Shown here: positions 1-64,000 of the stretch, piece after piece
How the letters are laid out: every line of letters starts with the position of its first letter
Position numbering within the stretch: the first letter of the stretch is position 1
Assembly: GCA_012797845.1 (NCBI GenBank)
Contig: JAAZOH010000025.1
Span: 3,767 to 67,766 of the forward strand
Direction of reading: 5' to 3'
Origin: Candidatus Beckwithbacteria bacterium
GTDB lineage: Bacteria; Patescibacteriota; Microgenomatia; UBA1400; UBA1449
Length of the DNA: 64,000 bases
Notes under the pieces: model-generated
What the model was told of the DNA's origin: nothing
Seen by the model: the letters and a program-made list of their open reading frames with translations, nothing else
Database searches by the model: none
Made by a program: the position numbers and the translations under genes

Positions 1-671
1 TGCATTTCCATTTGTTCAAATTCCCTAGTCCTAAAAATAAATTGCCGAGCGGTAATTTCGTTTCGGAAAGCTTTTCCAATTTGAGCAATTCCAAACGGTA
101 TTTTTACTCTGGTTGAGTCCAGTACATTTTTATAGTTTAAGTAAATCCCCTGGCAAGTCTCACCTCGCAGATAGCTTGGTTCTTTTGTCCAATCGCCTGT
201 AAAATTACCTAGGTTTGATTGCACTAGTAAGTTAAATTTTTTAACTTGACTAAAGTCCTGAGCTTGGCAATTAGGACATTTGATTTGATTTTTATTGCTT
301 TCAAAAAGTTGATTAATCTCTTCAGCTGACATTTTTTCATCAGCCGCAACTCCAATTCCAGCCAACAAATGATCAGCTCGGGACCGAGCATGACAAGCTC
401 GACATTCAACTAAAGGGTCAGAAAAACCAGCCACATGCCCACTAGCTTCCCAGGTTTTAGGGTGCATAAAAATAGCCGAGTCTAAACCAACCACATCTTC
501 CCGCAGTTGCACCATATAGCGCCACCAGGCTGCTTTAATATTGTTTAAAAGCTCCGCTCCCACTGGACCATAATCATAAATAGCCGCAAAGCCTCCATAA
601 ATTTCAGATGATGGATAGACAAATCCCCGACGCTTAGCTACTGCTACAATGTCTTGCAAAGAAGTAGTCAT
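1..671 (-). CDS. glyQS: Glycyl-tRNA synthetase, alpha2 (dimeric) type, N-terminal ~223 aa; the gene continues beyond the left window edge
   Basis: Manual translation of the reverse strand from the ATG at 671-669 gives MTTSLQDIVAVAKRRGFVYPSSEIYGGFAAIYDYGPVGAELLNNIKAAWW...FRNEITARQFIFRTREFEQMEMQ. This carries the class II aaRS motifs typical of Thermus/Staphylococcus-type GlyRS. It is missing from the ORF track because it runs off the window edge. Confidence 0.85.
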   Translation of the reverse strand, partial: MTTSLQDIVAVAKRRGFVYPSSEIYGGFAAIYDYGPVGAELLNNIKAAWWRYMVQLREDVVGLDSAIFMHPKTWEASGHVAGFSDPLVECRACHARSRADHLLAGIGVAADEKMSAEEINQLFESNKNQIKCPNCQAQDFSQVKKFNLLVQSNLGNFTGDWTKEPSYLRGETCQGIYLNYKNVLDSTRVKIPFGIAQIGKAFRNEITARQFIFRTREFEQMEM

Positions 672-850
672 ATATCAAGAATAAAGAATTAAAAGTAAAG
701 AATCAAGCTCTTATATCTTAATTTTTCATCTTTAAAAATAGTTGAGCTATCCGCCTTCGTCCCTGAGGCTACACATAGACTTATTCAGTCTCGTTTGCCT
801 CAGGAGACTTCGGCGGATTATTGCATTTTATAACTTAATAAGTACGCAAT

Positions 851-901
851 AAAAAAACCGTCTCTACAAAGCTTTAATTTAATAAAACTTTATAGGGACG
901 G
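851..901 (-). terminator. Intrinsic terminator of the T-box leader: 14-bp stem (13 pairs, 1 mismatch) plus a U7 tract
   Basis: Minus strand CCGTCCCTATAAAG-loop-CTTTGTAGAGACGG followed by TTTTTTT. The 5' arm overlaps the 3' half of the antiterminator. Confidence 0.65.
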
Positions 902-1006
902 TTCTTAAAGAATCGCGGTTCCACCCTATTTGACGAAACATGTAATCCAATAATTTCGTCCGCTCTTGTTTTTATAGCTCCCGCTTGCCAAAGCGATCAT
1001 AGCTTA
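851..1006 (-). promoter_or_regulatory. T-box riboswitch leader, glycine-specific type, upstream of glyQS
   Basis: The minus strand carries the 14-nt T-box consensus AGGGTGGAACCGCG within AAATAGGGTGGAACCGCG (plus 914-931). The antiterminator bulge is UGGA, and its A would pair with discriminator U73 of tRNA-Gly. Stem III (GACGAAA..TTTCGTC, plus 932-960) precedes it, a candidate GGC specifier lies at plus 987-989, and a mutually exclusive terminator overlaps its 3' side. Confidence 0.75.
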
Positions 1007-1012
1007 GTTTTT

Positions 1013-1040
1013 ATAATAGCAAATTTTGTTAAAATTACAA
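1013..1040 (-). promoter_or_regulatory. Candidate sigma70-type promoter for the glyQS leader: -35 TTGTAA, 16-nt spacer, -10 TATTAT on the minus strand
   Basis: Hexamers read directly on the reverse strand (-35 = plus 1035-1040, -10 = plus 1013-1018). They place the transcription start just upstream of the T-box stem I region. Confidence 0.35.
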
Positions 1041-1041
1041 A

Positions 1042-1269
1042 CTATGTATGTTTGCAAACTTCTTCACCTAACTCTTTACTAAAGGAAATAAGTTGTTGAG
1101 TAGTAAATATGCTCCCACTAGCCAGCAAGCCGGCTAAAATTCCAGCAGCAATTTGAGTCTCATTACCACCTAACCAAAGACCATATGCCACACCTGATGA
1201 AACAGTACTAGTAGACGCCTCAAGCAAATCTCTTAAATTGGGATTTCGAAGCAACTGTTCTTTAATCAT
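1042..1269 (-). CDS. Small hypothetical protein (75 aa) with a glycine-zipper-like hydrophobic segment (GVAYGLWLGGNETQIAAGILAGLLASGS)
   Basis: ORF between recO and the glyQS leader with no recognisable family. Could be a small membrane protein. Confidence 0.35.
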   Translation of the reverse strand: MIKEQLLRNPNLRDLLEASTSTVSSGVAYGLWLGGNETQIAAGILAGLLASGSIFTTQQLISFSKELGEEVCKHT

Positions 1270-1284
1270 ATTTATTAAGATTAA

Positions 1285-1833
1285 TTATATATCATAACAA
1301 TCTGCGCTCATCAACTTTCTTTCTAAGACATTTTCAATAAAAGCCGTAGTCTCAGTTAAAGTTTTTATAGGAGGAGTTCCAAACCCTAAAAGTTCCAAGA
1401 GGCGCAAATTAAAACGTAATAAAACTGTATCGCACCGTTCTAAAGCTAATTCCCTACTTTGCAGATATTCAAAGGCTAGTTTCAGTAATTCATAGATTTC
1501 TTCATTGACTTCTTCTTCTGGGGCTAGTTTATTAATAAGTTCAATGAGCTGATAACCAAGTTTAGTTTTTTGATAGTCAGTGGCAAAATTTTGGTAATTT
1601 TGATCAAGAAAAACTTCAGTTACAATGTCACCAGCTCGACCCTTAGCTACCAAAATACTCACTTCATTAAATAGCTCCAACAAACCGCTACGACGGGATT
1701 GCAACTTGCGAATCCCTTTGGCTTTAAGAGTAATCTTACCTTTTTCCCTGGAAAAAAAAGTGATTAGCCGATCAGCTTCAGCAAAATTCCGACGCCTAAT
1801 CACAAAACCTTGAAGACGATATGTTCTACTCAT
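1285..1833 (-). CDS. recO: DNA repair protein RecO (short, 182 aa)
   Basis: N-terminal OB-fold region RLQGFVIRRRNFAEADRLITFFSREKGKITLKAKG is typical of RecO. The gene lies upstream of glyQS as in many bacteria. Confidence 0.7.
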   Translation of the reverse strand: MSRTYRLQGFVIRRRNFAEADRLITFFSREKGKITLKAKGIRKLQSRRSGLLELFNEVSILVAKGRAGDIVTEVFLDQNYQNFATDYQKTKLGYQLIELINKLAPEEEVNEEIYELLKLAFEYLQSRELALERCDTVLLRFNLRLLELLGFGTPPIKTLTETTAFIENVLERKLMSADCYDI

Positions 1834-1839
1834 GCTAGC

Positions 1840-4419
1840 TTAGATTTTCCAACTTTTAGTCGTATCTTTATCTAAAGTAAATTCTTCTTCTTGGCCTTTG
1901 ATGCGGACAATGTACTTACTATTTTTAGTACCAGGTTGTTTTTGAACTAGCATACTATAAGCATCACCAGCTTTTACTTTAAAAGGTAAAGTGTAAGTAA
2001 TAATAATCTTAGCTTTTTTCTCAGGATATAGTTCAAAAAAGCCTTCAAACACGGTTTTGTCCAAATCTTCACTTTGAGTAATTTTAGTTAAAGCTCCTCG
2101 CCCTTCCTCCAATTTTGAACCTTTTGGTACATAAATCCGGAAATAATCACGCCATTTTCCAGACAAACATAAGTCACCAGCTTCCAAATTACAATTATCC
2201 ATTGGTTCAGGATGGGTATAGGTAATTGTCAAAGTCTTGGTAACCGTACCATCATCGGCAATTTCGATATCCTGTTCAGCTTCCTGATCAATATAAAAAT
2301 TAGATTTAGCCCCACCAAGATTAGCGTCATTGATGTGCAAATAATCATTTTTAGCTTCATTGATTCTACCGGCAATATTGAAAGCTTCAGCAGCTTTTTG
2401 TAGCTTTTCATCTTTAAAATAAACCAGCAGATGTTTTTCTTCCATGAGTTGAAACATAAGCGGCACTAGTTTAGCTAGTTGTTCCTTACCACCACCCAAA
2501 GATTTTTTCATCAGAGCTTGCATCATTGGACCCAAAATAGAAGTTTTACGGTTAGTCACTACGGTAGCTAGTGGCTTATCAACAATGTGTTCCAGCTCGC
2601 AAACAATTTGAGCTAAATTACACCTAGGATCATTTTCAACTGTAAAGGTTCCATAATCATCAACTACCAAAGGACCAGTCACTTCAACCATGCGCCGTAA
2701 CACTTCTGTATCAATAGCAATAATGCCATCTACTTTATATTCATCTTTAAGTTCTGAATAGTATTTATCAAAAGTAGTCATAGATACATAATAATCAGGT
2801 GAGAAATTCATATTGCGCAAATACCAATAGTCTTCATTCATGTGAATTTTAAATGGTTCTGGAGCTTCAACTTTGTTGCCAAATTTCTTATCCAAACTAT
2901 AAATATCATCACTTTTCTCTGGGGTAGTTCGTCCTTTATCAATATTAATAACTGCAAAAGCACTCATAAAACCACCAGTTGGTCGCAGTTCACCATCATT
3001 TTGGAAAATAACTAAGTATTTCTTACTTGTCGGATACCCTAAAATTTGAGGTAAAACTTCAACTAACGGTCTGGCGTCAGTGACCGCTACCACAGCTTCA
3101 GCTACCAAGGCTTTACCTTGAATTAGGCGAGGTCTGATTGATTTGCCCTGAAGCTCTTCAGGATAGTCATTTGGGTCAATTTTATCTAGCTCATCTTCCA
3201 CAATCTGAAGTTTTTGCGAAACTTCTTCCAGTTTCGGAGTCACTTTGTCTAAAGTTTCAACTACTTTAACGATTCGGTCTTCAGCTGTTCCACCTTCAAA
3301 GCTACCTTGACCTTTTAAACCCAACACATCAGCATACGGCAAAACTGCATCAACTAAAATTTCTCCAGCTTCAATTCCAGCCACTCCAGCTTTAAGTCCA
3401 GCTTCAGCATCAGTAGCATAAGTTGATACAAACGGTATCGCTTTAAGCCATGAGAGCTTCTGATAGGCTTTTTGAGTAGCCAACAATGCTGTTTTAGTTT
3501 CACTTAACTTGGTTTTAGCTGGTTCTAAATCTTGGTTTTTGACTAAAGTATAAGCCTCTTGGGCTAAGGTCATAGTTTTCTGACCATTATCTAGAACCGG
3601 CTTTGCTAGTAAATAAGTGGTGGCCCCTAAGGCAATTACAAGCACCAAAACTACCCCCACTCCAATCCCAATCAGTTTTAAAGTTTTTTTACCCTTTTTC
3701 TGTTCTGCTTTTGGAGGTTGTTCTGTTTTTTTCTTACCAAACGGTAATTTAGCTTTAATTTTTGCCATAAGTGATAGTTTTTCTTCTTTTTCTACTTCCT
3801 GGTTTTGTTCAGGTTGAGATTCTACTTTTGGTTCTTGAGATTGAGCTTCATTTGGCTGATTTTCTTGAGGCTGCACTTGGGCTTCTACTGGTTTAGCAGC
3901 TTCACCTTGAGTCTGGTTTTCTTCAGGTTTAGTGGCTTCTGGTTGGGATTGTGCTTCTTGAGGCTTAGTTGTCGTCTCAGCTTGTGTTTGATTTTCTGCT
4001 GGAGCTGCCTCAGCCTGAACTTGGCTACTAGCATTGCCTGACTCCACTTTTCCTGGTTCGGTTTGTACTGGTTCAGTAGGAGCTGTCTCGGCTTTATTAG
4101 CTTCATTTTGAACTGGCTCTGGGGCATCTTTTTTGCCATCTTCAACTACCTGTGAATCTACTGGCTCGGTTTTTTTAGGGTCAGTATTTTGCTCAGCTGC
4201 AGCTTCTTGAGACTTTTCAGCTTCAACTGGCTTAGCGTCATTAGTCTCAGCTTTCTCTGGTTGAACTGAGGTTTCCGGCTCATTAAGTGCCTTAAGTTCG
4301 GTCGCTACTTCTTTAATCTCATTAACCAACTCTTGTGTTTCAGAGGAGATATCAGTTGTTTTATCATGAATGATTTGTTTTTTTGTTTTGGGCATAGGCA
4401 AGATGGCTCCGCTTACCAT
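1840..4419 (-). CDS. Membrane-anchored extracytoplasmic protein, DUF4012-like, with a ~230-aa disordered E/P/Q/T/A/K-rich cytoplasmic N-terminus
   Basis: Low-complexity N-terminus, then a single TM (LIGIGVGVVLVLVIALGATTYLL), then a large conserved C-terminal domain. This architecture resembles DUF4012 proteins found beside polysaccharide loci. Confidence 0.45.
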   Translation of the reverse strand: MVSGAILPMPKTKKQIIHDKTTDISSETQELVNEIKEVATELKALNEPETSVQPEKAETNDAKPVEAEKSQEAAAEQNTDPKKTEPVDSQVVEDGKKDAPEPVQNEANKAETAPTEPVQTEPGKVESGNASSQVQAEAAPAENQTQAETTTKPQEAQSQPEATKPEENQTQGEAAKPVEAQVQPQENQPNEAQSQEPKVESQPEQNQEVEKEEKLSLMAKIKAKLPFGKKKTEQPPKAEQKKGKKTLKLIGIGVGVVLVLVIALGATTYLLAKPVLDNGQKTMTLAQEAYTLVKNQDLEPAKTKLSETKTALLATQKAYQKLSWLKAIPFVSTYATDAEAGLKAGVAGIEAGEILVDAVLPYADVLGLKGQGSFEGGTAEDRIVKVVETLDKVTPKLEEVSQKLQIVEDELDKIDPNDYPEELQGKSIRPRLIQGKALVAEAVVAVTDARPLVEVLPQILGYPTSKKYLVIFQNDGELRPTGGFMSAFAVINIDKGRTTPEKSDDIYSLDKKFGNKVEAPEPFKIHMNEDYWYLRNMNFSPDYYVSMTTFDKYYSELKDEYKVDGIIAIDTEVLRRMVEVTGPLVVDDYGTFTVENDPRCNLAQIVCELEHIVDKPLATVVTNRKTSILGPMMQALMKKSLGGGKEQLAKLVPLMFQLMEEKHLLVYFKDEKLQKAAEAFNIAGRINEAKNDYLHINDANLGGAKSNFYIDQEAEQDIEIADDGTVTKTLTITYTHPEPMDNCNLEAGDLCLSGKWRDYFRIYVPKGSKLEEGRGALTKITQSEDLDKTVFEGFFELYPEKKAKIIITYTLPFKVKAGDAYSMLVQKQPGTKNSKYIVRIKGQEEEFTLDKDTTKSWKI

Positions 4420-5033
4420 TTAGTAATCATGGCTTGAGGAGTTTTTAACATAATAACTATATCATCTTTTAGACTATGATTGCGAGCATAATCACTATCC
4501 ATTTTAGCGCGTTTATCAAACGGGATTTCATTACGACCCGAAGTTTGCCAAGGACCAGTCATACCGGGCTTAACTTTGTAAATATTTTTAACCCATTTTC
4601 TAGTATGGGGATATTTTTTAGTCTGCTCATCTAATTCTTTTTTAAGATAGGCTCGGGGACCCACAATACTCATATCGCCTTTTAAAACGTTGTAAAGCTG
4701 GGGAAATTCATCCAATGTCAAATTGCGCATGATTTTACCCAATGGGGTAATCCGCGGATCATTAACTAGTTTCCAGTCACATTTTTTAAACTCTTCCAAT
4801 AGTTTTTTATCCTGCTTATGCAAAATATCGTCAGCATTAACTACCATAGACCTAAATTTATAAAACCAGAATTCTTTACCATTTTTACCCACTCGCCTAT
4901 GTTTGTAAAAAACTGGGCCTGGTGAATCGAGTTTAATGAGCAGCGGTAAAATAAGCCAGATCGGCAAAAATAAAACAAAAAGGATCAATGCCACTAAAAT
5001 ATCTATTGCTCGTTTGAGCGGTTCATAATCCAT
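4413..5033 (-). CDS. Initiating polyprenyl-phosphate sugar-1-phosphate transferase (small monotopic PGT, Bac_transf/PglC-WbaP C-domain type)
   Basis: Has an N-terminal re-entrant helix and the DEFPQLYNVLKGDMSIVGPRA motif characteristic of bacterial sugar transferases. Confidence 0.8.
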   Translation of the reverse strand: MDYEPLKRAIDILVALILFVLFLPIWLILPLLIKLDSPGPVFYKHRRVGKNGKEFWFYKFRSMVVNADDILHKQDKKLLEEFKKCDWKLVNDPRITPLGKIMRNLTLDEFPQLYNVLKGDMSIVGPRAYLKKELDEQTKKYPHTRKWVKNIYKVKPGMTGPWQTSGRNEIPFDKRAKMDSDYARNHSLKDDIVIMLKTPQAMITKW

Positions 5034-5042
5034 ATATTAATC

Positions 5043-6125
5043 TTAGTTTTGATACAAACTGTTGTAAAGCTCTTTTACCTTAGGAGCCTGAGCCATGGGG
5101 CAAACCAGTAAACCGGCATCACTATTGACCACAATCATATTAGATAAGCCGATTAAACCAACCGTTTTCCCTTGATGATTAATAATTAAAGAGTTACTCA
5201 CATCTAATAAATTTACCTTGCCAATAATCACATTACCATCATTATCTTTATCTAAACCATGATACAGCAGTTCCCAAGTTCCCACATCAATCCAACCCAT
5301 ATCAACTGGTAAATCCCACTGACTTTTAGGCGGCAACTTTTCAAAAATACCGTAATCGATCGATACTTTTTCCATCTGGGGATATTCTTCTTCCAGTACT
5401 GATTGATATTGTGGTGTATCAACAACCTTACTAATCTTCTCAAGCCGTGCATAAATTTGAGGCGCATATTTTTGATAGTAAGAGAGTAAAAGTGATGGCT
5501 TAGTAGCCATGTAGCCAACATGAATTAGATATTCATGTGATCTAAATAATTTTTGAGCAGTTTCTAAATCCGGTTTTTCTACCTGTTGTAAAAATTCATA
5601 AACATCATGTTTAGCTTCGGTTTTGACTTTCTGGCCAATTTTAATCCAACCGTTATGAACAGATGGATAAGTAGGAAAACAGTCTACGTGAACTATCCGA
5701 TCATGAGCAGCAGCCAAAGAAGCCGCCTCGCAAATTGCATCCAAAAAGACTTCATCATTTTGAATCACATGATCTGCTCCCCAAAGCATAATCATAACTG
5801 CCTTAGGGTGACGTTTAGCAATCACTGACGTAGCCAAACCAACAGCTCCAAGATTGTCCCGCATGGCTGGTTCTAAAATTAAGTTTTTATCAGGAATTTG
5901 TGGGGCTTGTTTTTTGAGCTGGTCTTTAAATTTCTCTGAAGTAGCAATATAGACATCTTCAGGCTTAAAACGCTTTAAAACTCTGGCTACAAACTCGGCA
6001 AATATTGACCGCTTGCCCAACAAACCCTCAAATTGTTTCGGATGGTCCATATTGCTAATCGGCCACATCCGAGTGCCTTTACCGCCACACATAATTAAGA
6101 CTTTGATTTCTGGTTTTGTCTCCAT
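5043..6125 (-). CDS. manC: Mannose-1-phosphate guanylyltransferase (GDP-mannose pyrophosphorylase)
   Basis: N-terminal nucleotidyltransferase signature LIMCGGKGTRMWPIS, and overall length and pattern like ManC/CpsB. Confidence 0.7.
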   Translation of the reverse strand: METKPEIKVLIMCGGKGTRMWPISNMDHPKQFEGLLGKRSIFAEFVARVLKRFKPEDVYIATSEKFKDQLKKQAPQIPDKNLILEPAMRDNLGAVGLATSVIAKRHPKAVMIMLWGADHVIQNDEVFLDAICEAASLAAAHDRIVHVDCFPTYPSVHNGWIKIGQKVKTEAKHDVYEFLQQVEKPDLETAQKLFRSHEYLIHVGYMATKPSLLLSYYQKYAPQIYARLEKISKVVDTPQYQSVLEEEYPQMEKVSIDYGIFEKLPPKSQWDLPVDMGWIDVGTWELLYHGLDKDNDGNVIIGKVNLLDVSNSLIINHQGKTVGLIGLSNMIVVNSDAGLLVCPMAQAPKVKELYNSLYQN

Positions 6126-7195
6126 AATTCCTCCACAATTTTTGCAAAATTGTTTTTAAAAATTGTTTTACTAAATTTTTGAGCTTGCGCTTTGCAAACT
6201 TGAGCTGAAAAGTCTTTCTTTTCAAATTCTAGCAAAGCTTTTTCTAAACTAGATACTGATTGTTTTTTAAAAAGTATTCCGGTTTTATTTGAAATAATTG
6301 TATCTAAAACGCCACCTTTAGCAAAAGCAATTACTGGTTTACCAAAGCTCATTGCTTCAACCGGCACAATTCCAAAATCCTCATAACCGGCAAACAAAAC
6401 TGCCTGACAGCGCTTATAGTACATAGCAAGTATGTCATCTGTCAAATTTCCCACAAAATAAATAGTTTTACCGACTAGCTTTCTAAGCCTTTTTTCCTGT
6501 TCACCACTACCTACTATTATTAAATTTCGTTGCAATTTATTACAAACTTTGATTGCCAAATCAACCCGTTTATAAGAAACCAAACGAGAAACCACTAGAT
6601 AAAACCGCTTTGGTGTTTTTATAGGCAATATTGTTTTTGGTTCAGATAGCTCAACTGGCGGAAATATAATGCGGCTATCTTGATGGTAGTATCGCTTAAT
6701 TCTTTGAGAAACAGCTGTGGAAATAGCAATAAAGTGATCAATGTTTTGGATCGCTTTAAAATCAGTTTGCCGCAAAAATGGACCCAACAATTTTAAAAAT
6801 AAGCCTTTAATACCTTCTCGTTCATAACTTTTGCGATGCGACCATAAATAGCGGGTTGGCGTCAGACAATAGCAAATGTGGAGTGTCTGAGAACCAGTTT
6901 TTATGTGTTTAGCTTCAGCTGAAGTCACTGAAATAACTATGTCAAATTCATCAAAATTAAACTTGGAAAAGGCTAAAGGCGTCAACCAAGCAAACCATTC
7001 ATGATGATCTTTTGCAAAAGGTATGTTTTGTAAAAATGAAGTTTTAACATTAAAAACTTTGGCCCAAGGAGCTTTAGTAGGGTTGTAGACTGTTGTATAA
7101 AGAGGAGCTTGAGGCCAAATTTCATGTAGGGCTAACAAAACCCGCTCAGCCCCACCAAACTTATTGACCCGATCATAGACTAAAGCAATTTTCAT
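6095..7195 (-). CDS. Glycosyltransferase family 4 (GT-B, retaining)
   Basis: C-terminal EX7E-type motif YEDFGIVPVEAMSFGKPVIA. Confidence 0.8.
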   Translation of the reverse strand: MKIALVYDRVNKFGGAERVLLALHEIWPQAPLYTTVYNPTKAPWAKVFNVKTSFLQNIPFAKDHHEWFAWLTPLAFSKFNFDEFDIVISVTSAEAKHIKTGSQTLHICYCLTPTRYLWSHRKSYEREGIKGLFLKLLGPFLRQTDFKAIQNIDHFIAISTAVSQRIKRYYHQDSRIIFPPVELSEPKTILPIKTPKRFYLVVSRLVSYKRVDLAIKVCNKLQRNLIIVGSGEQEKRLRKLVGKTIYFVGNLTDDILAMYYKRCQAVLFAGYEDFGIVPVEAMSFGKPVIAFAKGGVLDTIISNKTGILFKKQSVSSLEKALLEFEKKDFSAQVCKAQAQKFSKTIFKNNFAKIVEELWRQNQKSKS

Positions 7196-7619
7196 AAAAT
7201 TTTCTAAGGTGAATAATATCTTTTCTACTTATATGTGTAAAAATTAGTTTAGTTGCCAGATGTTGCCAATTTATAAATTCACTGACTTTATACATAGTCC
7301 AATTACAAAAACTTCTTGACTGATAGTTAGATGTTTTAAAATTCAAATATGTTGGTATAAATAAATTATAGCTATCTATTCCATTTCTTGTTATTTTGGC
7401 CTTTTTATTAAAAATATTTACAGTTTGGGGCTCAAAACATGATTGGCCATATTTTTTAAAAGCAATTCCTACAACATAATCAGGTTTATTTTGAATAATT
7501 AATTGCTTAAATGTTTCAATATCTTTTGTTAGTTTATAAAAATAGAAAATACTGGGAAAAATATCTTCTATTTCTTTTTTATAGGGAAAGGTTTTAAAGC
7601 TATAAACCAACAGATTCAT
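7173..7619 (-). CDS. Miniaturised pyroglutamyl-peptidase I (peptidase C15)-like protein, 148 aa
   Basis: Alignable by eye to Pcp. The N-terminus LLVYSFKTF matches VLLTGFDPF, NKPDYVVGIAFKKYGQSCFEPQTVN matches HQPDIIICVGQAGGRxxITPERVAIN (catalytic Glu), SFCNWTMY matches TFVCNHLFY (catalytic Cys), and FTHIS matches FIHIPY (His). The gene is AT-rich. Confidence 0.35.
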   Translation of the reverse strand: MNLLVYSFKTFPYKKEIEDIFPSIFYFYKLTKDIETFKQLIIQNKPDYVVGIAFKKYGQSCFEPQTVNIFNKKAKITRNGIDSYNLFIPTYLNFKTSNYQSRSFCNWTMYKVSEFINWQHLATKLIFTHISRKDIIHLRKFYENCFSL

Positions 7620-7626
7620 TTTATTT

Positions 7627-8769
7627 TTAAAAAACCTCTTGATAAACCTGCCAGGTTTGAGCAGCTGCTTTTTCCCATGTGTAAGTCTTACTATACTTCA
7701 TGCCTTTTTCAACAATCTTATTCCGCTGCTTATCACCAAGGTTCATAGCTTGCTGCATCAGCTCAAAGAGCTGCTGACTATTATGAGGATCAAAATACCA
7801 AGCATTAGAACCATAAATCTCTGGTAAGCTGCCGGTATTACTACTAATTACCGGGCAAGCACTGGCCATAGCTTCTAATCCTGGTAAACCAAAACCCTCC
7901 ATAAGCGATGGAAAAACATACGCCCTAGCTTGAGCATATAAAAATTTTAATTCTTCATCAGGCACATTGCCGGGCATAACTATATAATTTTCCAGTTTAT
8001 ATTTGGCAATCTGGTCTTTAAGTCTTTGCCAAAAAACGTTTCTGGCACAGGCAATCAAAAGCTGAACCTTGTTATTTTGAGCTTTAAACTGCTTTAAAGC
8101 TTCAAGTAAAACTTCTAAATTTTTACTAGGATAGGCTGAGCCTGTATAAACAAAGTAAGGAGCATTTAACTGATATTTCTTTTGGATTTTTTTTGAAGCC
8201 GCACTTTCCAATGTGAGGTTCAAATTATATGGCTCACTAACCCCCTCATAAACAACTCTAATTTTATCTTTAGCCAGTGGATAATGAACCGCCACCTGAT
8301 CTTTAGTAAACAGCGATGGTGTAATAATACATTCTGATCGTTTAATAGCTTGGCCAATCGTCAACCGGTAACCACCATATTTAAGCCAATAAACTAAACT
8401 GCTTCGGGTTGTTACTGGCTTGCCTTTAAAAAAATGTTTGATCAAATCATGAATAGTGACAATATATGGAGTTTTGGCTAAAACTGGCACATTAAAATGC
8501 ATAAAATGCATGAGGTCTAATTTTTCCTTATCAATTACGCCTCCAAACTGAAGTTGTTCTTTAAGAGAATAGTGAGGAATTTCGGTTTCAACCAGATGAC
8601 AGTTTTTAAGCAAAGCTTTGTCTTCCTGCCATTGGTGACGATTGATAAAGAGCGTAAAGTCGGCTTTATCCTGATATTTATTTAAAAGCGCTAAAACCAA
8701 CTCACGAGTATAGCGGCCCAAACCCGCATGAGTAATACCCCAAAACCGACAATCAAGCCCTATCTTCAT
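7627..8769 (-). CDS. Glycosyltransferase family 4
   Basis: Motif EGFGLPGLEAMASACPVISS, GT-B fold. Confidence 0.8.
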   Translation of the reverse strand: MKIGLDCRFWGITHAGLGRYTRELVLALLNKYQDKADFTLFINRHQWQEDKALLKNCHLVETEIPHYSLKEQLQFGGVIDKEKLDLMHFMHFNVPVLAKTPYIVTIHDLIKHFFKGKPVTTRSSLVYWLKYGGYRLTIGQAIKRSECIITPSLFTKDQVAVHYPLAKDKIRVVYEGVSEPYNLNLTLESAASKKIQKKYQLNAPYFVYTGSAYPSKNLEVLLEALKQFKAQNNKVQLLIACARNVFWQRLKDQIAKYKLENYIVMPGNVPDEELKFLYAQARAYVFPSLMEGFGLPGLEAMASACPVISSNTGSLPEIYGSNAWYFDPHNSQQLFELMQQAMNLGDKQRNKIVEKGMKYSKTYTWEKAAAQTWQVYQEVF

Positions 8770-9625
8770 ATTTGCCTTTCTGCCAATTGATTACTGCAAA
8801 AATCAGCCACATTAAGGGTTTGGGATATGTCTTAGCATAGTGTTTTTTATAAAAAAGCTGCATGGTCTCCCAAAAATAGTAATGGCTTTTACTTTGTTTG
8901 TCTTTTCTGCCTGACTCGCCTTTTAAATGCAAAGCCTGGGAAACAGGGTTAAAAGCAATATTGAATCCTTGTTTTTTAAGCCGTAAACATAAATCAATAT
9001 CCTCAGCATACATAAAATAGCCTTCATCAAATAGACCAACCTGATCTAAAACTTGTTTGCGAATTAGGAAAAAAGCTCCGGAAATTACATCCACTTGATG
9101 AGCTTTGGTCATATCTTTCCAACCCTGATGATAGCCGCCAAATAGTTTGGTTGTTGGAAATAGTTTTTCTAGTTTGGCAAAATAAGTTAGACTTGCCCAA
9201 GGTGTGGGAAAGCCGCGATGACAGGCCGGATCCAGTTTGCCGCTTTGTAAAATCAGCTTACAGGTAGCTGCAGCAAAATCCTGGTTTTTTTCTAAAAAGT
9301 TAAGCTGTTTTTTAATAGTGTCTTTTTCTAAAATTACGTCTGAATTAAGCAGAAGAATATATGTTCCCGAAGCTTTGCGGATACCTTTATTATTACCAGC
9401 CGCAAAACCAGTATTACGGGTATTTTCAATAATGGTCACTTTTATTTGCTTATGATCTTGCTTAAAAGTTTTAAAGGCTTTTGCAGAATCATCACTAGAA
9501 GCATTGTCCACTAAAACTATTTCCCAGCTATACGAGTCAAAGTCACTTTGACAAACCGACTCTAAGCATTTCAGCGTTATATCTTTGGTGTTGTAATTTA
9601 AAATGATAATAGAAATATCAATCAT
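8753..9625 (-). CDS. Glycosyltransferase family 2 (rhamnosyl/glycosyl transferase-like)
   Basis: IIILNYNTKD...VDNASSDDS...LNSDV...YAEDIDLCLR, the GT-A DXD pattern. Confidence 0.8.
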   Translation of the reverse strand: MIDISIIILNYNTKDITLKCLESVCQSDFDSYSWEIVLVDNASSDDSAKAFKTFKQDHKQIKVTIIENTRNTGFAAGNNKGIRKASGTYILLLNSDVILEKDTIKKQLNFLEKNQDFAAATCKLILQSGKLDPACHRGFPTPWASLTYFAKLEKLFPTTKLFGGYHQGWKDMTKAHQVDVISGAFFLIRKQVLDQVGLFDEGYFMYAEDIDLCLRLKKQGFNIAFNPVSQALHLKGESGRKDKQSKSHYYFWETMQLFYKKHYAKTYPKPLMWLIFAVINWQKGKYEDRA

Positions 9626-9626
9626 A

Positions 9627-10823
9627 TTATTTCTTTTTCCCTAATTCTTGATAAATCCGGTCTAGTTCTCTGGAAATCACTGTCCAATCGTAGCGAGACG
9701 AAACCAGGCGTTTACCATTTTGAGCTAGTTTATTTTGCAATTTTTTATCCTGTAAAATTTTGATAGTTTTAGTAGCTAAACCTTCAGCGGTTTCGGCTAC
9801 TAACGCATCTTGGCCTGGCCGGACATCTAAGCCTTCAACACTCAGTGAAGTTCCCACTACTGGCAAGCCCATAGCCATAGCTTCCAAAACTTTATAGCGG
9901 GTTCCTTTACCAGACCGCACTGGAGCTAGTAATACATGAGCCTGGCGATAGGCATCTCGAATATCTTCTATCCCTCCAGAAACAGTAATCGAATCTTGCT
10001 GCCCATAAGCTAGGATTTTTTTGCTCGGCGAAAAACCGACAATATGAAGTTTCGCACCTGGAATTTTAGCAATAATTTTAGGCCAAATTTGTTCCACTAA
10101 AAATTCGACTGCATCGGCATTAGGCAACCATTTAAACGTCCCGACAAATAACACCGTTGGTTGCTGGGGGTTTAATTTTTTGACACTATTAAAAAATTCC
10201 ATATCTACCCCATTGGCTACCACTGCAATATTGAGTTTTTTACCCACTTCTTTTTGAATAAAAACTTTATCATCAGCCGACATAGTCACTAATTTACTGG
10301 CCTGCTGCCAAAAATAGGTTTCCCAACGTTTAATCTTGGCAATATCAATTGAAAGCAGCGGCTTAATCGGCCAAAATTTCACATTGTGGGCATAGCTTTG
10401 ATAGCCCAAATATTCAATCGTTTGTTCTACTAGCAAAATCGGAGTTTTAGTTTTGGGGATATTAGGCATCATGTAAAAAGTCTCCGCATGAATCAGATCG
10501 TATTGATCATTTTTAAGCTCTTGCTCAATAATATGAGAAGCCCGAATCGGCATATTGCGAGTCACTAAAAAAGGGTAAGCCGTCAAACCGGCCAGTAAGA
10601 TATTGCGTGGCGACCAAGGATTTTTAGTCCGTTTCAGCAGCACCACTTTTTTACAAAATTTTTTCAGTTGCGGCAAATATTGACGTTCGCCGTCATCTTT
10701 TATCAGAGAAAAAAGAGTAATTTCGTGATGGTCTTTAAGGTTTTTAAGTAGATTGTAAGTGCGAATCTGTCCACCCGAAAGTAATGGGTAAGGCAGATAT
10801 GGAGTAAGCATCAATATCTTCAT
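9627..10823 (-). CDS. Glycosyltransferase family 4
   Basis: MKILMLTPYLPYP N-terminus and C-terminal GT-B domain with KVLEAMAMGLPVVGT. Confidence 0.75.
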   Translation of the reverse strand: MKILMLTPYLPYPLLSGGQIRTYNLLKNLKDHHEITLFSLIKDDGERQYLPQLKKFCKKVVLLKRTKNPWSPRNILLAGLTAYPFLVTRNMPIRASHIIEQELKNDQYDLIHAETFYMMPNIPKTKTPILLVEQTIEYLGYQSYAHNVKFWPIKPLLSIDIAKIKRWETYFWQQASKLVTMSADDKVFIQKEVGKKLNIAVVANGVDMEFFNSVKKLNPQQPTVLFVGTFKWLPNADAVEFLVEQIWPKIIAKIPGAKLHIVGFSPSKKILAYGQQDSITVSGGIEDIRDAYRQAHVLLAPVRSGKGTRYKVLEAMAMGLPVVGTSLSVEGLDVRPGQDALVAETAEGLATKTIKILQDKKLQNKLAQNGKRLVSSRYDWTVISRELDRIYQELGKKK

Positions 10824-10834
10824 AAAATCCCAAA

Positions 10835-12316
10835 CTACATGCTAATGACGTCTAGAGTCGAAGAATCATCAGGACTAGCTTGCTCTTCCTGACAGGTTTG
10901 GAGATCAATAATTACAAATTTTTCATTTCTAATCAAAGTCTGACACCGATCCAACCAGTAGTTAGTTTGATCATCATAATTGACTGAAACCAGATAATCT
11001 GCCCCATCTTGCTTGATCCACTGCCACATAGTTTCTACGACATCAAAATCAGTCCAACCATTGCGTTGTGTTTGATACAAAAAAGCCGGATCTTTTTGAT
11101 AAGGCGCAATCACCCGCGCATCTTTGGGAGTCAGCTGATCTACTGCTTGGCCTGCTTCAATAATTTCAGGATGATTAATATTAAAAAATCCTCTTGTTTC
11201 ATACCAACCAAAAGCTAGCATTAAAAGCACTAAAACTAAAGCTACAAACCAATTGATCATTTTCCCCATAAAACCGACACCATTTTTAAGTAAGAAATCT
11301 ACTCCCTTGGCCATTAAAACACAACCAACCGGCACTAATGGTAATTGGTAGTAATCGTGAGTTACATTTCCCCGGGCAAAATAGGTCATATAAATAATTA
11401 CTGCCAATAGCCAAAATTCAAAAAACCAACCTTCTTTTTTAATCCGATTACTAACCAAACCAAAGAAAAATAAGACAAAACCACCGGTTGCAAAAATTAG
11501 TCGGTTCATCCGCTCAAAAATCAGCCACCTGAAAAAAGCTCCAGTAAAACGGATATCACCTTGATTAATCAGCCAACCCGAACCAAACATGCCTTCGGGG
11601 TGTTGATTGATATGAAGACGCCATAAAGCCAATGGAATCAAACCTAAGGCTAAAATGATATACAGACCTGGCTTTTTAAAAGCTTTAAGCCGGAAAGCCC
11701 GGATAACCAAATAGCTGGCCGGCAAAAGCAGAACAATAGCATATGGTTTGGTTAGCATCGCCACTGCCCAAGCTAAACCAGTCAAAATAGCATAGCTGAT
11801 TTTTTGTTTATAAACCCACAAACTTAAAAAGTATAAGCTAGCAATAGAAAAACAGATATGCATAGGATCAGGCATCACGACCCGACCGTAATAAATATTG
11901 AAAGGCAAAATAGCAAACAAAACTGCTGCTAAAAATCCCACTCTGGCATTAATCAGTTTTTTGGTCAGAAGATATAAAAAGACAGTTGCTAAGCTAGCAA
12001 AAAAGACTGAAACTAGCCGAGCATAAATAGTATTAATTCCAAACATCTTGTAGAGAATAGCTACAATAGCGTTGTAAACCGGAAATTCATTTAAAAAGTA
12101 GCGCTCCGGATTGGGCAAGCCATTCATGGGTAGATAGTTATGCGCCTTAGGATAAAGTAAATTAATGCCATTTTGAGCCATATCCCGAGCTACTGCTGCC
12201 GTATCTGACTGACGCCAGGAATGCCAGTCAGCAATGGGATTATCGATTTTATAAAGCCGAGGTATAAACGCTAAAACAAAGAGAAATACCAGTACTAATA
12301 TTTGTGAAAGTTTCAT
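10835..12316 (-). CDS. Polytopic membrane protein, putative GT-C-type (ArnT/PMT-like) glycosyltransferase
   Basis: About 12 predicted TM helices. The first extracytoplasmic loop is DNPIADWHSWRQSDTAAVARDM, followed by a C-terminal soluble domain. Confidence 0.4.
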   Translation of the reverse strand: MKLSQILVLVFLFVLAFIPRLYKIDNPIADWHSWRQSDTAAVARDMAQNGINLLYPKAHNYLPMNGLPNPERYFLNEFPVYNAIVAILYKMFGINTIYARLVSVFFASLATVFLYLLTKKLINARVGFLAAVLFAILPFNIYYGRVVMPDPMHICFSIASLYFLSLWVYKQKISYAILTGLAWAVAMLTKPYAIVLLLPASYLVIRAFRLKAFKKPGLYIILALGLIPLALWRLHINQHPEGMFGSGWLINQGDIRFTGAFFRWLIFERMNRLIFATGGFVLFFFGLVSNRIKKEGWFFEFWLLAVIIYMTYFARGNVTHDYYQLPLVPVGCVLMAKGVDFLLKNGVGFMGKMINWFVALVLVLLMLAFGWYETRGFFNINHPEIIEAGQAVDQLTPKDARVIAPYQKDPAFLYQTQRNGWTDFDVVETMWQWIKQDGADYLVSVNYDDQTNYWLDRCQTLIRNEKFVIIDLQTCQEEQASPDDSSTLDVISM

Positions 12317-12318
12317 AA

Positions 12319-13932
12319 CTACTTTGTTTTTTTATGATTTTTTTTATCTTTAAGTGTCAGCAAAGCTAATGCCAAAAATAACCCCATAAAAGACCAATAA
12401 GAATACGCTACTTTAGAAGACTCAAACACATCAATATACATAGCATTGATAATAAGTCCGATACTAATACCAATACCGGCTGCAAAGAGTCCATAATAGA
12501 GTGGTTCGGAACTTTTTCTAAAAGCTTTGTAAAAAATGGCAATTGAAAGCCCAAAGATAGACATAAAAGTAATAAAGCCCAAAAGTCCTGTTTCACCCAA
12601 AAGTCGTAAATAGTCATTATCAGTTGATTCGGCTGGAGTTTGTTCCCAAACCACAGCTTTGACCAAGGTTGAATAACCAGTCCCTAAAAGCGGATTTGTC
12701 TTAAAAGCAGCAATAGCTCTGGGCCAAAGAGTATCTAATCTAATACCAGTTGATAGACCATACTTTAAGGCATTTTCTGAGTAATCTGCATGAACCACGG
12801 CTGAAGCAGTAGCTTCGGCTGAACTTGTCGCTTCTTGTACATAAGGGTCTTCATATACATCGTCTGGACGAGCTTTAACTTGAGCAGCAACTGGAGTAGG
12901 AGTTGGCTTAACTGGAGATGGTGGTACATCTGATTGAGAAGCTACCATGGCCAGTTGTTCTTCCAAGGGAATGTCATCTCGAAGCTCAATCGCATCTGGT
13001 GGAGGCGGCCTTAGGGCTTTATTAAAATCAGTTTTTAAATCTTGTAGTTTAATAACCTGAGCAAAACGCTCTGACATCGGCCCAATGGTTAGCATGATAG
13101 ACATTGAAACAAAAACAATAATAAATAAACGTTTACCAGCCCAAAACCAACCCTTTTTAAAAGCTAAGAATAGAAACAAAATAGATACCGAAGCCAAAAA
13201 AGCCATAAACGAAGTTCGCGAAGCTGTCAAATTAAGCAACCAATATTCACACAGAGCGATAAATAATAGAATAGCTGACAACCACCATTTTTTGATCGTA
13301 AAAGCTATACCAATAACAATAGTCAGCGTTAGCATAATATAAGCTGCTAGATCATAGTGACCACCAAAGGTTGATAAAACCCGGGCATGCTCAGAAAGAT
13401 ACAAAACGATTCCTTTGGAAAACTCCCGATTCATAGTTGAATACGCTGGCCAATAGAGGTATTTCTGGCCAAAACCATAGACAAACACCCCTACTACTGT
13501 GCCCACTAAAGCCGTCAGGTAGTATTTGATCTGTTCCTTAGTAGAGATAGCGCTATAGAAAATGAAAAACAGTGAAAAATACTCAATTCTTCTAAAGTAG
13601 TGTAGATACAGTTTGAGAATTTGGTAGGTTTCGGTGGTAACTGTCTGGGTAATAAAAATAGCTGACAGCGTTGATAAAAGTCCAACTACTAAATAAGCCA
13701 GGATTGGTTTAAATAGCGGAATTTCTTTCAGCTTTATCTTGCCTCGCAAAACATAAATTCCCCAAATTAAAAATGAGAACAAAACTAAAAAATCCTCAAG
13801 TCTAATCCGGACAATATATCCAGGCAAGACATCAAACATAGGCCATTTAGGATAGAGCGGAATAAATACAATCAGCATCAAACTGATAGCAAAGAGCAAA
13901 TTGTCATCAATTAATTTAAGGATTTTGTTCAT
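12319..13932 (-). CDS. O-antigen ligase/Wzy_C-family membrane protein with an inserted Pro-rich extracytoplasmic linker
   Basis: Multi-TM protein with a Wzy_C-like core (ASRTSFMAFLASVSI) and the C-terminal DNDYLRLLGETGLLGF motif typical of O-antigen ligase/polymerase proteins. Confidence 0.5.
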   Translation of the reverse strand: MNKILKLIDDNLLFAISLMLIVFIPLYPKWPMFDVLPGYIVRIRLEDFLVLFSFLIWGIYVLRGKIKLKEIPLFKPILAYLVVGLLSTLSAIFITQTVTTETYQILKLYLHYFRRIEYFSLFFIFYSAISTKEQIKYYLTALVGTVVGVFVYGFGQKYLYWPAYSTMNREFSKGIVLYLSEHARVLSTFGGHYDLAAYIMLTLTIVIGIAFTIKKWWLSAILLFIALCEYWLLNLTASRTSFMAFLASVSILFLFLAFKKGWFWAGKRLFIIVFVSMSIMLTIGPMSERFAQVIKLQDLKTDFNKALRPPPPDAIELRDDIPLEEQLAMVASQSDVPPSPVKPTPTPVAAQVKARPDDVYEDPYVQEATSSAEATASAVVHADYSENALKYGLSTGIRLDTLWPRAIAAFKTNPLLGTGYSTLVKAVVWEQTPAESTDNDYLRLLGETGLLGFITFMSIFGLSIAIFYKAFRKSSEPLYYGLFAAGIGISIGLIINAMYIDVFESSKVAYSYWSFMGLFLALALLTLKDKKNHKKTK

Positions 13933-14833
13933 AGTTTTTTGAATTTTCCAGCAAAGCCCTATACACCTTAGCTTTGTCTGGGCTTATGATAGCAAAAAGG
14001 ACGCTGCGCAACAACGCCCCCCACTGCAAAGCAGCTGCCAAACTATCTCGTTTTTTAGGAAAATGTTTTTGATAAAAGTGCCACAATCCCTGATATTCCC
14101 CTTGAATAGCTTTGGCAAAACCATCTTGCGAAGAACCACCTTTAGCATGAACTAGCTTTATATTAGGATCAAAAATAATATTGGTGTTTTGTTTTTTAGC
14201 CCGAAAACATAAGTCAACTTCTTCACCATACATAAAGATTGATTCATCAAAACCACCAATGTTATTAAACAATTCTTTCGGCATTAACATAAAGGCTCCA
14301 GTCACCCAATCAACACTACGTCTTTTTTTATAAAAACTGGCTCGACTTTCCTGATAAGATTTGAGTAGTGAATCAATAATTGGCAGGTCATCAACAAACA
14401 GCATCTGCAACCAAACTCGGATAAGTGTCGGAGCAAAACCAGCTGAAGCTTGAATGCTTTGATCGCTATTTAATAGTTGGGCGCCAATAATTGTATTGGT
14501 AAAATTTTCTTTTTTATCGCTTTGTTTTAATAAAAATGTTTGTAAAGAATTATCAATCAAATAGGCATCGGAGTTTAGCAACAAAATCAAATCACCACTG
14601 GCCTTAGCTACTCCCTGATTATTAGCAGCTCCAAATCCAACATTCTTTTTATTGGCTATGATTGTAACTTTAGGAAAATTCTTTTTGACATATGCTACCG
14701 AGTCATCACTTGAGGCATTATCAACCACAACAACTTCAAATTCAATCTTGGGCAAGTATGTGTAAAGAGAATTTAAACATGTATCCAAAAGCGCTTTGGT
14801 ATTGTAGCTGGTAATGATAATTGAAAGTTTCAT
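13916..14833 (-). CDS. Glycosyltransferase family 2
   Basis: MKLSIIITSYNTK...VVVDNASSDDS...LLNSDA...YGEEVDLCFR. Confidence 0.8.
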   Translation of the reverse strand: MKLSIIITSYNTKALLDTCLNSLYTYLPKIEFEVVVVDNASSDDSVAYVKKNFPKVTIIANKKNVGFGAANNQGVAKASGDLILLLNSDAYLIDNSLQTFLLKQSDKKENFTNTIIGAQLLNSDQSIQASAGFAPTLIRVWLQMLFVDDLPIIDSLLKSYQESRASFYKKRRSVDWVTGAFMLMPKELFNNIGGFDESIFMYGEEVDLCFRAKKQNTNIIFDPNIKLVHAKGGSSQDGFAKAIQGEYQGLWHFYQKHFPKKRDSLAAALQWGALLRSVLFAIISPDKAKVYRALLENSKNYEQNP

Positions 14834-15285
14834 GAAGACTTCGTTTTTACTACCCAGGTTCGGGCGACTAAATCTTGCAGGGCTCGGTTTTTGAAATCAA
14901 TTACCATAATCAAAATAAATAATCCGGTACACATAAGCGGAGCATACCAAGCATTACCGGTAAATTGCAATAAGGCGTAGAGTAATACTAAACTGGCAAT
15001 AGCATTGGTTAAAGACATAACAACAATCTGCGGCAGAATGAGTCTGCCATGAAGAGCCACAACTTTGATTTTAAATATTTTTTTACCTAAAGTTGCTCCA
15101 CTATTTAGGTAAGTTAACCCCGCATCATAGACTAAAAAAATTGACAAACCTAGCATTTGTTCAGCCATAGTATTTTTCACTGCAAAAAATAAAATAAAGG
15201 ACAGTAAAGCAATAATACAGCCATCAATTACATCAGCTAGAAAACGTTTATACACCGGGGCTTTGGACAGATTTTGTTTTTTCAT
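14830..15285 (-). CDS. RDD-family membrane protein
   Basis: RFLADVIDGCIIALLSF...GATLGKKIFKIKVV...ALQDLVARTWVVK pattern of PF06271. Confidence 0.55.
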   Translation of the reverse strand: MKKQNLSKAPVYKRFLADVIDGCIIALLSFILFFAVKNTMAEQMLGLSIFLVYDAGLTYLNSGATLGKKIFKIKVVALHGRLILPQIVVMSLTNAIASLVLLYALLQFTGNAWYAPLMCTGLFILIMVIDFKNRALQDLVARTWVVKTKSS

Positions 15286-15288
15286 ACG

Positions 15289-15885
15289 TTATTGAAAAAG
15301 CCTAGCTCTACCTAAAGTATATGCTAATTTTTGTTCTTTGCGCATCCGGATTTTTTTAGCTGGCACTCCTCCAACCACCGTCATTTCTGGTACGTCTTCG
15401 GCAACCACTGCTCCAGCCGCTACTATGGCTCCTTTACCAATCGTTACACCTGGTAAAATAATGGCTCTTGGCCCAATAAAAACATAATCATGAATAATAA
15501 CCGACTTTTCAATGGGCTTAAAATCAAAACTATCAATATCATGTTGACTGTTGTAAATCATCACCTCAGAAGCAATATCCACATGATTGCCAATTTGCAG
15601 CTTGTCCCGACCATCTAAAAAAGCCCGCATACCAATAATTGTGTCTTCGCCAATGGTGATATTGGCAGGTTTGAAAAAATTAGCCTTAATATGGATAACA
15701 GAGCCTTTGCCGATTTTGATTCCAGCTAGCACGTAGAAAAATTTGCGAAACCAAAACAAAGGCACGCAACTCACAAAACGAAGTATCATCAGCTCAAAAT
15801 CTAAAATCCAATTATAAAAACGGTTGATAATTTTGTGGCCAGCTTCTTGATTTGATAATGGTCGACCCATGCGATCTTTAAACAT
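15289..15885 (-). CDS. Hexapeptide-repeat (left-handed beta-helix) O-acetyltransferase, WcaF/WbbJ-like
   Basis: Repeated [LIV]G-x-x-x-x hexapeptides: IGEDTIIGMRAFLDG, IGNHVDIASEVMI, IGPRAIILPGVTIGKGAIVAAGAVV. Confidence 0.75.
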   Translation of the reverse strand: MFKDRMGRPLSNQEAGHKIINRFYNWILDFELMILRFVSCVPLFWFRKFFYVLAGIKIGKGSVIHIKANFFKPANITIGEDTIIGMRAFLDGRDKLQIGNHVDIASEVMIYNSQHDIDSFDFKPIEKSVIIHDYVFIGPRAIILPGVTIGKGAIVAAGAVVAEDVPEMTVVGGVPAKKIRMRKEQKLAYTLGRARLFQ

Positions 15886-15887
15886 AA

Positions 15888-17027
15888 TTATTTCCTAGCA
15901 AGATGCTCTAAAACTGTTAAGGTTTTTTGAGCGCAATCTTGCCAGGTAAATTTTAGAGCTTGAGCTCTACCTTTAGCCTGAATTTCTTTCAATCTATTCA
16001 CTGATAATTGTAACACGGACGAGGTAACTTGAGCGATATTTTGGGCGGATTTAGGATCGTCAATATAAAAAGCTGCCTCGCCTCCGACTTCTGGTAAACT
16101 GGAAACCCGGCTTACAATTACTGGTACATCTAAAGCCATAGCTTCTAAAACCGGCAAGCCAAAGCCTTCATACAGACTTGGCAAGATAAAAGCCTGAGCA
16201 TGCCGCAATAGCTCATATTTTTCAAAATTACTCACATAGCCAGTAAAAATAACTTCGCTGCGAAGTTTTAAATTTTTGACTTTAGTAAAAATCTCATCAT
16301 AAAGCCAACCTTTTTTTCCAACAATGACTAGCTTCAACTTAGGAAATTGTTTTTTTAAAATAGTAAAACTATCAAGCAAAGCACTTATATTTTTTCTTGG
16401 CTGTAGTGTGCCCACATAAATTAGATACGGCCTGGTAATTCCCAAGTAGGCCTGCAAGTTTTTAAAACTATTGTCTCCTGGTTTTTTAGAAACTTTTAAC
16501 GATAAACCCGGATAGGTAACCGTAATTTTTTCTGGATTAATTCGGTAATGTTTGACAATATCATCTTTAGTGCTTTGAGAAATGGCCAGAATATGACTGG
16601 CTTTTTTAACAGATCTCCTAGTCCATGCCTTAAGCTGCCTTAAATCACTCCCTCTAAAATCATCAGGAAACATAAGATAAGCCAAATCCATAATGGTCAC
16701 TACAGTCGGAACTGATGAAAACCGAGGGCTATAATGACCAGGCGAAAAATATATGTCAGGAGCTTTACCAGATAATTTTTCCAAGGTAAGTTCCAATGGT
16801 AAGCGCCACTGTGTCCAGGCTAAACTTGGCCCAAAGGTCTTATAATCCCAATTCGTCAATATGCCCGGTAATGTAGTTTGCCGGTCTTGCTTTAAATACA
16901 CTCGAACCTGTTTAGTTTTATCTACTCTAATCAGCTCATGCAAAGCCGACAATAATTCGTAAGCGTAGACATTGGAACCGACGCGGTTCTGGACATTGGC
17001 TTCATTGCCATCTATTCCTATGATCAT
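15888..17027 (-). CDS. Glycosyltransferase family 4
   Basis: YEGFGLPVLEAMALDVPVIVS motif. Confidence 0.8.
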   Translation of the reverse strand: MIIGIDGNEANVQNRVGSNVYAYELLSALHELIRVDKTKQVRVYLKQDRQTTLPGILTNWDYKTFGPSLAWTQWRLPLELTLEKLSGKAPDIYFSPGHYSPRFSSVPTVVTIMDLAYLMFPDDFRGSDLRQLKAWTRRSVKKASHILAISQSTKDDIVKHYRINPEKITVTYPGLSLKVSKKPGDNSFKNLQAYLGITRPYLIYVGTLQPRKNISALLDSFTILKKQFPKLKLVIVGKKGWLYDEIFTKVKNLKLRSEVIFTGYVSNFEKYELLRHAQAFILPSLYEGFGLPVLEAMALDVPVIVSRVSSLPEVGGEAAFYIDDPKSAQNIAQVTSSVLQLSVNRLKEIQAKGRAQALKFTWQDCAQKTLTVLEHLARK

Positions 17028-18367
17028 AGTTTTATGTTTAGTTTATCGTAAATATTGGCCAGAACCAACGGCAGGCTTAAAAAAACTATTGGCATATACA
17101 AAACTCCCCAAGCGTGATTCCAATGGCTGGTTCCGATTACTAGATAAGAAATTGGCAAAATAAAATATGGCAAAAACCAAGCACTATATTTTTGCAAAGA
17201 AAGTAATAGGCCAACAATAGCCACAAGATAAATTCCTAAAAAAATTCTAAAGGCATAAAGTAGATATTCCCAAGAACCAAAAGCAAACGTAGTCATAAAA
17301 AGCGCGGCGCCTTCACCATGAAAGCGAAGTTTAAATGTCGAAGCGTTTTTAGCTAGTGGCACTAGCTGAGCTATTTCAAAAGTATGAATGATAAGCATTC
17401 CTGAAAAAGCCAAAACCGGAATCATATAGGCAAAACGCTTAGGCCATTTTTTGACCAGAGCTATCAAAGCAATGAGACCAATCGGAATCAACAGTAATTC
17501 CCGACTACAAACAGCTAAACTGAGCAGCAAAACTGTTAGCCAAGTTTTTTGTTTTATAAAAGCCCAACTAGCCCAAAGCGTAAAGCTAATTGCCCACCAT
17601 TCGATTTGCAACATAGTCCAATCTCTAGCCGCAAAATGCAGATAAGGCAATAAAAGATAAGGAAAAACAATTGAGACAAACTGGAGCTTAGCCGGCAAAA
17701 GTTGTTTAGCAATTTCATAGATGGCTATTAAATTTAAACTAAACATGAGTAATAATTCAAAATGGATGGCCAGACCATTTTGAATAGGAATCAAACGCCA
17801 CAAATAAAAAACTGTTGGCAGACGCCATCCCCAAACATCGCGAGGCCCTTGTGTAGGCACACTGTGATATTTGAAAGCTTCCAGATGAGCTTGGTAATAA
17901 TTTTGTTTTTCCATGTTGTAATAGGTTTTTAAATACAAACCCATATCATGGGTATAGGTACCATTTTGAGGATTGGCACTAAGGTAAGTTCGCAGTTGAC
18001 TAGAATTTTGCCAGCTAGTTAATAGAAAAACTAACAAAAGTCCTGTCAATAAAATTTGAGGATATTTTTTAAGGTAAGCATAACTAATTGAAACCAAGCT
18101 AAGAACTAAACCAGCTATAAGCAAAATAGGAAGTGCTTTAATTTCAAGATTGGCAAATTGCTGGTCAGCCAAATACGCTAGTCCTACACCAATAAAATAA
18201 AACCATAGAGGTAGTTTTAGTTTTTTTAAAAAAAACAGTAAAAGTGTCAAAGAACCGGCTAACCCTAGATACATATCAAATTGGCCATTGGGATTAACTA
18301 ACCCTAAAAAAACTAGGGCTAAAAGAGCAAATTTTAAAATTATAGTTTTATATTTATTTTTACTCAT
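17024..18367 (-). CDS. Polytopic membrane protein of unknown function (AT-rich; candidate polymerase or GT-C-like protein)
   Basis: At least 10 hydrophobic helices and no soluble catalytic domain recognisable. Confidence 0.35.
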   Translation of the reverse strand: MSKNKYKTIILKFALLALVFLGLVNPNGQFDMYLGLAGSLTLLLFFLKKLKLPLWFYFIGVGLAYLADQQFANLEIKALPILLIAGLVLSLVSISYAYLKKYPQILLTGLLLVFLLTSWQNSSQLRTYLSANPQNGTYTHDMGLYLKTYYNMEKQNYYQAHLEAFKYHSVPTQGPRDVWGWRLPTVFYLWRLIPIQNGLAIHFELLLMFSLNLIAIYEIAKQLLPAKLQFVSIVFPYLLLPYLHFAARDWTMLQIEWWAISFTLWASWAFIKQKTWLTVLLLSLAVCSRELLLIPIGLIALIALVKKWPKRFAYMIPVLAFSGMLIIHTFEIAQLVPLAKNASTFKLRFHGEGAALFMTTFAFGSWEYLLYAFRIFLGIYLVAIVGLLLSLQKYSAWFLPYFILPISYLVIGTSHWNHAWGVLYMPIVFLSLPLVLANIYDKLNIKL

Positions 18368-19653
18368 TTTTTCGTTTCAATTAGTTTATACCCCAAATAT
18401 AAGACACTTGGATATATTTGCAAACTAAGCCTGTAAATTGAAGTAGAAATATTAGTTGCCTGATCTTCTGGAGTTAAATAATAAACTATTAAATATGAGA
18501 TTAGTTGTCCAAGTAGAATCAGAAAGCATAAACGATATTCTTTTGATGAAAGGATTTCTTTAAAACCTATAATAAAACCATATAATATTAACCACCAACC
18601 TAATCCCCATCGATAAAGCTGTCGCCATTCTTCACGAAAAGCGTGCAAGCTATATATAAGCGAATCTTTTAAATCTCGATTTAAAAGCTCTAAATGTAGT
18701 GCATTATTGATATAACGATTATCAAACTGATAGTAAGCTTTCCATGTAAAATTCCCAATTATAAAAAGAAGTAAGGCTAACCAAGCTGTAATTTTTTCTT
18801 GAAAAAAATCTTTTCTATAAACTAATGGGGTTAAGACTAAAAATAATAAACTTGCTGGCAACAAATCATTTTTACTAATTGTAGTAAAAAATAAAAACAA
18901 AACAGAGTGTAAAAAATTCTTTTTAATAATCTGGGAAATTGCTAAAAGGAGAAAAAAACTGGCTAACAAATCTGCATTGCCAACATATTCATTCCAAATT
19001 ACGTTGCCATACAAAAATGGTGTAGTTAATAAAATGCTAAACCAAAGTATTGAATGAATTTTTTTAAGTTTTATTTGCTGCAGAAATATTAAAATAATAG
19101 CTATCCATATACTTAAAACTAATACTTGACTATAGTATTCATTAGCTTTGCCTAGAAAAAAATATATCCAAGAAATGCTCAAAGGCCATAAAATAGGATG
19201 ATCAAAAGGCCAGAAAAAGTACAGATTAAATCTACTAACACTACCATCAAGCCAAAATGCTCGAGCTCGAGCTAACCAGATACTATAAGCATCATAACCC
19301 CAAACATTAGAAAGCAAACTAAGATAGCTAATAAACAAAATAAATACAGCTAATGATAAAATCGGAATTAGTTTTTTGGCATCTAGCTTTAATGTCAATT
19401 TAATCTTTTTTTGTTTTTTCTTGTATAGTAGTAAAACCCATAAAGTAGTAAGGATAAAAAATGTTAGAACTAAGCTTTGTTGTAATTTAATTTGAGCAAG
19501 ACCTAGTAAGATTTGCATTAAACCAACTATCCCAAGCCCCAAGCCAAAAAAACTTGAAAGGTTGATTTGTTTTTTATGTAAAAAATAAAAATTTGTTAAA
19601 TATCCAACTTCCCAAAAACTTATGATACTTAGTAAGGTTAAAATAAAATCCAT
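18364..19653 (-). CDS. Polytopic membrane protein, candidate Wzy-like repeat-unit polymerase
   Basis: Very AT-rich, about 11-12 TM helices, poorly conserved, and located beside Wzx and ligase-like genes. This is typical of wzy genes. Confidence 0.3.
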   Translation of the reverse strand: MDFILTLLSIISFWEVGYLTNFYFLHKKQINLSSFFGLGLGIVGLMQILLGLAQIKLQQSLVLTFFILTTLWVLLLYKKKQKKIKLTLKLDAKKLIPILSLAVFILFISYLSLLSNVWGYDAYSIWLARARAFWLDGSVSRFNLYFFWPFDHPILWPLSISWIYFFLGKANEYYSQVLVLSIWIAIILIFLQQIKLKKIHSILWFSILLTTPFLYGNVIWNEYVGNADLLASFFLLLAISQIIKKNFLHSVLFLFFTTISKNDLLPASLLFLVLTPLVYRKDFFQEKITAWLALLLFIIGNFTWKAYYQFDNRYINNALHLELLNRDLKDSLIYSLHAFREEWRQLYRWGLGWWLILYGFIIGFKEILSSKEYRLCFLILLGQLISYLIVYYLTPEDQATNISTSIYRLSLQIYPSVLYLGYKLIETKK

Positions 19654-19661
19654 ATTTTGAA

Positions 19662-20144
19662 TTACTTTTTAAGATAAACAAAGGTGTTATATCTGTTATA
19701 GATTAATTTGTACTTTAATAGGTTTCTTTTTTTAAATTGTGAAATTAAAATTTGGCATTGATTTACATTTGACTGATTACTCTCAGCTATCACTTTGACT
19801 TGTTGCGGATACAGTTGATATAAAAGATATTTTACTGGCAAATCCCAAGACCAAAAAATACATACTGAATCGCTTTTAGAAATTAAAGTTCCTATATCCT
19901 TAGCTACCAAGTTTTGAGCCATAGTGTCTCTTTCAATTATTTGATCAACCAATGTAGGTTTCATAAAACTTTTTGGCAAATATTGGATTAGAAAATAGAT
20001 ATTTATCCCTATGCCAGCAAGTAAAACTAAAGTAATAATCAAATTTTTTAATCTTGGCAAAATAAAAACACACAACAGGGAAGCAATTAAACTTAAATAA
20101 AAAAAGCCTAAAAAAGTAAAAATCTTTTGAAATAAATAAAACAT
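19662..20144 (-). CDS. Small hypothetical membrane protein (160 aa)
   Basis: ORF with 3 hydrophobic segments, AT-rich, no family recognised. Confidence 0.3.
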   Translation of the reverse strand: MFYLFQKIFTFLGFFYLSLIASLLCVFILPRLKNLIITLVLLAGIGINIYFLIQYLPKSFMKPTLVDQIIERDTMAQNLVAKDIGTLISKSDSVCIFWSWDLPVKYLLYQLYPQQVKVIAESNQSNVNQCQILISQFKKRNLLKYKLIYNRYNTFVYLKK

Positions 20145-20155
20145 GAATAATGTTA

Positions 20156-21286
20156 CTAATACAATAGCCCTTGGTAAACTTTAAGGGTTTTTTTAGCACA
20201 ATCTTCCCAAGTAAATCGTTTAGCTTGAGCAATGCCTAAGCTTTTCCACTTAGCTTGTTCCTCTGGATTGGTCATCAAATATTTCATGGCTTGATTAAGT
20301 TTAAGAGCGTCTTTAGATGGTACCATGATGGCTGCTTTTCCGGCAACTTCTGGCAAGCTGGAAACATTACTGCAAATTACCGGCACTCCAGCTGCCATAG
20401 CTTCTAAAACCGGTAAACCAAAACCTTCATACTCCGATAAGTAAATAAATCCAGCGGCTTGGCAGTAAAGAATTTTTAGTTCTAGCTCACTGACATAGCC
20501 TGTCTCAACCACATAACGCCTTTGATCCGAGCTCACAATTTTAACTTCTTTACTCCAACCGCTTTTACCAGTTATAACCAGTTGGGCTTTACTATATACC
20601 TCTGGCTTAGCATGAGCTTCTAAAATAGTTTTTAAATTCTTGCGCGGCTCTTTAGTCCCCACAGTTAAAAAATAAGGCTTGCGAATTTGATATTTTAAAA
20701 GAGTAGCCGCTACTTGTTGCTCATTAAAATCCTGATCAAAAAATTCTTCTGAAACTCCTTCATAAATGACAGCCACTTGTTCAGGCTTGATAAAAGCATA
20801 TTTGATAATGTCATTCCTAGTTGCCTGAGAAACGGCAATCACCCCATGACACTCTTTCTGTACCCAACCAAGGCGCCTGGCAAAATTCTCTCGTAAAACT
20901 GGATCATGATATTGTGGGTACAGCATCGGCGTCAGATCATGAATGGTAGTCACATTTTTGGCGGAAGTCGGTGGTTGTGTCCAATCCGAACTATGAAAAA
21001 CATCGCACCGGCCCATAAATTTTTCAATCGGCTTACTATGGTATTGATTCCAAACTACCTGGGCTAGTTTAGGGGGAAACAGTTTGTAATAAATTTTATA
21101 GTTGTGCCGATTTTGTGGCAGAGTTTTAGCAAAAGCTTCGATTTCTTTTTTTTGCCGAAACACCCCGGCAAACAGCTTATACTCGTTATTCCAATCAAGT
21201 AGTAATAAGTTTTTGACCAGTTCTCTGGTATACCGGGAAACGCCGGTGCCATAGGCAATTTGAGAAATATCAATACCAATAATCAT
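20156..21286 (-). CDS. Glycosyltransferase family 4
   Basis: YEGFGLPVLEAMAAGVPVICS motif. Confidence 0.8.
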   Translation of the reverse strand: MIIGIDISQIAYGTGVSRYTRELVKNLLLLDWNNEYKLFAGVFRQKKEIEAFAKTLPQNRHNYKIYYKLFPPKLAQVVWNQYHSKPIEKFMGRCDVFHSSDWTQPPTSAKNVTTIHDLTPMLYPQYHDPVLRENFARRLGWVQKECHGVIAVSQATRNDIIKYAFIKPEQVAVIYEGVSEEFFDQDFNEQQVAATLLKYQIRKPYFLTVGTKEPRKNLKTILEAHAKPEVYSKAQLVITGKSGWSKEVKIVSSDQRRYVVETGYVSELELKILYCQAAGFIYLSEYEGFGLPVLEAMAAGVPVICSNVSSLPEVAGKAAIMVPSKDALKLNQAMKYLMTNPEEQAKWKSLGIAQAKRFTWEDCAKKTLKVYQGLLY

Positions 21287-22722
21287 AAAGCTTGGGCATG
21301 AAGCCCTGATGGATTTACTAAATATTTTACAACCAAATCACCTCGGAATGTTTTACTAGAAATTTCCTCAAATCCATACTCCTGAGTCAAAGTAATTTCT
21401 GTTTTATTTTGTGAGTCAAAAATAGGTTGGGCATACGTAATCAGCCAAACACTGGGCAAGTATTTAATTTCATCAATGTTTTGATAATCAATGAGCGTAT
21501 GTTTGCCTTGGTCATAGTACGCAAAAGGGGCATCTACTGAGCTAATCATGACCACATACGAAGAAGCTTGTTTGCCATCAATAAAAGCTACCAATGATTT
21601 CCAGTCTTCACGATGCAAACTAGCATCAAATAGATAAAAGCTGCTACTCACAATATTGAGTAGCAGAAAAACACCAAAGGCAATTTTTTGTATATCTTTT
21701 TTAAAAAATTGCAAACTAAACACAAAAACTAGGTAAAAAGCCGGAAGGACAAAGAGATAACGGAAGTACGATAGTAAAGCAAGTTTAATTGATAAAACTA
21801 TACCTAAACTAATTGGACCGACTAGCCAAGCCAGCAAAAACAGCAGTTTTTTATCTTTGACTAACTTATTTTTTACTAAAGCCTGCATTATCACGATTAC
21901 ATACGCTATTAAAAATAGCGCCAAAATCAAGACAAAACTAAATGAAGTTTGCAAATCAATTCTCCCTAGTAAAAATTTAGCCGGAATTAAAAGCAGATTT
22001 TTAAATGATAAAGCTCCCAAGCTTTGCCAAACTGGCAAAGCAGTTGATACCTTTGCAGCTAGAATTACCTGAGTTTTCAAAAGTGGCAGCAAAGGAATAA
22101 TTGAAACCAATGGCAGTAAAGTAGCTAAGGTTCTTTTTTTATCTTTTGTTAAAACCCAAGTTAGAATAATCTGAATTGGCCACAGCAGCCAAGCCACATA
22201 ATGTGACCATAACAGTAAACTAGTAACGATAATATAGCGCCAAAGAGACTTTTTTTCTTGTATATATTGCCATAAACTTAGCATTGACCAGCTAGCTAAA
22301 AAAGTGGCCAGCATATATGCCCTTGCTTCCTGAGAGTAATAGATCAGTAGTGGACTAGTAGCTAGTAATAAACCCCCGGCAACTTGTAATTCGATTTTTT
22401 TAGGAAGCATTTGTTTAAGCAACGTAAGCCCAAACCAAACTACCCCAACTCCCAGCAAAACCGATGGTAACCGTAGGGCTATTTCGCTACTGCCAAACAT
22501 TCTCACCCACCCCCAGAGCAAAATATAGTGCAGTGGCGGATTAAAATCCCCAGGCATAAATGAGGTGAAAAGCTGAGGCAGAGAATTATCGCGGACCGCC
22601 AAAGCTTCAATCGCTTCATCCAACCAAAGCGATTGATTTATATAAGGCAATCGAAGCAGTAAAGCTACTAATAGCACTACATACATGCCATACGATTGCA
22701 AAAAGTGCTTCCATCCTTTCAT
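21283..22722 (-). CDS. Polytopic membrane protein, putative GT-C-type glycosyltransferase (ArnT/PMT_2-like)
   Basis: First extracytoplasmic loop NQSLWLDEAIEALAV carries the DE motif that follows TM1 in GT-C enzymes. About 12 TM helices. Confidence 0.45.
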   Translation of the reverse strand: MKGWKHFLQSYGMYVVLLVALLLRLPYINQSLWLDEAIEALAVRDNSLPQLFTSFMPGDFNPPLHYILLWGWVRMFGSSEIALRLPSVLLGVGVVWFGLTLLKQMLPKKIELQVAGGLLLATSPLLIYYSQEARAYMLATFLASWSMLSLWQYIQEKKSLWRYIIVTSLLLWSHYVAWLLWPIQIILTWVLTKDKKRTLATLLPLVSIIPLLPLLKTQVILAAKVSTALPVWQSLGALSFKNLLLIPAKFLLGRIDLQTSFSFVLILALFLIAYVIVIMQALVKNKLVKDKKLLFLLAWLVGPISLGIVLSIKLALLSYFRYLFVLPAFYLVFVFSLQFFKKDIQKIAFGVFLLLNIVSSSFYLFDASLHREDWKSLVAFIDGKQASSYVVMISSVDAPFAYYDQGKHTLIDYQNIDEIKYLPSVWLITYAQPIFDSQNKTEITLTQEYGFEEISSKTFRGDLVVKYLVNPSGLHAQAL

Positions 22723-23543
22723 ACTGCCTTTCTCGAAGCTCCGCTCATAATGCCACTTAAAATTCCTAAATCGTAGATAATTTTAAAGTTAAGCATTCCC
22801 ATTTCTTTGTATGTAATCGCCTTAACCAAACCTAAAAATATGGAAACTGGCATAGTAGCTCGCAAGCCAGCTACAATTTTACCAACAATGCCAAACTTGC
22901 GTTGTCGGCCCCCAATCCAAAGTGCCTGCCAAAAAACTTCCTGCATACTGGCCGGATTGTAGTGGTAATATTTGGCTTTAGTTTTGACTGGCTTATAGCC
23001 TAATTTTTCCGACAACGACCAGGTGTCGGTATAACCGGTATTACTAAAACCACCAACTCTATCGAATTCTGATTTTAAAATAGCTCTAAAATCCCGGAGC
23101 ATCATGTCTTTTTCATCAATCCGTTTGCGGGTTTTTAGACCTTGCTCAAAGTTCCAACACCGGGCCCAAACATTATTCCAATTAGCTACATACTCTTCTG
23201 TGGAAATCGTACCTTTTGCCAAACCTTGTTCAATTGGCTCAATTAACTGTTCTAAAAAGTCTGGTTCAAACTCCATATCACCATCCACAAAAACCAGAAT
23301 ATCGCCTTTAGCCTTTTTAGCCCCAAAATTCCTGGCTACTGCTGTCCCACTATGCTTTATTCTAAAAAATCTAAATGTGCCGTTTTTACTTTTTAGTTCT
23401 AAGTTTTTAGCTTTTTTGAAGCTGCCATCATCAACTACAATAATTTCAAATCTAGCCTTTTTTTGGCATGCTAAACTTTCTAAGCATTTTTTTAAATATT
23501 GGTCTTCGTTGTAGGTAGCAATGATAACTGAAACTAGTGTCAT
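22719..23543 (-). CDS. Glycosyltransferase family 2
   Basis: VSVIIATYNED...IIVVDDGS...VFVDGDMEF, GT-A fold. Confidence 0.75.
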   Translation of the reverse strand: MTLVSVIIATYNEDQYLKKCLESLACQKKARFEIIVVDDGSFKKAKNLELKSKNGTFRFFRIKHSGTAVARNFGAKKAKGDILVFVDGDMEFEPDFLEQLIEPIEQGLAKGTISTEEYVANWNNVWARCWNFEQGLKTRKRIDEKDMMLRDFRAILKSEFDRVGGFSNTGYTDTWSLSEKLGYKPVKTKAKYYHYNPASMQEVFWQALWIGGRQRKFGIVGKIVAGLRATMPVSIFLGLVKAITYKEMGMLNFKIIYDLGILSGIMSGASRKAV

Positions 23544-24796
23544 AAATCTTTATGTAGCCAAAAGTACGCTAAGTAATTGCCTATCATACCAAGACTATTC
23601 ATGGCTAGCAAACTGTAAGCTGGTCCAAACATACCATACTTTGGAATAAGAAGTAAATTTAATAGAACTAACCCTACTAGTTGTACTAAAGATATTCCAG
23701 TTACATATTTAGGTTTTTTGTAAAAATAAACCACCGCATTAGTAGCTGGAATTGATAGCAGCAAAGGAATGTTGGCCAGTACTAAAAAACGAAATACGGC
23801 AATAGCTGCCAAAAAATCTTCACCATAGGCAATGGAAATAATTGGATAAGCTAAAACTAGGAGTAGCATCATAATGGCACTAATCCCAAACCCGATGAGT
23901 AAAGATTTGCGAAAATAAGTGCCAGCTTGATCTTTGCTGGTAAAACTGGCAAAGCGGGGTGAAACCACAGATGATAGTGAGGAAACCACCAGTGGAAAAA
24001 TACTCATAAACCGAGCGGCGGCGGCATAGATGCCTGTAAAATATAATGTCGACAACCAAGGCAGCATCATTACATCTAGTCGTCCATATAAATTGGCAAA
24101 AAAGTTTTGCGCTGCTAACCACTTACTAAAACCTAATAATTTGGGTATGAGCTTGGTCTTAACCCTTCGAATTTGCAAATAATCACCAACCATGAGTTTT
24201 CCAACTACAAAAGCCACTAAATAAGCAATGACAATCGACCAGAGTGCCAGGGTGATATTTAGACGAGCATAGAGCAAGAAAAAAACACCAATTACCAATA
24301 GTCTTGCCACACTAAAAACATTGTCTAAAATTGACCGACTCCAAAAACGCTGTAGTGATTGCAATAGTGCTAATAAGAAAATATTAATAGTGATAATTAC
24401 AATTATCAAAAACACCAAGCCTGAAAAATCCTGATTATGCCCCCAAAGTTTAATGAGGAAAAAACGGTACAAGCAAGACATAACTAGAGCAATTATGATT
24501 GAGCTTGCAAATACACTAGTCAAACTGGTGCTGCTCCAGGTTTTTTTGCGCGTCCTGGTTTTAAACCCTGATATAAAAGCTACTAAACTTTGATTGATGC
24601 CCAAATCAGCCACAGCTGATAAAAAGGTCGTAAAACCAATAATAGTTGAAAAAATCCCAAACCGTTCTGGCCCTAAATTGCGGGCAATTAGAAAAACAAA
24701 AATAAATCCTAGCGCTGACGAAATCCCACTACCACCCAAAACAATGAGCGCATCCATGGCAGTCTTAGACTTGAGCAAAGAAAGGTATTGCTTCAT
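23540..24796 (-). CDS. wzx: Wzx-type oligosaccharide flippase (MOP superfamily polysaccharide biosynthesis protein)
   Basis: 418 aa with about 12 TM helices and the N-terminal pattern typical of PST-family flippases. It sits inside the GT cluster. Confidence 0.65.
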   Translation of the reverse strand: MKQYLSLLKSKTAMDALIVLGGSGISSALGFIFVFLIARNLGPERFGIFSTIIGFTTFLSAVADLGINQSLVAFISGFKTRTRKKTWSSTSLTSVFASSIIIALVMSCLYRFFLIKLWGHNQDFSGLVFLIIVIITINIFLLALLQSLQRFWSRSILDNVFSVARLLVIGVFFLLYARLNITLALWSIVIAYLVAFVVGKLMVGDYLQIRRVKTKLIPKLLGFSKWLAAQNFFANLYGRLDVMMLPWLSTLYFTGIYAAAARFMSIFPLVVSSLSSVVSPRFASFTSKDQAGTYFRKSLLIGFGISAIMMLLLVLAYPIISIAYGEDFLAAIAVFRFLVLANIPLLLSIPATNAVVYFYKKPKYVTGISLVQLVGLVLLNLLLIPKYGMFGPAYSLLAMNSLGMIGNYLAYFWLHKDL

Positions 24797-24814
24797 GGGT
24801 TTATTGTAACGAAA

Positions 24815-25924
24815 TTAGTGGAAAGATCCTAATTTAGACGATTTGGACACAAGGCTAATAAAGGCCTTTTCATACTCTCGGCTTACTTGATCCCAATTAA
24901 ATTTTTTAGCTTGCATTTGAGGTTTTTTACCCCAATTGCTATCTAAGGCTTGGCGGATTCTTTGGGCATAAGCAATGTGATCAGCTGGATCAGCTACGTA
25001 TAGTCCTGCTTTGCCGATAATTTCTTTTCGCAAACTGTCATCACGAGCTACCACTGGCACATTTGCAGCCATCGCTTCTAAATAAGCAATGCCAAAACCC
25101 TCCTGAGAGTCAGATACTAGCGTAAACACATCAGCAATTTGATAGACAGCCGGCATTTGCTCATGAGGAGTTTTTAATTGTACAAATTGATCACTAAGTA
25201 ATTTTTTGCCTAAATTTTTAGTTTTTTTACTGCCACCCAAAACTAGTAAGCTGACATTACCAAGCTTAGTAACAGCCTCAATCGTATCTTCAACCCGTTT
25301 ATAAGGTTCAGGGCCAGCTACACATAAACATATCGGTTTTTTAAGTTTTGCTATTTGCAACTGGATTTTCCCTGCTAGTGTTTGTTTCTGGAAAAATTTG
25401 GCAAAATCGACTCCATTGGGAATAGCTATGATTTGGTCACTATCTTTTAAACTCAATTGCTTTAATCTAGTTTGGGATTGGGTAATAAATAGGTCTGGTT
25501 TAAGGCTAAGAGCTAAACTCTCCTCCCGGCCTTTACCCACCTGAGCACTGATAACCAAGCGTGAGTGTTTATGAAGCCTAATATACAGTTTAGCTAAAAC
25601 TGCTTGCCAACCGTGATTACAAGCTACGATAATATCTGGCTGAAATGATTGTAGGGTTTTTAAGGCTTGAAAACTGAATTTGGCAATTACCCGGGATTTT
25701 TTATCCAGGAAAAAACGTTCCTTAAAATCCTGGCTCAGCTTTTGAGAATTATACGATTTACCTGGAATCACAATCTGCATGTACGGTTTTTGCTCTTTTT
25801 TAGTTCCAGCTTGAATTACCATTACTTCATGATTTTGGCCTAAACGGGAAGCGAGAGCATCGACAAAGGTTTCTACTCCCCGGTCAACCAAGCCACTGTA
25901 GTAGGATAAGAAGGCAATTTTCAT
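24815..25924 (-). CDS. Glycosyltransferase family 4
   Basis: EGFGIAYLEAMAANVPVVARD motif. Confidence 0.75.
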   Translation of the reverse strand: MKIAFLSYYSGLVDRGVETFVDALASRLGQNHEVMVIQAGTKKEQKPYMQIVIPGKSYNSQKLSQDFKERFFLDKKSRVIAKFSFQALKTLQSFQPDIIVACNHGWQAVLAKLYIRLHKHSRLVISAQVGKGREESLALSLKPDLFITQSQTRLKQLSLKDSDQIIAIPNGVDFAKFFQKQTLAGKIQLQIAKLKKPICLCVAGPEPYKRVEDTIEAVTKLGNVSLLVLGGSKKTKNLGKKLLSDQFVQLKTPHEQMPAVYQIADVFTLVSDSQEGFGIAYLEAMAANVPVVARDDSLRKEIIGKAGLYVADPADHIAYAQRIRQALDSNWGKKPQMQAKKFNWDQVSREYEKAFISLVSKSSKLGSFH

Positions 25925-26694
25925 AATTTACAAGCTATTACAAATAAATGTGGCCCCCATAATTTAAAAGGATATAGTTGTCTCATACCTAAAAAGCGAA
26001 AAGCTTTATTAACAAATTGTTCTTGCGGTTCAGCAATTTTCCAATTGGAAGAGTATTCTATTATTTTCATGTTTTGGGTTTTCAAAAAAGAAAGTAAGCT
26101 ACCTAAATAAGGTTCAACAGTAGTATCCCAATCAATCTGATAATGCTTAGTATCAGCCTTCATGCTTACTTTTTGCCAATCCAACTGACCTTTTGAACCA
26201 ATTAGATCTTTTATCAAACCATCAATCAGCTTGGCAATTCTATGGCCTTTAAAACAAGGTGAGCACCGCTGTGGCGCACCATAATTAGGAGCCAACAATA
26301 CCAGCAAGCCATCTTTTTCTAAAACTCTAATCATCTCTTTTATATTTTGGCTGGGATTTTGCAAATGTTCCAACACAAAAGCCGAATAGACTAAATCAAA
26401 ACTACCATCTTTACAGGGGATTTTTTTACCGTCATAAAAAACAAAATCATAAGCCGGATGACGCTCTTTAGCCATTGCAATGGCTGTGCGACTAATATCT
26501 ATTCCTGTTCCTTTGACTGTTTTGGGAACTATTTTGCTTAGTTTTGTCCCTTCACCGCAACCAAACTCCAAAACCCTATCAGCCTTTTGGGCTAATTCTT
26601 TTATTTTTTTAAGACCTGGATGGGCTAAATACTGACTGGATCTAGCAGCCACCTCATAGTATTTAGTGCTTTCCCAAATATGACTTTGTTTCAT
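25921..26694 (-). CDS. Class I SAM-dependent methyltransferase
   Basis: Motif I VLEFGCGEGTKL and motif II/III spacing of the Methyltransf_11/23 type. Confidence 0.7.
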   Translation of the reverse strand: MKQSHIWESTKYYEVAARSSQYLAHPGLKKIKELAQKADRVLEFGCGEGTKLSKIVPKTVKGTGIDISRTAIAMAKERHPAYDFVFYDGKKIPCKDGSFDLVYSAFVLEHLQNPSQNIKEMIRVLEKDGLLVLLAPNYGAPQRCSPCFKGHRIAKLIDGLIKDLIGSKGQLDWQKVSMKADTKHYQIDWDTTVEPYLGSLLSFLKTQNMKIIEYSSNWKIAEPQEQFVNKAFRFLGMRQLYPFKLWGPHLFVIACKL

Positions 26695-27482
26695 ATCTTT
26701 CTTAAGATATCAAAAAAATTTGCTTTAAGTTCAAACCAAATAGTTCTTTTTCCCAAAACCTGAGGTATTTGCTCTGGCATTTTTTCAAAAAACACTTCTG
26801 GTATATCTTTTTTTATAAACCTCTTACCCTTAGTTATAATTTCCTGCCTTCTGCCTAAATTACCATTACGCTTATTAGTTCTACACAAATGACTAGCATG
26901 CAAATACCAGGCTTTTGAAAAAACTAGTAATTCATCCTGACTAGCTATATTTTGGTTATTAATAAAATAACCTTCATTAGGATAGTCGCCTTGAAGCAGA
27001 TAGTCTTTGGTCCGCATTAGTCTAATATTGAAATGACCGGTTTTGCCCAGAAGCATATATTTACCAAAACTATCCGGCAAATAATGCCAGATATCTCCCA
27101 CACAATTTCTGGTCTGGTTAACTACAGCTAGTGTTTTTTGAGCCAATGTTTTGCTCAGTTTGAGTAGTTTTATCAGCTGTTTTTGCGGCCAAATCTCATC
27201 ACCATCAATTAATAAAAACCATGGTGTTTTTGTTTGAGCTAGCTGCAACTGTCGCAATTTAGTAATCTCTTTAGCTTTCAAAGCTTTTTTTTGAAAAAAA
27301 CTAATGTCAAGATCGTGATTTTTCTCAATAAACAATTTGATCAAAGGTATGGTGTGATCAGTGGAGCCAGTATCAAAAATGATGGTTTTTTCTAGATACG
27401 GAGCTGTACTGGCTAAACTATACCAAATAAACCGTTCTTCATTTTTGACAATCATGTGACCAGTCACCGGAAACTTTACCAT
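26691..27482 (-). CDS. GT2-like (GT-A fold) glycosyltransferase
   Basis: MIVKNEERFI...IIFDTGSTD...LLIDGDEIW matches nucleotide-sugar GT-A signatures. Confidence 0.45.
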   Translation of the reverse strand: MVKFPVTGHMIVKNEERFIWYSLASTAPYLEKTIIFDTGSTDHTIPLIKLFIEKNHDLDISFFQKKALKAKEITKLRQLQLAQTKTPWFLLIDGDEIWPQKQLIKLLKLSKTLAQKTLAVVNQTRNCVGDIWHYLPDSFGKYMLLGKTGHFNIRLMRTKDYLLQGDYPNEGYFINNQNIASQDELLVFSKAWYLHASHLCRTNKRNGNLGRRQEIITKGKRFIKKDIPEVFFEKMPEQIPQVLGKRTIWFELKANFFDILRKI

Positions 27483-27485
27483 AAA

Positions 27486-28163
27486 CTAATCCATCAAACG
27501 CAGTTTAATAAGCACCCAAAAAGCCGTCACTCCATCCCAAAAACCAATTTTTTTACCTTGAGTATAATCACGGCCCACATAAGAAATTGGCATTTCATAA
27601 ATATAGATATGTTTTTTTAAAATTCGAGCTGTAATTTCTGGCTCAAAATCAAAGCGGTTAGCTTTCCATCTGATACTCTTGATCACCTCACTTTTAAAAG
27701 CTTTATAGCAAGTTTCCAGATCAGAAAGCGTTGTATTATATAAAATATTGGCTAATAGATTTAATAAATGATTAGCTACAAAATTCCAAAACAAAAGGTT
27801 GCGATGTTCACCGGTAAAACGAGAACCGTATACCACTTCTGCTTTACCTTTGATAATAGGGTTTATTAAGCGTTCATACTCACTAGGGTCATATTCCAAA
27901 TCAGCATCTTGAATAATGACAATATCACCACTAACCTTAGCTAGAGCAGTTCGGATTGCTGCTCCCTTACCTTGATTTTTTTGGTGTAACAAAACTGTAA
28001 TTTGCTTACTCTTAATCTTTTTTAAAATTTTAGGTGTCTTATCACTGGAAGCATCATCCACCACGATAATTTCTAAATTTTTACGCGCTTTTAAAATGCG
28101 CTTAATAATCTCTTCGATAGTTTTTTCTTCGTTGTAAACTGGAACAATTACAGATAGCTTCAT
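27486..28163 (-). CDS. Polyprenyl-phosphate sugar synthase (DPM1/GtrB/ArnC-like GT2)
   Basis: LSVIVPVYNEE...IIVVDDASSDKT...IIQDADLEYDP...SDLETCYKAF is the classic dolichol-P/undecaprenyl-P glycosyltransferase pattern. Confidence 0.75.
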   Translation of the reverse strand: MKLSVIVPVYNEEKTIEEIIKRILKARKNLEIIVVDDASSDKTPKILKKIKSKQITVLLHQKNQGKGAAIRTALAKVSGDIVIIQDADLEYDPSEYERLINPIIKGKAEVVYGSRFTGEHRNLLFWNFVANHLLNLLANILYNTTLSDLETCYKAFKSEVIKSIRWKANRFDFEPEITARILKKHIYIYEMPISYVGRDYTQGKKIGFWDGVTAFWVLIKLRLMD

Positions 28164-28168
28164 AGGTT

Positions 28169-29782
28169 TTATTTTGTAAGTTTATATAGTTTAATATGAT
28201 TTTTCTGATTCTCATAGATGAACTTAACACGATTTTCATATTTTGAGTCAAGGTCTTGATATTGAACCAACACATAATCACAAACTTCATTTGTTTGATA
28301 TGATTCATGCACATAAGGAAAGTCAACGTAAAATAAGTTTTGGCCACCTTCAAAACAAACTAGGTCTGAATCTTTGATAGTTTTTGCCAAAAAATCATCA
28401 GTATCATAAAAAGCATTTGTTAAATCCAAATTCTCCAGTAAATATTGGTGACTGGTTTTTTGACCCAAAATAAGCGGCAAAGTTTTGGCATTAATATAAA
28501 CTCTTAGCAAGCCATTGAAACCAACTACTGCCAAAATTAAAGCTAAAATTAGGCTTTGCCAAGTTTTACTTAACTGTTTGGATACGGCAAATGGCAAGCT
28601 GGCCAGCAAAGCAAAGGCCGGTAAATAAGGCACCATAAACCGGCTACCTCCAGTTCTAGGAATTAGAAACCAGGCTGTATAAGCTAGCAAGCAGTACCAA
28701 GCTATGATTCGCCACTTTTTTTGAGCTCGCAAAACACATAAAGAAAAAGGCAGTAAGGCAATATACAGTGGCGAAATTGGGCTAATCCAATCAGTCGGCA
28801 AGTTGGACAGTTTAAAAAAATCAGTCAAATACTCCCATGGTCCATACAAGATAAAATCGTGCCAACTACTTAAAATCCCAGAAAATAAGGGATAAAACGG
28901 GTAACCAGTCAAAAGATACGCCCGTACAAACCAGATAGAGCTTATTAGTAGAGCTGGCCCAACTACCAGAAAAGTTTTAGCTACTCTTTTTTTGGTAGCG
29001 CTAATAAGAACTAAAAAGCCAATAATACCTAAAGAAACCAGACCGAAATATTTAGTCGCTACTCCTAAACCAATGAGTAGGCTCGATTTAAATAAATCAC
29101 TGTCTCGCCTCTCCTGATACCAATTGTAAAAATAAAAAAAGGCTAGAAATTCAAAAAAAGTTCTGGCTAAATCAATATAAGCCGTCGTAATCAGCCAAGC
29201 TACAGCCAAGTCAGAAATAAATAGCAAAGCTGCCACTAAACCAGCTCTTTTACTAAGGTGTTTAGAGCCAAAAATATAGATAGCTAAAGTAGTTAAAATC
29301 CCAAACAAAAAATGCCACAGCCTAGCTCCTAGCTGACCACCGATAACTAAACCAAGCGTATACAGCATTTCTCCCAGTTGGGGCATGGCACTGTAATAAT
29401 ACAAATCTCCGGGAATAAAACTAAAAGTGTGTTTAGCTAAATACAGCTTGGGCAGTGTCAGGTGATACCAAAGAGCATCAAAAAAGATTTCCGGAGCCAA
29501 AACTCCCATCAGATGAATTAAGGCAAAAACCAATAGCATTAACATCAAAAAGTAATCAAGAGTAGTTTCTGGTTTTAAGTCTAATATAAAAGTGCGCAGC
29601 TGTGACCAGTGTTTAACTGTATAAAAAATCACAAAGCCTAAGAAAGCTAAACCAAGCAAGCATAAAACCCATGGATATAAAATTCCCAATAAACCAGCCC
29701 CTAAAATTGCATAAGCCAAAATTCCGATAATAAGCGCTGCGATAAACATAGGTTTTATGCTCCAGTTTGTGCCCAAAAACAA
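28169..29782 (-). CDS. Polytopic membrane protein, putative GT-C-type glycosyltransferase
   Basis: At least 12 TM helices with first loop APEIFFDALWYHLTLPK and a C-terminal soluble domain. Confidence 0.4.
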   Translation of the reverse strand: MFLGTNWSIKPMFIAALIIGILAYAILGAGLLGILYPWVLCLLGLAFLGFVIFYTVKHWSQLRTFILDLKPETTLDYFLMLMLLVFALIHLMGVLAPEIFFDALWYHLTLPKLYLAKHTFSFIPGDLYYYSAMPQLGEMLYTLGLVIGGQLGARLWHFLFGILTTLAIYIFGSKHLSKRAGLVAALLFISDLAVAWLITTAYIDLARTFFEFLAFFYFYNWYQERRDSDLFKSSLLIGLGVATKYFGLVSLGIIGFLVLISATKKRVAKTFLVVGPALLISSIWFVRAYLLTGYPFYPLFSGILSSWHDFILYGPWEYLTDFFKLSNLPTDWISPISPLYIALLPFSLCVLRAQKKWRIIAWYCLLAYTAWFLIPRTGGSRFMVPYLPAFALLASLPFAVSKQLSKTWQSLILALILAVVGFNGLLRVYINAKTLPLILGQKTSHQYLLENLDLTNAFYDTDDFLAKTIKDSDLVCFEGGQNLFYVDFPYVHESYQTNEVCDYVLVQYQDLDSKYENRVKFIYENQKNHIKLYKLTK

Positions 29783-29918
29783 ATTGGATTTCCCTGGTTA
29801 AGAAATTTAGCACAAGCCACAACACTAAAATAGTGAGCCACTATTACAACAGCCAAAATAAAAAAAAGTAATAAGACTATTTGCTTTATTTGCATAATCA
29901 AATTAAGATGTATTATCG

Positions 29919-31064
29919 TTGCTTTTCCAAATTGTTTCAAATATGCCAAAACTTAAAATTCTTTTTATCGGACTTCTGATAGTATTCTTTTTGGTAAAAA
30001 TCTATCCTTTTAGACAAAAACTGTTCGGTACTTTTAATTATAAAGATTTAGAGAATAGCTACAACCATTCTCAATTTGCTCCCAATCCCAGTGATGCTGT
30101 TTCGGTCATTGACGATGATCAGCTTTATCAATATGCCGGCTATATTTATGTAACTCAGGGAGTAATTGATAGCGTTAATGTCGAACATCCTCCTTTAGTT
30201 AAATATCTTTATGGTTTAGGTCTTATTTTGTTTGGTAATGCTGTCCTTATTCAGCTTATTTTTGCTATTGGTTTTCTCATTGTGTCTTATTTACTGGCAG
30301 ATAAAATTTTAAAAAACACTTACTTAGCTTTGCTTATTCCTTTTTTCTTAATCAACGAATCACTCTTTATCAATCAAGCCACTACCACTCTTCTAGACTT
30401 ATTCCAAACCATGTGTGTTCTTTTATTTATGTTTGTTTATCTAATTAGTCCGGATAATAACCCTCGGCTCTATGTTTTACTAGGCATTATTTTAAGCTTA
30501 ATTGCCGCCAGTAAATTTCCAGCCCTAGCTGTGATTGTATTGCTAAGTTTATTTATCTTTGAATTAGCTTGGAAAAAATTTAATTTAAAAAATTTTGCGA
30601 TCTTAGCTGTAGTGGCCCTATTACTGTACCTAACTACTTACAGTCCCTTACTTATCACACAAGGCTTTTCTGGTTTCATAAGGGTTCAGCTTCAGGCTGC
30701 CCATATCCATGCCAGCCATGTCCCCAACTACCCTTTTCTCGCTCCAATTCGGGTCTTTTTTCTAAATCAGTGGCCAGTCTGGTTTGATAGCCAAAATCCA
30801 ATTCATCAAACTGCTTTCTGGAGTTTCCTCTGGCCTATTTTGGGATTAACTATTTTTGCTAGTCCAATGCTTTTTTTAACAAAAAAAATAGAACAGAGTT
30901 TTATCATTATTTTTACCTGGCTTTATTTTATTTTCATCAACTCCCGATTGTTTTTTCCTCACTACCTTTTGCCACTTTTACCAATTACTTATATTTTGTT
31001 TATCTTGGAAATCAGGAGTTTGATAAAGAAAATTAGTCCAAACCGGTTATTAAGTAAACTTTAA
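29919..31064 (+). CDS. Putative GT-C glycosyltransferase, PMT_2/GT39-like
   Basis: Loop-1 motif DSVNVEHPPLVKYLYGLG (the EHPPL pattern seen in PMT_2-type glycosyltransferases). Polytopic membrane protein. Confidence 0.45.
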   Translation: MLFQIVSNMPKLKILFIGLLIVFFLVKIYPFRQKLFGTFNYKDLENSYNHSQFAPNPSDAVSVIDDDQLYQYAGYIYVTQGVIDSVNVEHPPLVKYLYGLGLILFGNAVLIQLIFAIGFLIVSYLLADKILKNTYLALLIPFFLINESLFINQATTTLLDLFQTMCVLLFMFVYLISPDNNPRLYVLLGIILSLIAASKFPALAVIVLLSLFIFELAWKKFNLKNFAILAVVALLLYLTTYSPLLITQGFSGFIRVQLQAAHIHASHVPNYPFLAPIRVFFLNQWPVWFDSQNPIHQTAFWSFLWPILGLTIFASPMLFLTKKIEQSFIIIFTWLYFIFINSRLFFPHYLLPLLPITYILFILEIRSLIKKISPNRLLSKL

Positions 31065-32499
31065 AGACATTATTTCTGGAATCAACTGGAAAATGGTTGT
31101 AAATATCCGTATACAACCAAACTTGCTTGCTTGCATCCAGTTTTTGCCAAGTTTCCTTCATGGCCATATATGGCTCTTCACTCAGATTTGCCATGAGCTC
31201 AGTTTTTCGCTCGTCTGTAATAATGATGCCTCCCTTCAATGCTTCTGGTGATAGAAGCCGAATTGGTAAATCAAAATAAGTAGATAGTTTTTCCGGCTCG
31301 AATGAAGCATAAATCGGTAAATCATAAGCTTTTTTTAAAGTTAAAACATACTGCTTGGTCTCACGAATCGAAATGTGTTGTGTAGCCAACCATGCCTGGT
31401 AGGTCCATGGCAAGACAATAATCAAAGCTATATATATAGTTTTGCGGCTAAAAAGACTGGTTAAAAAATAACTACCAAGCAATCCTAAGGCTGGCACAAG
31501 CAACAATGCGTATCGAGGCGAAAAATTAAAAAGGTATAAAAAAATAAAAGCAGGAACAAAAAAAATTAAAATGTGAGACATATATTGATCTTGCCAACTG
31601 TTAGTGTTTTGTTTTTTAGCCAGTTTGATCACTAAAAATAGCAAGGTTAACATTCCTAGCAAACTCAAAAGCGCTAAAAATGGAGAAAACAAAAATGTGC
31701 TTTTTTGAATATAAATATATAAAGTAGCCAAATGAACTCGAAAATTAAACAGATTTAAAAAATGTTGTCCAGGATAGTTAAGAGCTTGAGCTACAAAATT
31801 ATTTTTAAAAATATACCAATAAGGAATCAGGATAAAGCCTACTACTATCCCTGCTCCAAGATAATAGTAAGCTAATTTTTTGATAATCTTTTTGCCATAT
31901 AAAATCCATATTACCAGTGGTGATAGCAAAAAAATACAAGTAGTAAATTTTATTAAAATAGCCAAAGCTAGTAAGATACCCGCCAGAAGCAAATGATGTG
32001 TTTTAGATTTTTGCAAATTTAAAATCAGTAGCGCTATAGATAAAGAAGCCAAACCTAAATAAAGCATATCCATTGTTCCAGTTTGGCTATAAAAAAAACT
32101 CAGAGGCATCAACCAAACTAAATAAGCAGCTACTAATCCAAAATCCTTGTGTTTATGTGCTAAACCAAAAATATACATCCCCAAACAAAGTAAATAAGTT
32201 CCGATAATAGCTAGTAACCGTTGAGCAACAAAAATTCCCCACACATGAGTTAGTTTATCCAGCCAGGCAGAAAGAAAAATAAATAATGGAAAAGTTTCTA
32301 AAAATAAATGGCCATCAAAAACAGGCCAATGTCCCATTTTAACTTGTTGAACAAAGCTATAAAATAAACCTTCATCAGGCTCTAAAACATGAAAATCAGT
32401 ATCTAAATATAGTAAGTGAGACAAAAAAAATAATAAGGAAAAGATAATAAACCCAGTATGTCGCTTCAAAAAGATCAAAATCTGCTTTTTCATATTCAC
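31033..32499 (-). CDS. Putative GT-C glycosyltransferase (ArnT/PMT-like)
   Basis: Loop-1 motif HVLEPDEGLFYSF after TM1, about 12 TM helices. Confidence 0.4.
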   Translation of the reverse strand: MNMKKQILIFLKRHTGFIIFSLLFFLSHLLYLDTDFHVLEPDEGLFYSFVQQVKMGHWPVFDGHLFLETFPLFIFLSAWLDKLTHVWGIFVAQRLLAIIGTYLLCLGMYIFGLAHKHKDFGLVAAYLVWLMPLSFFYSQTGTMDMLYLGLASLSIALLILNLQKSKTHHLLLAGILLALAILIKFTTCIFLLSPLVIWILYGKKIIKKLAYYYLGAGIVVGFILIPYWYIFKNNFVAQALNYPGQHFLNLFNFRVHLATLYIYIQKSTFLFSPFLALLSLLGMLTLLFLVIKLAKKQNTNSWQDQYMSHILIFFVPAFIFLYLFNFSPRYALLLVPALGLLGSYFLTSLFSRKTIYIALIIVLPWTYQAWLATQHISIRETKQYVLTLKKAYDLPIYASFEPEKLSTYFDLPIRLLSPEALKGGIIITDERKTELMANLSEEPYMAMKETWQKLDASKQVWLYTDIYNHFPVDSRNNVFKVYLITGLD

Positions 32500-32548
32500 C
32501 CGAACCTTATAGTAAGTTTATCCTACGCGCTTTTTTGCAAAATTGCAA

Positions 32549-34063
32549 TCAATCTTTTGGCTTTGAAATAAGTACGTTTAAGCTATGAATGTTGGTTACT
32601 AAATGCCAACTATCATATTTCTTCTGCCAATTTTGCCACTCTCTTTTAGCTTCTATCGAATCATCCAAACTATCATAGATAACTACATTGAAAATCGGTG
32701 TTTGTTTATCTGCTTGATCTACATAAAGCCAATCAAAATAAGCATCCATATAGCTACTAACTGGTCTCAGTTTCAGATATTCAGCCAAATACCGATAGCC
32801 TTCATATTTACTATCACTGCCCAAAACTTCCAAATGATAAGGTTGATTTTGGACAAAACTGCGAACCAATTCTAAAACTTTTTGTTTATCCGAAAACCCC
32901 AAATGATTAGTTAATGTCAGAGATTGAGTAATCCAAATTAGAATTAAAATTGTTATCAAGCCAAATACCCATTGAGCAACTTCCTTTTGACTAAGTAATA
33001 ATCCCCCTAAAGCAATCAGCATGGGCCAAATCGGTAAAAAATAGTAAGCACTGATCGGACCAGGATAAACCACAACCATGGCTAAAACGCTCACAAAAGC
33101 TAAAAATATGGCATAAAAAATTGTTTGTTTTCTATGAGTAAAAGCGATATACAAACTAGCAATTATTACAATCAGTCCTAATACTAATAGTAATATCGGG
33201 TAATCATTACTATGAAAAAGTGTGAACATATCGCTAAACCAACCCAGAAAACCCAACTGCCCAAAACTACCAAGCATCACTTTTAATTTTGCAAAAATAT
33301 CAAAGCTTAGCTGGTTTTGCCCGAAATGCAGTAAGGCTTTGCTTTGCAAAAAACCATGCCGCAATTCAAATAGCAGTAAAGGGCTTATAAATATTCCAAA
33401 AACTAAAACCGCTAAGGAGGCTGTTTTTGACCAAATTATTTTCTTTTGTGTTTTACCTAAAATTACCAAACTGGGAATTACTAAAATAAGGAGTGAGTAG
33501 TGAACATGCAGTGCTGCTCCTAAAACAGCACTTATTAAAATCCAGTAGCGTTTATCTTGTTTGACCTTACTAATAGTCAGTAACCATAGAATCGTTAATA
33601 GCATAACCAAGCTGGGATTCCAAAACTTCCGATCAAAACTAACCAATACCGGATTACTGGCATAAGCTAAGCCAACCACCAAAGCTGCTAGGGTATTTTT
33701 ACCAGTAGACCAAATTAGATAATACAGTAATCCTGCAGTTATAGTTCCAATAAAAGCTGCAACTAGTCCGGTAAAAAGCGGATTCAAATGGCCTACGTAA
33801 TAAATTAGAGCTGAAAACCAAGTAAAAAAAGGGCCCAAGTATAAACCAGTTCCAGCTACGTTAACGCCTATTAAGGGAACATGGCCAGTTTTAATAGTAT
33901 TGACTGCTAAAAAAGCCTGGTACTCCTCATCCATGGTAAACGGAAACAGTTGAACTAAATGATAATACCTCAAGCAAAAAGCACTTATTACCACAACTAA
34001 AAAATAAAAAGATGGAGAATTAAACCAAGTGGTTTTAACAATTAGTTTTGTGATTTTTTTCAT
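32549..34063 (-). CDS. Putative GT-C glycosyltransferase (ArnT/PMT-like)
   Basis: Loop-1 motif FPFTMDEEYQAFLAV after TM1, polytopic. Confidence 0.4.
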   Translation of the reverse strand: MKKITKLIVKTTWFNSPSFYFLVVVISAFCLRYYHLVQLFPFTMDEEYQAFLAVNTIKTGHVPLIGVNVAGTGLYLGPFFTWFSALIYYVGHLNPLFTGLVAAFIGTITAGLLYYLIWSTGKNTLAALVVGLAYASNPVLVSFDRKFWNPSLVMLLTILWLLTISKVKQDKRYWILISAVLGAALHVHYSLLILVIPSLVILGKTQKKIIWSKTASLAVLVFGIFISPLLLFELRHGFLQSKALLHFGQNQLSFDIFAKLKVMLGSFGQLGFLGWFSDMFTLFHSNDYPILLLVLGLIVIIASLYIAFTHRKQTIFYAIFLAFVSVLAMVVVYPGPISAYYFLPIWPMLIALGGLLLSQKEVAQWVFGLITILILIWITQSLTLTNHLGFSDKQKVLELVRSFVQNQPYHLEVLGSDSKYEGYRYLAEYLKLRPVSSYMDAYFDWLYVDQADKQTPIFNVVIYDSLDDSIEAKREWQNWQKKYDSWHLVTNIHSLNVLISKPKD

Positions 34064-35633
34064 ATCGCCATGTAATTATAAAATTACGCAAAAATAAAAC
34101 TAAAGCCAATATCGCTAAGCTAAACCAAAGATACCAGCTATATGATTTAAACAGCCAAGGTTTATATTGGCTAATTTGATTTAAAAAAATACTCCAAGAA
34201 GATACATCATAGTAAGAAACAATAATGGTACGCAATCCAATGATTTGCAAAATTAACCACCAAAACCCTAATATTACCAACACATAATTGGGACTATATT
34301 TTTTAAAAACTTGCTGCCATAAAAATCGCCAGGAAACTAAAATCAAGGCCATATGAGCTATGATAACTGGAAAATAATACCGGCCTTGTACGCCAAAAGA
34401 AAAATTATAAGCCCGCCGAAATTGCCAATCCCATAGCAATAAAGCCAAGTAGTAAGCTAAGGCTGAAAAAAGCAAAAATAAAATTTTTTGATCAAACAGA
34501 GATAGTTTTTTTGTTTTAAAAAAATTCGTTACTTTTTGGACCAAATACCATAGCAAGCCAAAACCAGTTATGCCCAAAATTCCCATTTGTACCCGATTGA
34601 CCCAACGAGGTAGCACTACCCCCAACCACTTAAAAACTCCCCAATACCAGGGCAAAACTTCGCGGTATGTGTGCAGCAAAGTAAATTTAATATGTTCAAA
34701 TAAACTAATTGCAAAGATTTGCTGGTTTTGATTTCTGCCTGATTGAATAAAGGTATAAATATATTCGGCTTTACCAAATATCATCGCTACTGCCAAAAAT
34801 CCGCTTAGTAGCAATATAAGGCCAATTGTACTAGCAGTTTTTTTACAAAAAAGTTGTTTAATAGGAGTGAAGCGAAATGGCAAAAGACAAAGAGCGATTA
34901 TCAAAGCTACAACCATTTGCTGCTTGGTTAACTGGCCCAAAATAATAATGACAAAAAGATACAGCCAGGCTTGAGCTTTGGGCTTTTCAATAATTTTAAG
35001 ACAGCAATAAACAAATAAAGTAAAGAAAAAATTAAACAATACATCACTAGTTACCCCTGCTCCTACAAACGAAAACATGGGCTGAAAAGCTACTAGAGTT
35101 GTCAAACCCAAGGCCCAAAATTTATTTTGGAAAAGCAGTTGTCCAATTTGCCAAACTACCCAAGTGGTAGCCATAAAAATTAGCAAAGAGAAAAATCTGA
35201 CACTATAAACTCTAGTAATTATGCTTGAGGAAGCAAATAGTTTGTAAAACAACATTGAACCTGAATAATACAAAAATGGGTAAGATGTAGCCTCTCTAAC
35301 CTTTAGGTTGGTGGTATAAGTTTTTGGTAAATCAGTAATAGTTTGTTCATGGACACCTGAGACAGAATTACTATAGGGAATAGTAAACCACGGCTGATGG
35401 GTAAATTTATTATTACCTTGTTGATCTCTTTTAGTACCAAGCAGGATCTCTGACATGGCAATTTCATCACTAGTATTTCCATGGCTCACAGCAAAAAAAG
35501 CCATATTTTGCACTTGAGAAAAATGAGCTTGTTCATCAGGAAAATGCCAGACCGGCACCAATCCCATCCATAAAATTTGTTTTAAAAAAACTAAGGCAAA
35601 AAAACTTACAAGCAACACTGACCAATTTTTCAT
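34035..35633 (-). CDS. Polytopic membrane protein with GT-C-like loop motif (DUF2142-like)
   Basis: VPVWHFPDEQAHFSQV immediately after TM1, about 14 hydrophobic helices. Confidence 0.4.
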   Translation of the reverse strand: MKNWSVLLVSFFALVFLKQILWMGLVPVWHFPDEQAHFSQVQNMAFFAVSHGNTSDEIAMSEILLGTKRDQQGNNKFTHQPWFTIPYSNSVSGVHEQTITDLPKTYTTNLKVREATSYPFLYYSGSMLFYKLFASSSIITRVYSVRFFSLLIFMATTWVVWQIGQLLFQNKFWALGLTTLVAFQPMFSFVGAGVTSDVLFNFFFTLFVYCCLKIIEKPKAQAWLYLFVIIILGQLTKQQMVVALIIALCLLPFRFTPIKQLFCKKTASTIGLILLLSGFLAVAMIFGKAEYIYTFIQSGRNQNQQIFAISLFEHIKFTLLHTYREVLPWYWGVFKWLGVVLPRWVNRVQMGILGITGFGLLWYLVQKVTNFFKTKKLSLFDQKILFLLFSALAYYLALLLWDWQFRRAYNFSFGVQGRYYFPVIIAHMALILVSWRFLWQQVFKKYSPNYVLVILGFWWLILQIIGLRTIIVSYYDVSSWSIFLNQISQYKPWLFKSYSWYLWFSLAILALVLFLRNFIITWRYEKNHKTNC

Positions 35634-35731
35634 AAATAGTGTTATCTAATATGCATTTGCGTATTTCATAATAAGTCTATTATACTTACAAACTAGATTG
35701 TCTGTGTAACTATTAATAATCTTAGATACAA

Positions 35732-35750
35732 TAGACTTATTGCAAAATAA
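35732..35750. repeat. Left arm of a perfect 19-bp inverted repeat (TAGACTTATTGCAAAATAA) in the divergent intergenic region
   Basis: Exact reverse complement of 35877-35895. The two arms flank a 126-bp segment containing a TTGACA hexamer. A partial third copy (AATAAGTCTATT) lies at 35670-35681. Confidence 0.9.
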
Positions 35751-35876
35751 AAAATGTTTGCAAAACGCAGAATTTTTGTCTTATTTTCAAGAAAGATAAT
35801 GCTGATAGCACTAAATGTGCTTGAGGTGTTACCTGACGCAGAAAATTGACAAAAAGACAAGTTGTGCTGCTTTTGC

Positions 35877-35895
35877 TTATTTTGCAATAAGTCTA
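35877..35895. repeat. Right arm of the 19-bp inverted repeat (TTATTTTGCAATAAGTCTA), ending immediately 5' of the UXS start codon
   Basis: Verified base by base against 35732-35750. Ends 1 nt before the ATG at 35896. Confidence 0.9.
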
Positions 35896-36867
35896 ATGAA
35901 TATGGACCAAAAATCAATTTTAATTACTGGCGGAGCTGGACTAATTGGTTCTCATCTTTGTGATTTATTGTTAAACCAAGGTCACCGAGTTACTTGTGTT
36001 GATAATTTTATTACCGGCCGAAAAGAAAATTTAGAAATAGCTTCAGCTTCACCCAATTTCAAATGTATTGAAGCTGATATCAGCAATCCAGCCGAAACCT
36101 ATTTGGATCCTAATTTTCACTTTGACTATATGTATCATCTAGCCTCACCCGCTTCACCAAAAGGGTATCACAACAACCCTATTGCCACATATAAAGCCAA
36201 TGCCTTTGGAACTCATTATCTTTTAGAATATGCCCGAAAGATTAATGCTCGTTTTCTTTACTCTTCAACTTCCGAAAGTTATGGTGACCCCTTAGAACAT
36301 CCCCAAAAAGAAAGCTATTGGGGCAATGTCAATCCGGTAGGAATCAGAGCTTGCTATGATGTTTCCAAACGTTTTGGAGAAATGGCTTGTATTACTGCTT
36401 TTCGCGAATTTGGCCAAGATGTTCGAATCGTCCGGATCTTCAATACTTTTGGTCCAAGAAATGACCCCAATGATGGCCGAGTTATCCCTACTTTTATTTT
36501 ACAAGCTTTGAAAAATGAACCGATAACTATTTTTGGTGATGGTTCCCATACCCGCAGTTATTGTTATGTAGCCGACCTGATTCGTGGTTTGGAAAGTTTT
36601 ATGACTAAACCCGATTTGGCTGGGGAAATCATTAACCTTGGCAACCCTAGAGAATTTACAGTTTTAGAAACAGCCCAAATTATAAAAAAACTGACTAAAT
36701 CCAGCTCAGAAATCAGTAACAAACCTTTAGAAGGAGTCCGCGAAGAAGATCCCAAAAAACGTCAGCCAGATATTACTAAAGCTAAAACATTGCTCAATTG
36801 GCAACCAGAAATCAGTTTTGAGCAAGGTCTGGAACCCACCATCGTTTATTATCAAAAAACTTTATGA
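35896..36867 (+). CDS. uxs: UDP-glucuronate decarboxylase (UDP-xylose synthase)
   Basis: Near-complete match to the UXS family: GGAGLIGSHL, YHLASPASP, ARFLYSSTSESYGDP, RIFNTFGPR, DGSHTRSYCYVADL. Start moved to the ATG at 35896 (MNMDQKS), because the upstream part of the track ORF 35815..36867 has no homology. Confidence 0.85.
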   Translation: MNMDQKSILITGGAGLIGSHLCDLLLNQGHRVTCVDNFITGRKENLEIASASPNFKCIEADISNPAETYLDPNFHFDYMYHLASPASPKGYHNNPIATYKANAFGTHYLLEYARKINARFLYSSTSESYGDPLEHPQKESYWGNVNPVGIRACYDVSKRFGEMACITAFREFGQDVRIVRIFNTFGPRNDPNDGRVIPTFILQALKNEPITIFGDGSHTRSYCYVADLIRGLESFMTKPDLAGEIINLGNPREFTVLETAQIIKKLTKSSSEISNKPLEGVREEDPKKRQPDITKAKTLLNWQPEISFEQGLEPTIVYYQKTL

Positions 36868-36873
36868 GCTACA

Positions 36874-37554
36874 ATGCCATACATTTATAAAGGCACTGAT
36901 CCTTTTTCTTCCCACAATAAAATCGCCAGATTAGTTGTTAATCACAAATCCCCTATCACCGATATTTTAGATGTTGGTTGCAACAAAGGTTTTATCGGCC
37001 AGGTTTTAAAAGAAAATGGTTGGCAAGGTCAAATTAGTGGCCTTGATAAAGATAAAACCTATAAAAAAGATGTCTTAAAATTAAAATACAAAAAATTTTA
37101 TGAAATTAATTTAGAAGACACTTTTAAACTTGAGGGCAAATTTGACGCTATTATTATTGGTGATGTTCTAGAACATTTAGTCAACCCAATACGCGCTTTA
37201 AAACAACTGAAAACTTACCTTAAACCAAAAGGCATTTTTATTATCTCTTTGCCAAATATTGCCAATTTCTATATTCGCCTTTCGTTACTTTTAGGTAAAT
37301 TTGATTATGCTGAAAAAGGGATTTTGGATATAGATCACAAATATTTTTATACTCAAAAAACAGCTTTAGCTATGCTTAAAAAATCAACTTTGAAAATTAA
37401 GAAGGTTAAACCCACCCCAATTCCCCTTCCTGCCGTACACCCACTTTTTCAAATCAAAAAACCCTTGTTTGTATTCCATGGTTTTTCAGATGTGATAACC
37501 AGATCATATCCGCGTTTTTTTGCTTACCAATTTATTTTTGTGTGCACAGTTTGA
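36874..37554 (+). CDS. Class I SAM-dependent methyltransferase
   Basis: ILDVGCNKGFIG (motif I) and IIIGDVLEHLVNP (motif II/post II). Confidence 0.6.
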   Translation: MPYIYKGTDPFSSHNKIARLVVNHKSPITDILDVGCNKGFIGQVLKENGWQGQISGLDKDKTYKKDVLKLKYKKFYEINLEDTFKLEGKFDAIIIGDVLEHLVNPIRALKQLKTYLKPKGIFIISLPNIANFYIRLSLLLGKFDYAEKGILDIDHKYFYTQKTALAMLKKSTLKIKKVKPTPIPLPAVHPLFQIKKPLFVFHGFSDVITRSYPRFFAYQFIFVCTV

Positions 37555-38799
37555 TTTTTCTGCTTCTAAAAAAACCGCTCCTATCAAAAACACCATAGTC
37601 AAATATCCAACATAATTGTCCATAAAAAACCTGGAAAACAGCCAAAAAACCGTCAGAAAAATACCATAAGCAAAAACCAGAGAACTGATGGTTAAACGCT
37701 TTTTAAACCAGATAAAAAGAAATATCAATAAAGGTAGGCCTACAATTAACTGCAAAACAAAAAAGGGGAAATAAGCTGTGTCACTAGCTATAAAACCTGT
37801 TTCTAATAAAAGTTCAGATATCCCAATACCAGTGATAAAATAGCTGGTTGCCAGTCCTCCACCTGGGAAAAGGTAAACATCTTCAACAAAACTCCGTCCA
37901 TCCCAAAGCAAAAAACTGCCAAAAAAAATTAAAGTTAAAACAAAAAAAGGCCAGGTTTTCAAAAAGATCGATTTTACTTTTTCTAAAATCTCCTGATTTT
38001 GATAAATTTGCCAAAGATAGAAAAAATAAAATGGCAAGAGCAACCAACTTGATTGTTTACTAGCAATTGCCAGTCCTAAAATAGCTGATGAAGCTAGTAT
38101 TTTGCGTTTATAAAGTAAATACAAGCTTAAAAAGACCCAAGCAAAAACAAAAATATCATTCCGACCTTCAATAAAAAAATGAATAAAAATAGGATTAAAA
38201 ATAAATAGAGTCAGATATAAAATTTTCTTATCAAGGTTTTTAAATAATTTCCAAATTAAATAGATTGGAATTAAAAAAATCAATCCATGAACCATCCGCT
38301 CATCAAAAAAACCAAAAATGGTTTCAGTTGGATAGGAAAGTATTAGTGAAAATAAGGGGTAAAAAGGTAAAGTAACAAAATGATATAAAGCTCGGTTTAA
38401 GCGCTCTTCCTGATACCAAGCTTCTTGAGCTGTCCCAAAGTAGTCTTGTGTGTAAGGGTTTTTGCCTTGCTTTAAATATTTGATCGCTTCTTCAAGTTGA
38501 ATAGGGTTATCATGAACCGGATAACTATTGCCTAGTTGGTGACGCAAATTAATAGCCGTATAAAAACTTTTACCAACTGTCAGAAGTACTAACAGGCTAA
38601 AAATAGCAATCTTGCCGTATGTATAAAGTTTGCGATTGAGTTGTTTTTTATTTAAATCTAGATATAAAAAAACGATAATTAAAACAAAATAAAGAGGAAA
38701 AAGTTTAATATTAAACGTACTGGCTTTAACCCAAACATTGCCTTGGGTAAAGAAAAAGCTCAAAATAAAAATCAGTAAAAAATCAAGCATAGTCCACAA
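37504..38799 (-). CDS. Polytopic membrane protein of unknown function (candidate GT-C/DUF2029-like)
   Basis: About 12 TM helices. Convergent with the methyltransferase, overlapping it by 51 bp. Confidence 0.3.
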   Translation of the reverse strand: MWTMLDFLLIFILSFFFTQGNVWVKASTFNIKLFPLYFVLIIVFLYLDLNKKQLNRKLYTYGKIAIFSLLVLLTVGKSFYTAINLRHQLGNSYPVHDNPIQLEEAIKYLKQGKNPYTQDYFGTAQEAWYQEERLNRALYHFVTLPFYPLFSLILSYPTETIFGFFDERMVHGLIFLIPIYLIWKLFKNLDKKILYLTLFIFNPIFIHFFIEGRNDIFVFAWVFLSLYLLYKRKILASSAILGLAIASKQSSWLLLPFYFFYLWQIYQNQEILEKVKSIFLKTWPFFVLTLIFFGSFLLWDGRSFVEDVYLFPGGGLATSYFITGIGISELLLETGFIASDTAYFPFFVLQLIVGLPLLIFLFIWFKKRLTISSLVFAYGIFLTVFWLFSRFFMDNYVGYLTMVFLIGAVFLEAEKSNCAHKNKLVSKKTRI

Positions 38800-38828
38800 T
38801 TTAAATCACAACTTTATCTTAACAAAAT

Positions 38829-39803
38829 ATGGTATTATCTCCAAAGATGGCAAGCAAAACTCTTTTAATCACTGGCGGGGCAGGCTTTATTGGATCTTCT
38901 CTTATTGCCAAAATTATAGATCAATATCAGATTGTTTGTGTTGACAATTTTAATTCATATTACAATCCCAGCTGGAAAGAAGACAATGTCAAACCTTTTT
39001 TAACTCATCCTAATTTTAGATTATACAAAAGCAATATCGTTAATTTAGAAGATTTACGCCAGATTTTTAAAAACCACCACTTTGATAAAATTGTTCATTT
39101 AGCAGCTCGAGCCGGCGTCAGGCCTTCTATTGCTCAACCACTACTCTATGAAAAAGTTAATGTTCAAGGTACGCTCAATCTTTTAGAACTGGCTAAAGAG
39201 TATAAAATTCCTCATTTTATTTTTGCTTCCAGTTCTTCGGTTTATGGGAATCAGAATAAAGTTCCATTTAGTGAAACTGATCCGGTCAATGAGCCAATTT
39301 CTCCTTATGCTGCTACCAAAAAAGCTGGAGAAATGTTGTGTTATACCTATGCCCATCTTTATAAAATCAAAACTACTTGCTTACGCTTTTTTACTGTTTA
39401 TGGGCCTAAAGGCCGGCCTGATATGGCTCCTTACCTTTTTACCAAAGCTATCTTATCTGGCGAACCGATTACCAAGTTTGGTGACGGCAAAAGCAAGCGG
39501 GATTATACCTATATTGATGATATTGTAGCTGGCGTTATCAAAACCATTGAGCAACAATTTGATTTTGAAATTTTTAATTTGGGCAATAATCAACCAGTTG
39601 AGCTCAATGAATTTATTAAAACGATTGAGGAAGTGACTGGTAAAATCTTAGAAACGGTTGATTTGCCAATGCAAGCTGGTGATGTTACTCAAACTTATGC
39701 CAACATCGAAAAGGCTAAAAAACTTCTTGCCTGGGAACCCAAAACTTCCCTAAAAGAAGGCTTAACTAAATTTGTTAACTGGTACCAACAGGCTAGAAAC
39801 TAA
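38829..39803 (+). CDS. UDP-glucuronate 4-epimerase (UDP-GlcA to UDP-GalA), SDR family
   Basis: GGAGFIGS, YAATK catalytic YxxxK, and the signature LRFFTVYGPKGRPDMA (family consensus LRFFTVYGPWGRPDMA). Confidence 0.7.
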   Translation: MVLSPKMASKTLLITGGAGFIGSSLIAKIIDQYQIVCVDNFNSYYNPSWKEDNVKPFLTHPNFRLYKSNIVNLEDLRQIFKNHHFDKIVHLAARAGVRPSIAQPLLYEKVNVQGTLNLLELAKEYKIPHFIFASSSSVYGNQNKVPFSETDPVNEPISPYAATKKAGEMLCYTYAHLYKIKTTCLRFFTVYGPKGRPDMAPYLFTKAILSGEPITKFGDGKSKRDYTYIDDIVAGVIKTIEQQFDFEIFNLGNNQPVELNEFIKTIEEVTGKILETVDLPMQAGDVTQTYANIEKAKKLLAWEPKTSLKEGLTKFVNWYQQARN

Positions 39804-39849
39804 TTTTTCTATTCCCCAATTCTAAACTCATCAAGTATAATGCAAGACA

Positions 39850-41196
39850 ATGGCTAAAGATGTAAACCATATTACTATTTTAGGTGGTGGTCCAGCCGGA
39901 CTGGCCATGGCTTTTTATGCCCATAAAACCAAGTTGCCACTCACTCTTTATGAAGCTCAAGCTCAAGTGGGAGGCACCTGTCAAACCTTTAAATTTGAAG
40001 GGTTTCGCTATGATAGTGGCGCTCACCGCTTTCATGATAAAAATCCTCGTATTACCAAAGAAGTAGTTAGTCTCATGGGCAAGGATCTTAAAAAGATTTA
40101 TGTCCCCACTCAAATTTACCAAAATGGCAAATTTATCGATTTTCCTTTAAGGCCTATTAATTTATTTAAACATTTAGGACCAATTACATTTATTAAAGCT
40201 GGATTTGAAGTAGTGTTTAACCAGCTTTTCTCCAGTAGGCAGAAGAGAAGTTTTGCTGATTTTGCCATTACCACCTATGGCCAAACTATTGCTAATTTAT
40301 TGCTACTTAAATATTCAGCCCGACTTTGGGGCCGACCTTGCCAGCAATTATCTTTAAGCATTGGCGGCAAACGTTTCAAGGGCCTCAACCTAAAGTCTTT
40401 TCTAACTGAAGCCTTGCTAGGCGAAAAAGCCCGCATTGAACATTTAGAAGGAGCTTCATTTTATTATCCTGATCTTGGCATTGGTATGATCATGGACCGG
40501 CTTATTCAAGATATTGATCAAAAAGATATTAAAACCAAATCTAAAATTACTAAAATTTTTCACAATGGCAAAAAAATTGAAGCAATAGAAATTAATGGCA
40601 AAACTAAAACACCTGTTGATCAGCTGGTTAGTTCTTTACCTATTTCTTATTTTTTACAAATCATGGATCCCAAACCACCAAAAGCAATTTTAGAACTAGC
40701 TCAGGACTTACAATTCAGAGATATGATTTTAGTAGCCGTTTTTATTAATAAAGCAAGCATTACCAAATCAGCCACGGTTTATTTTCATGATAAAGACTAT
40801 TTATTTACCCGTATTTACGAGCCCAGAAACCGCTCAGGCTTTATGTCGCCTAAAGGAAAAACTTCTTTAGTTGCCGAAATCCCCTGCCAAAAAGGGGATA
40901 GCTACTGGCAAACTGATGACCAAGAATTAGTTGATCAAGTTGTCAAAAAATTGATTAAAGCTGGCTGGCTTAAAAAAGAAAATATTATCGCCACTCAAGT
41001 CAAACGAATGGAAGCTACCTACCCAATTCTTGAGCTTGGTTATGAGCAGAAAGTTGCTCAGGTTAATGAGTACCTGAAACGCTTTCCTAATTTATATTTA
41101 ACTGGTCGCAATGGTAAATTTGTTTATTCCTGGATTCATAATATGATGGAATATGCCCAGGAAATTATTGCTCAAATTAAACCTCAAGCAAAATGA
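39850..41196 (+). CDS. FAD-dependent UDP-galactopyranose mutase-like enzyme (Glf family)
   Basis: ILGGGPAGLAMAF Rossmann motif, GAHRFH (Glf GAHIFH), LWGRPCQQLS (Glf QWGRSAKELP), and a C-terminal LTGRNGKFVY (Glf FGGRLAEYKY). Confidence 0.5.
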   Translation: MAKDVNHITILGGGPAGLAMAFYAHKTKLPLTLYEAQAQVGGTCQTFKFEGFRYDSGAHRFHDKNPRITKEVVSLMGKDLKKIYVPTQIYQNGKFIDFPLRPINLFKHLGPITFIKAGFEVVFNQLFSSRQKRSFADFAITTYGQTIANLLLLKYSARLWGRPCQQLSLSIGGKRFKGLNLKSFLTEALLGEKARIEHLEGASFYYPDLGIGMIMDRLIQDIDQKDIKTKSKITKIFHNGKKIEAIEINGKTKTPVDQLVSSLPISYFLQIMDPKPPKAILELAQDLQFRDMILVAVFINKASITKSATVYFHDKDYLFTRIYEPRNRSGFMSPKGKTSLVAEIPCQKGDSYWQTDDQELVDQVVKKLIKAGWLKKENIIATQVKRMEATYPILELGYEQKVAQVNEYLKRFPNLYLTGRNGKFVYSWIHNMMEYAQEIIAQIKPQAK

Positions 41197-42797
41197 ATTT
41201 CTTCCAAACTAATTCAGCTAAACAAAGAGCAATTTTAATTTTAAGTTTTATTGTTCTTTTTCTTATTGCATGTCTTTTTGTCCTATCTTTATTTAGATAT
41301 TTTAATCACGATGGCTTTGAGCATATCCATACCACCTGGTATCTAACGCAAGGGAAAGTTCCATACAAAGATTTTTACCAGCATCACAATCCTCTGTTTT
41401 GGTATCTTTTATATCCGATTGTATTTTTATTACAAAATAATAGTTTTATTTTGATATCTGCAAGAGTTTTAATGTGGTTACTAGCTGTTGGCATCGGTAT
41501 TACAACTTACTTTCTTTGTTTTAAGGTAAGTAGGCAAAAAATTCTCAGTCTTTTTTCAGTTCTACTTTTACTGGCTTGCCCATTTTTTCTAGGTTCAGCT
41601 ATAGAAATCCGCCCCGATGTACCTCAAGTTCTTTTTGGCTTAACTTCCATCTATTTTTTATTGGATTTTTTTGACAAAAATTCAAAAAAAAGCTTAACCA
41701 TTTCGTCTTTTTTTGTTTCGTTTTCTTTTCTTTTCTTGCAAAAAACTATTTTTTTACTTACAGCCTATGCTTTCCTTTTTATGTATGAATTTCTTAGAAA
41801 AAAAATAGCTATCAAACAAATTGTGTTTTTTGTTTTAGTTTTTTTAATTCCACAGTTTATTTTTATTCTATGGCTGTACATTAATAACGCTTTGCCTGAT
41901 TATATTCTAACTAGCTGGCAAATGAACGTAGCTCGCAAAGATTCAGTTTCTCCTTTTTGGATTGTAAAAAGTATTTATGGTTTAGCGTTTTTTGGTAGCT
42001 GCATTATTTCTAGTCTAGGGATACTGAGTATCAAAATATTTACTCAAACTCAAAAAAAACTTGCCTTTTTAAGTTTAACCTTATTGGCTTCAGTTTTTAT
42101 TGTTCCATATGCTTATTTGCAATATTTTTTATTTAGCATTCCGCTGCTTATTATCAATTTAGCATTATTTAGTGCTTACTTTTTAAAAAAAATACAGAAT
42201 ATTTTTAATATACATATTGTTTTCATTTTGATCTTGGGTTCTATTGTCCTCTTTTTCATACATCCTTATTTACAGGAAACTAAATTATTTGCCCTAGTTT
42301 TTTTTATTTTTGCTTGTATAGCCATGTACCTTATTAAACCTAAGGCTATGTATACATATGCAGCTTTATCTATATGTCTAACCCTGTATTTTTGCCCTAC
42401 ATATCTTCATTATTCCCATCTTTGGAAGCAAAATAAAACTAATATTAAACAGCGTAAGATCATTGATTTAGTTGTTAAAAACACCAAACCAGAAGATATG
42501 GTTTATGACGGCAATATCAACTATAATTTATTCCGTCCTGATCTACATTATTTTTGGTATTCAATTAAAGAAAATAGAGGCCTAGGAACATACAATCGGC
42601 TAACTAATAATAAATATGGAAATTTTAATCTTTGCAGCTTGATTGAAAATCAAAAACCAGCAGTAATTTCAGGCTTTGGTTACAACATTGATCAATGTGG
42701 TTTGAAAAAATACTATCAAAAAATTATAACTAAGAAAGATTATGTAGTTGCTATTTATGTAAGAAAAGATTTAAATATTTCACCTACTGAACTTTAA
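41193..42797 (+). CDS. Polytopic membrane protein, paralog A of a tandem pair; GT-C-like N-terminal loop motif (HDGFEHIHTTWY)
   Basis: Shares a conserved N-terminal loop (PYKDFYQHHNPLFWY) and C-terminal soluble domain (VYDGNINYNLFRPDLHYFWYSI...TYNRLTNNKYG) with the next ORF. Confidence 0.4.
   Translation: MNFFQTNSAKQRAILILSFIVLFLIACLFVLSLFRYFNHDGFEHIHTTWYLTQGKVPYKDFYQHHNPLFWYLLYPIVFLLQNNSFILISARVLMWLLAVGIGITTYFLCFKVSRQKILSLFSVLLLLACPFFLGSAIEIRPDVPQVLFGLTSIYFLLDFFDKNSKKSLTISSFFVSFSFLFLQKTIFLLTAYAFLFMYEFLRKKIAIKQIVFFVLVFLIPQFIFILWLYINNALPDYILTSWQMNVARKDSVSPFWIVKSIYGLAFFGSCIISSLGILSIKIFTQTQKKLAFLSLTLLASVFIVPYAYLQYFLFSIPLLIINLALFSAYFLKKIQNIFNIHIVFILILGSIVLFFIHPYLQETKLFALVFFIFACIAMYLIKPKAMYTYAALSICLTLYFCPTYLHYSHLWKQNKTNIKQRKIIDLVVKNTKPEDMVYDGNINYNLFRPDLHYFWYSIKENRGLGTYNRLTNNKYGNFNLCSLIENQKPAVISGFGYNIDQCGLKKYYQKIITKKDYVVAIYVRKDLNISPTEL
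42501..42562. repeat. 62-nt stretch identical to 44103-44164 (within the tandem paralogs)
   Basis: Exact identity checked base by base. Flanking paralog sequence is only about 60-70% identical. Confidence 0.9.
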
Positions 42798-42800
42798 ACC

Positions 42801-44375
42801 ATGCAAAAAATAAATAAAACCATAGCCCACTATTTCACTTACTTGCTTTTAGCAATCTTATTTATTCTAAGTATTAATCTGTCTTACAATGCTATTTTTA
42901 GACATTTTGACCATGATGAATATGAACACATTCATACTACCTGGTACCTTACTCAAAGCCAACTCCCATACAAAGATTTTTACCAACACCACAATCCTCT
43001 GTTTTGGTACGCCTTAGCACCAATAGTTGCTATTTTTAATAGTAGCTCTTCGGTTTTGATAGCTGGGCGAATTTTCATGCTTTTACAAGTCTTAGCTATG
43101 GGTTTTTTAGTTTTTAAAATCACTAAGCTTATTACTAAAAATATTCAAACTTCACTACTAGCTCCTATTTTTTTATTTTCAACTCCATTTTTCATTGAAA
43201 AAAGTTATGAGATCCGTCCCGATGTGCCACAGGTCCTTTTTGGACTAGCTTCTATCTACTTTCTCTTTCATTTTCTGGAAACTAAAAGAGTGAAATCTTG
43301 GATCTTATCAGCCGTACTTGCCACTTTTTCTTTTCTTTTTTTACAAAAAACTATTTTTTTACTGATAGCCTATGTTCCGGTTTTTTTATATTTACTAGTT
43401 ACTAAAAAAATAGCTATTAAACACATTTTGTTTTACGGCTTGGCATTTTTAGCTCCTCTTTTACTTTTTGCTATTTATTTATATGGTAATCAGATATTTC
43501 CTGATTATATTCTAACTAACTGGCTAATGAACAATAGTCGCACTGATTCTTTCTCGCCCACTTGGATTATAAAGACTAATTATGGAGCCTTTTTCTTTAG
43601 TATAACTATAATTAGCTCAATTGTTCTTTTACTTTTCAAAAAGTTTTCGCTTTCTACAAAAATCGTTGCTTTTTTGGCTCTTGCCTTACTAGCATCTATA
43701 TTAATGGTAAACTATCCCTATCTTCAGTATTTTTTATTTCCATTACCATTACTTAGTGTTTGTTTGGCGATTTTTATCAGCAAAATTCATTTAAAATTTA
43801 ATCCTAAATCAAAGCTTATATTCACTATTTTAGGATCAATTGGTATTTTAGCCTTATCTTTTTTTTATGGGAAATGGCAAATTACATTGCCTGTTTTTAT
43901 AGTTTTAATTATTTTGTCTGCAATATATTTGGGTTTGCATTATAAAAAGTTGGTTTATGGGCAAATTCCCCAACTTTGTTTGATTATTTTATTGATTTTA
44001 CCTGCTTATTATTTTTCTTATGAAACTGCTACTCAAAAAAGCAACAGCTTAGATCGAAAAGTGATTGATTTGGTTCTTACCAATTCAAGACCAACTGATA
44101 AAGTTTATGACGGCAATATCAACTATAATTTATTCCGTCCTGATCTACATTATTTTTGGTATTCGATTGGCAAAGACAGGGGACTGGATACGTATAATCG
44201 TTTGACCAATAATAAGTATGGTGACTTTAATACCTGCAATTTAGTTATAACGTATAAACCTAAATTTATCTCTGACTATGGTTTAGATATAAAAACTTGC
44301 GGCCTGGAAGGAACATATATGGAAGTAATTAATCGAGGCCAGTATTTAGATGCGATTTATATCCGTAAAAACTAA
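42801..44375 (+). CDS. Polytopic membrane protein, paralog B of the tandem pair (DHDEYEHIHTTWY loop motif)
   Basis: Same architecture and motifs as 41193..42797. Confidence 0.4.
   Translation: MQKINKTIAHYFTYLLLAILFILSINLSYNAIFRHFDHDEYEHIHTTWYLTQSQLPYKDFYQHHNPLFWYALAPIVAIFNSSSSVLIAGRIFMLLQVLAMGFLVFKITKLITKNIQTSLLAPIFLFSTPFFIEKSYEIRPDVPQVLFGLASIYFLFHFLETKRVKSWILSAVLATFSFLFLQKTIFLLIAYVPVFLYLLVTKKIAIKHILFYGLAFLAPLLLFAIYLYGNQIFPDYILTNWLMNNSRTDSFSPTWIIKTNYGAFFFSITIISSIVLLLFKKFSLSTKIVAFLALALLASILMVNYPYLQYFLFPLPLLSVCLAIFISKIHLKFNPKSKLIFTILGSIGILALSFFYGKWQITLPVFIVLIILSAIYLGLHYKKLVYGQIPQLCLIILLILPAYYFSYETATQKSNSLDRKVIDLVLTNSRPTDKVYDGNINYNLFRPDLHYFWYSIGKDRGLDTYNRLTNNKYGDFNTCNLVITYKPKFISDYGLDIKTCGLEGTYMEVINRGQYLDAIYIRKN
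44103..44164. repeat. 62-nt stretch identical to 42501-42562
   Basis: See the paired repeat. Confidence 0.9.
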
Positions 44376-44419
44376 GACTCTATTCATCTCTCAATATCCT
44401 CGCGTATAATACTTTTACT

Positions 44420-45409
44420 ATGTTTGGCAAAAAACTTTCCCCAAAACTATTACTTTTTCTTCCAATTGCTACTTATCTAGTTTCTTACATTTACTTGGCT
44501 TTTTATCATCATAAATTTTGGCTTTGGAATGTAGTAGTTCATGAAGGCGGGGAATATACCCTACTACAAACCACTTTATATGCTTCACATTTTTTAGGCC
44601 ATATTCCTGTTCACACCCTTTTGGCCTTTTTGCTCCTTGGTTTGTATTTAATTCTTACCAAGCCTAAAACTATTAGCTCAAACCATATTTCCAGCTTTAT
44701 ATTAATAGTTTTACTCTTAGCTTTTCTCGCTACCTCAGTACTTATCAGCAACAATCTGTTTGGCTGGCACGACACTTGGCTTTATATCGCACAAGGCAAG
44801 CAAAGCCTAGCAACATACGGGGAAGGTGGTTCCTGGAATTTGCATATCCCTAGCACCATGTTACTTTTTTTCTTACTCCCGATGTATGTTTTGCTTATAA
44901 AATATTTGTTTTCGAGAAAGATCGAATTTTCTAAACAAGGCTTGAGTTTAATTGCTATTGCCTTTGGTCTTTTTGTAGCTATGACTTTACTGGTTAATAC
45001 CAATCCTATTAGTGCTATTATTTCAATTTGGCAAACCCCTCGCTACCTAGCTCACAGCATCCGGGAACTGGCCACTTTCCCTCTCACCTATTTTCCAATT
45101 CCTTTGTATTTTTATATAAGAAATGAAGCTAAAGCTAAAAATCAAGTCAAATTAAACAAAGTAACTCTAATTATCATCTTACTTTTTTTCATTGGGTTTT
45201 TAGGGATTTTGTATCAAGCTGTAATCTCTTTACATAGCGATGTTGGTTCTATTGCCCAAAAGCCTGATTTTGCTAAAAATGGCGAACTTTCTATTATCTA
45301 TTTACTCGCCTCACATTATTTTGAACATTTTCTCGATACTATTTATTTCACCTTGTTAAGCCTGTTGCTTTATATTCAGGCAATTAAACTTTTTCATTAT
45401 GAAAAATAA
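44420..45409 (+). CDS. Polytopic membrane protein of unknown function
   Basis: 329 aa with about 9 hydrophobic helices and no recognisable catalytic motif. Confidence 0.35.
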   Translation: MFGKKLSPKLLLFLPIATYLVSYIYLAFYHHKFWLWNVVVHEGGEYTLLQTTLYASHFLGHIPVHTLLAFLLLGLYLILTKPKTISSNHISSFILIVLLLAFLATSVLISNNLFGWHDTWLYIAQGKQSLATYGEGGSWNLHIPSTMLLFFLLPMYVLLIKYLFSRKIEFSKQGLSLIAIAFGLFVAMTLLVNTNPISAIISIWQTPRYLAHSIRELATFPLTYFPIPLYFYIRNEAKAKNQVKLNKVTLIIILLFFIGFLGILYQAVISLHSDVGSIAQKPDFAKNGELSIIYLLASHYFEHFLDTIYFTLLSLLLYIQAIKLFHYEK

Positions 45410-46370
45410 ATCTTGGCTCATTCATTTTTTTTCTCTTGGTCTTGGGTTTTTCCTGCTTTTTTTGTTAATTAAAAAAATTGGCACTAATGATTTTTGGCAA
45501 ATCTTAAAACATACTTCCTTGCTTTGGCTGTTAATTGCTATTGCTACATATTGTTCGTCTTGGTTTTTTCGAACTTTACGTTTACAAAAATTTACGACTT
45601 TCAACCAGGGGCAAATTTCCTTTTTTAATCTTTTTAAACTACGGATTTCTGGCTTTGCCCTCAATTCATTGTTACCGGGAAAACTAGGTGATGCGGCCAC
45701 TATTGGCTATCTTAAACTTCATGGTCTTAAAATCGGTCCTAGTGCTGCCATTGTGTTCCAAGTTAGAGTTTTAGATTTATTGTCTTTTATTTTACTGTCC
45801 CTACCGGCTTTACTTCTTTTTAAAGATAAAAGCAATCAGCCACTCAACCAGCTTTTACTTGTCAGTGCTATTGTTATTTTAATAATTTTTGCAATTACAC
45901 TAACCGATAAACACACCGGTTTTGGGCGGTGGTTTCGGCTTTTTGGCAAAAGATTTTCCAATTTAAAACTGCAAAAAGTTTTTGATAAATTAGCTGATTT
46001 ATATGAAAGCTATACCGCCATGGTTGCTCACAAACGTTTTCTGATAATCTCAATTTTGTTATCACTACTTATTTGGTTTATTGAGGGTCTAACGGCTTTT
46101 GTAGTTGCCAAAGCCATTGGTAGCACTATAAGCTTGCCGCTACTTATTGTTGCTTTGTCACTGGCTAATATTAGTAAAATTTTTCCTATTACTCCGGGTG
46201 GCATTGGTATTTATGAAACCGTTTTTGCTAGTAGTTTAAGTTTTTTTGGGATTCCTTTTGATCAAGCCTTAATGGTGGGAATTTTTGATCATAATTTGAA
46301 AAAATTATTTAATATTGTCATCGGCATTCCTTTTACTAGCACTACCAGTAAGAAATTTTTAAAACTATGA
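45399..46370 (+). CDS. Flippase-like membrane protein (LPG_synthase_TM / UPF0104-type)
   Basis: About 8 TM helices and an N-terminal pattern like the lysyl-PG-synthase TM/flippase-like domain. Such proteins commonly accompany DPM1/GtrB-like GT2 genes. Confidence 0.4.
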   Translation: MKNKSWLIHFFSLGLGFFLLFLLIKKIGTNDFWQILKHTSLLWLLIAIATYCSSWFFRTLRLQKFTTFNQGQISFFNLFKLRISGFALNSLLPGKLGDAATIGYLKLHGLKIGPSAAIVFQVRVLDLLSFILLSLPALLLFKDKSNQPLNQLLLVSAIVILIIFAITLTDKHTGFGRWFRLFGKRFSNLKLQKVFDKLADLYESYTAMVAHKRFLIISILLSLLIWFIEGLTAFVVAKAIGSTISLPLLIVALSLANISKIFPITPGGIGIYETVFASSLSFFGIPFDQALMVGIFDHNLKKLFNIVIGIPFTSTTSKKFLKL

Positions 46371-47380
46371 AACAAATAGCTAAACACAGTAAAAGCGAAG
46401 CCATTAACATCCTGACAAGTCTATTGATTTTTTGTGTTTTATTTCTTCATCGCGGTTTTTACACCATGAAATTTATTAGTGTTTCAAATTTTGGTTTTAA
46501 TGCTCTGGCTTACTTTGCAGTAGGTGGTTTTATTTTTCTTTCCGGCTATAAGCTCACTAAATCAAAGCTGCAGAACTCTTTTACTGCCTTTTGGAAAAAC
46601 CGCTTTACCAGAATTTATCCTTTATATCTTTTAGCTATTATTAGTTATGTTTTAATCATTTATTCAACAGCTTCATGGCAAGAAATAGTCAAACACTTGC
46701 TGCTAATTCAAATTTTTATTCCTCATCTTCTGGGTCAAAATTTTCTGACACTCTATTTTGTGGGTCTTATTTTTGCTTATTATTTGTTTTTTAGCCTGAC
46801 CAAATCGTTGCTTAAAAAACCACTGTTGTTTTTACTGGCCTATGGAATTGCTATGACAAGCATTGTGGGCGCAGCTTTTCTGACCCGTAATTCTTGGCAG
46901 CTTATTGAACCACGCCTTATCTTATATTTGACCATGTTTGCTGGCAGTATGCTTTTTGCTTATTATGAGGAATTTTTACCAAAAGCTAAACCGTTTATTA
47001 TCGCTCTTAGCTTTATAATTCCCATACTGTGTTTGCTTTTACTCAAACACCATAGCTTACTGGAACCAGCTCATTTTTTTGCCAAACCTGGGTTTATTAC
47101 TCTTATAATTGCTCCAATTTTTATAAGTTTTTATTATGGTTTTATCAATTTACCTTTCAAAAAAAATAGGCTAACTCAAGCAGCGGCTTACATTTCTCAA
47201 GCTTCATTTGCTATGTTTTTGTTTCACCGCCCTATTTGGGAACTCATGAAAAAAATCTACCCAACTTACTGTTTTACCCAATGGCTCTTTATTCTTGGCT
47301 TGGGAATCCCGCTTATCATCATAGTTTCGGCTCAAATCCAAAATAGTTACACCAAACTTCTTGGTAAATTGCAACAATAG
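46367..47380 (+). CDS. Membrane acyltransferase family 3 (O-acetyltransferase, OatA/WecH-like)
   Basis: 10-TM protein with the N-terminal pattern FYTMKFISVSNFGFNALAYFAVGGFIFLSGY typical of Acyl_transf_3. Confidence 0.55.
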   Translation: MKQIAKHSKSEAINILTSLLIFCVLFLHRGFYTMKFISVSNFGFNALAYFAVGGFIFLSGYKLTKSKLQNSFTAFWKNRFTRIYPLYLLAIISYVLIIYSTASWQEIVKHLLLIQIFIPHLLGQNFLTLYFVGLIFAYYLFFSLTKSLLKKPLLFLLAYGIAMTSIVGAAFLTRNSWQLIEPRLILYLTMFAGSMLFAYYEEFLPKAKPFIIALSFIIPILCLLLLKHHSLLEPAHFFAKPGFITLIIAPIFISFYYGFINLPFKKNRLTQAAAYISQASFAMFLFHRPIWELMKKIYPTYCFTQWLFILGLGIPLIIIVSAQIQNSYTKLLGKLQQ

Positions 47381-47444
47381 CATTGCGATTTTGTAAAATA
47401 ATAAGTTGATTAATTAGACTAGCTACGCTAGTATGTAAGCCTGT

Positions 47445-48383
47445 ATGAAAGATAATTTTTGGCAAAATAAAAGAGTTTTAATTACCGGTGCTCACGGCTT
47501 TTTAGGTAGCCACTTAGTAAGGCAGCTGAAAAAACTAAAACCTAGGCAGTTGCGAATTCCTACTTCTAAAGAACTGGATCTGACTCAAAATCAAAATTGT
47601 ATCAAGGCCGTTGAAAACATTGATCTAGTCATTCATTTAGCAGCCAAGGTTGGCGGCATTGGTTTTAACCAACAATATCCTGGAACTTTGTTTTATGACA
47701 ATTTGGTGATGGGTGCTCATTTGATGGAAGCAGCCCGAAAAGCTGGGGTCAAAAAATTTGTGGCCCTTGGTACCATTTGCGCGTATCCAAAATTTACACC
47801 AATTCCTTTTAAAGAGGAAAATTTGTGGAATGGCTATCCTGAAGAAACCAATGCTCCCTATGGTTTGGCTAAAAAAATGCTGTTAGTTCAAGCTCAGGCC
47901 TATCGTCAACAATACAGCTTTAATGCTATTTTCTTATTACCCGTTAATTTGTATGGCCCTGGTGATAATTTTGATCCCAAATCTTCCCATGTCATTCCAG
48001 CTCTTATAAAAAAATTTATTGATGCTAAAGAAAGTGGCAAAAAAACTGTGACTATTTGGGGAACTGGTAACCCTACTCGGGAATTTTTGTATGTTGAAGA
48101 CGCTGCTAAAGGGATTATTTTGGCCAGTGAAAAATACAACAAAGCTGATCCGGTCAATCTAGGAAGCAGTAATGAGATTTCTATCAGAGCGTTGGTTGAA
48201 CTCATTCAGGAACTAACAGAGTTTAAAGGCCAAATTATTTGGGATAAGACAAAGCCAGACGGTCAGCCTAGACGTAAACTGGATATTTCAAAAGCCAAAA
48301 CTGAGTTTGGCTTTGAGGCTTCTACTGATTTTAAAAAGGGACTTAAAAAAACTATTGAATGGTATCAAAAATATGGTAGATAA
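47445..48383 (+). CDS. fcl: GDP-L-fucose synthase (GDP-4-keto-6-deoxy-D-mannose 3,5-epimerase/4-reductase)
   Basis: [63 protein letters not shown]. Matches E. coli Fcl closely over its length. Confidence 0.8.
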
Positions 48384-49191
48384 AATTACAATAATTAAAC
48401 CTCAACAAGGTTTTATTTCTATAAATTTCAAAGAGCTTTGGAGATATCGGGAACTACTATTAGCCCTAATGATAAGAGACATTAAGGTGCGATATAAACA
48501 AACATACTTAGGGATAGCTTGGGCCATCATGCAACCATTTACTCAGATGGTTGTGTTTAGCTTCTTTTTTGGTAAACTGGCAAAAATTCCTTCGGATGGA
48601 GTTCCTTATCCCATCTTCTCGTATTCTGGATTAATCCTTTGGACTTTTTTTAGCAATAGCATTAGTGCAGTTAGCAATAGCATGATAAACAGCTCTACTA
48701 TTATTAAAAAAGTATATTTTCCTAGGCTTATTTCTCCCATAGCTAGTTCTTTGGTTTATATAGTTGACTATATTATTGCTTTTACTATTTTGATCGGTTT
48801 AATATTTTTTTATAATTTCCCTTTACGCTTAGAATTTTTATTAATTCCCATGGTAGTATTTGGTACTTGGTTACTAAGCATTGGTGTTGGTTGTTTTCTA
48901 GCATCAATAAACATTCGTTATAGAGATGTTCGTTATGCTTTGCCGTTTTTTATTCAACTTCTTTTATACATTACGCCTGTCATTTACCCTGCATCAGTAG
49001 CTGGGCAATTTGAATGGATCGTCAATATAAATCCAATGACTGGATTTATGGAGCTTCATCGTTCTCTAATTTTGGGATTACCCATTAAAATCAATCAAAT
49101 TATAATTTCACTTATAATTACAATAGTCTTTTTAGTAATTGGATTACTGACATTCAAAAAAATGGAAAAAAACATTGTTGATATTGTTTAA
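48373..49191 (+). CDS. wzm: ABC-2 type polysaccharide export permease (Wzm/TagG/KpsM-like)
   Basis: 6-TM ABC-2 permease pattern ([26 protein letters not shown]). Start moved to the ATG at 48373 (MVDKIT), which overlaps the fcl stop. Confidence 0.7.
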
Positions 49192-49193
49192 TT

Positions 49194-50435
49194 ATGAAGA
49201 AGGATTTAGCAATTCAAGTTAGCCAATTAAGCAAAAAGTATTTAATTGATACTTTTCATCATTCGCCTCCTGTTCCCCAAAATACATTATCTATTTTAAA
49301 AACCAATCTTTTTAATAAAAACAAAACTGAGATTTTTTGGGCTTTAAAAAATATTAATTTTAAGATTAAAAAAGGTGAAATTGTTGGTATTGTGGGTGCT
49401 AATGGAGCTGGAAAATCTACGCTTTTAAAGATTTTATCCCAAATAGTGGAGCCTACTTCAGGTGAAGTGAAACTTAGAGGTAAAATTTCTTCCTTGTTAG
49501 AGGTTGGCACTGGATTTAACCCTGAATTAACCGGAAGAGAAAACATATATCTAAATGGTGCCATTTTAGGCATGAGCCGCAAAGAAATTGAGAGAAAGTT
49601 CGATAACATAATTGACTTTAGTGGTGTAAAAAAATTTTTAGATGTGCCGATCAAAAGATATTCATCTGGAATGCAAGTAAGATTAGCTTTTTCTGTAGCA
49701 GCCCACCTTGATTCAGATATTTTACTTATTGATGAAGTGCTTGCAGTCGGAGATGTGGAATTTCAAAAAAAATGTTTAGGAAAAATTGATGATATTTCTA
49801 AAAACGAAAGTCGAACAGTTTTGTTTGTTAGTCACAATATTGGCATAGTTAAAAGATTATGCAATCGAATCATCTTACTAGAAAATGGAAAAGTAAAACT
49901 TGATGGCTCAAGCGACGACGCTATTGAGGAGTATTTCAAAGTAGATCATACTCCCACTGAAGGCAAGATTAATTTAAGTAGCGTTCCTAGAAGAGACAAT
50001 CTGGTAAAAGCTATTACTTCATGTTGGTTTCAGTCTCTTGAAGGGAAAAGTAAAACTGTTTTTGCCATGGGTAAGCCAATGCAGATTTGCTATCATTTCA
50101 AATTAAATAAATCATATCCTGATCTTAATTTTACCTGTATGATTTTTAATATATACGGGGATAGAGTAACTACTTTATCAACCTTTCTTAATCAAAATAA
50201 GGTTTACAACAATATTAAAGAAGGAACAGTAATATTTAACGTCCCTTGTTTGCGATTAACTCCTGGTGCTTACAAAATAAGTTTATACCTTTTAGACAAA
50301 ATTGGTAACTCTATAGATCGTACAGAAATGGCAGCAGAATTTAAAGTGATGCCAAACAATATCTTTTCATCTATATATACGTTTTCATCTGGTCATGGTT
50401 TTCTTTACTTAGATGCTACAATCGATGTGGTATGA
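49194..50435 (+). CDS. wzt: ABC transporter ATP-binding protein Wzt with a C-terminal carbohydrate-binding extension
   Basis: Walker A GANGAGKST, signature SSGMQVRLAF, Walker B ILLIDE. About 170 extra C-terminal residues are predicted beta-rich, as in Wzt proteins that recognise a terminal glycan cap. Confidence 0.75.
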   Translation: MKKDLAIQVSQLSKKYLIDTFHHSPPVPQNTLSILKTNLFNKNKTEIFWALKNINFKIKKGEIVGIVGANGAGKSTLLKILSQIVEPTSGEVKLRGKISSLLEVGTGFNPELTGRENIYLNGAILGMSRKEIERKFDNIIDFSGVKKFLDVPIKRYSSGMQVRLAFSVAAHLDSDILLIDEVLAVGDVEFQKKCLGKIDDISKNESRTVLFVSHNIGIVKRLCNRIILLENGKVKLDGSSDDAIEEYFKVDHTPTEGKINLSSVPRRDNLVKAITSCWFQSLEGKSKTVFAMGKPMQICYHFKLNKSYPDLNFTCMIFNIYGDRVTTLSTFLNQNKVYNNIKEGTVIFNVPCLRLTPGAYKISLYLLDKIGNSIDRTEMAAEFKVMPNNIFSSIYTFSSGHGFLYLDATIDVV

Positions 50436-51529
50436 ATGATACTCATTTAAAATCAATTTTAATCACTGGTGGTACCGGCACCTTTGGCAGATCTTTTGCT
50501 AAAACTGTTTTAGAAAACTATCCCCATATAGAGAAAGTGGTTATCTTTTCCAGAGATGAGTTTAAACAGTTTGAAATGTCAAATCTAGACTGGTGCCAAA
50601 AACATCAAAAACGCTTACGTTTCTTTGTCGGCGACGTTCGTGATAAAGACAGGCTTTTGCGAGCTTTTTCTGGAATTGATGTGGTGGTTCATGCCGCTGC
50701 TCTAAAACAAATCCCTAGCTGTGAATATAATCCATTTGAAGCCATTAAAACTAATGTTTGGGGAGCGCAAAATGTTATCGAAGCCGCATTGGATTGCAAA
50801 GTCAAAAGAGTGGTTGCTCTTAGTACAGATAAAGCCTGTTCACCTATCAACCTTTATGGTGCCACCAAACTATGTAGCGATAAGCTCTTTATTTCAGCTA
50901 ATTCTTATGCAGGTTTACAAGACACAAGATTTGCTGTGGTTCGCTATGGCAATGTAACTGGTAGCCGTGGCTCTCTAATTCCCTTTTTCCAAAAACTTGT
51001 TGAAGCTAAAGCTGACTCTATGCCTATTACCGATGAGCGGATGACCCGTTTTTGGCTCAATATCCATGAAGCGGTAGATTTGGTCTTACTGGCACTAAAC
51101 AATACCTTAGGTGGTGAAATTTTTGTACCTAAAATTCCTTCAGTAAAGATTACTGACATTGCCAAAGCCATTGCTCCTCATATACCCATAAAAATAATTG
51201 GCATTAGACCTGGCGAGAAAATCCATGAAAAGATGATTAGTATTGATGATGCCCGCAATACCATCGAGTTTGACAACTATTTTGTGATTCAACCTGATTT
51301 AAATTTATCTTGGGCTAAAAGAACTAAAGCTGGGCTAAAAGGAACAAAAGTATCACCCGATTTTGAATACCATAGTGGTAATAATACCGACTGGCTAAAT
51401 GTAGATCAAGTCAGAAAATTGATAAAAAAACTAAACCCCGAAAACGCTAATTCTAACAGAAATTTAAACGATAAAGTTACAATGAATAATCCCCAAAACG
51501 TAACTATCAATATTTACGAGTCAAAATAA
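50432..51529 (+). CDS. pseB: UDP-N-acetylglucosamine 4,6-dehydratase (inverting), PseB/FlaA1-like
   Basis: Strong similarity to Cj1293/HP0840 over its length: ILITGGTGTFG, FFVGDVRDKDRL, HAAALKQIP, NPFEAIKTNVWGAQNV, LSTDKACSPINLYGATKL, RYGNVTGSRGSLIPFF, PITDERMTRFW. Confidence 0.85.
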   Translation: MNDTHLKSILITGGTGTFGRSFAKTVLENYPHIEKVVIFSRDEFKQFEMSNLDWCQKHQKRLRFFVGDVRDKDRLLRAFSGIDVVVHAAALKQIPSCEYNPFEAIKTNVWGAQNVIEAALDCKVKRVVALSTDKACSPINLYGATKLCSDKLFISANSYAGLQDTRFAVVRYGNVTGSRGSLIPFFQKLVEAKADSMPITDERMTRFWLNIHEAVDLVLLALNNTLGGEIFVPKIPSVKITDIAKAIAPHIPIKIIGIRPGEKIHEKMISIDDARNTIEFDNYFVIQPDLNLSWAKRTKAGLKGTKVSPDFEYHSGNNTDWLNVDQVRKLIKKLNPENANSNRNLNDKVTMNNPQNVTINIYESK

Positions 51530-51554
51530 AAAATAAAAAATGAAAAGTTGAAGT

Positions 51555-52412
51555 TTAAGCTAACTCTTCTAAAGCTTTGTTAATTATAATAGAATGTGTT
51601 TCCGCTCCAGATAAAATCTCTCCTTTGTCATTGAAACACAATTGCTTAGCTACTTCATATTGTTTACGAGCTTCTTCAGCATTTCCTTGAGCTCCCGCAA
51701 TTCTACCAAGAGATATGTGAGCATTTCGTTGATTATGAACATCTCCAATTTTTTCAAATCCTCCCAGTGCCTTCACTTGATATCCAGTAGCCTGATCATA
51801 ACCTTCAAGTTTTTCATAAGCTACTCCAAGTAGCTGTAGCGTCCTGTTATAGATTGCTTTATTTACCTCATTATCTGGATCTTGCTCAAGGACTGTCTGT
51901 CCATTTTCTAAACCTTTTTTATAGTACTTAATAGCATCTTCAATTCCTACGTCCTCTTGAACCCAAAGGCCAATCTCATTAAAGGCTTTGCTTATTTCGA
52001 TACAGGGTTCAGGAGAAGTAGCTAAAATTTTTTCTATTTCATCAGCCATCCTACGAGATCCAACTATATCTTTGCTAAAGGGATGTGATTTTTGAGGTCT
52101 ATCGCCAGTTCTAAAGAGGTAAAGTAGCCCAGCTTTAGCATTTAATAAAGCTGGAATATTACCTGTTTTTGCAGCATTGTATTCTGCAGCTGCTAGTACC
52201 ATTTCTGCTTCCGCATAATTGGCTTGCATGGTTAGAGCCAATCCTCGTTCTAACATAGGGTAAGGATTACCTACTGAATCATGGGAATAGCATGGAGGAG
52301 TAGAGCTCAAAACTTCTTCATACGCCCCGACTCGATTTAAGCCTGCAAGCTCTGCAATATAGTGGTCTAAAGTAAAGTTTTCTGGAGTAGAAAAAAGTTC
52401 CTTTTTTCCCAT
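51555..52412 (-). CDS. Hypothetical soluble protein (285 aa, helical/TPR-like by composition)
   Basis: The only minus-strand gene in the plus block. Inserted between pseB and pseC, it ends convergently 25 bp from pseB. No family recognised. Confidence 0.35.
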   Translation of the reverse strand: MGKKELFSTPENFTLDHYIAELAGLNRVGAYEEVLSSTPPCYSHDSVGNPYPMLERGLALTMQANYAEAEMVLAAAEYNAAKTGNIPALLNAKAGLLYLFRTGDRPQKSHPFSKDIVGSRRMADEIEKILATSPEPCIEISKAFNEIGLWVQEDVGIEDAIKYYKKGLENGQTVLEQDPDNEVNKAIYNRTLQLLGVAYEKLEGYDQATGYQVKALGGFEKIGDVHNQRNAHISLGRIAGAQGNAEEARKQYEVAKQLCFNDKGEILSGAETHSIIINKALEELA

Positions 52413-52453
52413 ATTACTCTGAATTATAAAATAATTTACAAGAAAAGCAATTT

Positions 52454-53632
52454 TTGAAATATGATATGATCTACCTTGATCATATGAGCCAAAATAAATT
52501 TTCTTACGGTCGACAATCTATTTCCCAGAAAGACATAACTGCAGTTACCAAAGTTTTACAATCAAACTTTCTTACTCAGGGCCCAAGCATTAAAGAGTTT
52601 GAAGAAAAATTTGCCAGTTATTGTGAGACCAGATATGCAGTAGCAGTCTGCAATGGCACTGCTGCTCTTCACCTTGCAGTACTAGCCCTTGAGCTTGATT
52701 CCAGCTCAGAAGCTATCACTTCCCCCATGTCCTTTGCTGCTTCAGCTAATTGCGTTTTGTATGCAAGAGCCAAAATTAACTTTGCTGATATCGATCCATA
52801 CACTGGACTTATAGACCCAGCTGAATTAGCTAAAAAAGTAACCCCCAAAACTAAACTGTTGATTCCGGTCCACTATGCTGGCCAAGCTTGCAATATGGCT
52901 GCAATTGCCAAGCTAGCTAAAAAATACAAGCTCTACATTATTGAAGATGCAGCCCATGCTATTGGCAGCTCATACAAAAATAGGAAGATCGGCTCTTGCC
53001 AGTACAGTGACATGACTACCTTTTCTTTCCATCCCGTTAAAACTATTACTTCAGGTGAGGGCGGCATGATCACCACCAATAATAAAAAACTTTATGAAAA
53101 ACTGCTGATGCTCCGTACTCATGGCATTACCAAGCAAAATTTTGTCAGCAAACCAGATGGGAATTGGTACTACGAAATGCAAGCTTTGGGCTACAATTAC
53201 CGGCTAACCGATATTCAGGCTACTCTCGGACTTTCACAGCTGAGCCAAATCGAGAAGTTTAAAAAAAAGAGGTCAAAATTGGTAAACTTTTACGATAAAG
53301 CCTTTGCAAACGATCCCTGCTTTAAGGTTCTGGGCAAAGCTGCTAATTCTGATACTTGCTATCATCTTTACCCACTACTATTTCAATTTGATAAACTAAA
53401 AATTACAAAGCAACAGCTCTTTAAAGCTTTGCAAAAGAAGGGCTTATTTCTCCAGGTTCACTACATTCCCATCCATCTCCAACCCTACTACCAAAACTTA
53501 GGCTTTAAAAAAGGTGATTTCCCCAATGCTGAGCAATTTTATCAGCAAGAGTTGTCATTACCTCTATATGTTGACCTGACTATTCCTCAAGCCAAACAAG
53601 TTGTCAAAATTATTAAAGAACTAGCTCAATAA
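52454..53632 (+). CDS. pseC: PLP-dependent DegT/DnrJ/EryC1-family sugar aminotransferase, PseC-like
   Basis: About 390 aa with VCNGTAALHLAVLAL and the active-site lysine region FSFHPVKTITSGEGGMI. Position is directly after pseB. Confidence 0.7.
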   Translation: MKYDMIYLDHMSQNKFSYGRQSISQKDITAVTKVLQSNFLTQGPSIKEFEEKFASYCETRYAVAVCNGTAALHLAVLALELDSSSEAITSPMSFAASANCVLYARAKINFADIDPYTGLIDPAELAKKVTPKTKLLIPVHYAGQACNMAAIAKLAKKYKLYIIEDAAHAIGSSYKNRKIGSCQYSDMTTFSFHPVKTITSGEGGMITTNNKKLYEKLLMLRTHGITKQNFVSKPDGNWYYEMQALGYNYRLTDIQATLGLSQLSQIEKFKKKRSKLVNFYDKAFANDPCFKVLGKAANSDTCYHLYPLLFQFDKLKITKQQLFKALQKKGLFLQVHYIPIHLQPYYQNLGFKKGDFPNAEQFYQQELSLPLYVDLTIPQAKQVVKIIKELAQ

Positions 53633-53634
53633 CC

Positions 53635-54408
53635 ATGCACCAGATTGGCTTAAAACTTTGGTCAACCAATGACTTTTATGTAGAGGAGGCACAAAAACTT
53701 TTTAGCAAAAAAGTTTATAACTATATTGAGCTCTATACAGTCCCCGACTCATACGCCAAATTTTATCGAATCTGGCGAAACTTAAATATTCCCTATATCA
53801 TTCATGCTCCTCATTTTACCCATGGAGTTAATTTGGCCTCGAAGATAAACTTTAAAAAAAATATTGAGCTAATAGAAGAGGCTCAGCGTTTTGCCGATAC
53901 CCTAAAGGCAAAATATATCATTGTGCATCCGGGATGTAATGGCGATATCAAAGAAACTGCAAGGCAGCTAGGACAAATTGATGATTCAAGAATTCTAGTA
54001 GAAAATATGCCCTATTTAGGAATCGAAGACGGTATTATCTGTAACGGAAGTACCTATAATGAACTACAGTATGTTCTAAGTCATACTAACAAAGGCTTTT
54101 GTCTGGATATTCATCATGCCTTTAGTTCATCAGCCTATCATAAAATTGATCCCATTTCTTTTGTAAAAAAGTTATTAACGTTAAGACCAAGCATGTTTCA
54201 TTTGGCTGATAGCAAAACGACATATGTTAGAGATAAACATTTAAATATTGGCAAGGGCAATTTGCCAATTAAAGATATAATTAAACTAATACCAAACAAT
54301 AGCTTTATAAGCTTAGAAACAAAAAAGCAAACCATACAAAATCTTAATGTTTTTATTGAAGATGTTTCAATCATCAAAGAACTAGAAAATTATGATCAAA
54401 ATAAATAA
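53635..54408 (+). CDS. Sugar-phosphate isomerase/epimerase-like TIM-barrel protein (xylose isomerase-like fold)
   Basis: HAPHF...IIVHPG...CLDIHHAF...HLAD pattern of AP-endonuclease-2/xylose-isomerase-like TIM barrels. The assignment is weaker than for neighbouring genes. Confidence 0.4.
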   Translation: MHQIGLKLWSTNDFYVEEAQKLFSKKVYNYIELYTVPDSYAKFYRIWRNLNIPYIIHAPHFTHGVNLASKINFKKNIELIEEAQRFADTLKAKYIIVHPGCNGDIKETARQLGQIDDSRILVENMPYLGIEDGIICNGSTYNELQYVLSHTNKGFCLDIHHAFSSSAYHKIDPISFVKKLLTLRPSMFHLADSKTTYVRDKHLNIGKGNLPIKDIIKLIPNNSFISLETKKQTIQNLNVFIEDVSIIKELENYDQNK

Positions 54409-55438
54409 TCGCAAAATTGGAACTGACTACCCTCCTTATATCATCGCCGACCTTTCTGCAAACCATAATCAATCTTTAGATCGGGCATTAGAGATTGTGG
54501 AAAAAAGTCACGAAGCTGGTATTGATGCTTTAAAACTTCAAACATACACTGCCAGTTGTATGACACTAAATGTCAAAAAACCAAATTTTAAAATTTCAAA
54601 CAAAACCAAATTATGGAAAGGTGAATACCTCTACTCCTTATATAAAAAAGCTCCTATTCCATGGGAGTGGCATAAACCAATTATGCAAAAATGTAAAAAA
54701 TTAGGCCTTACTTGCTTTAGTACTCCGTTCAGTGAAAAAGGAGTAGATTTTTTAGAAAACTTGGATGTTCCATGTTATAAGGTTGCGTCTTTTGAAAATA
54801 TCCATATACCTCTACTGAAGAAAATTGCTAAAACAAAAAAGCCAGTTATTATATCTACAGGCATGGCTAATGTAACTGAACTGGGCGAAGCTATACAAAC
54901 GCTTAGGGAAAACGGATGCAGAGATGTAATACTTTTAAAATGTACAAGCACTTACCCTGCTGATGAAAGCGAATCAAACCTTAGAACTATTCCTCATATG
55001 AAAGACTTATTTAGCTGTGAGGTAGGGCTTTCAGATCACACCTTAGGTATTGGCGTTCCTTTGGCTAGTGTGGCTCTAGGTGCAACTGTAATTGAAAAGC
55101 ATATTACCTTGAGAAGAAAGGATGGTGGTTTCGACTCTACTTTTTCCCTAGAGCCAAAAGAAATGAAAAGCTTAGTCATTGAAAGTAGACGGGCTTGGAA
55201 AGCTTTGGGAAAAATCAGCTATGAATCGACAAAAAAAGAACAAGCTAGTTTACAATTCAAAAGATCAATTTATATAGCAAAAGATATGAGAAAAGGTGAA
55301 CAATTTACAAAGAAAAGTCTAAAAGTAATTCGTCCAGGATTTGGTCTAGCACCAAAATATTATGAACATGTTCTAGGTAAAAAAATTTCAAGAAATGTAT
55401 CAAAGGGGACACCTTTAAAATGGGAATATGTAAATTGA
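54392..55438 (+). CDS. pseI: Nonulosonic acid synthase (NeuB family; pseudaminic acid synthase PseI-like) with a C-terminal SAF domain
   Basis: YIIADLSANHNQSL (family IAEIGxNHNG), LKLQTY, and the C-terminal SAF segment KGEQFTKKSLKVIRPGFGL. Confidence 0.75.
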   Translation: MIKINNRKIGTDYPPYIIADLSANHNQSLDRALEIVEKSHEAGIDALKLQTYTASCMTLNVKKPNFKISNKTKLWKGEYLYSLYKKAPIPWEWHKPIMQKCKKLGLTCFSTPFSEKGVDFLENLDVPCYKVASFENIHIPLLKKIAKTKKPVIISTGMANVTELGEAIQTLRENGCRDVILLKCTSTYPADESESNLRTIPHMKDLFSCEVGLSDHTLGIGVPLASVALGATVIEKHITLRRKDGGFDSTFSLEPKEMKSLVIESRRAWKALGKISYESTKKEQASLQFKRSIYIAKDMRKGEQFTKKSLKVIRPGFGLAPKYYEHVLGKKISRNVSKGTPLKWEYVN

Positions 55439-55447
55439 TTAAAATTT

Positions 55448-56356
55448 ATGAATAAACAGAACTTAAACCAAATCAAGAAAATTTACGATCAAGGAGGTAA
55501 TATTATACAGTTTCTAAAAAAAGGAAATTCTTCTCAAGCTAATTCAGATGAAATGGTTTTAATTAGCTATGACTTTCAAAGTGGTTCTTACATAAAATAT
55601 GTACAAAGTAATCCAAAAGAGAAAGACCTCTATACAAAATCAATCGCAGCTGTAATTAACAATCTAAATGTAAAGTACGATTCAATTCTTGAAGCAGGAG
55701 TTGGTGAAGCAACTACTTTAGCAAGTCTTCTGCCTAAATTGAAAGCTAAACCCAAAGACACATATGGCTTTGATATTTCATGGTCAAGAATTAAATATGG
55801 TCAAGAGTATTTGAAAAAGAAAAGATTGTCGAAAGTGTTTTTGTTTGTAGGAGATCTATTCAATATACCAATTGCAGATAATGCAATAGATATTGTCTAT
55901 ACATCTCATTCTATCGAGCCTAATGGAGGCAAGGAAAAAGAAGCCTTAAAAGAACTGTATCGCATTACCAATAAATACCTAATTCTTTTAGAACCTGCCT
56001 ATGAACTTGCAGATAAAAAAGCTAGAGAAAGAATGGAACACCATGGTTATATTAAAAATCTATATTCAACTGCTAAATCCTTGAAATATAATGTTTTAGA
56101 CTACAAGCTATTTGATTACTATATAAACCCTCTTAATCCAACTGGTTTAATGATTATTAAAAAATCTCTACAAAATAAATTAACTAATAGTAAACCATTG
56201 CTCTGTCCTATAAGCAAAACTCCTCTGAGTTTTATAAGAGGTTCTTATTTTTCTAAAAAAGGTCTACTTGCTTACCCTATAATCGATAAGGTTCCTTGTT
56301 TGCTAAACGAAAACGCTGTTATAGCTACTCATTACCTGGACAGATTTACAAAGTAA
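55448..56356 (+). CDS. Probable SAM-dependent methyltransferase
   Basis: ILEAGVGEATTL glycine-rich motif I-like segment, and acidic motif II VFLFVGDLFNIP. Confidence 0.4.
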   Translation: MNKQNLNQIKKIYDQGGNIIQFLKKGNSSQANSDEMVLISYDFQSGSYIKYVQSNPKEKDLYTKSIAAVINNLNVKYDSILEAGVGEATTLASLLPKLKAKPKDTYGFDISWSRIKYGQEYLKKKRLSKVFLFVGDLFNIPIADNAIDIVYTSHSIEPNGGKEKEALKELYRITNKYLILLEPAYELADKKARERMEHHGYIKNLYSTAKSLKYNVLDYKLFDYYINPLNPTGLMIIKKSLQNKLTNSKPLLCPISKTPLSFIRGSYFSKKGLLAYPIIDKVPCLLNENAVIATHYLDRFTK

Positions 56357-56374
56357 TTAGAAAATTTATATTGC

Positions 56375-56902
56375 ATGAAAAAAGTAATTTTTTATGAACA
56401 ATTAGAGTTAAAAAGCTTTGTTGTTTTGACTAAAAATGAAAAACAATTAGTCTATCAATGGAGAAATAACCAAAAAATAAGTAAGTGGATGATTAATCAA
56501 AATAAATTTTCCTATACAGAACATCTTCGATTTATAAAAAAATTAGCAAAGGATAATAATAATTTTCACTGGCTTGTCCAAAACAAAATAGATAAAGAAT
56601 ATCTTGGAGTATGCAATTTAGTTAATATAGATAAAAAACATAAACATTGTTACTTGGGAATATACGTAAATCCTAGTTTGCAAAATAAAGGATATGGAAC
56701 TGACATTCTAAAAGTCTTAAAGCACATTGCTTACAATCTACTTAACATACATACCATAAAATTAGAAGTTTTTGAGCACAATAGCAGAGCCATTAATTTT
56801 TATAAAAAAAATGGTTTCAAAAAAGAAGGTTTACTTAAAGATTACATTTTGATAAACAATAAGTGGCACAACCTTCTTCTCATGGGCCATTTCCCCAAAT
56901 AG
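56375..56902 (+). CDS. pseH: GNAT N-acetyltransferase PseH-like (UDP-4-amino-4,6-dideoxy-AltNAc N-acetyltransferase)
   Basis: Aligns by eye to C. jejuni PseH: QWRNNQKISKWM...EHLRFIKKL versus KWRNHPDINQFM...EHLRFLKKL, and a GNAT core. Confidence 0.7.
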   Translation: MKKVIFYEQLELKSFVVLTKNEKQLVYQWRNNQKISKWMINQNKFSYTEHLRFIKKLAKDNNNFHWLVQNKIDKEYLGVCNLVNIDKKHKHCYLGIYVNPSLQNKGYGTDILKVLKHIAYNLLNIHTIKLEVFEHNSRAINFYKKNGFKKEGLLKDYILINNKWHNLLLMGHFPK

Positions 56903-56904
56903 TT

Positions 56905-57780
56905 ATGAAAGGTGTTCAAAAATTAGCAATTGGTACTGCCAATTTTGGCTTGGACTATGGCATTAACAATGCTAACGGAAAACTTTCCTATATCCAAGTA
57001 GCTCAAATTTTAGATTTAGCTACTAAGTTAAAAATAAATTTTTTGGATACAGCCAGTGCCTATGGAAATAGTGAGCAAGTTTTAGGAAAATACCTCAGTA
57101 AAGCTAAAGCTAAAGATATACGTCTTATTTCAAAAGTCATTGTTGGGAGCCAAATAGATTTGGCTCAAGAATTAAAAAAATCATTGCAAAACTTGCATAA
57201 AAAGAAACTCTTTGGATATTTAATCCATAATTTTCAGGAGTTTAAGAAACATCCTGATATTTTCCAAGAGTTTCTTAGGCTAAAACAGCAAGGATTTGCA
57301 GAAAAAGTTGGCTTTTCTCTGTATTTCCCACAAGATCTTGAATTTTTGATCAAGCATAAAATCCAGTTTGATATTGTTCAGGTTCCGTATAATATTTTCG
57401 ATCAGCGCTTTGAACCATATTTTAAAAAACTAAAAGAAAATAAAGTTGAGATTCACTGCCGTTCCGTATTCCTTCAAGGCCTATTTTTTAAATCTACCAA
57501 AGAACTTAAGCCGCCATTAAATAAAGCTGCAACTAAACTTGAGTTTCTACAAAAAATTACAATACAACAGAAGATACCTCTTCAGACGCTTTGTTTGCAA
57601 TTTGTTGCTCTCAACCCTTTTATTGATAAAATAGTTATTGGTATTGATAGTATCAAGCAATTGCAGGAAAACGCAGATACTTTTATCCAACAAAAAAATG
57701 TGAAATATATATATAAAGAGTTGAAAAAGTTGAAAGTGGAAGATGAGAATATCATTTTGCCCTTCAATTGGAAAAAGTGA
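56905..57780 (+). CDS. Aldo/keto reductase family oxidoreductase
   Basis: LAIGTANFG...LDTASAYGNSEQVLGK is the AKR N-terminal signature. Start set at the ATG 3 nt after the pseH stop. Confidence 0.6.
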   Translation: MKGVQKLAIGTANFGLDYGINNANGKLSYIQVAQILDLATKLKINFLDTASAYGNSEQVLGKYLSKAKAKDIRLISKVIVGSQIDLAQELKKSLQNLHKKKLFGYLIHNFQEFKKHPDIFQEFLRLKQQGFAEKVGFSLYFPQDLEFLIKHKIQFDIVQVPYNIFDQRFEPYFKKLKENKVEIHCRSVFLQGLFFKSTKELKPPLNKAATKLEFLQKITIQQKIPLQTLCLQFVALNPFIDKIVIGIDSIKQLQENADTFIQQKNVKYIYKELKKLKVEDENIILPFNWKK

Positions 57781-58670
57781 AGCAATTAAAATTAGGAATC
57801 ATTGGTCTTAGCGAAGGGAATGGCCACCCTTACTCCTGGTCAGCAATTTTTAATGGCTTTAATAAAGCTGTTATGAAAACTTGTCCTTTTCCGGTTATTT
57901 ACGAATATTTGAGTAAGCAACGTTTTCCTAAAGATGCAATTGCTGGTGCCAAGGTAACCCATATTTGGACCCAAGACCTAAGCATTTCCCGACACATTGC
58001 CAAAGCCTCAAATATTGTAAATATTGTTACTGATTACCAAGATATGATTGGCCAAGTTGACGCTATCTTATTAGCTAGAGACGACTCGCAAAACCATTTG
58101 AAGATGAGCCGCCCTTTCTTGCAAGCCGGCTTACCCATTTACATTGATAAACCTCTGGCCACAACCATTGCTGAGGCTAAAAAAATGTACTCTTTAGAAC
58201 AGTATGCTGGCCAGATATTTACCTGTTCAGCTCTTGCCTATGCCAAAGAACTTACGCTAAGCCCAAAAAAATTGGATAGCTTTGGTCCAATACATTTTGT
58301 CAATGCTATCACTCCTAAGTACTGGGAAACCTACGCTGTTCATATTATTGAGCCAACTCTTAATCTTTTTAAAACTAAGACTAAACATATAAAATCAGCT
58401 TCAACCCATAAGTCAAAACAAATCACTACCACAAGCATTATTTGGGATTCTGGCTTAATAACCAACTTCAGTGCATTGGGTCAAAGTGCTACTCCAATCA
58501 AAATTGAGATCTATGGACAAAATAAATCTGAGGTGTTAGTCTTTAAAGATACTTTTTTTGCTTTTAAAAAAGCTTTGGAAGAATTTATTGCTATTATTAC
58601 TAAAAAAAAGAAACCTCAAAAAAAAGAAGACGTTTTGCATTTAATTTCAATAATTGAACAAGGGCTTTAA
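57768..58670 (+). CDS. Gfo/Idh/MocA-family NAD(P)-dependent oxidoreductase (PtmF-like position)
   Basis: LKLGIIGLSEGNGHPYSW is the Rossmann N-terminus typical of Gfo/Idh/MocA enzymes. Confidence 0.6.
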   Translation: MEKVKQLKLGIIGLSEGNGHPYSWSAIFNGFNKAVMKTCPFPVIYEYLSKQRFPKDAIAGAKVTHIWTQDLSISRHIAKASNIVNIVTDYQDMIGQVDAILLARDDSQNHLKMSRPFLQAGLPIYIDKPLATTIAEAKKMYSLEQYAGQIFTCSALAYAKELTLSPKKLDSFGPIHFVNAITPKYWETYAVHIIEPTLNLFKTKTKHIKSASTHKSKQITTTSIIWDSGLITNFSALGQSATPIKIEIYGQNKSEVLVFKDTFFAFKKALEEFIAIITKKKKPQKKEDVLHLISIIEQGL

Positions 58671-58671
58671 C

Positions 58672-59427
58672 ATGAAAAAAACTATTTTAATCACTGGTGG
58701 TACAGGCAAAATTGGCCAGGTCTTAACAAAGCATTTTTTAAAAAAGGACTACAAGGTAATCATTACTAGTAGAAATGAACAGCAGGCCTTAAAGCTTTTT
58801 GCTAACAGTAAAAATATACCAAATCTCAGCGTTATCGAGATTGACTTAAGAGCAGATAAAGCTATCAACCATGTGATCAGCTCTCTCGAAAAACTAAATG
58901 CAAAACCTTATGCTCTTATTCACTGTGCCCGAAATTTAGAAAGCCTCAAGTACTCACCGGACTTAGAAACTAGGATCAAAAATTGGCAAGCTGAGTATTT
59001 ACTGGATGTAGTTATACCCTATGAACTTTCACTGGCAGTTGCCAAAATGAAGGAATCGAAATTAACAAATGTGGTTACCATCTCTTCAATGTATGGTGTG
59101 GTTGCGGCCAATCCTCATCTTTATACTAATCCACAAATTCAGTCTCCTGTGCAATATAGTGTAGCCAAGGCTGCTCTTATCCATGCCACCAAAGAAATGG
59201 CCATAAGATTAAGTCCACAGAAAATAAAGGTTAACTGCATATCTTATGGAGGTATTGAGGGAAGGGCTGATGAGGATTTTAAAAAGAGATATGGAAAACT
59301 TTGCCCTATTGGTAGAATGCTTACTGAAGAGGAAATTATTAAGCCAGTTGAATTTCTGATTTCTAATAGCTCCACTGCTATGCAAGGCCATAATTTGATT
59401 GTAGATGGGGGCTGGTCTATATGGTAA
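58672..59427 (+). CDS. Short-chain dehydrogenase/reductase (SDR), PtmA-like
   Basis: TILITGGTGKIGQ glycine motif, and YSVAKAAL catalytic YxxxK. Confidence 0.7.
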   Translation: MKKTILITGGTGKIGQVLTKHFLKKDYKVIITSRNEQQALKLFANSKNIPNLSVIEIDLRADKAINHVISSLEKLNAKPYALIHCARNLESLKYSPDLETRIKNWQAEYLLDVVIPYELSLAVAKMKESKLTNVVTISSMYGVVAANPHLYTNPQIQSPVQYSVAKAALIHATKEMAIRLSPQKIKVNCISYGGIEGRADEDFKKRYGKLCPIGRMLTEEEIIKPVEFLISNSSTAMQGHNLIVDGGWSIW

Positions 59428-60107
59428 GCAAAGTAGCTATTATCCCTGCCAGAAAAGGCTCGAAACGAATTCCTCTAAAAAACATAGTCAACTTTCATGG
59501 TAAGCCTCTCATAGCCTGGACCATAGGAGCAGCATTAAAATCAAAAGTGTTTGATGCTGTTTATGTTAGTACTGATAGTCAGAAAATCGCTAACATAAGC
59601 GAAAAATATGGAGCTAAGGTCCCTTTCCTACGTACAAAATATACAGATGATAACTCTTCGGTAAGCAGTGTGATTATTGACTTTTTGGAAAATTTAAAAA
59701 AGAAAAAAAGCAAGGAATTTGATGTAGTTTTTTCCCTAATGCCCAATTGCCCGCTTAGAACTGGCCAAGATATCATACGAGCCGATAAAAATTGTACTGC
59801 CAAAAAGGCTAGTTTTCAACTCAGCTGTTTTGAATTTGGATTTATGAATCCATGGTGGGCATTTACTCTAGATAAAAACTGCAGACCAGAGTATATTCAT
59901 AAAAGCGCTCTTAAAAAACGATCTCAGGATTTATCTAAATTATTTTGTCCCAGCGGTGCTATTTGGATTGCAAATATTAAAGCTTTGCAAAAAAGCAAAA
60001 CCTTCTATGGCCCCAATCATATTTTTTATAAATTGGGTTGGAAGAATGCAATTGATATCGATAGTAAAGAGGATTTAGAACTAGCTAAAAGCTTCTCAAA
60101 AAATTAA
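59421..60107 (+). CDS. pseF: CMP-nonulosonic acid synthetase (acylneuraminate cytidylyltransferase family; PseF/NeuA-like)
   Basis: VAIIPARKGSKRIPLKN N-terminal signature of CMP-sugar cytidylyltransferases. Confidence 0.7.
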   Translation: MVSKVAIIPARKGSKRIPLKNIVNFHGKPLIAWTIGAALKSKVFDAVYVSTDSQKIANISEKYGAKVPFLRTKYTDDNSSVSSVIIDFLENLKKKKSKEFDVVFSLMPNCPLRTGQDIIRADKNCTAKKASFQLSCFEFGFMNPWWAFTLDKNCRPEYIHKSALKKRSQDLSKLFCPSGAIWIANIKALQKSKTFYGPNHIFYKLGWKNAIDIDSKEDLELAKSFSKN

Positions 60108-60108
60108 T

Positions 60109-60984
60109 ATGTTTTCTTTTAATAGTAAGTATCTCTCAAAACAATCAGCTAATATTTTATTTCTTTATTTAAAAAGTTTTTTAAATAAAGAATATACTTT
60201 TTCGAGCGAGGACCTTTTTACTCAACTACACCAACTATATTGGCAAACACCTAAAGTGGAAGTTATTAAAAAAGATAAAAATCTTCAACTACTAAAGGTT
60301 AAAAAACTGAAATTCTACTGGCCAACAAATATTCCCTTACAAGGCCTGGAATGGATTTATAATGAAGTATTTTATCCATATAAAAAAAATCCTGCTTCTT
60401 ACGATCACCCCTTATTTGATTTTAAAAAAGTAAACTGGGTCATAGATGCTGGTGCAAGTGAGGGTTTTTATACAAATTTTGCCTTTAAAAACAAAGCTAA
60501 AAAAGTAATAGCTATTGAACCCCTTTTAATTTTAAAAGAAAGCTTGCAACAGACTTTTAAAAAGGAGGTAAAAAAAAGACAGCTCGAAATTATTTCTAAA
60601 AGCTTGGGAAGAAAAAAAGGAAAGGCATATTTGAAATTTGAAAATAATTGTCTATATAACTCGAGTGTCGATGATAAAAAAGATAAAAATTATCAGAAAA
60701 CAAAAATTACTACTATTGATTCAGTTGTAAAAACAAATAAATTAAAGGGTAAGGGGATTATAAAAATGGATATAGAAGGTGGGGAAATAGATGCCCTAAA
60801 AGGTGCAGTCGATTGTTTACAGAGGAATAAACCTAAATTAGCTATAGCTGTATATCATAATCAACAAAACTACCACAAGTGCAAGGAAGTGATTTTCAAG
60901 GCTAACCGCAACTATCGGATTGAAGCTAGAGGAATGTATTGCTGGAAAACTCCGCCTAGACCTTTTATGTTATTTGCCTATTAA
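60109..60984 (+). CDS. FkbM-family methyltransferase
   Basis: VIDAGASEGFYT...IKMDIEGGEIDALKGA, the FkbM/Methyltransf_21 signature. Confidence 0.65.
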   Translation: MFSFNSKYLSKQSANILFLYLKSFLNKEYTFSSEDLFTQLHQLYWQTPKVEVIKKDKNLQLLKVKKLKFYWPTNIPLQGLEWIYNEVFYPYKKNPASYDHPLFDFKKVNWVIDAGASEGFYTNFAFKNKAKKVIAIEPLLILKESLQQTFKKEVKKRQLEIISKSLGRKKGKAYLKFENNCLYNSSVDDKKDKNYQKTKITTIDSVVKTNKLKGKGIIKMDIEGGEIDALKGAVDCLQRNKPKLAIAVYHNQQNYHKCKEVIFKANRNYRIEARGMYCWKTPPRPFMLFAY

Positions 60985-60993
60985 AATAAAAAT

Positions 60994-62613
60994 ATGCCTA
61001 TCAACAAATTTTCTCATATTTTTACTGATTTTAGTAAAAACCGGCAAAAAAATAATGCATTACTACCTTTAATAAAGGATGCAAATACAAAATATTTAAA
61101 AAATAAAAATGGTTTAAAAATACTTTTTGGTCCAAGCTTTCCTTTTGGTGAAAATTTTATATATCATGATTTACTCCTTGCTTTACTACTACACTCTCAG
61201 GGTTGCGAAATTTATTATGCTGGGGGAATTATCAATAATATCTCCCCTTCTATCTATTTAGGCGGCCAATGGTCATCAGGAAATAAGAAGACTGACTTTA
61301 AAAAAATTAAATATGGAGAATTAAAAGCTTTAAACGATTTCAAGAAACTGGGAAAGACTTATGACATGAAAAAGTACCTAAGTAAAACTGAGATAAATAA
61401 GTTAAAAGTGAATTTAGCAAAAATAAAATTTGAAGATTTGCTCAAATACAAGTTTGAAAACATAGACCTGGGGCATGATGCTATGAATAAAGTTAGAAAT
61501 CATCATCTTGTTAGTAGCATAGATCTAGTAAAAAATAAAAGGAACTTGGTTAGAGAGGCTCTTTTGAATTGCAATATGTATGAAATCTTCTTTAGAAAAA
61601 TAATTGAAGAATTAAAACCTGATAGGATTATTTCTCACGATTCCTTTTATTACCCCTGGTCAGTCCTTAGAAAAATTGCCGATTTGAAGAATATTAATTA
61701 TTACAATTATTATTTTGGTTTTAAAAAGGATGAATATATCTATGCAAACAATAAACCAGCAATGTCATTAAATACAACACCTATGTGGAAAAAAGTTAAG
61801 TCTGTACCTCTTCAAGAAAGTCAGATTAAAAAAATTGACAAAACACTTAAAAAAAGAATAAATGGCGATGTAGGCCGCTTAGGTCTTGTCAGATATTCCA
61901 ACAGTAAAGAGGTGGAAAAAATTATTAAATTTGCAAAACAAAAACCTACAGCGGTTCTATATGGCAACGTATGCTGGGATTTAAATGCACTTGACAAAGA
62001 ACTCTTTTTTAAGTCAATTAAAGAAGGTTATTTTAAAACTATTGAATATTTTCTTCAACATAAAAACTATCAACTAATCATTAAGTCTCATCCAGCAGAA
62101 GAGCATCCAAAGATCCCCATTACTGTCGAAAGCTTGGAAAGCATGATAAAAAAGAAGTATGGTTTGTTGCCAAAAAACATTATCTTGCTTCCCCCAAAAA
62201 CAGCAATAACTGCTTATGACCTATTTCCTATTACTAATGTAAGCGTAGTCTGGACAAGTACCGCAGGCATAGAAAGCGTAATTTATAATACCCCAACTAT
62301 TACTATAGCTAATACCCATTTTCGCAATAAGAATTTTACCTTAGATCCAGCTTCTCAAAAAGAATATTATTCCATTTTAGAAAAAGTGTTAATAAAAAAA
62401 ATGCATTTAGCTAAAAAAACGAAATATTTAGCATATAAATATTTTTACTATTATTTAAATTGCTTTAGCTATAACTATGGTATTCCAACGCAAAACTGGA
62501 CAGAAGCATTAAGCGAGGATCATAAAAATAAAGTCAATCACTTTTTTGAAAATAAGCGGCTAAAATATATAGTTGGCACTATTGTAAATGGTAAAAAAAT
62601 CGAATTAGTATAA
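60994..62613 (+). CDS. Putative KpsS/KpsC (Capsule_synth)-like GT-B protein, candidate ulosonic/nonulosonic acid transferase
   Basis: C-terminal LIIKSHPAEEHP...VVWTSTAGIESVIYNTPTITIA resembles the conserved HP motif and GT-B C-lobe of Capsule_synth family proteins. Confidence 0.3.
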   Translation: MPINKFSHIFTDFSKNRQKNNALLPLIKDANTKYLKNKNGLKILFGPSFPFGENFIYHDLLLALLLHSQGCEIYYAGGIINNISPSIYLGGQWSSGNKKTDFKKIKYGELKALNDFKKLGKTYDMKKYLSKTEINKLKVNLAKIKFEDLLKYKFENIDLGHDAMNKVRNHHLVSSIDLVKNKRNLVREALLNCNMYEIFFRKIIEELKPDRIISHDSFYYPWSVLRKIADLKNINYYNYYFGFKKDEYIYANNKPAMSLNTTPMWKKVKSVPLQESQIKKIDKTLKKRINGDVGRLGLVRYSNSKEVEKIIKFAKQKPTAVLYGNVCWDLNALDKELFFKSIKEGYFKTIEYFLQHKNYQLIIKSHPAEEHPKIPITVESLESMIKKKYGLLPKNIILLPPKTAITAYDLFPITNVSVVWTSTAGIESVIYNTPTITIANTHFRNKNFTLDPASQKEYYSILEKVLIKKMHLAKKTKYLAYKYFYYYLNCFSYNYGIPTQNWTEALSEDHKNKVNHFFENKRLKYIVGTIVNGKKIELV

Positions 62614-62616
62614 ATT

Positions 62617-63840
62617 ATGACTAAAGTACTATTTATAGCACCAATTCTAACTTTTCCTTATGCTGGAGGCCCTGAAATGAGTGCTCACAACGCCATCAAG
62701 GCTTTAAATAAAATTTCTGAATTGCATATTATAACAACTATGCCATTAGCTAAAATGGGTGGCAATCAAGCCTTCCAATATTATGGAAAAATATCTAAGC
62801 AATTAGATTTCACTCCAATAGCTCAGGAACAAAATTTTTTAGAAAATTATTTTATAAAAAAAATTCGAAAATATTTTTTTACGAAGGGGAAAAAAAATGA
62901 GGCAGATGATGTCAGATATATTATTAAATATTATGATCAAAATAACATCGACATTATTTGGTCCGATAGACATGAATTTTCTTACAATCTAATTTTTGAA
63001 ATAAAAAAACTAAGACCAAATATCAAAATAGTTTGCGATACAGCTGCAGTCCATTCACAATTTATTCTAAGAGAAATTCCTTTTCAAAAAGACAAGTCAA
63101 AAATTAAAAAAATAAAAAAATCTGGTAAAGAATACGAAAATTATGAGAAAAAATTGGTTAATATTGCTGATGTAACTACAGCAGTTTCAGAAATTGATGC
63201 ATCTATTTTTAAATCTTGGACAAAGCATAAAGAAAGAATATTTGTTTTCCCCAATGTGGTTGATTTAGAAAATTATAAAAAAATAAAAACATCTAACACT
63301 ATAAAAACTCCATCTCTTTTAATAGCTGGAACATTTTATGAACAAAGTCCAATGGAACATGGCACTAGATGGTTCCTAAATAATGTTTTGCCAAAAGTTA
63401 GAAAAGAGTTCCCGGAAATCTTTGTTTATATTATTGGCAAGGGTTCAGACTGGATTCTTCGAGATATTGCCGATCCAAAAATAATTATTACTGGCAAGGT
63501 AGATTCAGTTTCGCCATATTTACATAACACTAGTATTGGTTTGGTCCCTCTTCATTTTGAATCAGGAACAAGATTTAAAATCTTAGAATATGGGACAGCT
63601 TCATTACCCACAGTTTCTACAAGCCTGGGAGCAGAAGGGCTAAATCTTGGAAAAAATGTTAGCATTCTCATAGAAGATAATCCGATAAAATTTGCTCAAG
63701 TAATTATCAATCTTCTAAAAAATAAAGCCTTGCGTATTAAAATGGGAAAGAATCTTTATAAGGTTGTCAAAAAAAATTACTCTATCGATAGTCTCGCTAG
63801 TAGTGGTAGTAAAATAATTAAATATTTAATGAGTCAATAG
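62617..63840 (+). CDS. GT-B glycosyltransferase (GT4/GT1-like)
   Basis: C-terminal HFESGTRFKILEYGTASLPTVST (EX7E-like). Confidence 0.55.
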   Translation: MTKVLFIAPILTFPYAGGPEMSAHNAIKALNKISELHIITTMPLAKMGGNQAFQYYGKISKQLDFTPIAQEQNFLENYFIKKIRKYFFTKGKKNEADDVRYIIKYYDQNNIDIIWSDRHEFSYNLIFEIKKLRPNIKIVCDTAAVHSQFILREIPFQKDKSKIKKIKKSGKEYENYEKKLVNIADVTTAVSEIDASIFKSWTKHKERIFVFPNVVDLENYKKIKTSNTIKTPSLLIAGTFYEQSPMEHGTRWFLNNVLPKVRKEFPEIFVYIIGKGSDWILRDIADPKIIITGKVDSVSPYLHNTSIGLVPLHFESGTRFKILEYGTASLPTVSTSLGAEGLNLGKNVSILIEDNPIKFAQVIINLLKNKALRIKMGKNLYKVVKKNYSIDSLASSGSKIIKYLMSQ

Positions 63841-63841
63841 T

Positions 63842-64000
63842 ATGAAAATTAGCATCATCGGTCTTGGTTATGTTGGCTGTGTCAATCTAGCGTGTCTAGC
63901 TCAAAATGGACACATGATCTGGGGTGTCGATATTTCTAAAGATAAGGTGGATAAAATAAATAAAGGGGAACCAACCGTTATCGAAAAGGATTTGAAAAAA
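63842..64000 (+). CDS. ugd: Nucleotide-sugar 6-dehydrogenase (UDP-glucose/GDP-mannose dehydrogenase family), N-terminal 53 aa; continues beyond the window
   Basis: MKISIIGLGYVGCVNLACLAQNGHMIWGVDISKDKVDKINKG is the canonical NAD-binding N-terminus of this family. UDP-glucose specificity is inferred from the co-occurring UXS and UDP-GlcA epimerase. Confidence 0.6.
   Translation, partial: MKISIIGLGYVGCVNLACLAQNGHMIWGVDISKDKVDKINKGEPTVIEKDLKK

Follow-up and report, generated by a model that had tools for sequence, protein, structure and literature searches.

A pseudaminic acid-type gene cluster of a Candidatus Beckwithbacteria bacterium with a TIM-barrel metalloenzyme as proposed substitute for PseG

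How can a bacterium make a pseudaminic acid-type sugar if the gene for the UDP-sugar hydrolase PseG is missing from its cluster? This question is raised by a stretch of 64,000 nucleotides from a Candidatus Beckwithbacteria bacterium, here called the window. All 11 open reading frames that a first-pass annotation had placed in the cluster are real; ten lie on the plus strand and one, the TPR gene, on the minus strand (Table 1). The five genes that it described as extra to the pathway and interleaved with it, encoding a TIM-barrel protein, a methyltransferase, an aldo/keto reductase (AKR), a Gfo/Idh/MocA oxidoreductase (GFO) and an SDR, were borne out by their Pfam domains. For the AKR gene the identity held and the start did not, since the frame begins with a GTG at 56863 and position 56905 is an alternative start inside it. 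The start of pseB is overlapped by the stop of the Wzt-like gene, and overlaps also connect the TIM-barrel and PseI genes (17 nt), AKR and GFO (13 nt), GFO and SDR (17 nt), and SDR and the PseF-like gene (7 nt). The genes abut or overlap, which fits a single transcription unit spanning 52454 to at least 63840. Homologues of the TPR gene were sought in the other loci compared and none was found.

Table 1. Positions of the cluster genes and their neighbours in the window.
Product	Coordinates	Strand	Evidence
Wzm-like ABC-2 permease, polysaccharide exporter	48307..49191	+	PF01061 ABC2_membrane, E 1.6e-16
Wzt-like ATPase with C-terminal glycan-binding domain	49194..50435	+	PF00005 and PF14524 Wzt_C, E 2e-13
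PseB, inverting UDP-GlcNAc 4,6-dehydratase	50432..51529	+	TIGR03589, 500.6 bits (cut-off 407.75)
TPR protein, between pseB and pseC	51555..52412	-	PF13424 TPR_12, E 6.5e-9
PseC aminotransferase	52454..53632	+	TIGR03588, 506.4 bits (cut-off 423.5)
Endonuclease-IV-like TIM-barrel metalloenzyme, proposed PseG substitute	53635..54408	+	PF01261 (AP_endonuc_2), fold, Zn ligands, synteny, fusions, PseG exclusion
PseI, pseudaminic acid synthase (NeuB + SAF)	54392..55438	+	TIGR03586, 495.0 bits (cut-off 340.25)
Class I SAM methyltransferase, accessory tailoring	55448..56356	+	PF13649/PF08241
PseH, GNAT N-acetyltransferase	56375..56902	+	TIGR03585, 140.1 bits (cut-off 93.1)
AKR, cassette gene 1 of 4	56863..57780	+	PF00248 Aldo_ket_red, E 1e-31
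GFO, ElaA-like role	57768..58670	+	PF01408
SDR oxidoreductase, ElaC/EpaB-like role	58654..59427	+	PF13561
CMP-nonulosonate synthetase, cassette-specific subtype	59421..60107	+	PseF model 185.9 bits, below cut-off 205.7
FkbM-family methyltransferase	60109..60984	+	PF05050 / TIGR01444
539-aa protein, probably KpsS/Capsule_synth-like nonulosonic-acid transferase	60994..62613	+	weak PF05159 match, E 0.011
GT4 glycosyltransferase	62617..63840	+	PF13692

The core enzymes were identified with NCBIfam equivalog models, each scored against its own cut-off. PseB, PseC, PseI and PseH passed, so that four of the five pathway enzymes named at first sight stand as named; the fifth is PseF-like. Both the NeuB and the SAF domain of PseI were found by Pfam. 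The synthase falls into the Pse clade and not into a Neu5Ac or Kdo clade, as it passes TIGR03586 and fails the NeuB_NnaB model (309.8 bits, cut-off 399.65). The PseI proteins of PseG-type loci (477–486 bits) and those of loci with the TIM-barrel gene, below called TIM-type loci (300–512 bits), are equally similar to the PseI of the window, which argues for the same synthase substrate in both types of locus.

The reported lack of PseG was confirmed in the window and in the rest of the contig. Pfam scans detected no Glyco_tran_28 or Epimerase_2 domain among the approximately 50 open reading frames of the window, and phmmer searches with three annotated PseG proteins against all of its six-frame open reading frames gave no match at E<1e-4. 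The remaining 6 kb of the contig, like the 64-kb window, contain neither a GT28/PseG nor a NeuC-type gene; the search thus covered the 70,369-bp contig.

The TIM-barrel protein belongs to a conserved family encoded in 257 species-representative genomes. Among the best 80 loci, PseI or PseB plus PseC were found within 10 kb of the gene in 51, most commonly in the order PseB-PseC-(PseF)-TIM-(GNAT)-PseI and with TIM mostly just upstream of PseH/PseI. Of 54 long members of the family, 49 combine TIM with a PseH-type GNAT in one protein, the order of the two domains being reversed in two cases; a cytidylyltransferase is the fusion partner in one member and a formyltransferase in another. The same GNAT domain is carried by 37 of 63 PseG open reading frames in a PseI-anchored sample. 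PseG-like open reading frames were present in 1 of 52 Pse loci with TIM versus 62 of 79 PseI loci without it (Fisher p = 2.6e-20, for loci that are not phylogenetically independent), and the PseI-anchored set held no case of TIM and PseG together. Locus L043 contains TIM plus a weak PseG-like frame (61 bits). Both genes are missing from three PseB/PseC/PseI loci, so that there may be other solutions. A PseG probe retrieved 98 plasmid records across phyla; the TIM-barrel protein had no match among plasmid records.

Comparison of gene orders shows that TIM takes the slot of PseG: a Margulisiibacteriota locus (L003) reads PseB-PseC-AKR-CTPtransf-AminotranIII-TIM-GNAT-NeuB and a Pseudosulfitobacter locus (L091) pseB-pseC-AKR-GNAT-hyp-AminotranIII-pseG::GNAT-pseI, and the GNAT fusions are shared. 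A minimal cluster, in a Melainabacteria genome (L061), consists of PseB, an RmlD-like reductase, a NeuB-like protein, TIM and PseF; its only gene without a role is TIM and its only step without an enzyme is UDP release. Approximately 28 of the 80 family members stand alone in unrelated neighbourhoods (Mucispirillum, Spirochaetota, Brevinematales). They are scattered among the Pse-linked members in the family tree, so that they would either work with Pse genes located at scattered sites or have a different function.

The AF2 model of the TIM-barrel protein (pLDDT 95.2) has MJ1311 and endonuclease IV (Endo IV) as its nearest folds, in agreement with the profile search; TM scores against Endo IV (Nfo) and its relatives MJ1311 and TTHB071 were 0.65–0.74. 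All nine Zn ligands of Escherichia coli Nfo align to residues that are invariant in 41 of 41 family members. The family has the five ligands specific to Endo IV in addition to the E/D/H/E set of sugar epimerases. As MbnB-type multinuclear iron oxidases and MJ1311 share this ligand set, the metal site alone does not imply a hydrolytic role. Together with synteny, the exclusion of PseG and the parallel PseH fusions, it backs the earlier proposal of this protein as candidate for the missing step. Judging from comparative genomics, the protein is most likely a metal-dependent hydrolase of UDP-sugars that acts in place of PseG without being its orthologue. A literature search found no paper on this family.

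Other functions have to be weighed against a hydrolase. Pfam places the protein in the xylose-isomerase-like TIM barrel family and the solved structure closest to it is labelled D-tagatose 3-epimerase-like; the protein might thus be an isomerase or epimerase tailoring an intermediate, with UDP removed by PseG or another hydrolase elsewhere in a genome of which 70 kb are visible. We consider this rather unlikely, because the five Endo-IV-specific ligands are retained beyond the epimerase set, 51 of 52 TIM-type loci have no PseG within 10 kb while it adjoins PseI in most others, the cluster L061 offers no second candidate for UDP release, and the likeness of PseI in both types of locus does not indicate an altered hexose. 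A nucleotide-sugar pyrophosphatase yielding UMP and a sugar-1-phosphate would be compatible with the conserved trinuclear phosphoesterase site, as the data fix neither phosphorus as the target. This activity would require a separate phosphatase, but the TIM-type clusters have no phosphatase gene in common and L061 has no gene to spare, making it improbable. Such an enzyme would occupy the same position in the pathway as the proposed hydrolase, differing in the bond cleaved and in the need for a partner.

The weak match to PF05114 MbnB_TglH_ChrH (E 2e-4) and the MbnB structures among the fold neighbours would fit a multinuclear non-haem iron oxidase (MNIO-like) that oxidizes a pathway intermediate. 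Known MNIOs, however, have peptide substrates and partner proteins, and no such partner is encoded here; moreover, Endo IV and MJ1311 are nearer in sequence and fold and an oxidase would leave the exclusion of PseG unexplained, so that we regard this function as very unlikely. Finally, relatives are annotated as deoxyribonuclease IV by JGI and some stand alone in the genome, as would suit an ordinary DNA-repair endonuclease IV lying in the operon by chance. This is hardly credible: the protein scores 25–35 bits with Nfo models whose cut-offs are 130–333, synteny is kept in 51 loci of many phyla, and the fusions to PseH, formyltransferase and cytidylyltransferase cannot be due to chance.

The only cytidylyltransferase of the window is the last gene of a four-gene cassette, AKR-GFO-SDR-cytidylyltransferase, which recurs as a unit in five other Pse loci (L001/2, L008, L015, L028, L037). 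It matches the cytidylyltransferases of these cassette loci with 250–273 bits and ordinary PseF proteins with 85–125 bits. On a Halorussus plasmid (L176), the trio CTP-SDR-GFO lies within an archaeal Leg-type cluster, and in Marinovum (L092) an AKR domain is fused to a cytidylyltransferase. The suggested resemblance of GFO and SDR to PtmF and PtmA gave way to better parallels, ElaA/ElaC and EpaA/EpaB: the SDR reached 153.6 bits with PRK09186 and 111.7 bits with PtmA (cut-off 350), both below cut-off.

Because the cassette recurs as a unit and holds the only cytidylyltransferase, its oxidoreductases do not belong to another operon and a modified product, as anticipated, is likely rather than plain Pse5Ac7Ac. 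Since the cassette matches the published C8-epimerisation modules ElaABC and EpaAB, the cluster probably makes a CMP-pseudaminic acid that is epimerised and perhaps also methylated. Plain CMP-Pse5Ac7Ac, with the oxidoreductases and the methyltransferase serving other sugars, would be conceivable, since the whole window forms a single long glycan island rich in unrelated sugar genes and AKR is also found in PseG-type clusters that are otherwise ordinary. It is nevertheless improbable, as the extra genes overlap one another and the only cytidylyltransferase, the unit is intact in the five other loci with a matching cytidylyltransferase subtype, and the published Ela and Epa modules, whose domain sets are the same, do alter the sugar. 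Homologues of the methyltransferase at 55448 were found in Pse clusters of the TIM type (L017, 282 bits) and of the PseG type (L102, 329 bits). AKR is likewise present in clusters with PseG; both genes are accessory modules that do not depend on the exchange of the hydrolase.

The neighbouring genes suggest export of the sugar on a polymer. The Wzm-like permease scored 73 bits with a galactan Wzm/RfbD model, below its cut-off. The 539-aa protein has homologues in Pse loci of the TIM type (L028, 251 bits; L003, 103 bits with a precomputed PF05159 assignment; L015, L001 and L059), in L028 next to a homologue of the FkbM gene, and the GT4 gene has a homologue at the same place in L001 (335 bits). 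A wall polymer, S-layer or pilin had been envisaged as acceptor; Wzm, Wzt with its Wzt_C domain, FkbM, the KpsS-like protein and GT4 point to a polymer exported by an ABC transporter and not to pilin.

We propose, with a probability of approximately 0.58, that the operon converts UDP-GlcNAc into a CMP-activated 5,7-diacetamido pseudaminic-type nonulosonic acid for an ABC-exported glycan, with the TIM-barrel protein as hydrolase and epimerisation by the cassette. Based on their equivalog-level matches, PseB, PseC and PseH would form UDP-2,4-diacetamido-2,4,6-trideoxy-L-altrose. The TIM-barrel protein, instead of the GT-B hydrolase PseG, would then remove UDP at its trinuclear metal site, presumably by attack on the sugar-phosphate ester to give free sugar and UDP, or alternatively UMP and sugar-1-phosphate. 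PseI would condense the free sugar with PEP, and the cassette would activate the acid with CMP and, in the manner of ElaABC and EpaAB, invert a centre that bears a hydroxyl group, most probably C8, by oxidizing it and re-reducing it face-selectively. The resulting 8-epi-Pse-type sugar, possibly methylated by the methyltransferase at 55448, would be attached to the polymer by the KpsS-like protein and GT4 and exported by Wzm/Wzt.

The canonical CMP-pseudaminic acid pathway of Campylobacter jejuni and Helicobacter pylori, PseB-PseC-PseH-PseG-PseI-PseF, shares with the window PseB, PseC, PseH and PseI at the equivalog level and a PseF-like cytidylyltransferase. The window differs by the absence of PseG, the five added genes and a cytidylyltransferase of the cassette subtype. 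Its order of putative hydrolase, acetyltransferase and synthase equals pseG-pseH-pseI of Bacillus plasmids. Whereas the canonical pathway serves flagellin glycosylation, this cluster is linked to Wzm/Wzt export, and we know of no flagellation in the host lineage. PseG (GT28-like; UDP-2,4-diacetamido-2,4,6-trideoxy-beta-L-altropyranose hydrolase) and the TIM-barrel protein are proposed to perform the same step, adjoin PseH/PseI and are repeatedly fused to PseH-type GNATs, but a TIM barrel and the double Rossmann fold of PseG are unrelated. PseG is reportedly metal-independent and said to cleave the C1–O bond; the TIM-barrel protein, unlike PseG, has a conserved trinuclear metal site and is predicted to cleave P–O. 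With Nfo, MJ1311 and TTHB071 it shares the barrel fold and the ligands. It lies far below the Nfo family cut-offs, occurs among sugar-pathway genes and in fusions with them, and its presumed substrate is a nucleotide sugar and not DNA.

ElaABC, comprising ElaA (Gfo/Idh/MocA), ElaB (CTP-transferase) and ElaC (SDR), epimerises CMP-Leg5,7Ac2 at C8 in Acinetobacter baumannii KL49 and Vibrio vulnificus (PMC13656337). The window has the same adjacent trio, likewise with the only CTP-transferase of the locus, and the best PDB matches of its SDR and cytidylyltransferase, 6UH2 and 6IFD, are the models used to solve ElaC and ElaB (PMC13656337). This likeness concerns domain sets and PDB entries, and the Ela cluster is of the Leg type, whereas that of the window is of the Pse type with an additional AKR. 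The prophage pair EpaA (CTP_transf_3 plus AKR) and EpaB (SDR) converts Pse5Ac7Ac to 8-epi-Pse5Ac7Ac beside a full PsaA-F set including PseG and PseF (PMC12053666). The two-enzyme schemes of Ela and Epa leave the third oxidoreductase of the window without a place. Cassette proteins share 23–26% identity with an Epa-like pair of Marinovum pMaD10. EpaA/EpaB and the window have the same domain set (CTP_transf_3, Aldo_ket_red, adh_short_C2), in Epa acting on pseudaminic acid; AKR and cytidylyltransferase are fused in EpaA but are separate genes in the window, with GFO and SDR between them.

The gene cluster of the window comprises ten co-directional ORFs and one opposite-strand gene. PseB, PseC, PseH and PseI, which the first-pass annotation had recognised from the sequence alone, all score above the cut-offs of the respective NCBIfam equivalogs, and the synthase could be placed with the Pse type, since it stays below the cut-off for the N-acetylneuraminate synthase clade (NeuB_NnaB). 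The naming of the cytidylyltransferase as PseF holds as far as the best match is concerned, with a score that lies under the equivalog cut-off. Pfam searches confirmed the five extra genes as an AP_endonuc_2 TIM-barrel protein (hereafter TIM), a class I methyltransferase, an aldo/keto reductase (AKR), a Gfo/Idh/MocA oxidoreductase (GFO) and an SDR; a PtmA-like nature of the SDR was not borne out by the profile score. Most genes of the operon adjoin their neighbours or overlap them by 7-17 nt, in keeping with a single transcription unit. A TPR protein gene, for which no homologue was found among related loci, is inserted between pseB and pseC and splits the wzt-coupled pseB from the remaining operon. 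A tRNA scan found no tRNA genes.

Coordinates of the features discussed, with profile scores where available (L numbers denote comparison loci from other genomes or plasmids)
Feature	Locus	Position (strand)	Remarks
Nonulosonic acid gene cluster	window	50432-60107	
PseB	window		TIGR03589, 500.6 bits (cut-off 407.75)
PseC	window		TIGR03588, 506.4 bits (cut-off 423.5)
PseH	window		TIGR03585, 140.1 bits (cut-off 93.1)
PseI	window		TIGR03586, 495.0 bits (cut-off 340.25); NeuB_NnaB, 309.8 bits (cut-off 399.65)
TIM	window	53635-54408 (+)	PF01261 (xylose-isomerase-like TIM barrel), 59.8 bits (cut-off 31.1), superfamily level only
Methyltransferase	window	55448	
AKR	window	56863-57780	
GFO	window	57768-58670	
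SDR	window	58654-59427	PtmA profile NF050062, 111.7 bits (cut-off 350)
Cytidylyltransferase	window	59421-60107	PseF profile TIGR03584, 185.9 bits (cut-off 205.7)
GFO-SDR-cytidylyltransferase	window	57768-60107	
TPR protein gene	window	51555-52412 (-)	
Proposed transcription unit	window	52454 to at least 63840	
Glycan island	window	1-64000	nearly all of this range
Wzx-like flippase	window	23540-24796	export route 1
Wzy_C polymerase	window	12319-13932	export route 1
Wzm/Wzt	window	48307-50435	export route 2
DUF4012 protein	window	1840-4419	
PMT_2/GT-C paralogues	window	10835-12316, 28169-29782, 31033-32499, 32549-34063, 34035-35633, 41193-42797, 42801-44375	
Three long ORFs	window	17024-19653 and 21283-22722	447, 429 and 479 aa; no Pfam family
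Lowest-GC segment	window	18001-20000	GC 0.283
TIM-anchored locus with PseG-like ORF	L043	4908-8341	Myxococcales MAG
AKR/cytidylyltransferase/class-III aminotransferase module	L003	7056-10000	Margulisiibacteriota
Same module	L091	9013-13823	Pseudosulfitobacter
Same module	L101	2552-5439	
Minimal cluster	L061	6935-11451	Melainabacteria
Cytidylyltransferase-SDR-Gfo/Idh/MocA	L176	7477-9984	Halorussus caseinilyticus plasmid
TIM without Pse genes within 10 kb	L016, L019, L022, L029, L032-L036, L038, L044, L046-L048, L050, L055, L058, L060, L066, L068, L069, L073, L076, L078, L079, L083		

The absence of PseG from the window, likewise noted in the first-pass annotation, was upheld by two kinds of search. 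Pfam analysis of about 50 window ORFs detected many GT2, GT4 and GT-C transferases and neither a GT28 domain nor a NeuC-type Epimerase_2. Phmmer searches of all six-frame ORFs of the window with three PseG proteins annotated by PGAP on plasmids of Agrobacterium, Peribacillus and Bacillus cereus gave no match at E < 1e-4. That such probes work across phyla is seen from one of them, which by itself retrieved 98 plasmid records ranging from Bacillus to Azospirillum, Sinorhizobium, Acinetobacter and Klebsiella. Nor is a PseG gene located just outside the window, as the 6 kb beyond it on the 70,369-bp metagenomic contig, of which the window takes up about 3753-67752, encode a UDP-sugar dehydrogenase, a methyltransferase, MraZ and RsmH.

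TIM had been put forward as a candidate for the missing hydrolase. Its sequence is identical to that of an NCBI protein from a Candidatus Beckwithbacteria MAG. A word-indexed search with the protein returned 305 homologues, the best 120 of which come from many phyla and are 42-54% identical to it over the full length; about ten of these 120 are 400-aa fusions with a GNAT domain. By exhaustive profile search the family comprises 1416 clusters (50% identity) at E ≤ 1e-3 and 410 at E ≤ 1e-30, and no match was obtained among 72,556 plasmids. Long members of at least 380 aa account for 54 of the 266 family proteins analysed. A GNAT domain is present in 49 of them, twice in reverse order (GNAT-TIM), and one cytidylyltransferase::TIM and one TIM::formyltransferase fusion also occur among the 54. 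An HMM built from the TIM-fused GNAT domains matches annotated PseH proteins (E 1e-15 and 2e-13) as well as PseH of the window (E 2e-11). Two family representatives (P0155 and P0166) carry a DUF559 (Vsr-like endonuclease) domain inside or fused to the barrel; either a mobile insertion or an artefact of assembly might account for this. Members currently go by the names 'TIM barrel protein', 'sugar phosphate isomerase' or 'deoxyribonuclease IV', and a search of the literature available to us found nothing on the family and no paper that links it to nonulosonic acids.

A profile scan with one genome per species identified 257 genomes with a TIM relative, including candidate-phyla lineages, Melainabacteria, Planctomycetota, Elusimicrobia and gut Mucispirillum, and the 10-kb flanks of the best 80 loci were analysed. 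PseI or PseB together with PseC was present in 51 of these 80 loci, most commonly in the order PseB-PseC-(PseF)-TIM-(GNAT)-PseI. In about ten loci the TIM stop codon and the start of the GNAT gene lie within roughly 40 nt of each other, and in three a GNAT::PseI fusion follows TIM. Only one of the best 80, from a Myxococcales MAG, contains a PseG-like ORF, a weak match of 61.7 bits that is encoded on the other strand, beside a PseI gene. As a control, 80 metagenomic loci were selected by PseI (53-61% identical to PseI of the window) and not by TIM. PseG was found in 62 of them, TIM in one, both in none and neither in 17; the single TIM locus (L112) encodes a TIM::GNAT fusion immediately upstream of PseI. 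Fourteen of the 17 loci with neither gene also lacked PseB and PseC matches, many being short contigs or having PseI at the locus edge. The remaining three (L101, L125 and L135) contain PseB, PseC and PseI, and just upstream of PseI they carry unassigned ORFs of 459-929 aa, which may represent divergent fusions of PseG or a third way of carrying out the hydrolase step. For both sets combined, PseG occurs in one of 52 TIM-containing Pse loci and in 62 of 79 loci without TIM (Fisher p = 2.6e-20, for loci that are neither phylogenetically independent nor sampled alike).

PseG and TIM also show parallels. Fusions of PseG to a GNAT domain make up 37 of the 63 PseG ORFs of the control set, and the fused domain is of the same PseH type that is attached to TIM elsewhere; a plasmid-borne 'pseG' of Pseudosulfitobacter (514 aa) likewise consists of Glyco_tran_28_C and GNAT. 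The cluster from this plasmid (L091), pseB-pseC-AKR-GNAT-hyp-AminotransferaseIII-pseG::GNAT-pseI, and that of a Margulisiibacteriota genome (L003), PseB-PseC-AKR-CTPtransferase-AminotransferaseIII-TIM-GNAT-NeuB, are otherwise collinear and differ in having pseG::GNAT or TIM. PseI proteins from PseG-type loci (477-486 bits) and TIM-type loci (300-512 bits) are equally similar to PseI of the window, suggesting that the synthase receives the same substrate in both. An AKR, cytidylyltransferase and class-III aminotransferase module follows pseC in loci of either type and might supply the sugar with another amino group. In L091 the latter two appear to be fused (677 aa, the N-terminus weakly matching PseF), as is perhaps also the case for a 684-aa ORF in L101.

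A minimal cluster of five genes in Melainabacteria (L061) encodes PseB (528 bits), an RmlD-like reductase, a NeuB-like synthase scoring under both the PseI and the NeuB cut-offs, TIM and PseF (296 bits). Here removal of UDP is the only step without a gene and TIM the only gene without a step. Similar clusters are present in L057, L065 and L072; L065 has two full-scoring TIM paralogues, and L057 and L061 show only a weak second TIM-like match (66-69 bits). As no aminotransferase is encoded in the minimal cluster, its product may be a 7-hydroxy (5-acetamido-3,5,9-trideoxy) nonulosonic acid. At about 28 of the 80 TIM loci, in Mucispirillum, several Spirochaetota, Brevinematales and a few others, TIM stands alone amid unrelated genes. 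A neighbour-joining tree places these members in lineage-specific groups interspersed among the Pse-linked ones and not in a deep clade of their own, which led us to reject a separate subfamily and fits scattered Pse genes as they are found in Campylobacter and Helicobacter.

The family alignment contains eleven invariant His, Asp and Glu residues. A PDB profile search with the family ranked MJ1311 first (E 5e-12), followed by endonuclease IV structures, and the AlphaFold model of TIM (pLDDT 95.2) has MJ1311, Endo IV, TTHB071 and MbnB as nearest folds (TM 0.65-0.74). In the structural ranking Endo IV and MJ1311 also came first (E 1e-11 to 1e-13), and D-psicose/D-allulose epimerases appeared only from rank 32 downwards (E about 1e-6), so that the closest structural relatives are not ketose 3-epimerases or isomerases of proven activity. 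We aligned E. coli Nfo with 41 family members. The columns of its zinc ligands H69, H109, E145, D179, H182, H216, D229, H231 and E261 are invariant in 41 of 41, and correspond to H60, H98, E123, D158, H161, H189, D200, H202 and E228 in TIM of the window. Endo IV, nuclease P1 and B. cereus phospholipase C use trinuclear zinc sites of this type to hydrolyse phosphodiesters whose leaving group is an alcohol. In a UDP-sugar, the sugar-1-O-P bond fits that description, and TIM would therefore release the free hexose by metal-dependent P-O cleavage; PseG is metal-independent and cleaves the C-O bond.

A DNA repair function was also considered. TIM is not a true Nfo, as it scores only 25-35 bits against cut-offs of 129.65 (TIGR00587) and 244-333 (PRK01060) and members of its family are fused to sugar-pathway domains, and the genomic context argues against cleavage of DNA at AP sites. 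A NeuC-like hydrolysing epimerase was rejected for lack of homology. Cleavage of the UDP-sugar at the alpha-phosphate is an alternative, but this would require a phosphatase, and none is encoded in the clusters. MNIO enzymes have the same ligand pattern, so that an oxidative, MNIO-like activity is conceivable, if only remotely. On the evidence of PseG exclusion, parallel GNAT fusions, synteny and the Nfo-type ligands, the proposal that TIM substitutes for PseG gains support, and we put the probability that it performs the UDP-sugar hydrolase step at roughly 0.65. The initial observation is thus real and its interpretation supported. The chances are only slightly in favour of the wider view that the family constitutes a class of nucleotide-sugar hydrolases not described so far. 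In this view its members would be trinuclear-metal phosphoesterases with the endonuclease IV fold; they would free, through P-O cleavage, the hexose needed for nonulosonic acid synthesis, would have taken the place of the GT-B enzyme PseG in many bacterial species and would also serve the 7-hydroxy, non-aminated pathway of Melainabacteria-type clusters.

Sugars of the pseudaminic type act as surface determinants in many bacteria, and in genome surveys the pathway is judged by its six canonical genes. Should TIM perform the PseG step, surveys that score PseG as missing or the pathway as incomplete would be misleading for about 257 species-level genomes and about 410 clusters at 50% identity. 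A metal-dependent TIM barrel would then represent a new catalytic solution for nucleotide-sugar hydrolysis, and a function would be available for a family with such disparate names.

A single glycan island takes up almost all of the window. Besides two export routes, it encodes about a dozen GT2/GT4 enzymes, an initiating transferase of the Bac_transf type and a DUF4012 protein. The 64 kb further contain seven paralogues of the PMT_2/GT-C type (ArnT/PMT-like membrane glycosyltransferases), one of which also matches DUF2142, and two of three long ORFs without a Pfam family (447 and 429 aa) lie in the lowest-GC segment of the window. The Pse genes are preceded by wzm and a wzt gene encoding a Wzt_C glycan-binding domain. 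Downstream of the cassette formed by AKR, GFO, SDR and cytidylyltransferase lie genes for an FkbM methyltransferase, a 539-aa protein with a weak Capsule_synth/KpsS signature (E 0.011) and a GT4. Homologues of the 539-aa protein, for which a PDB sequence search was uninformative, come after the Pse genes in L028, L003, L015, L001 and L059. The acid may be added, possibly as a terminal residue, to a polymer exported by the ABC transporter.

The cassette recurs as an intact four-gene unit, sometimes block-inverted, in L001/L002, L008, L015, L028 and L037. The window has no second cytidylyltransferase, and the one present is closer to those of the cassette loci (250-273 bits) than to ordinary PseF (85-125 bits). 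The trio of GFO, SDR and cytidylyltransferase is found in five other Pse loci and in an archaeal legionaminic-type cluster on the Halorussus plasmid with neuB, neuC, formyltransferases and deacetylases, whose GFO is 27.5% identical to that of the window over 99% of its length (E 4e-43). AKR alone, directly after pseC, is common in PseG-type loci. The methyltransferase has homologues in L102, between pseB and pseC (329 bits), and in L017, where the gene lies between pseC and TIM (282 bits); its PDB sequence search gave nothing informative. AKR and the methyltransferase are accessory genes, independent of the hydrolase swap.

Two published modules for C8 epimerisation of nonulosonic acids offer a comparison. 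For A. baumannii KL49, crystal structures, docking and deletion mutants led to the proposal that ElaA (Gfo/Idh/MocA) oxidises the C8 hydroxyl of CMP-Leg5,7Ac2 and that ElaC (SDR) re-reduces it to the 8-epimer, ElaB being the CTP-transferase (PMC13656337). The entries 6UH2 and 6IFD, which served in solving the structures of ElaC and ElaB, are the top PDB matches of the SDR and the cytidylyltransferase of the window. Like ElaABC, the window has these three genes adjacent in a nonulosonic acid locus, the likeness residing in the domain set and the shared nearest PDB entries. The prophage enzymes EpaA (CTP_transf_3 and Aldo_ket_red) and EpaB (SDR) convert Pse5Ac7Ac to 8-epi-Pse5Ac7Ac (PMC12053666). 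EpaA is a fusion encoded beside an adh_short_C2 SDR, whereas the window has all three domains in separate genes. An EpaA-like fusion with an adjacent SDR lies beside pseI on a Marinovum plasmid (L092), at 23-26% identity to the window proteins, and the phage collection gave no usable match to EpaA/EpaB. The recurrence of the cassette and the Ela and Epa parallels suggest a portable module that activates nonulosonic acids and edits their stereochemistry, and C8 epimerisation is our best guess for its effect. A Pse-type pathway with a TIM hydrolase, an epimerising cassette and export on a polymer together has somewhat better than even odds; if so, bacteria with small genomes and an episymbiotic lifestyle would be shown to invest in sialic-acid-like glycans of edited stereochemistry. 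Compared with known systems, the pathway itself is of a known kind and the cassette is a new, Ela/Epa-like member in a Pse context, and the proposed substitution of an endonuclease-IV-like TIM-barrel enzyme for PseG is widespread and, as it seems, undescribed.
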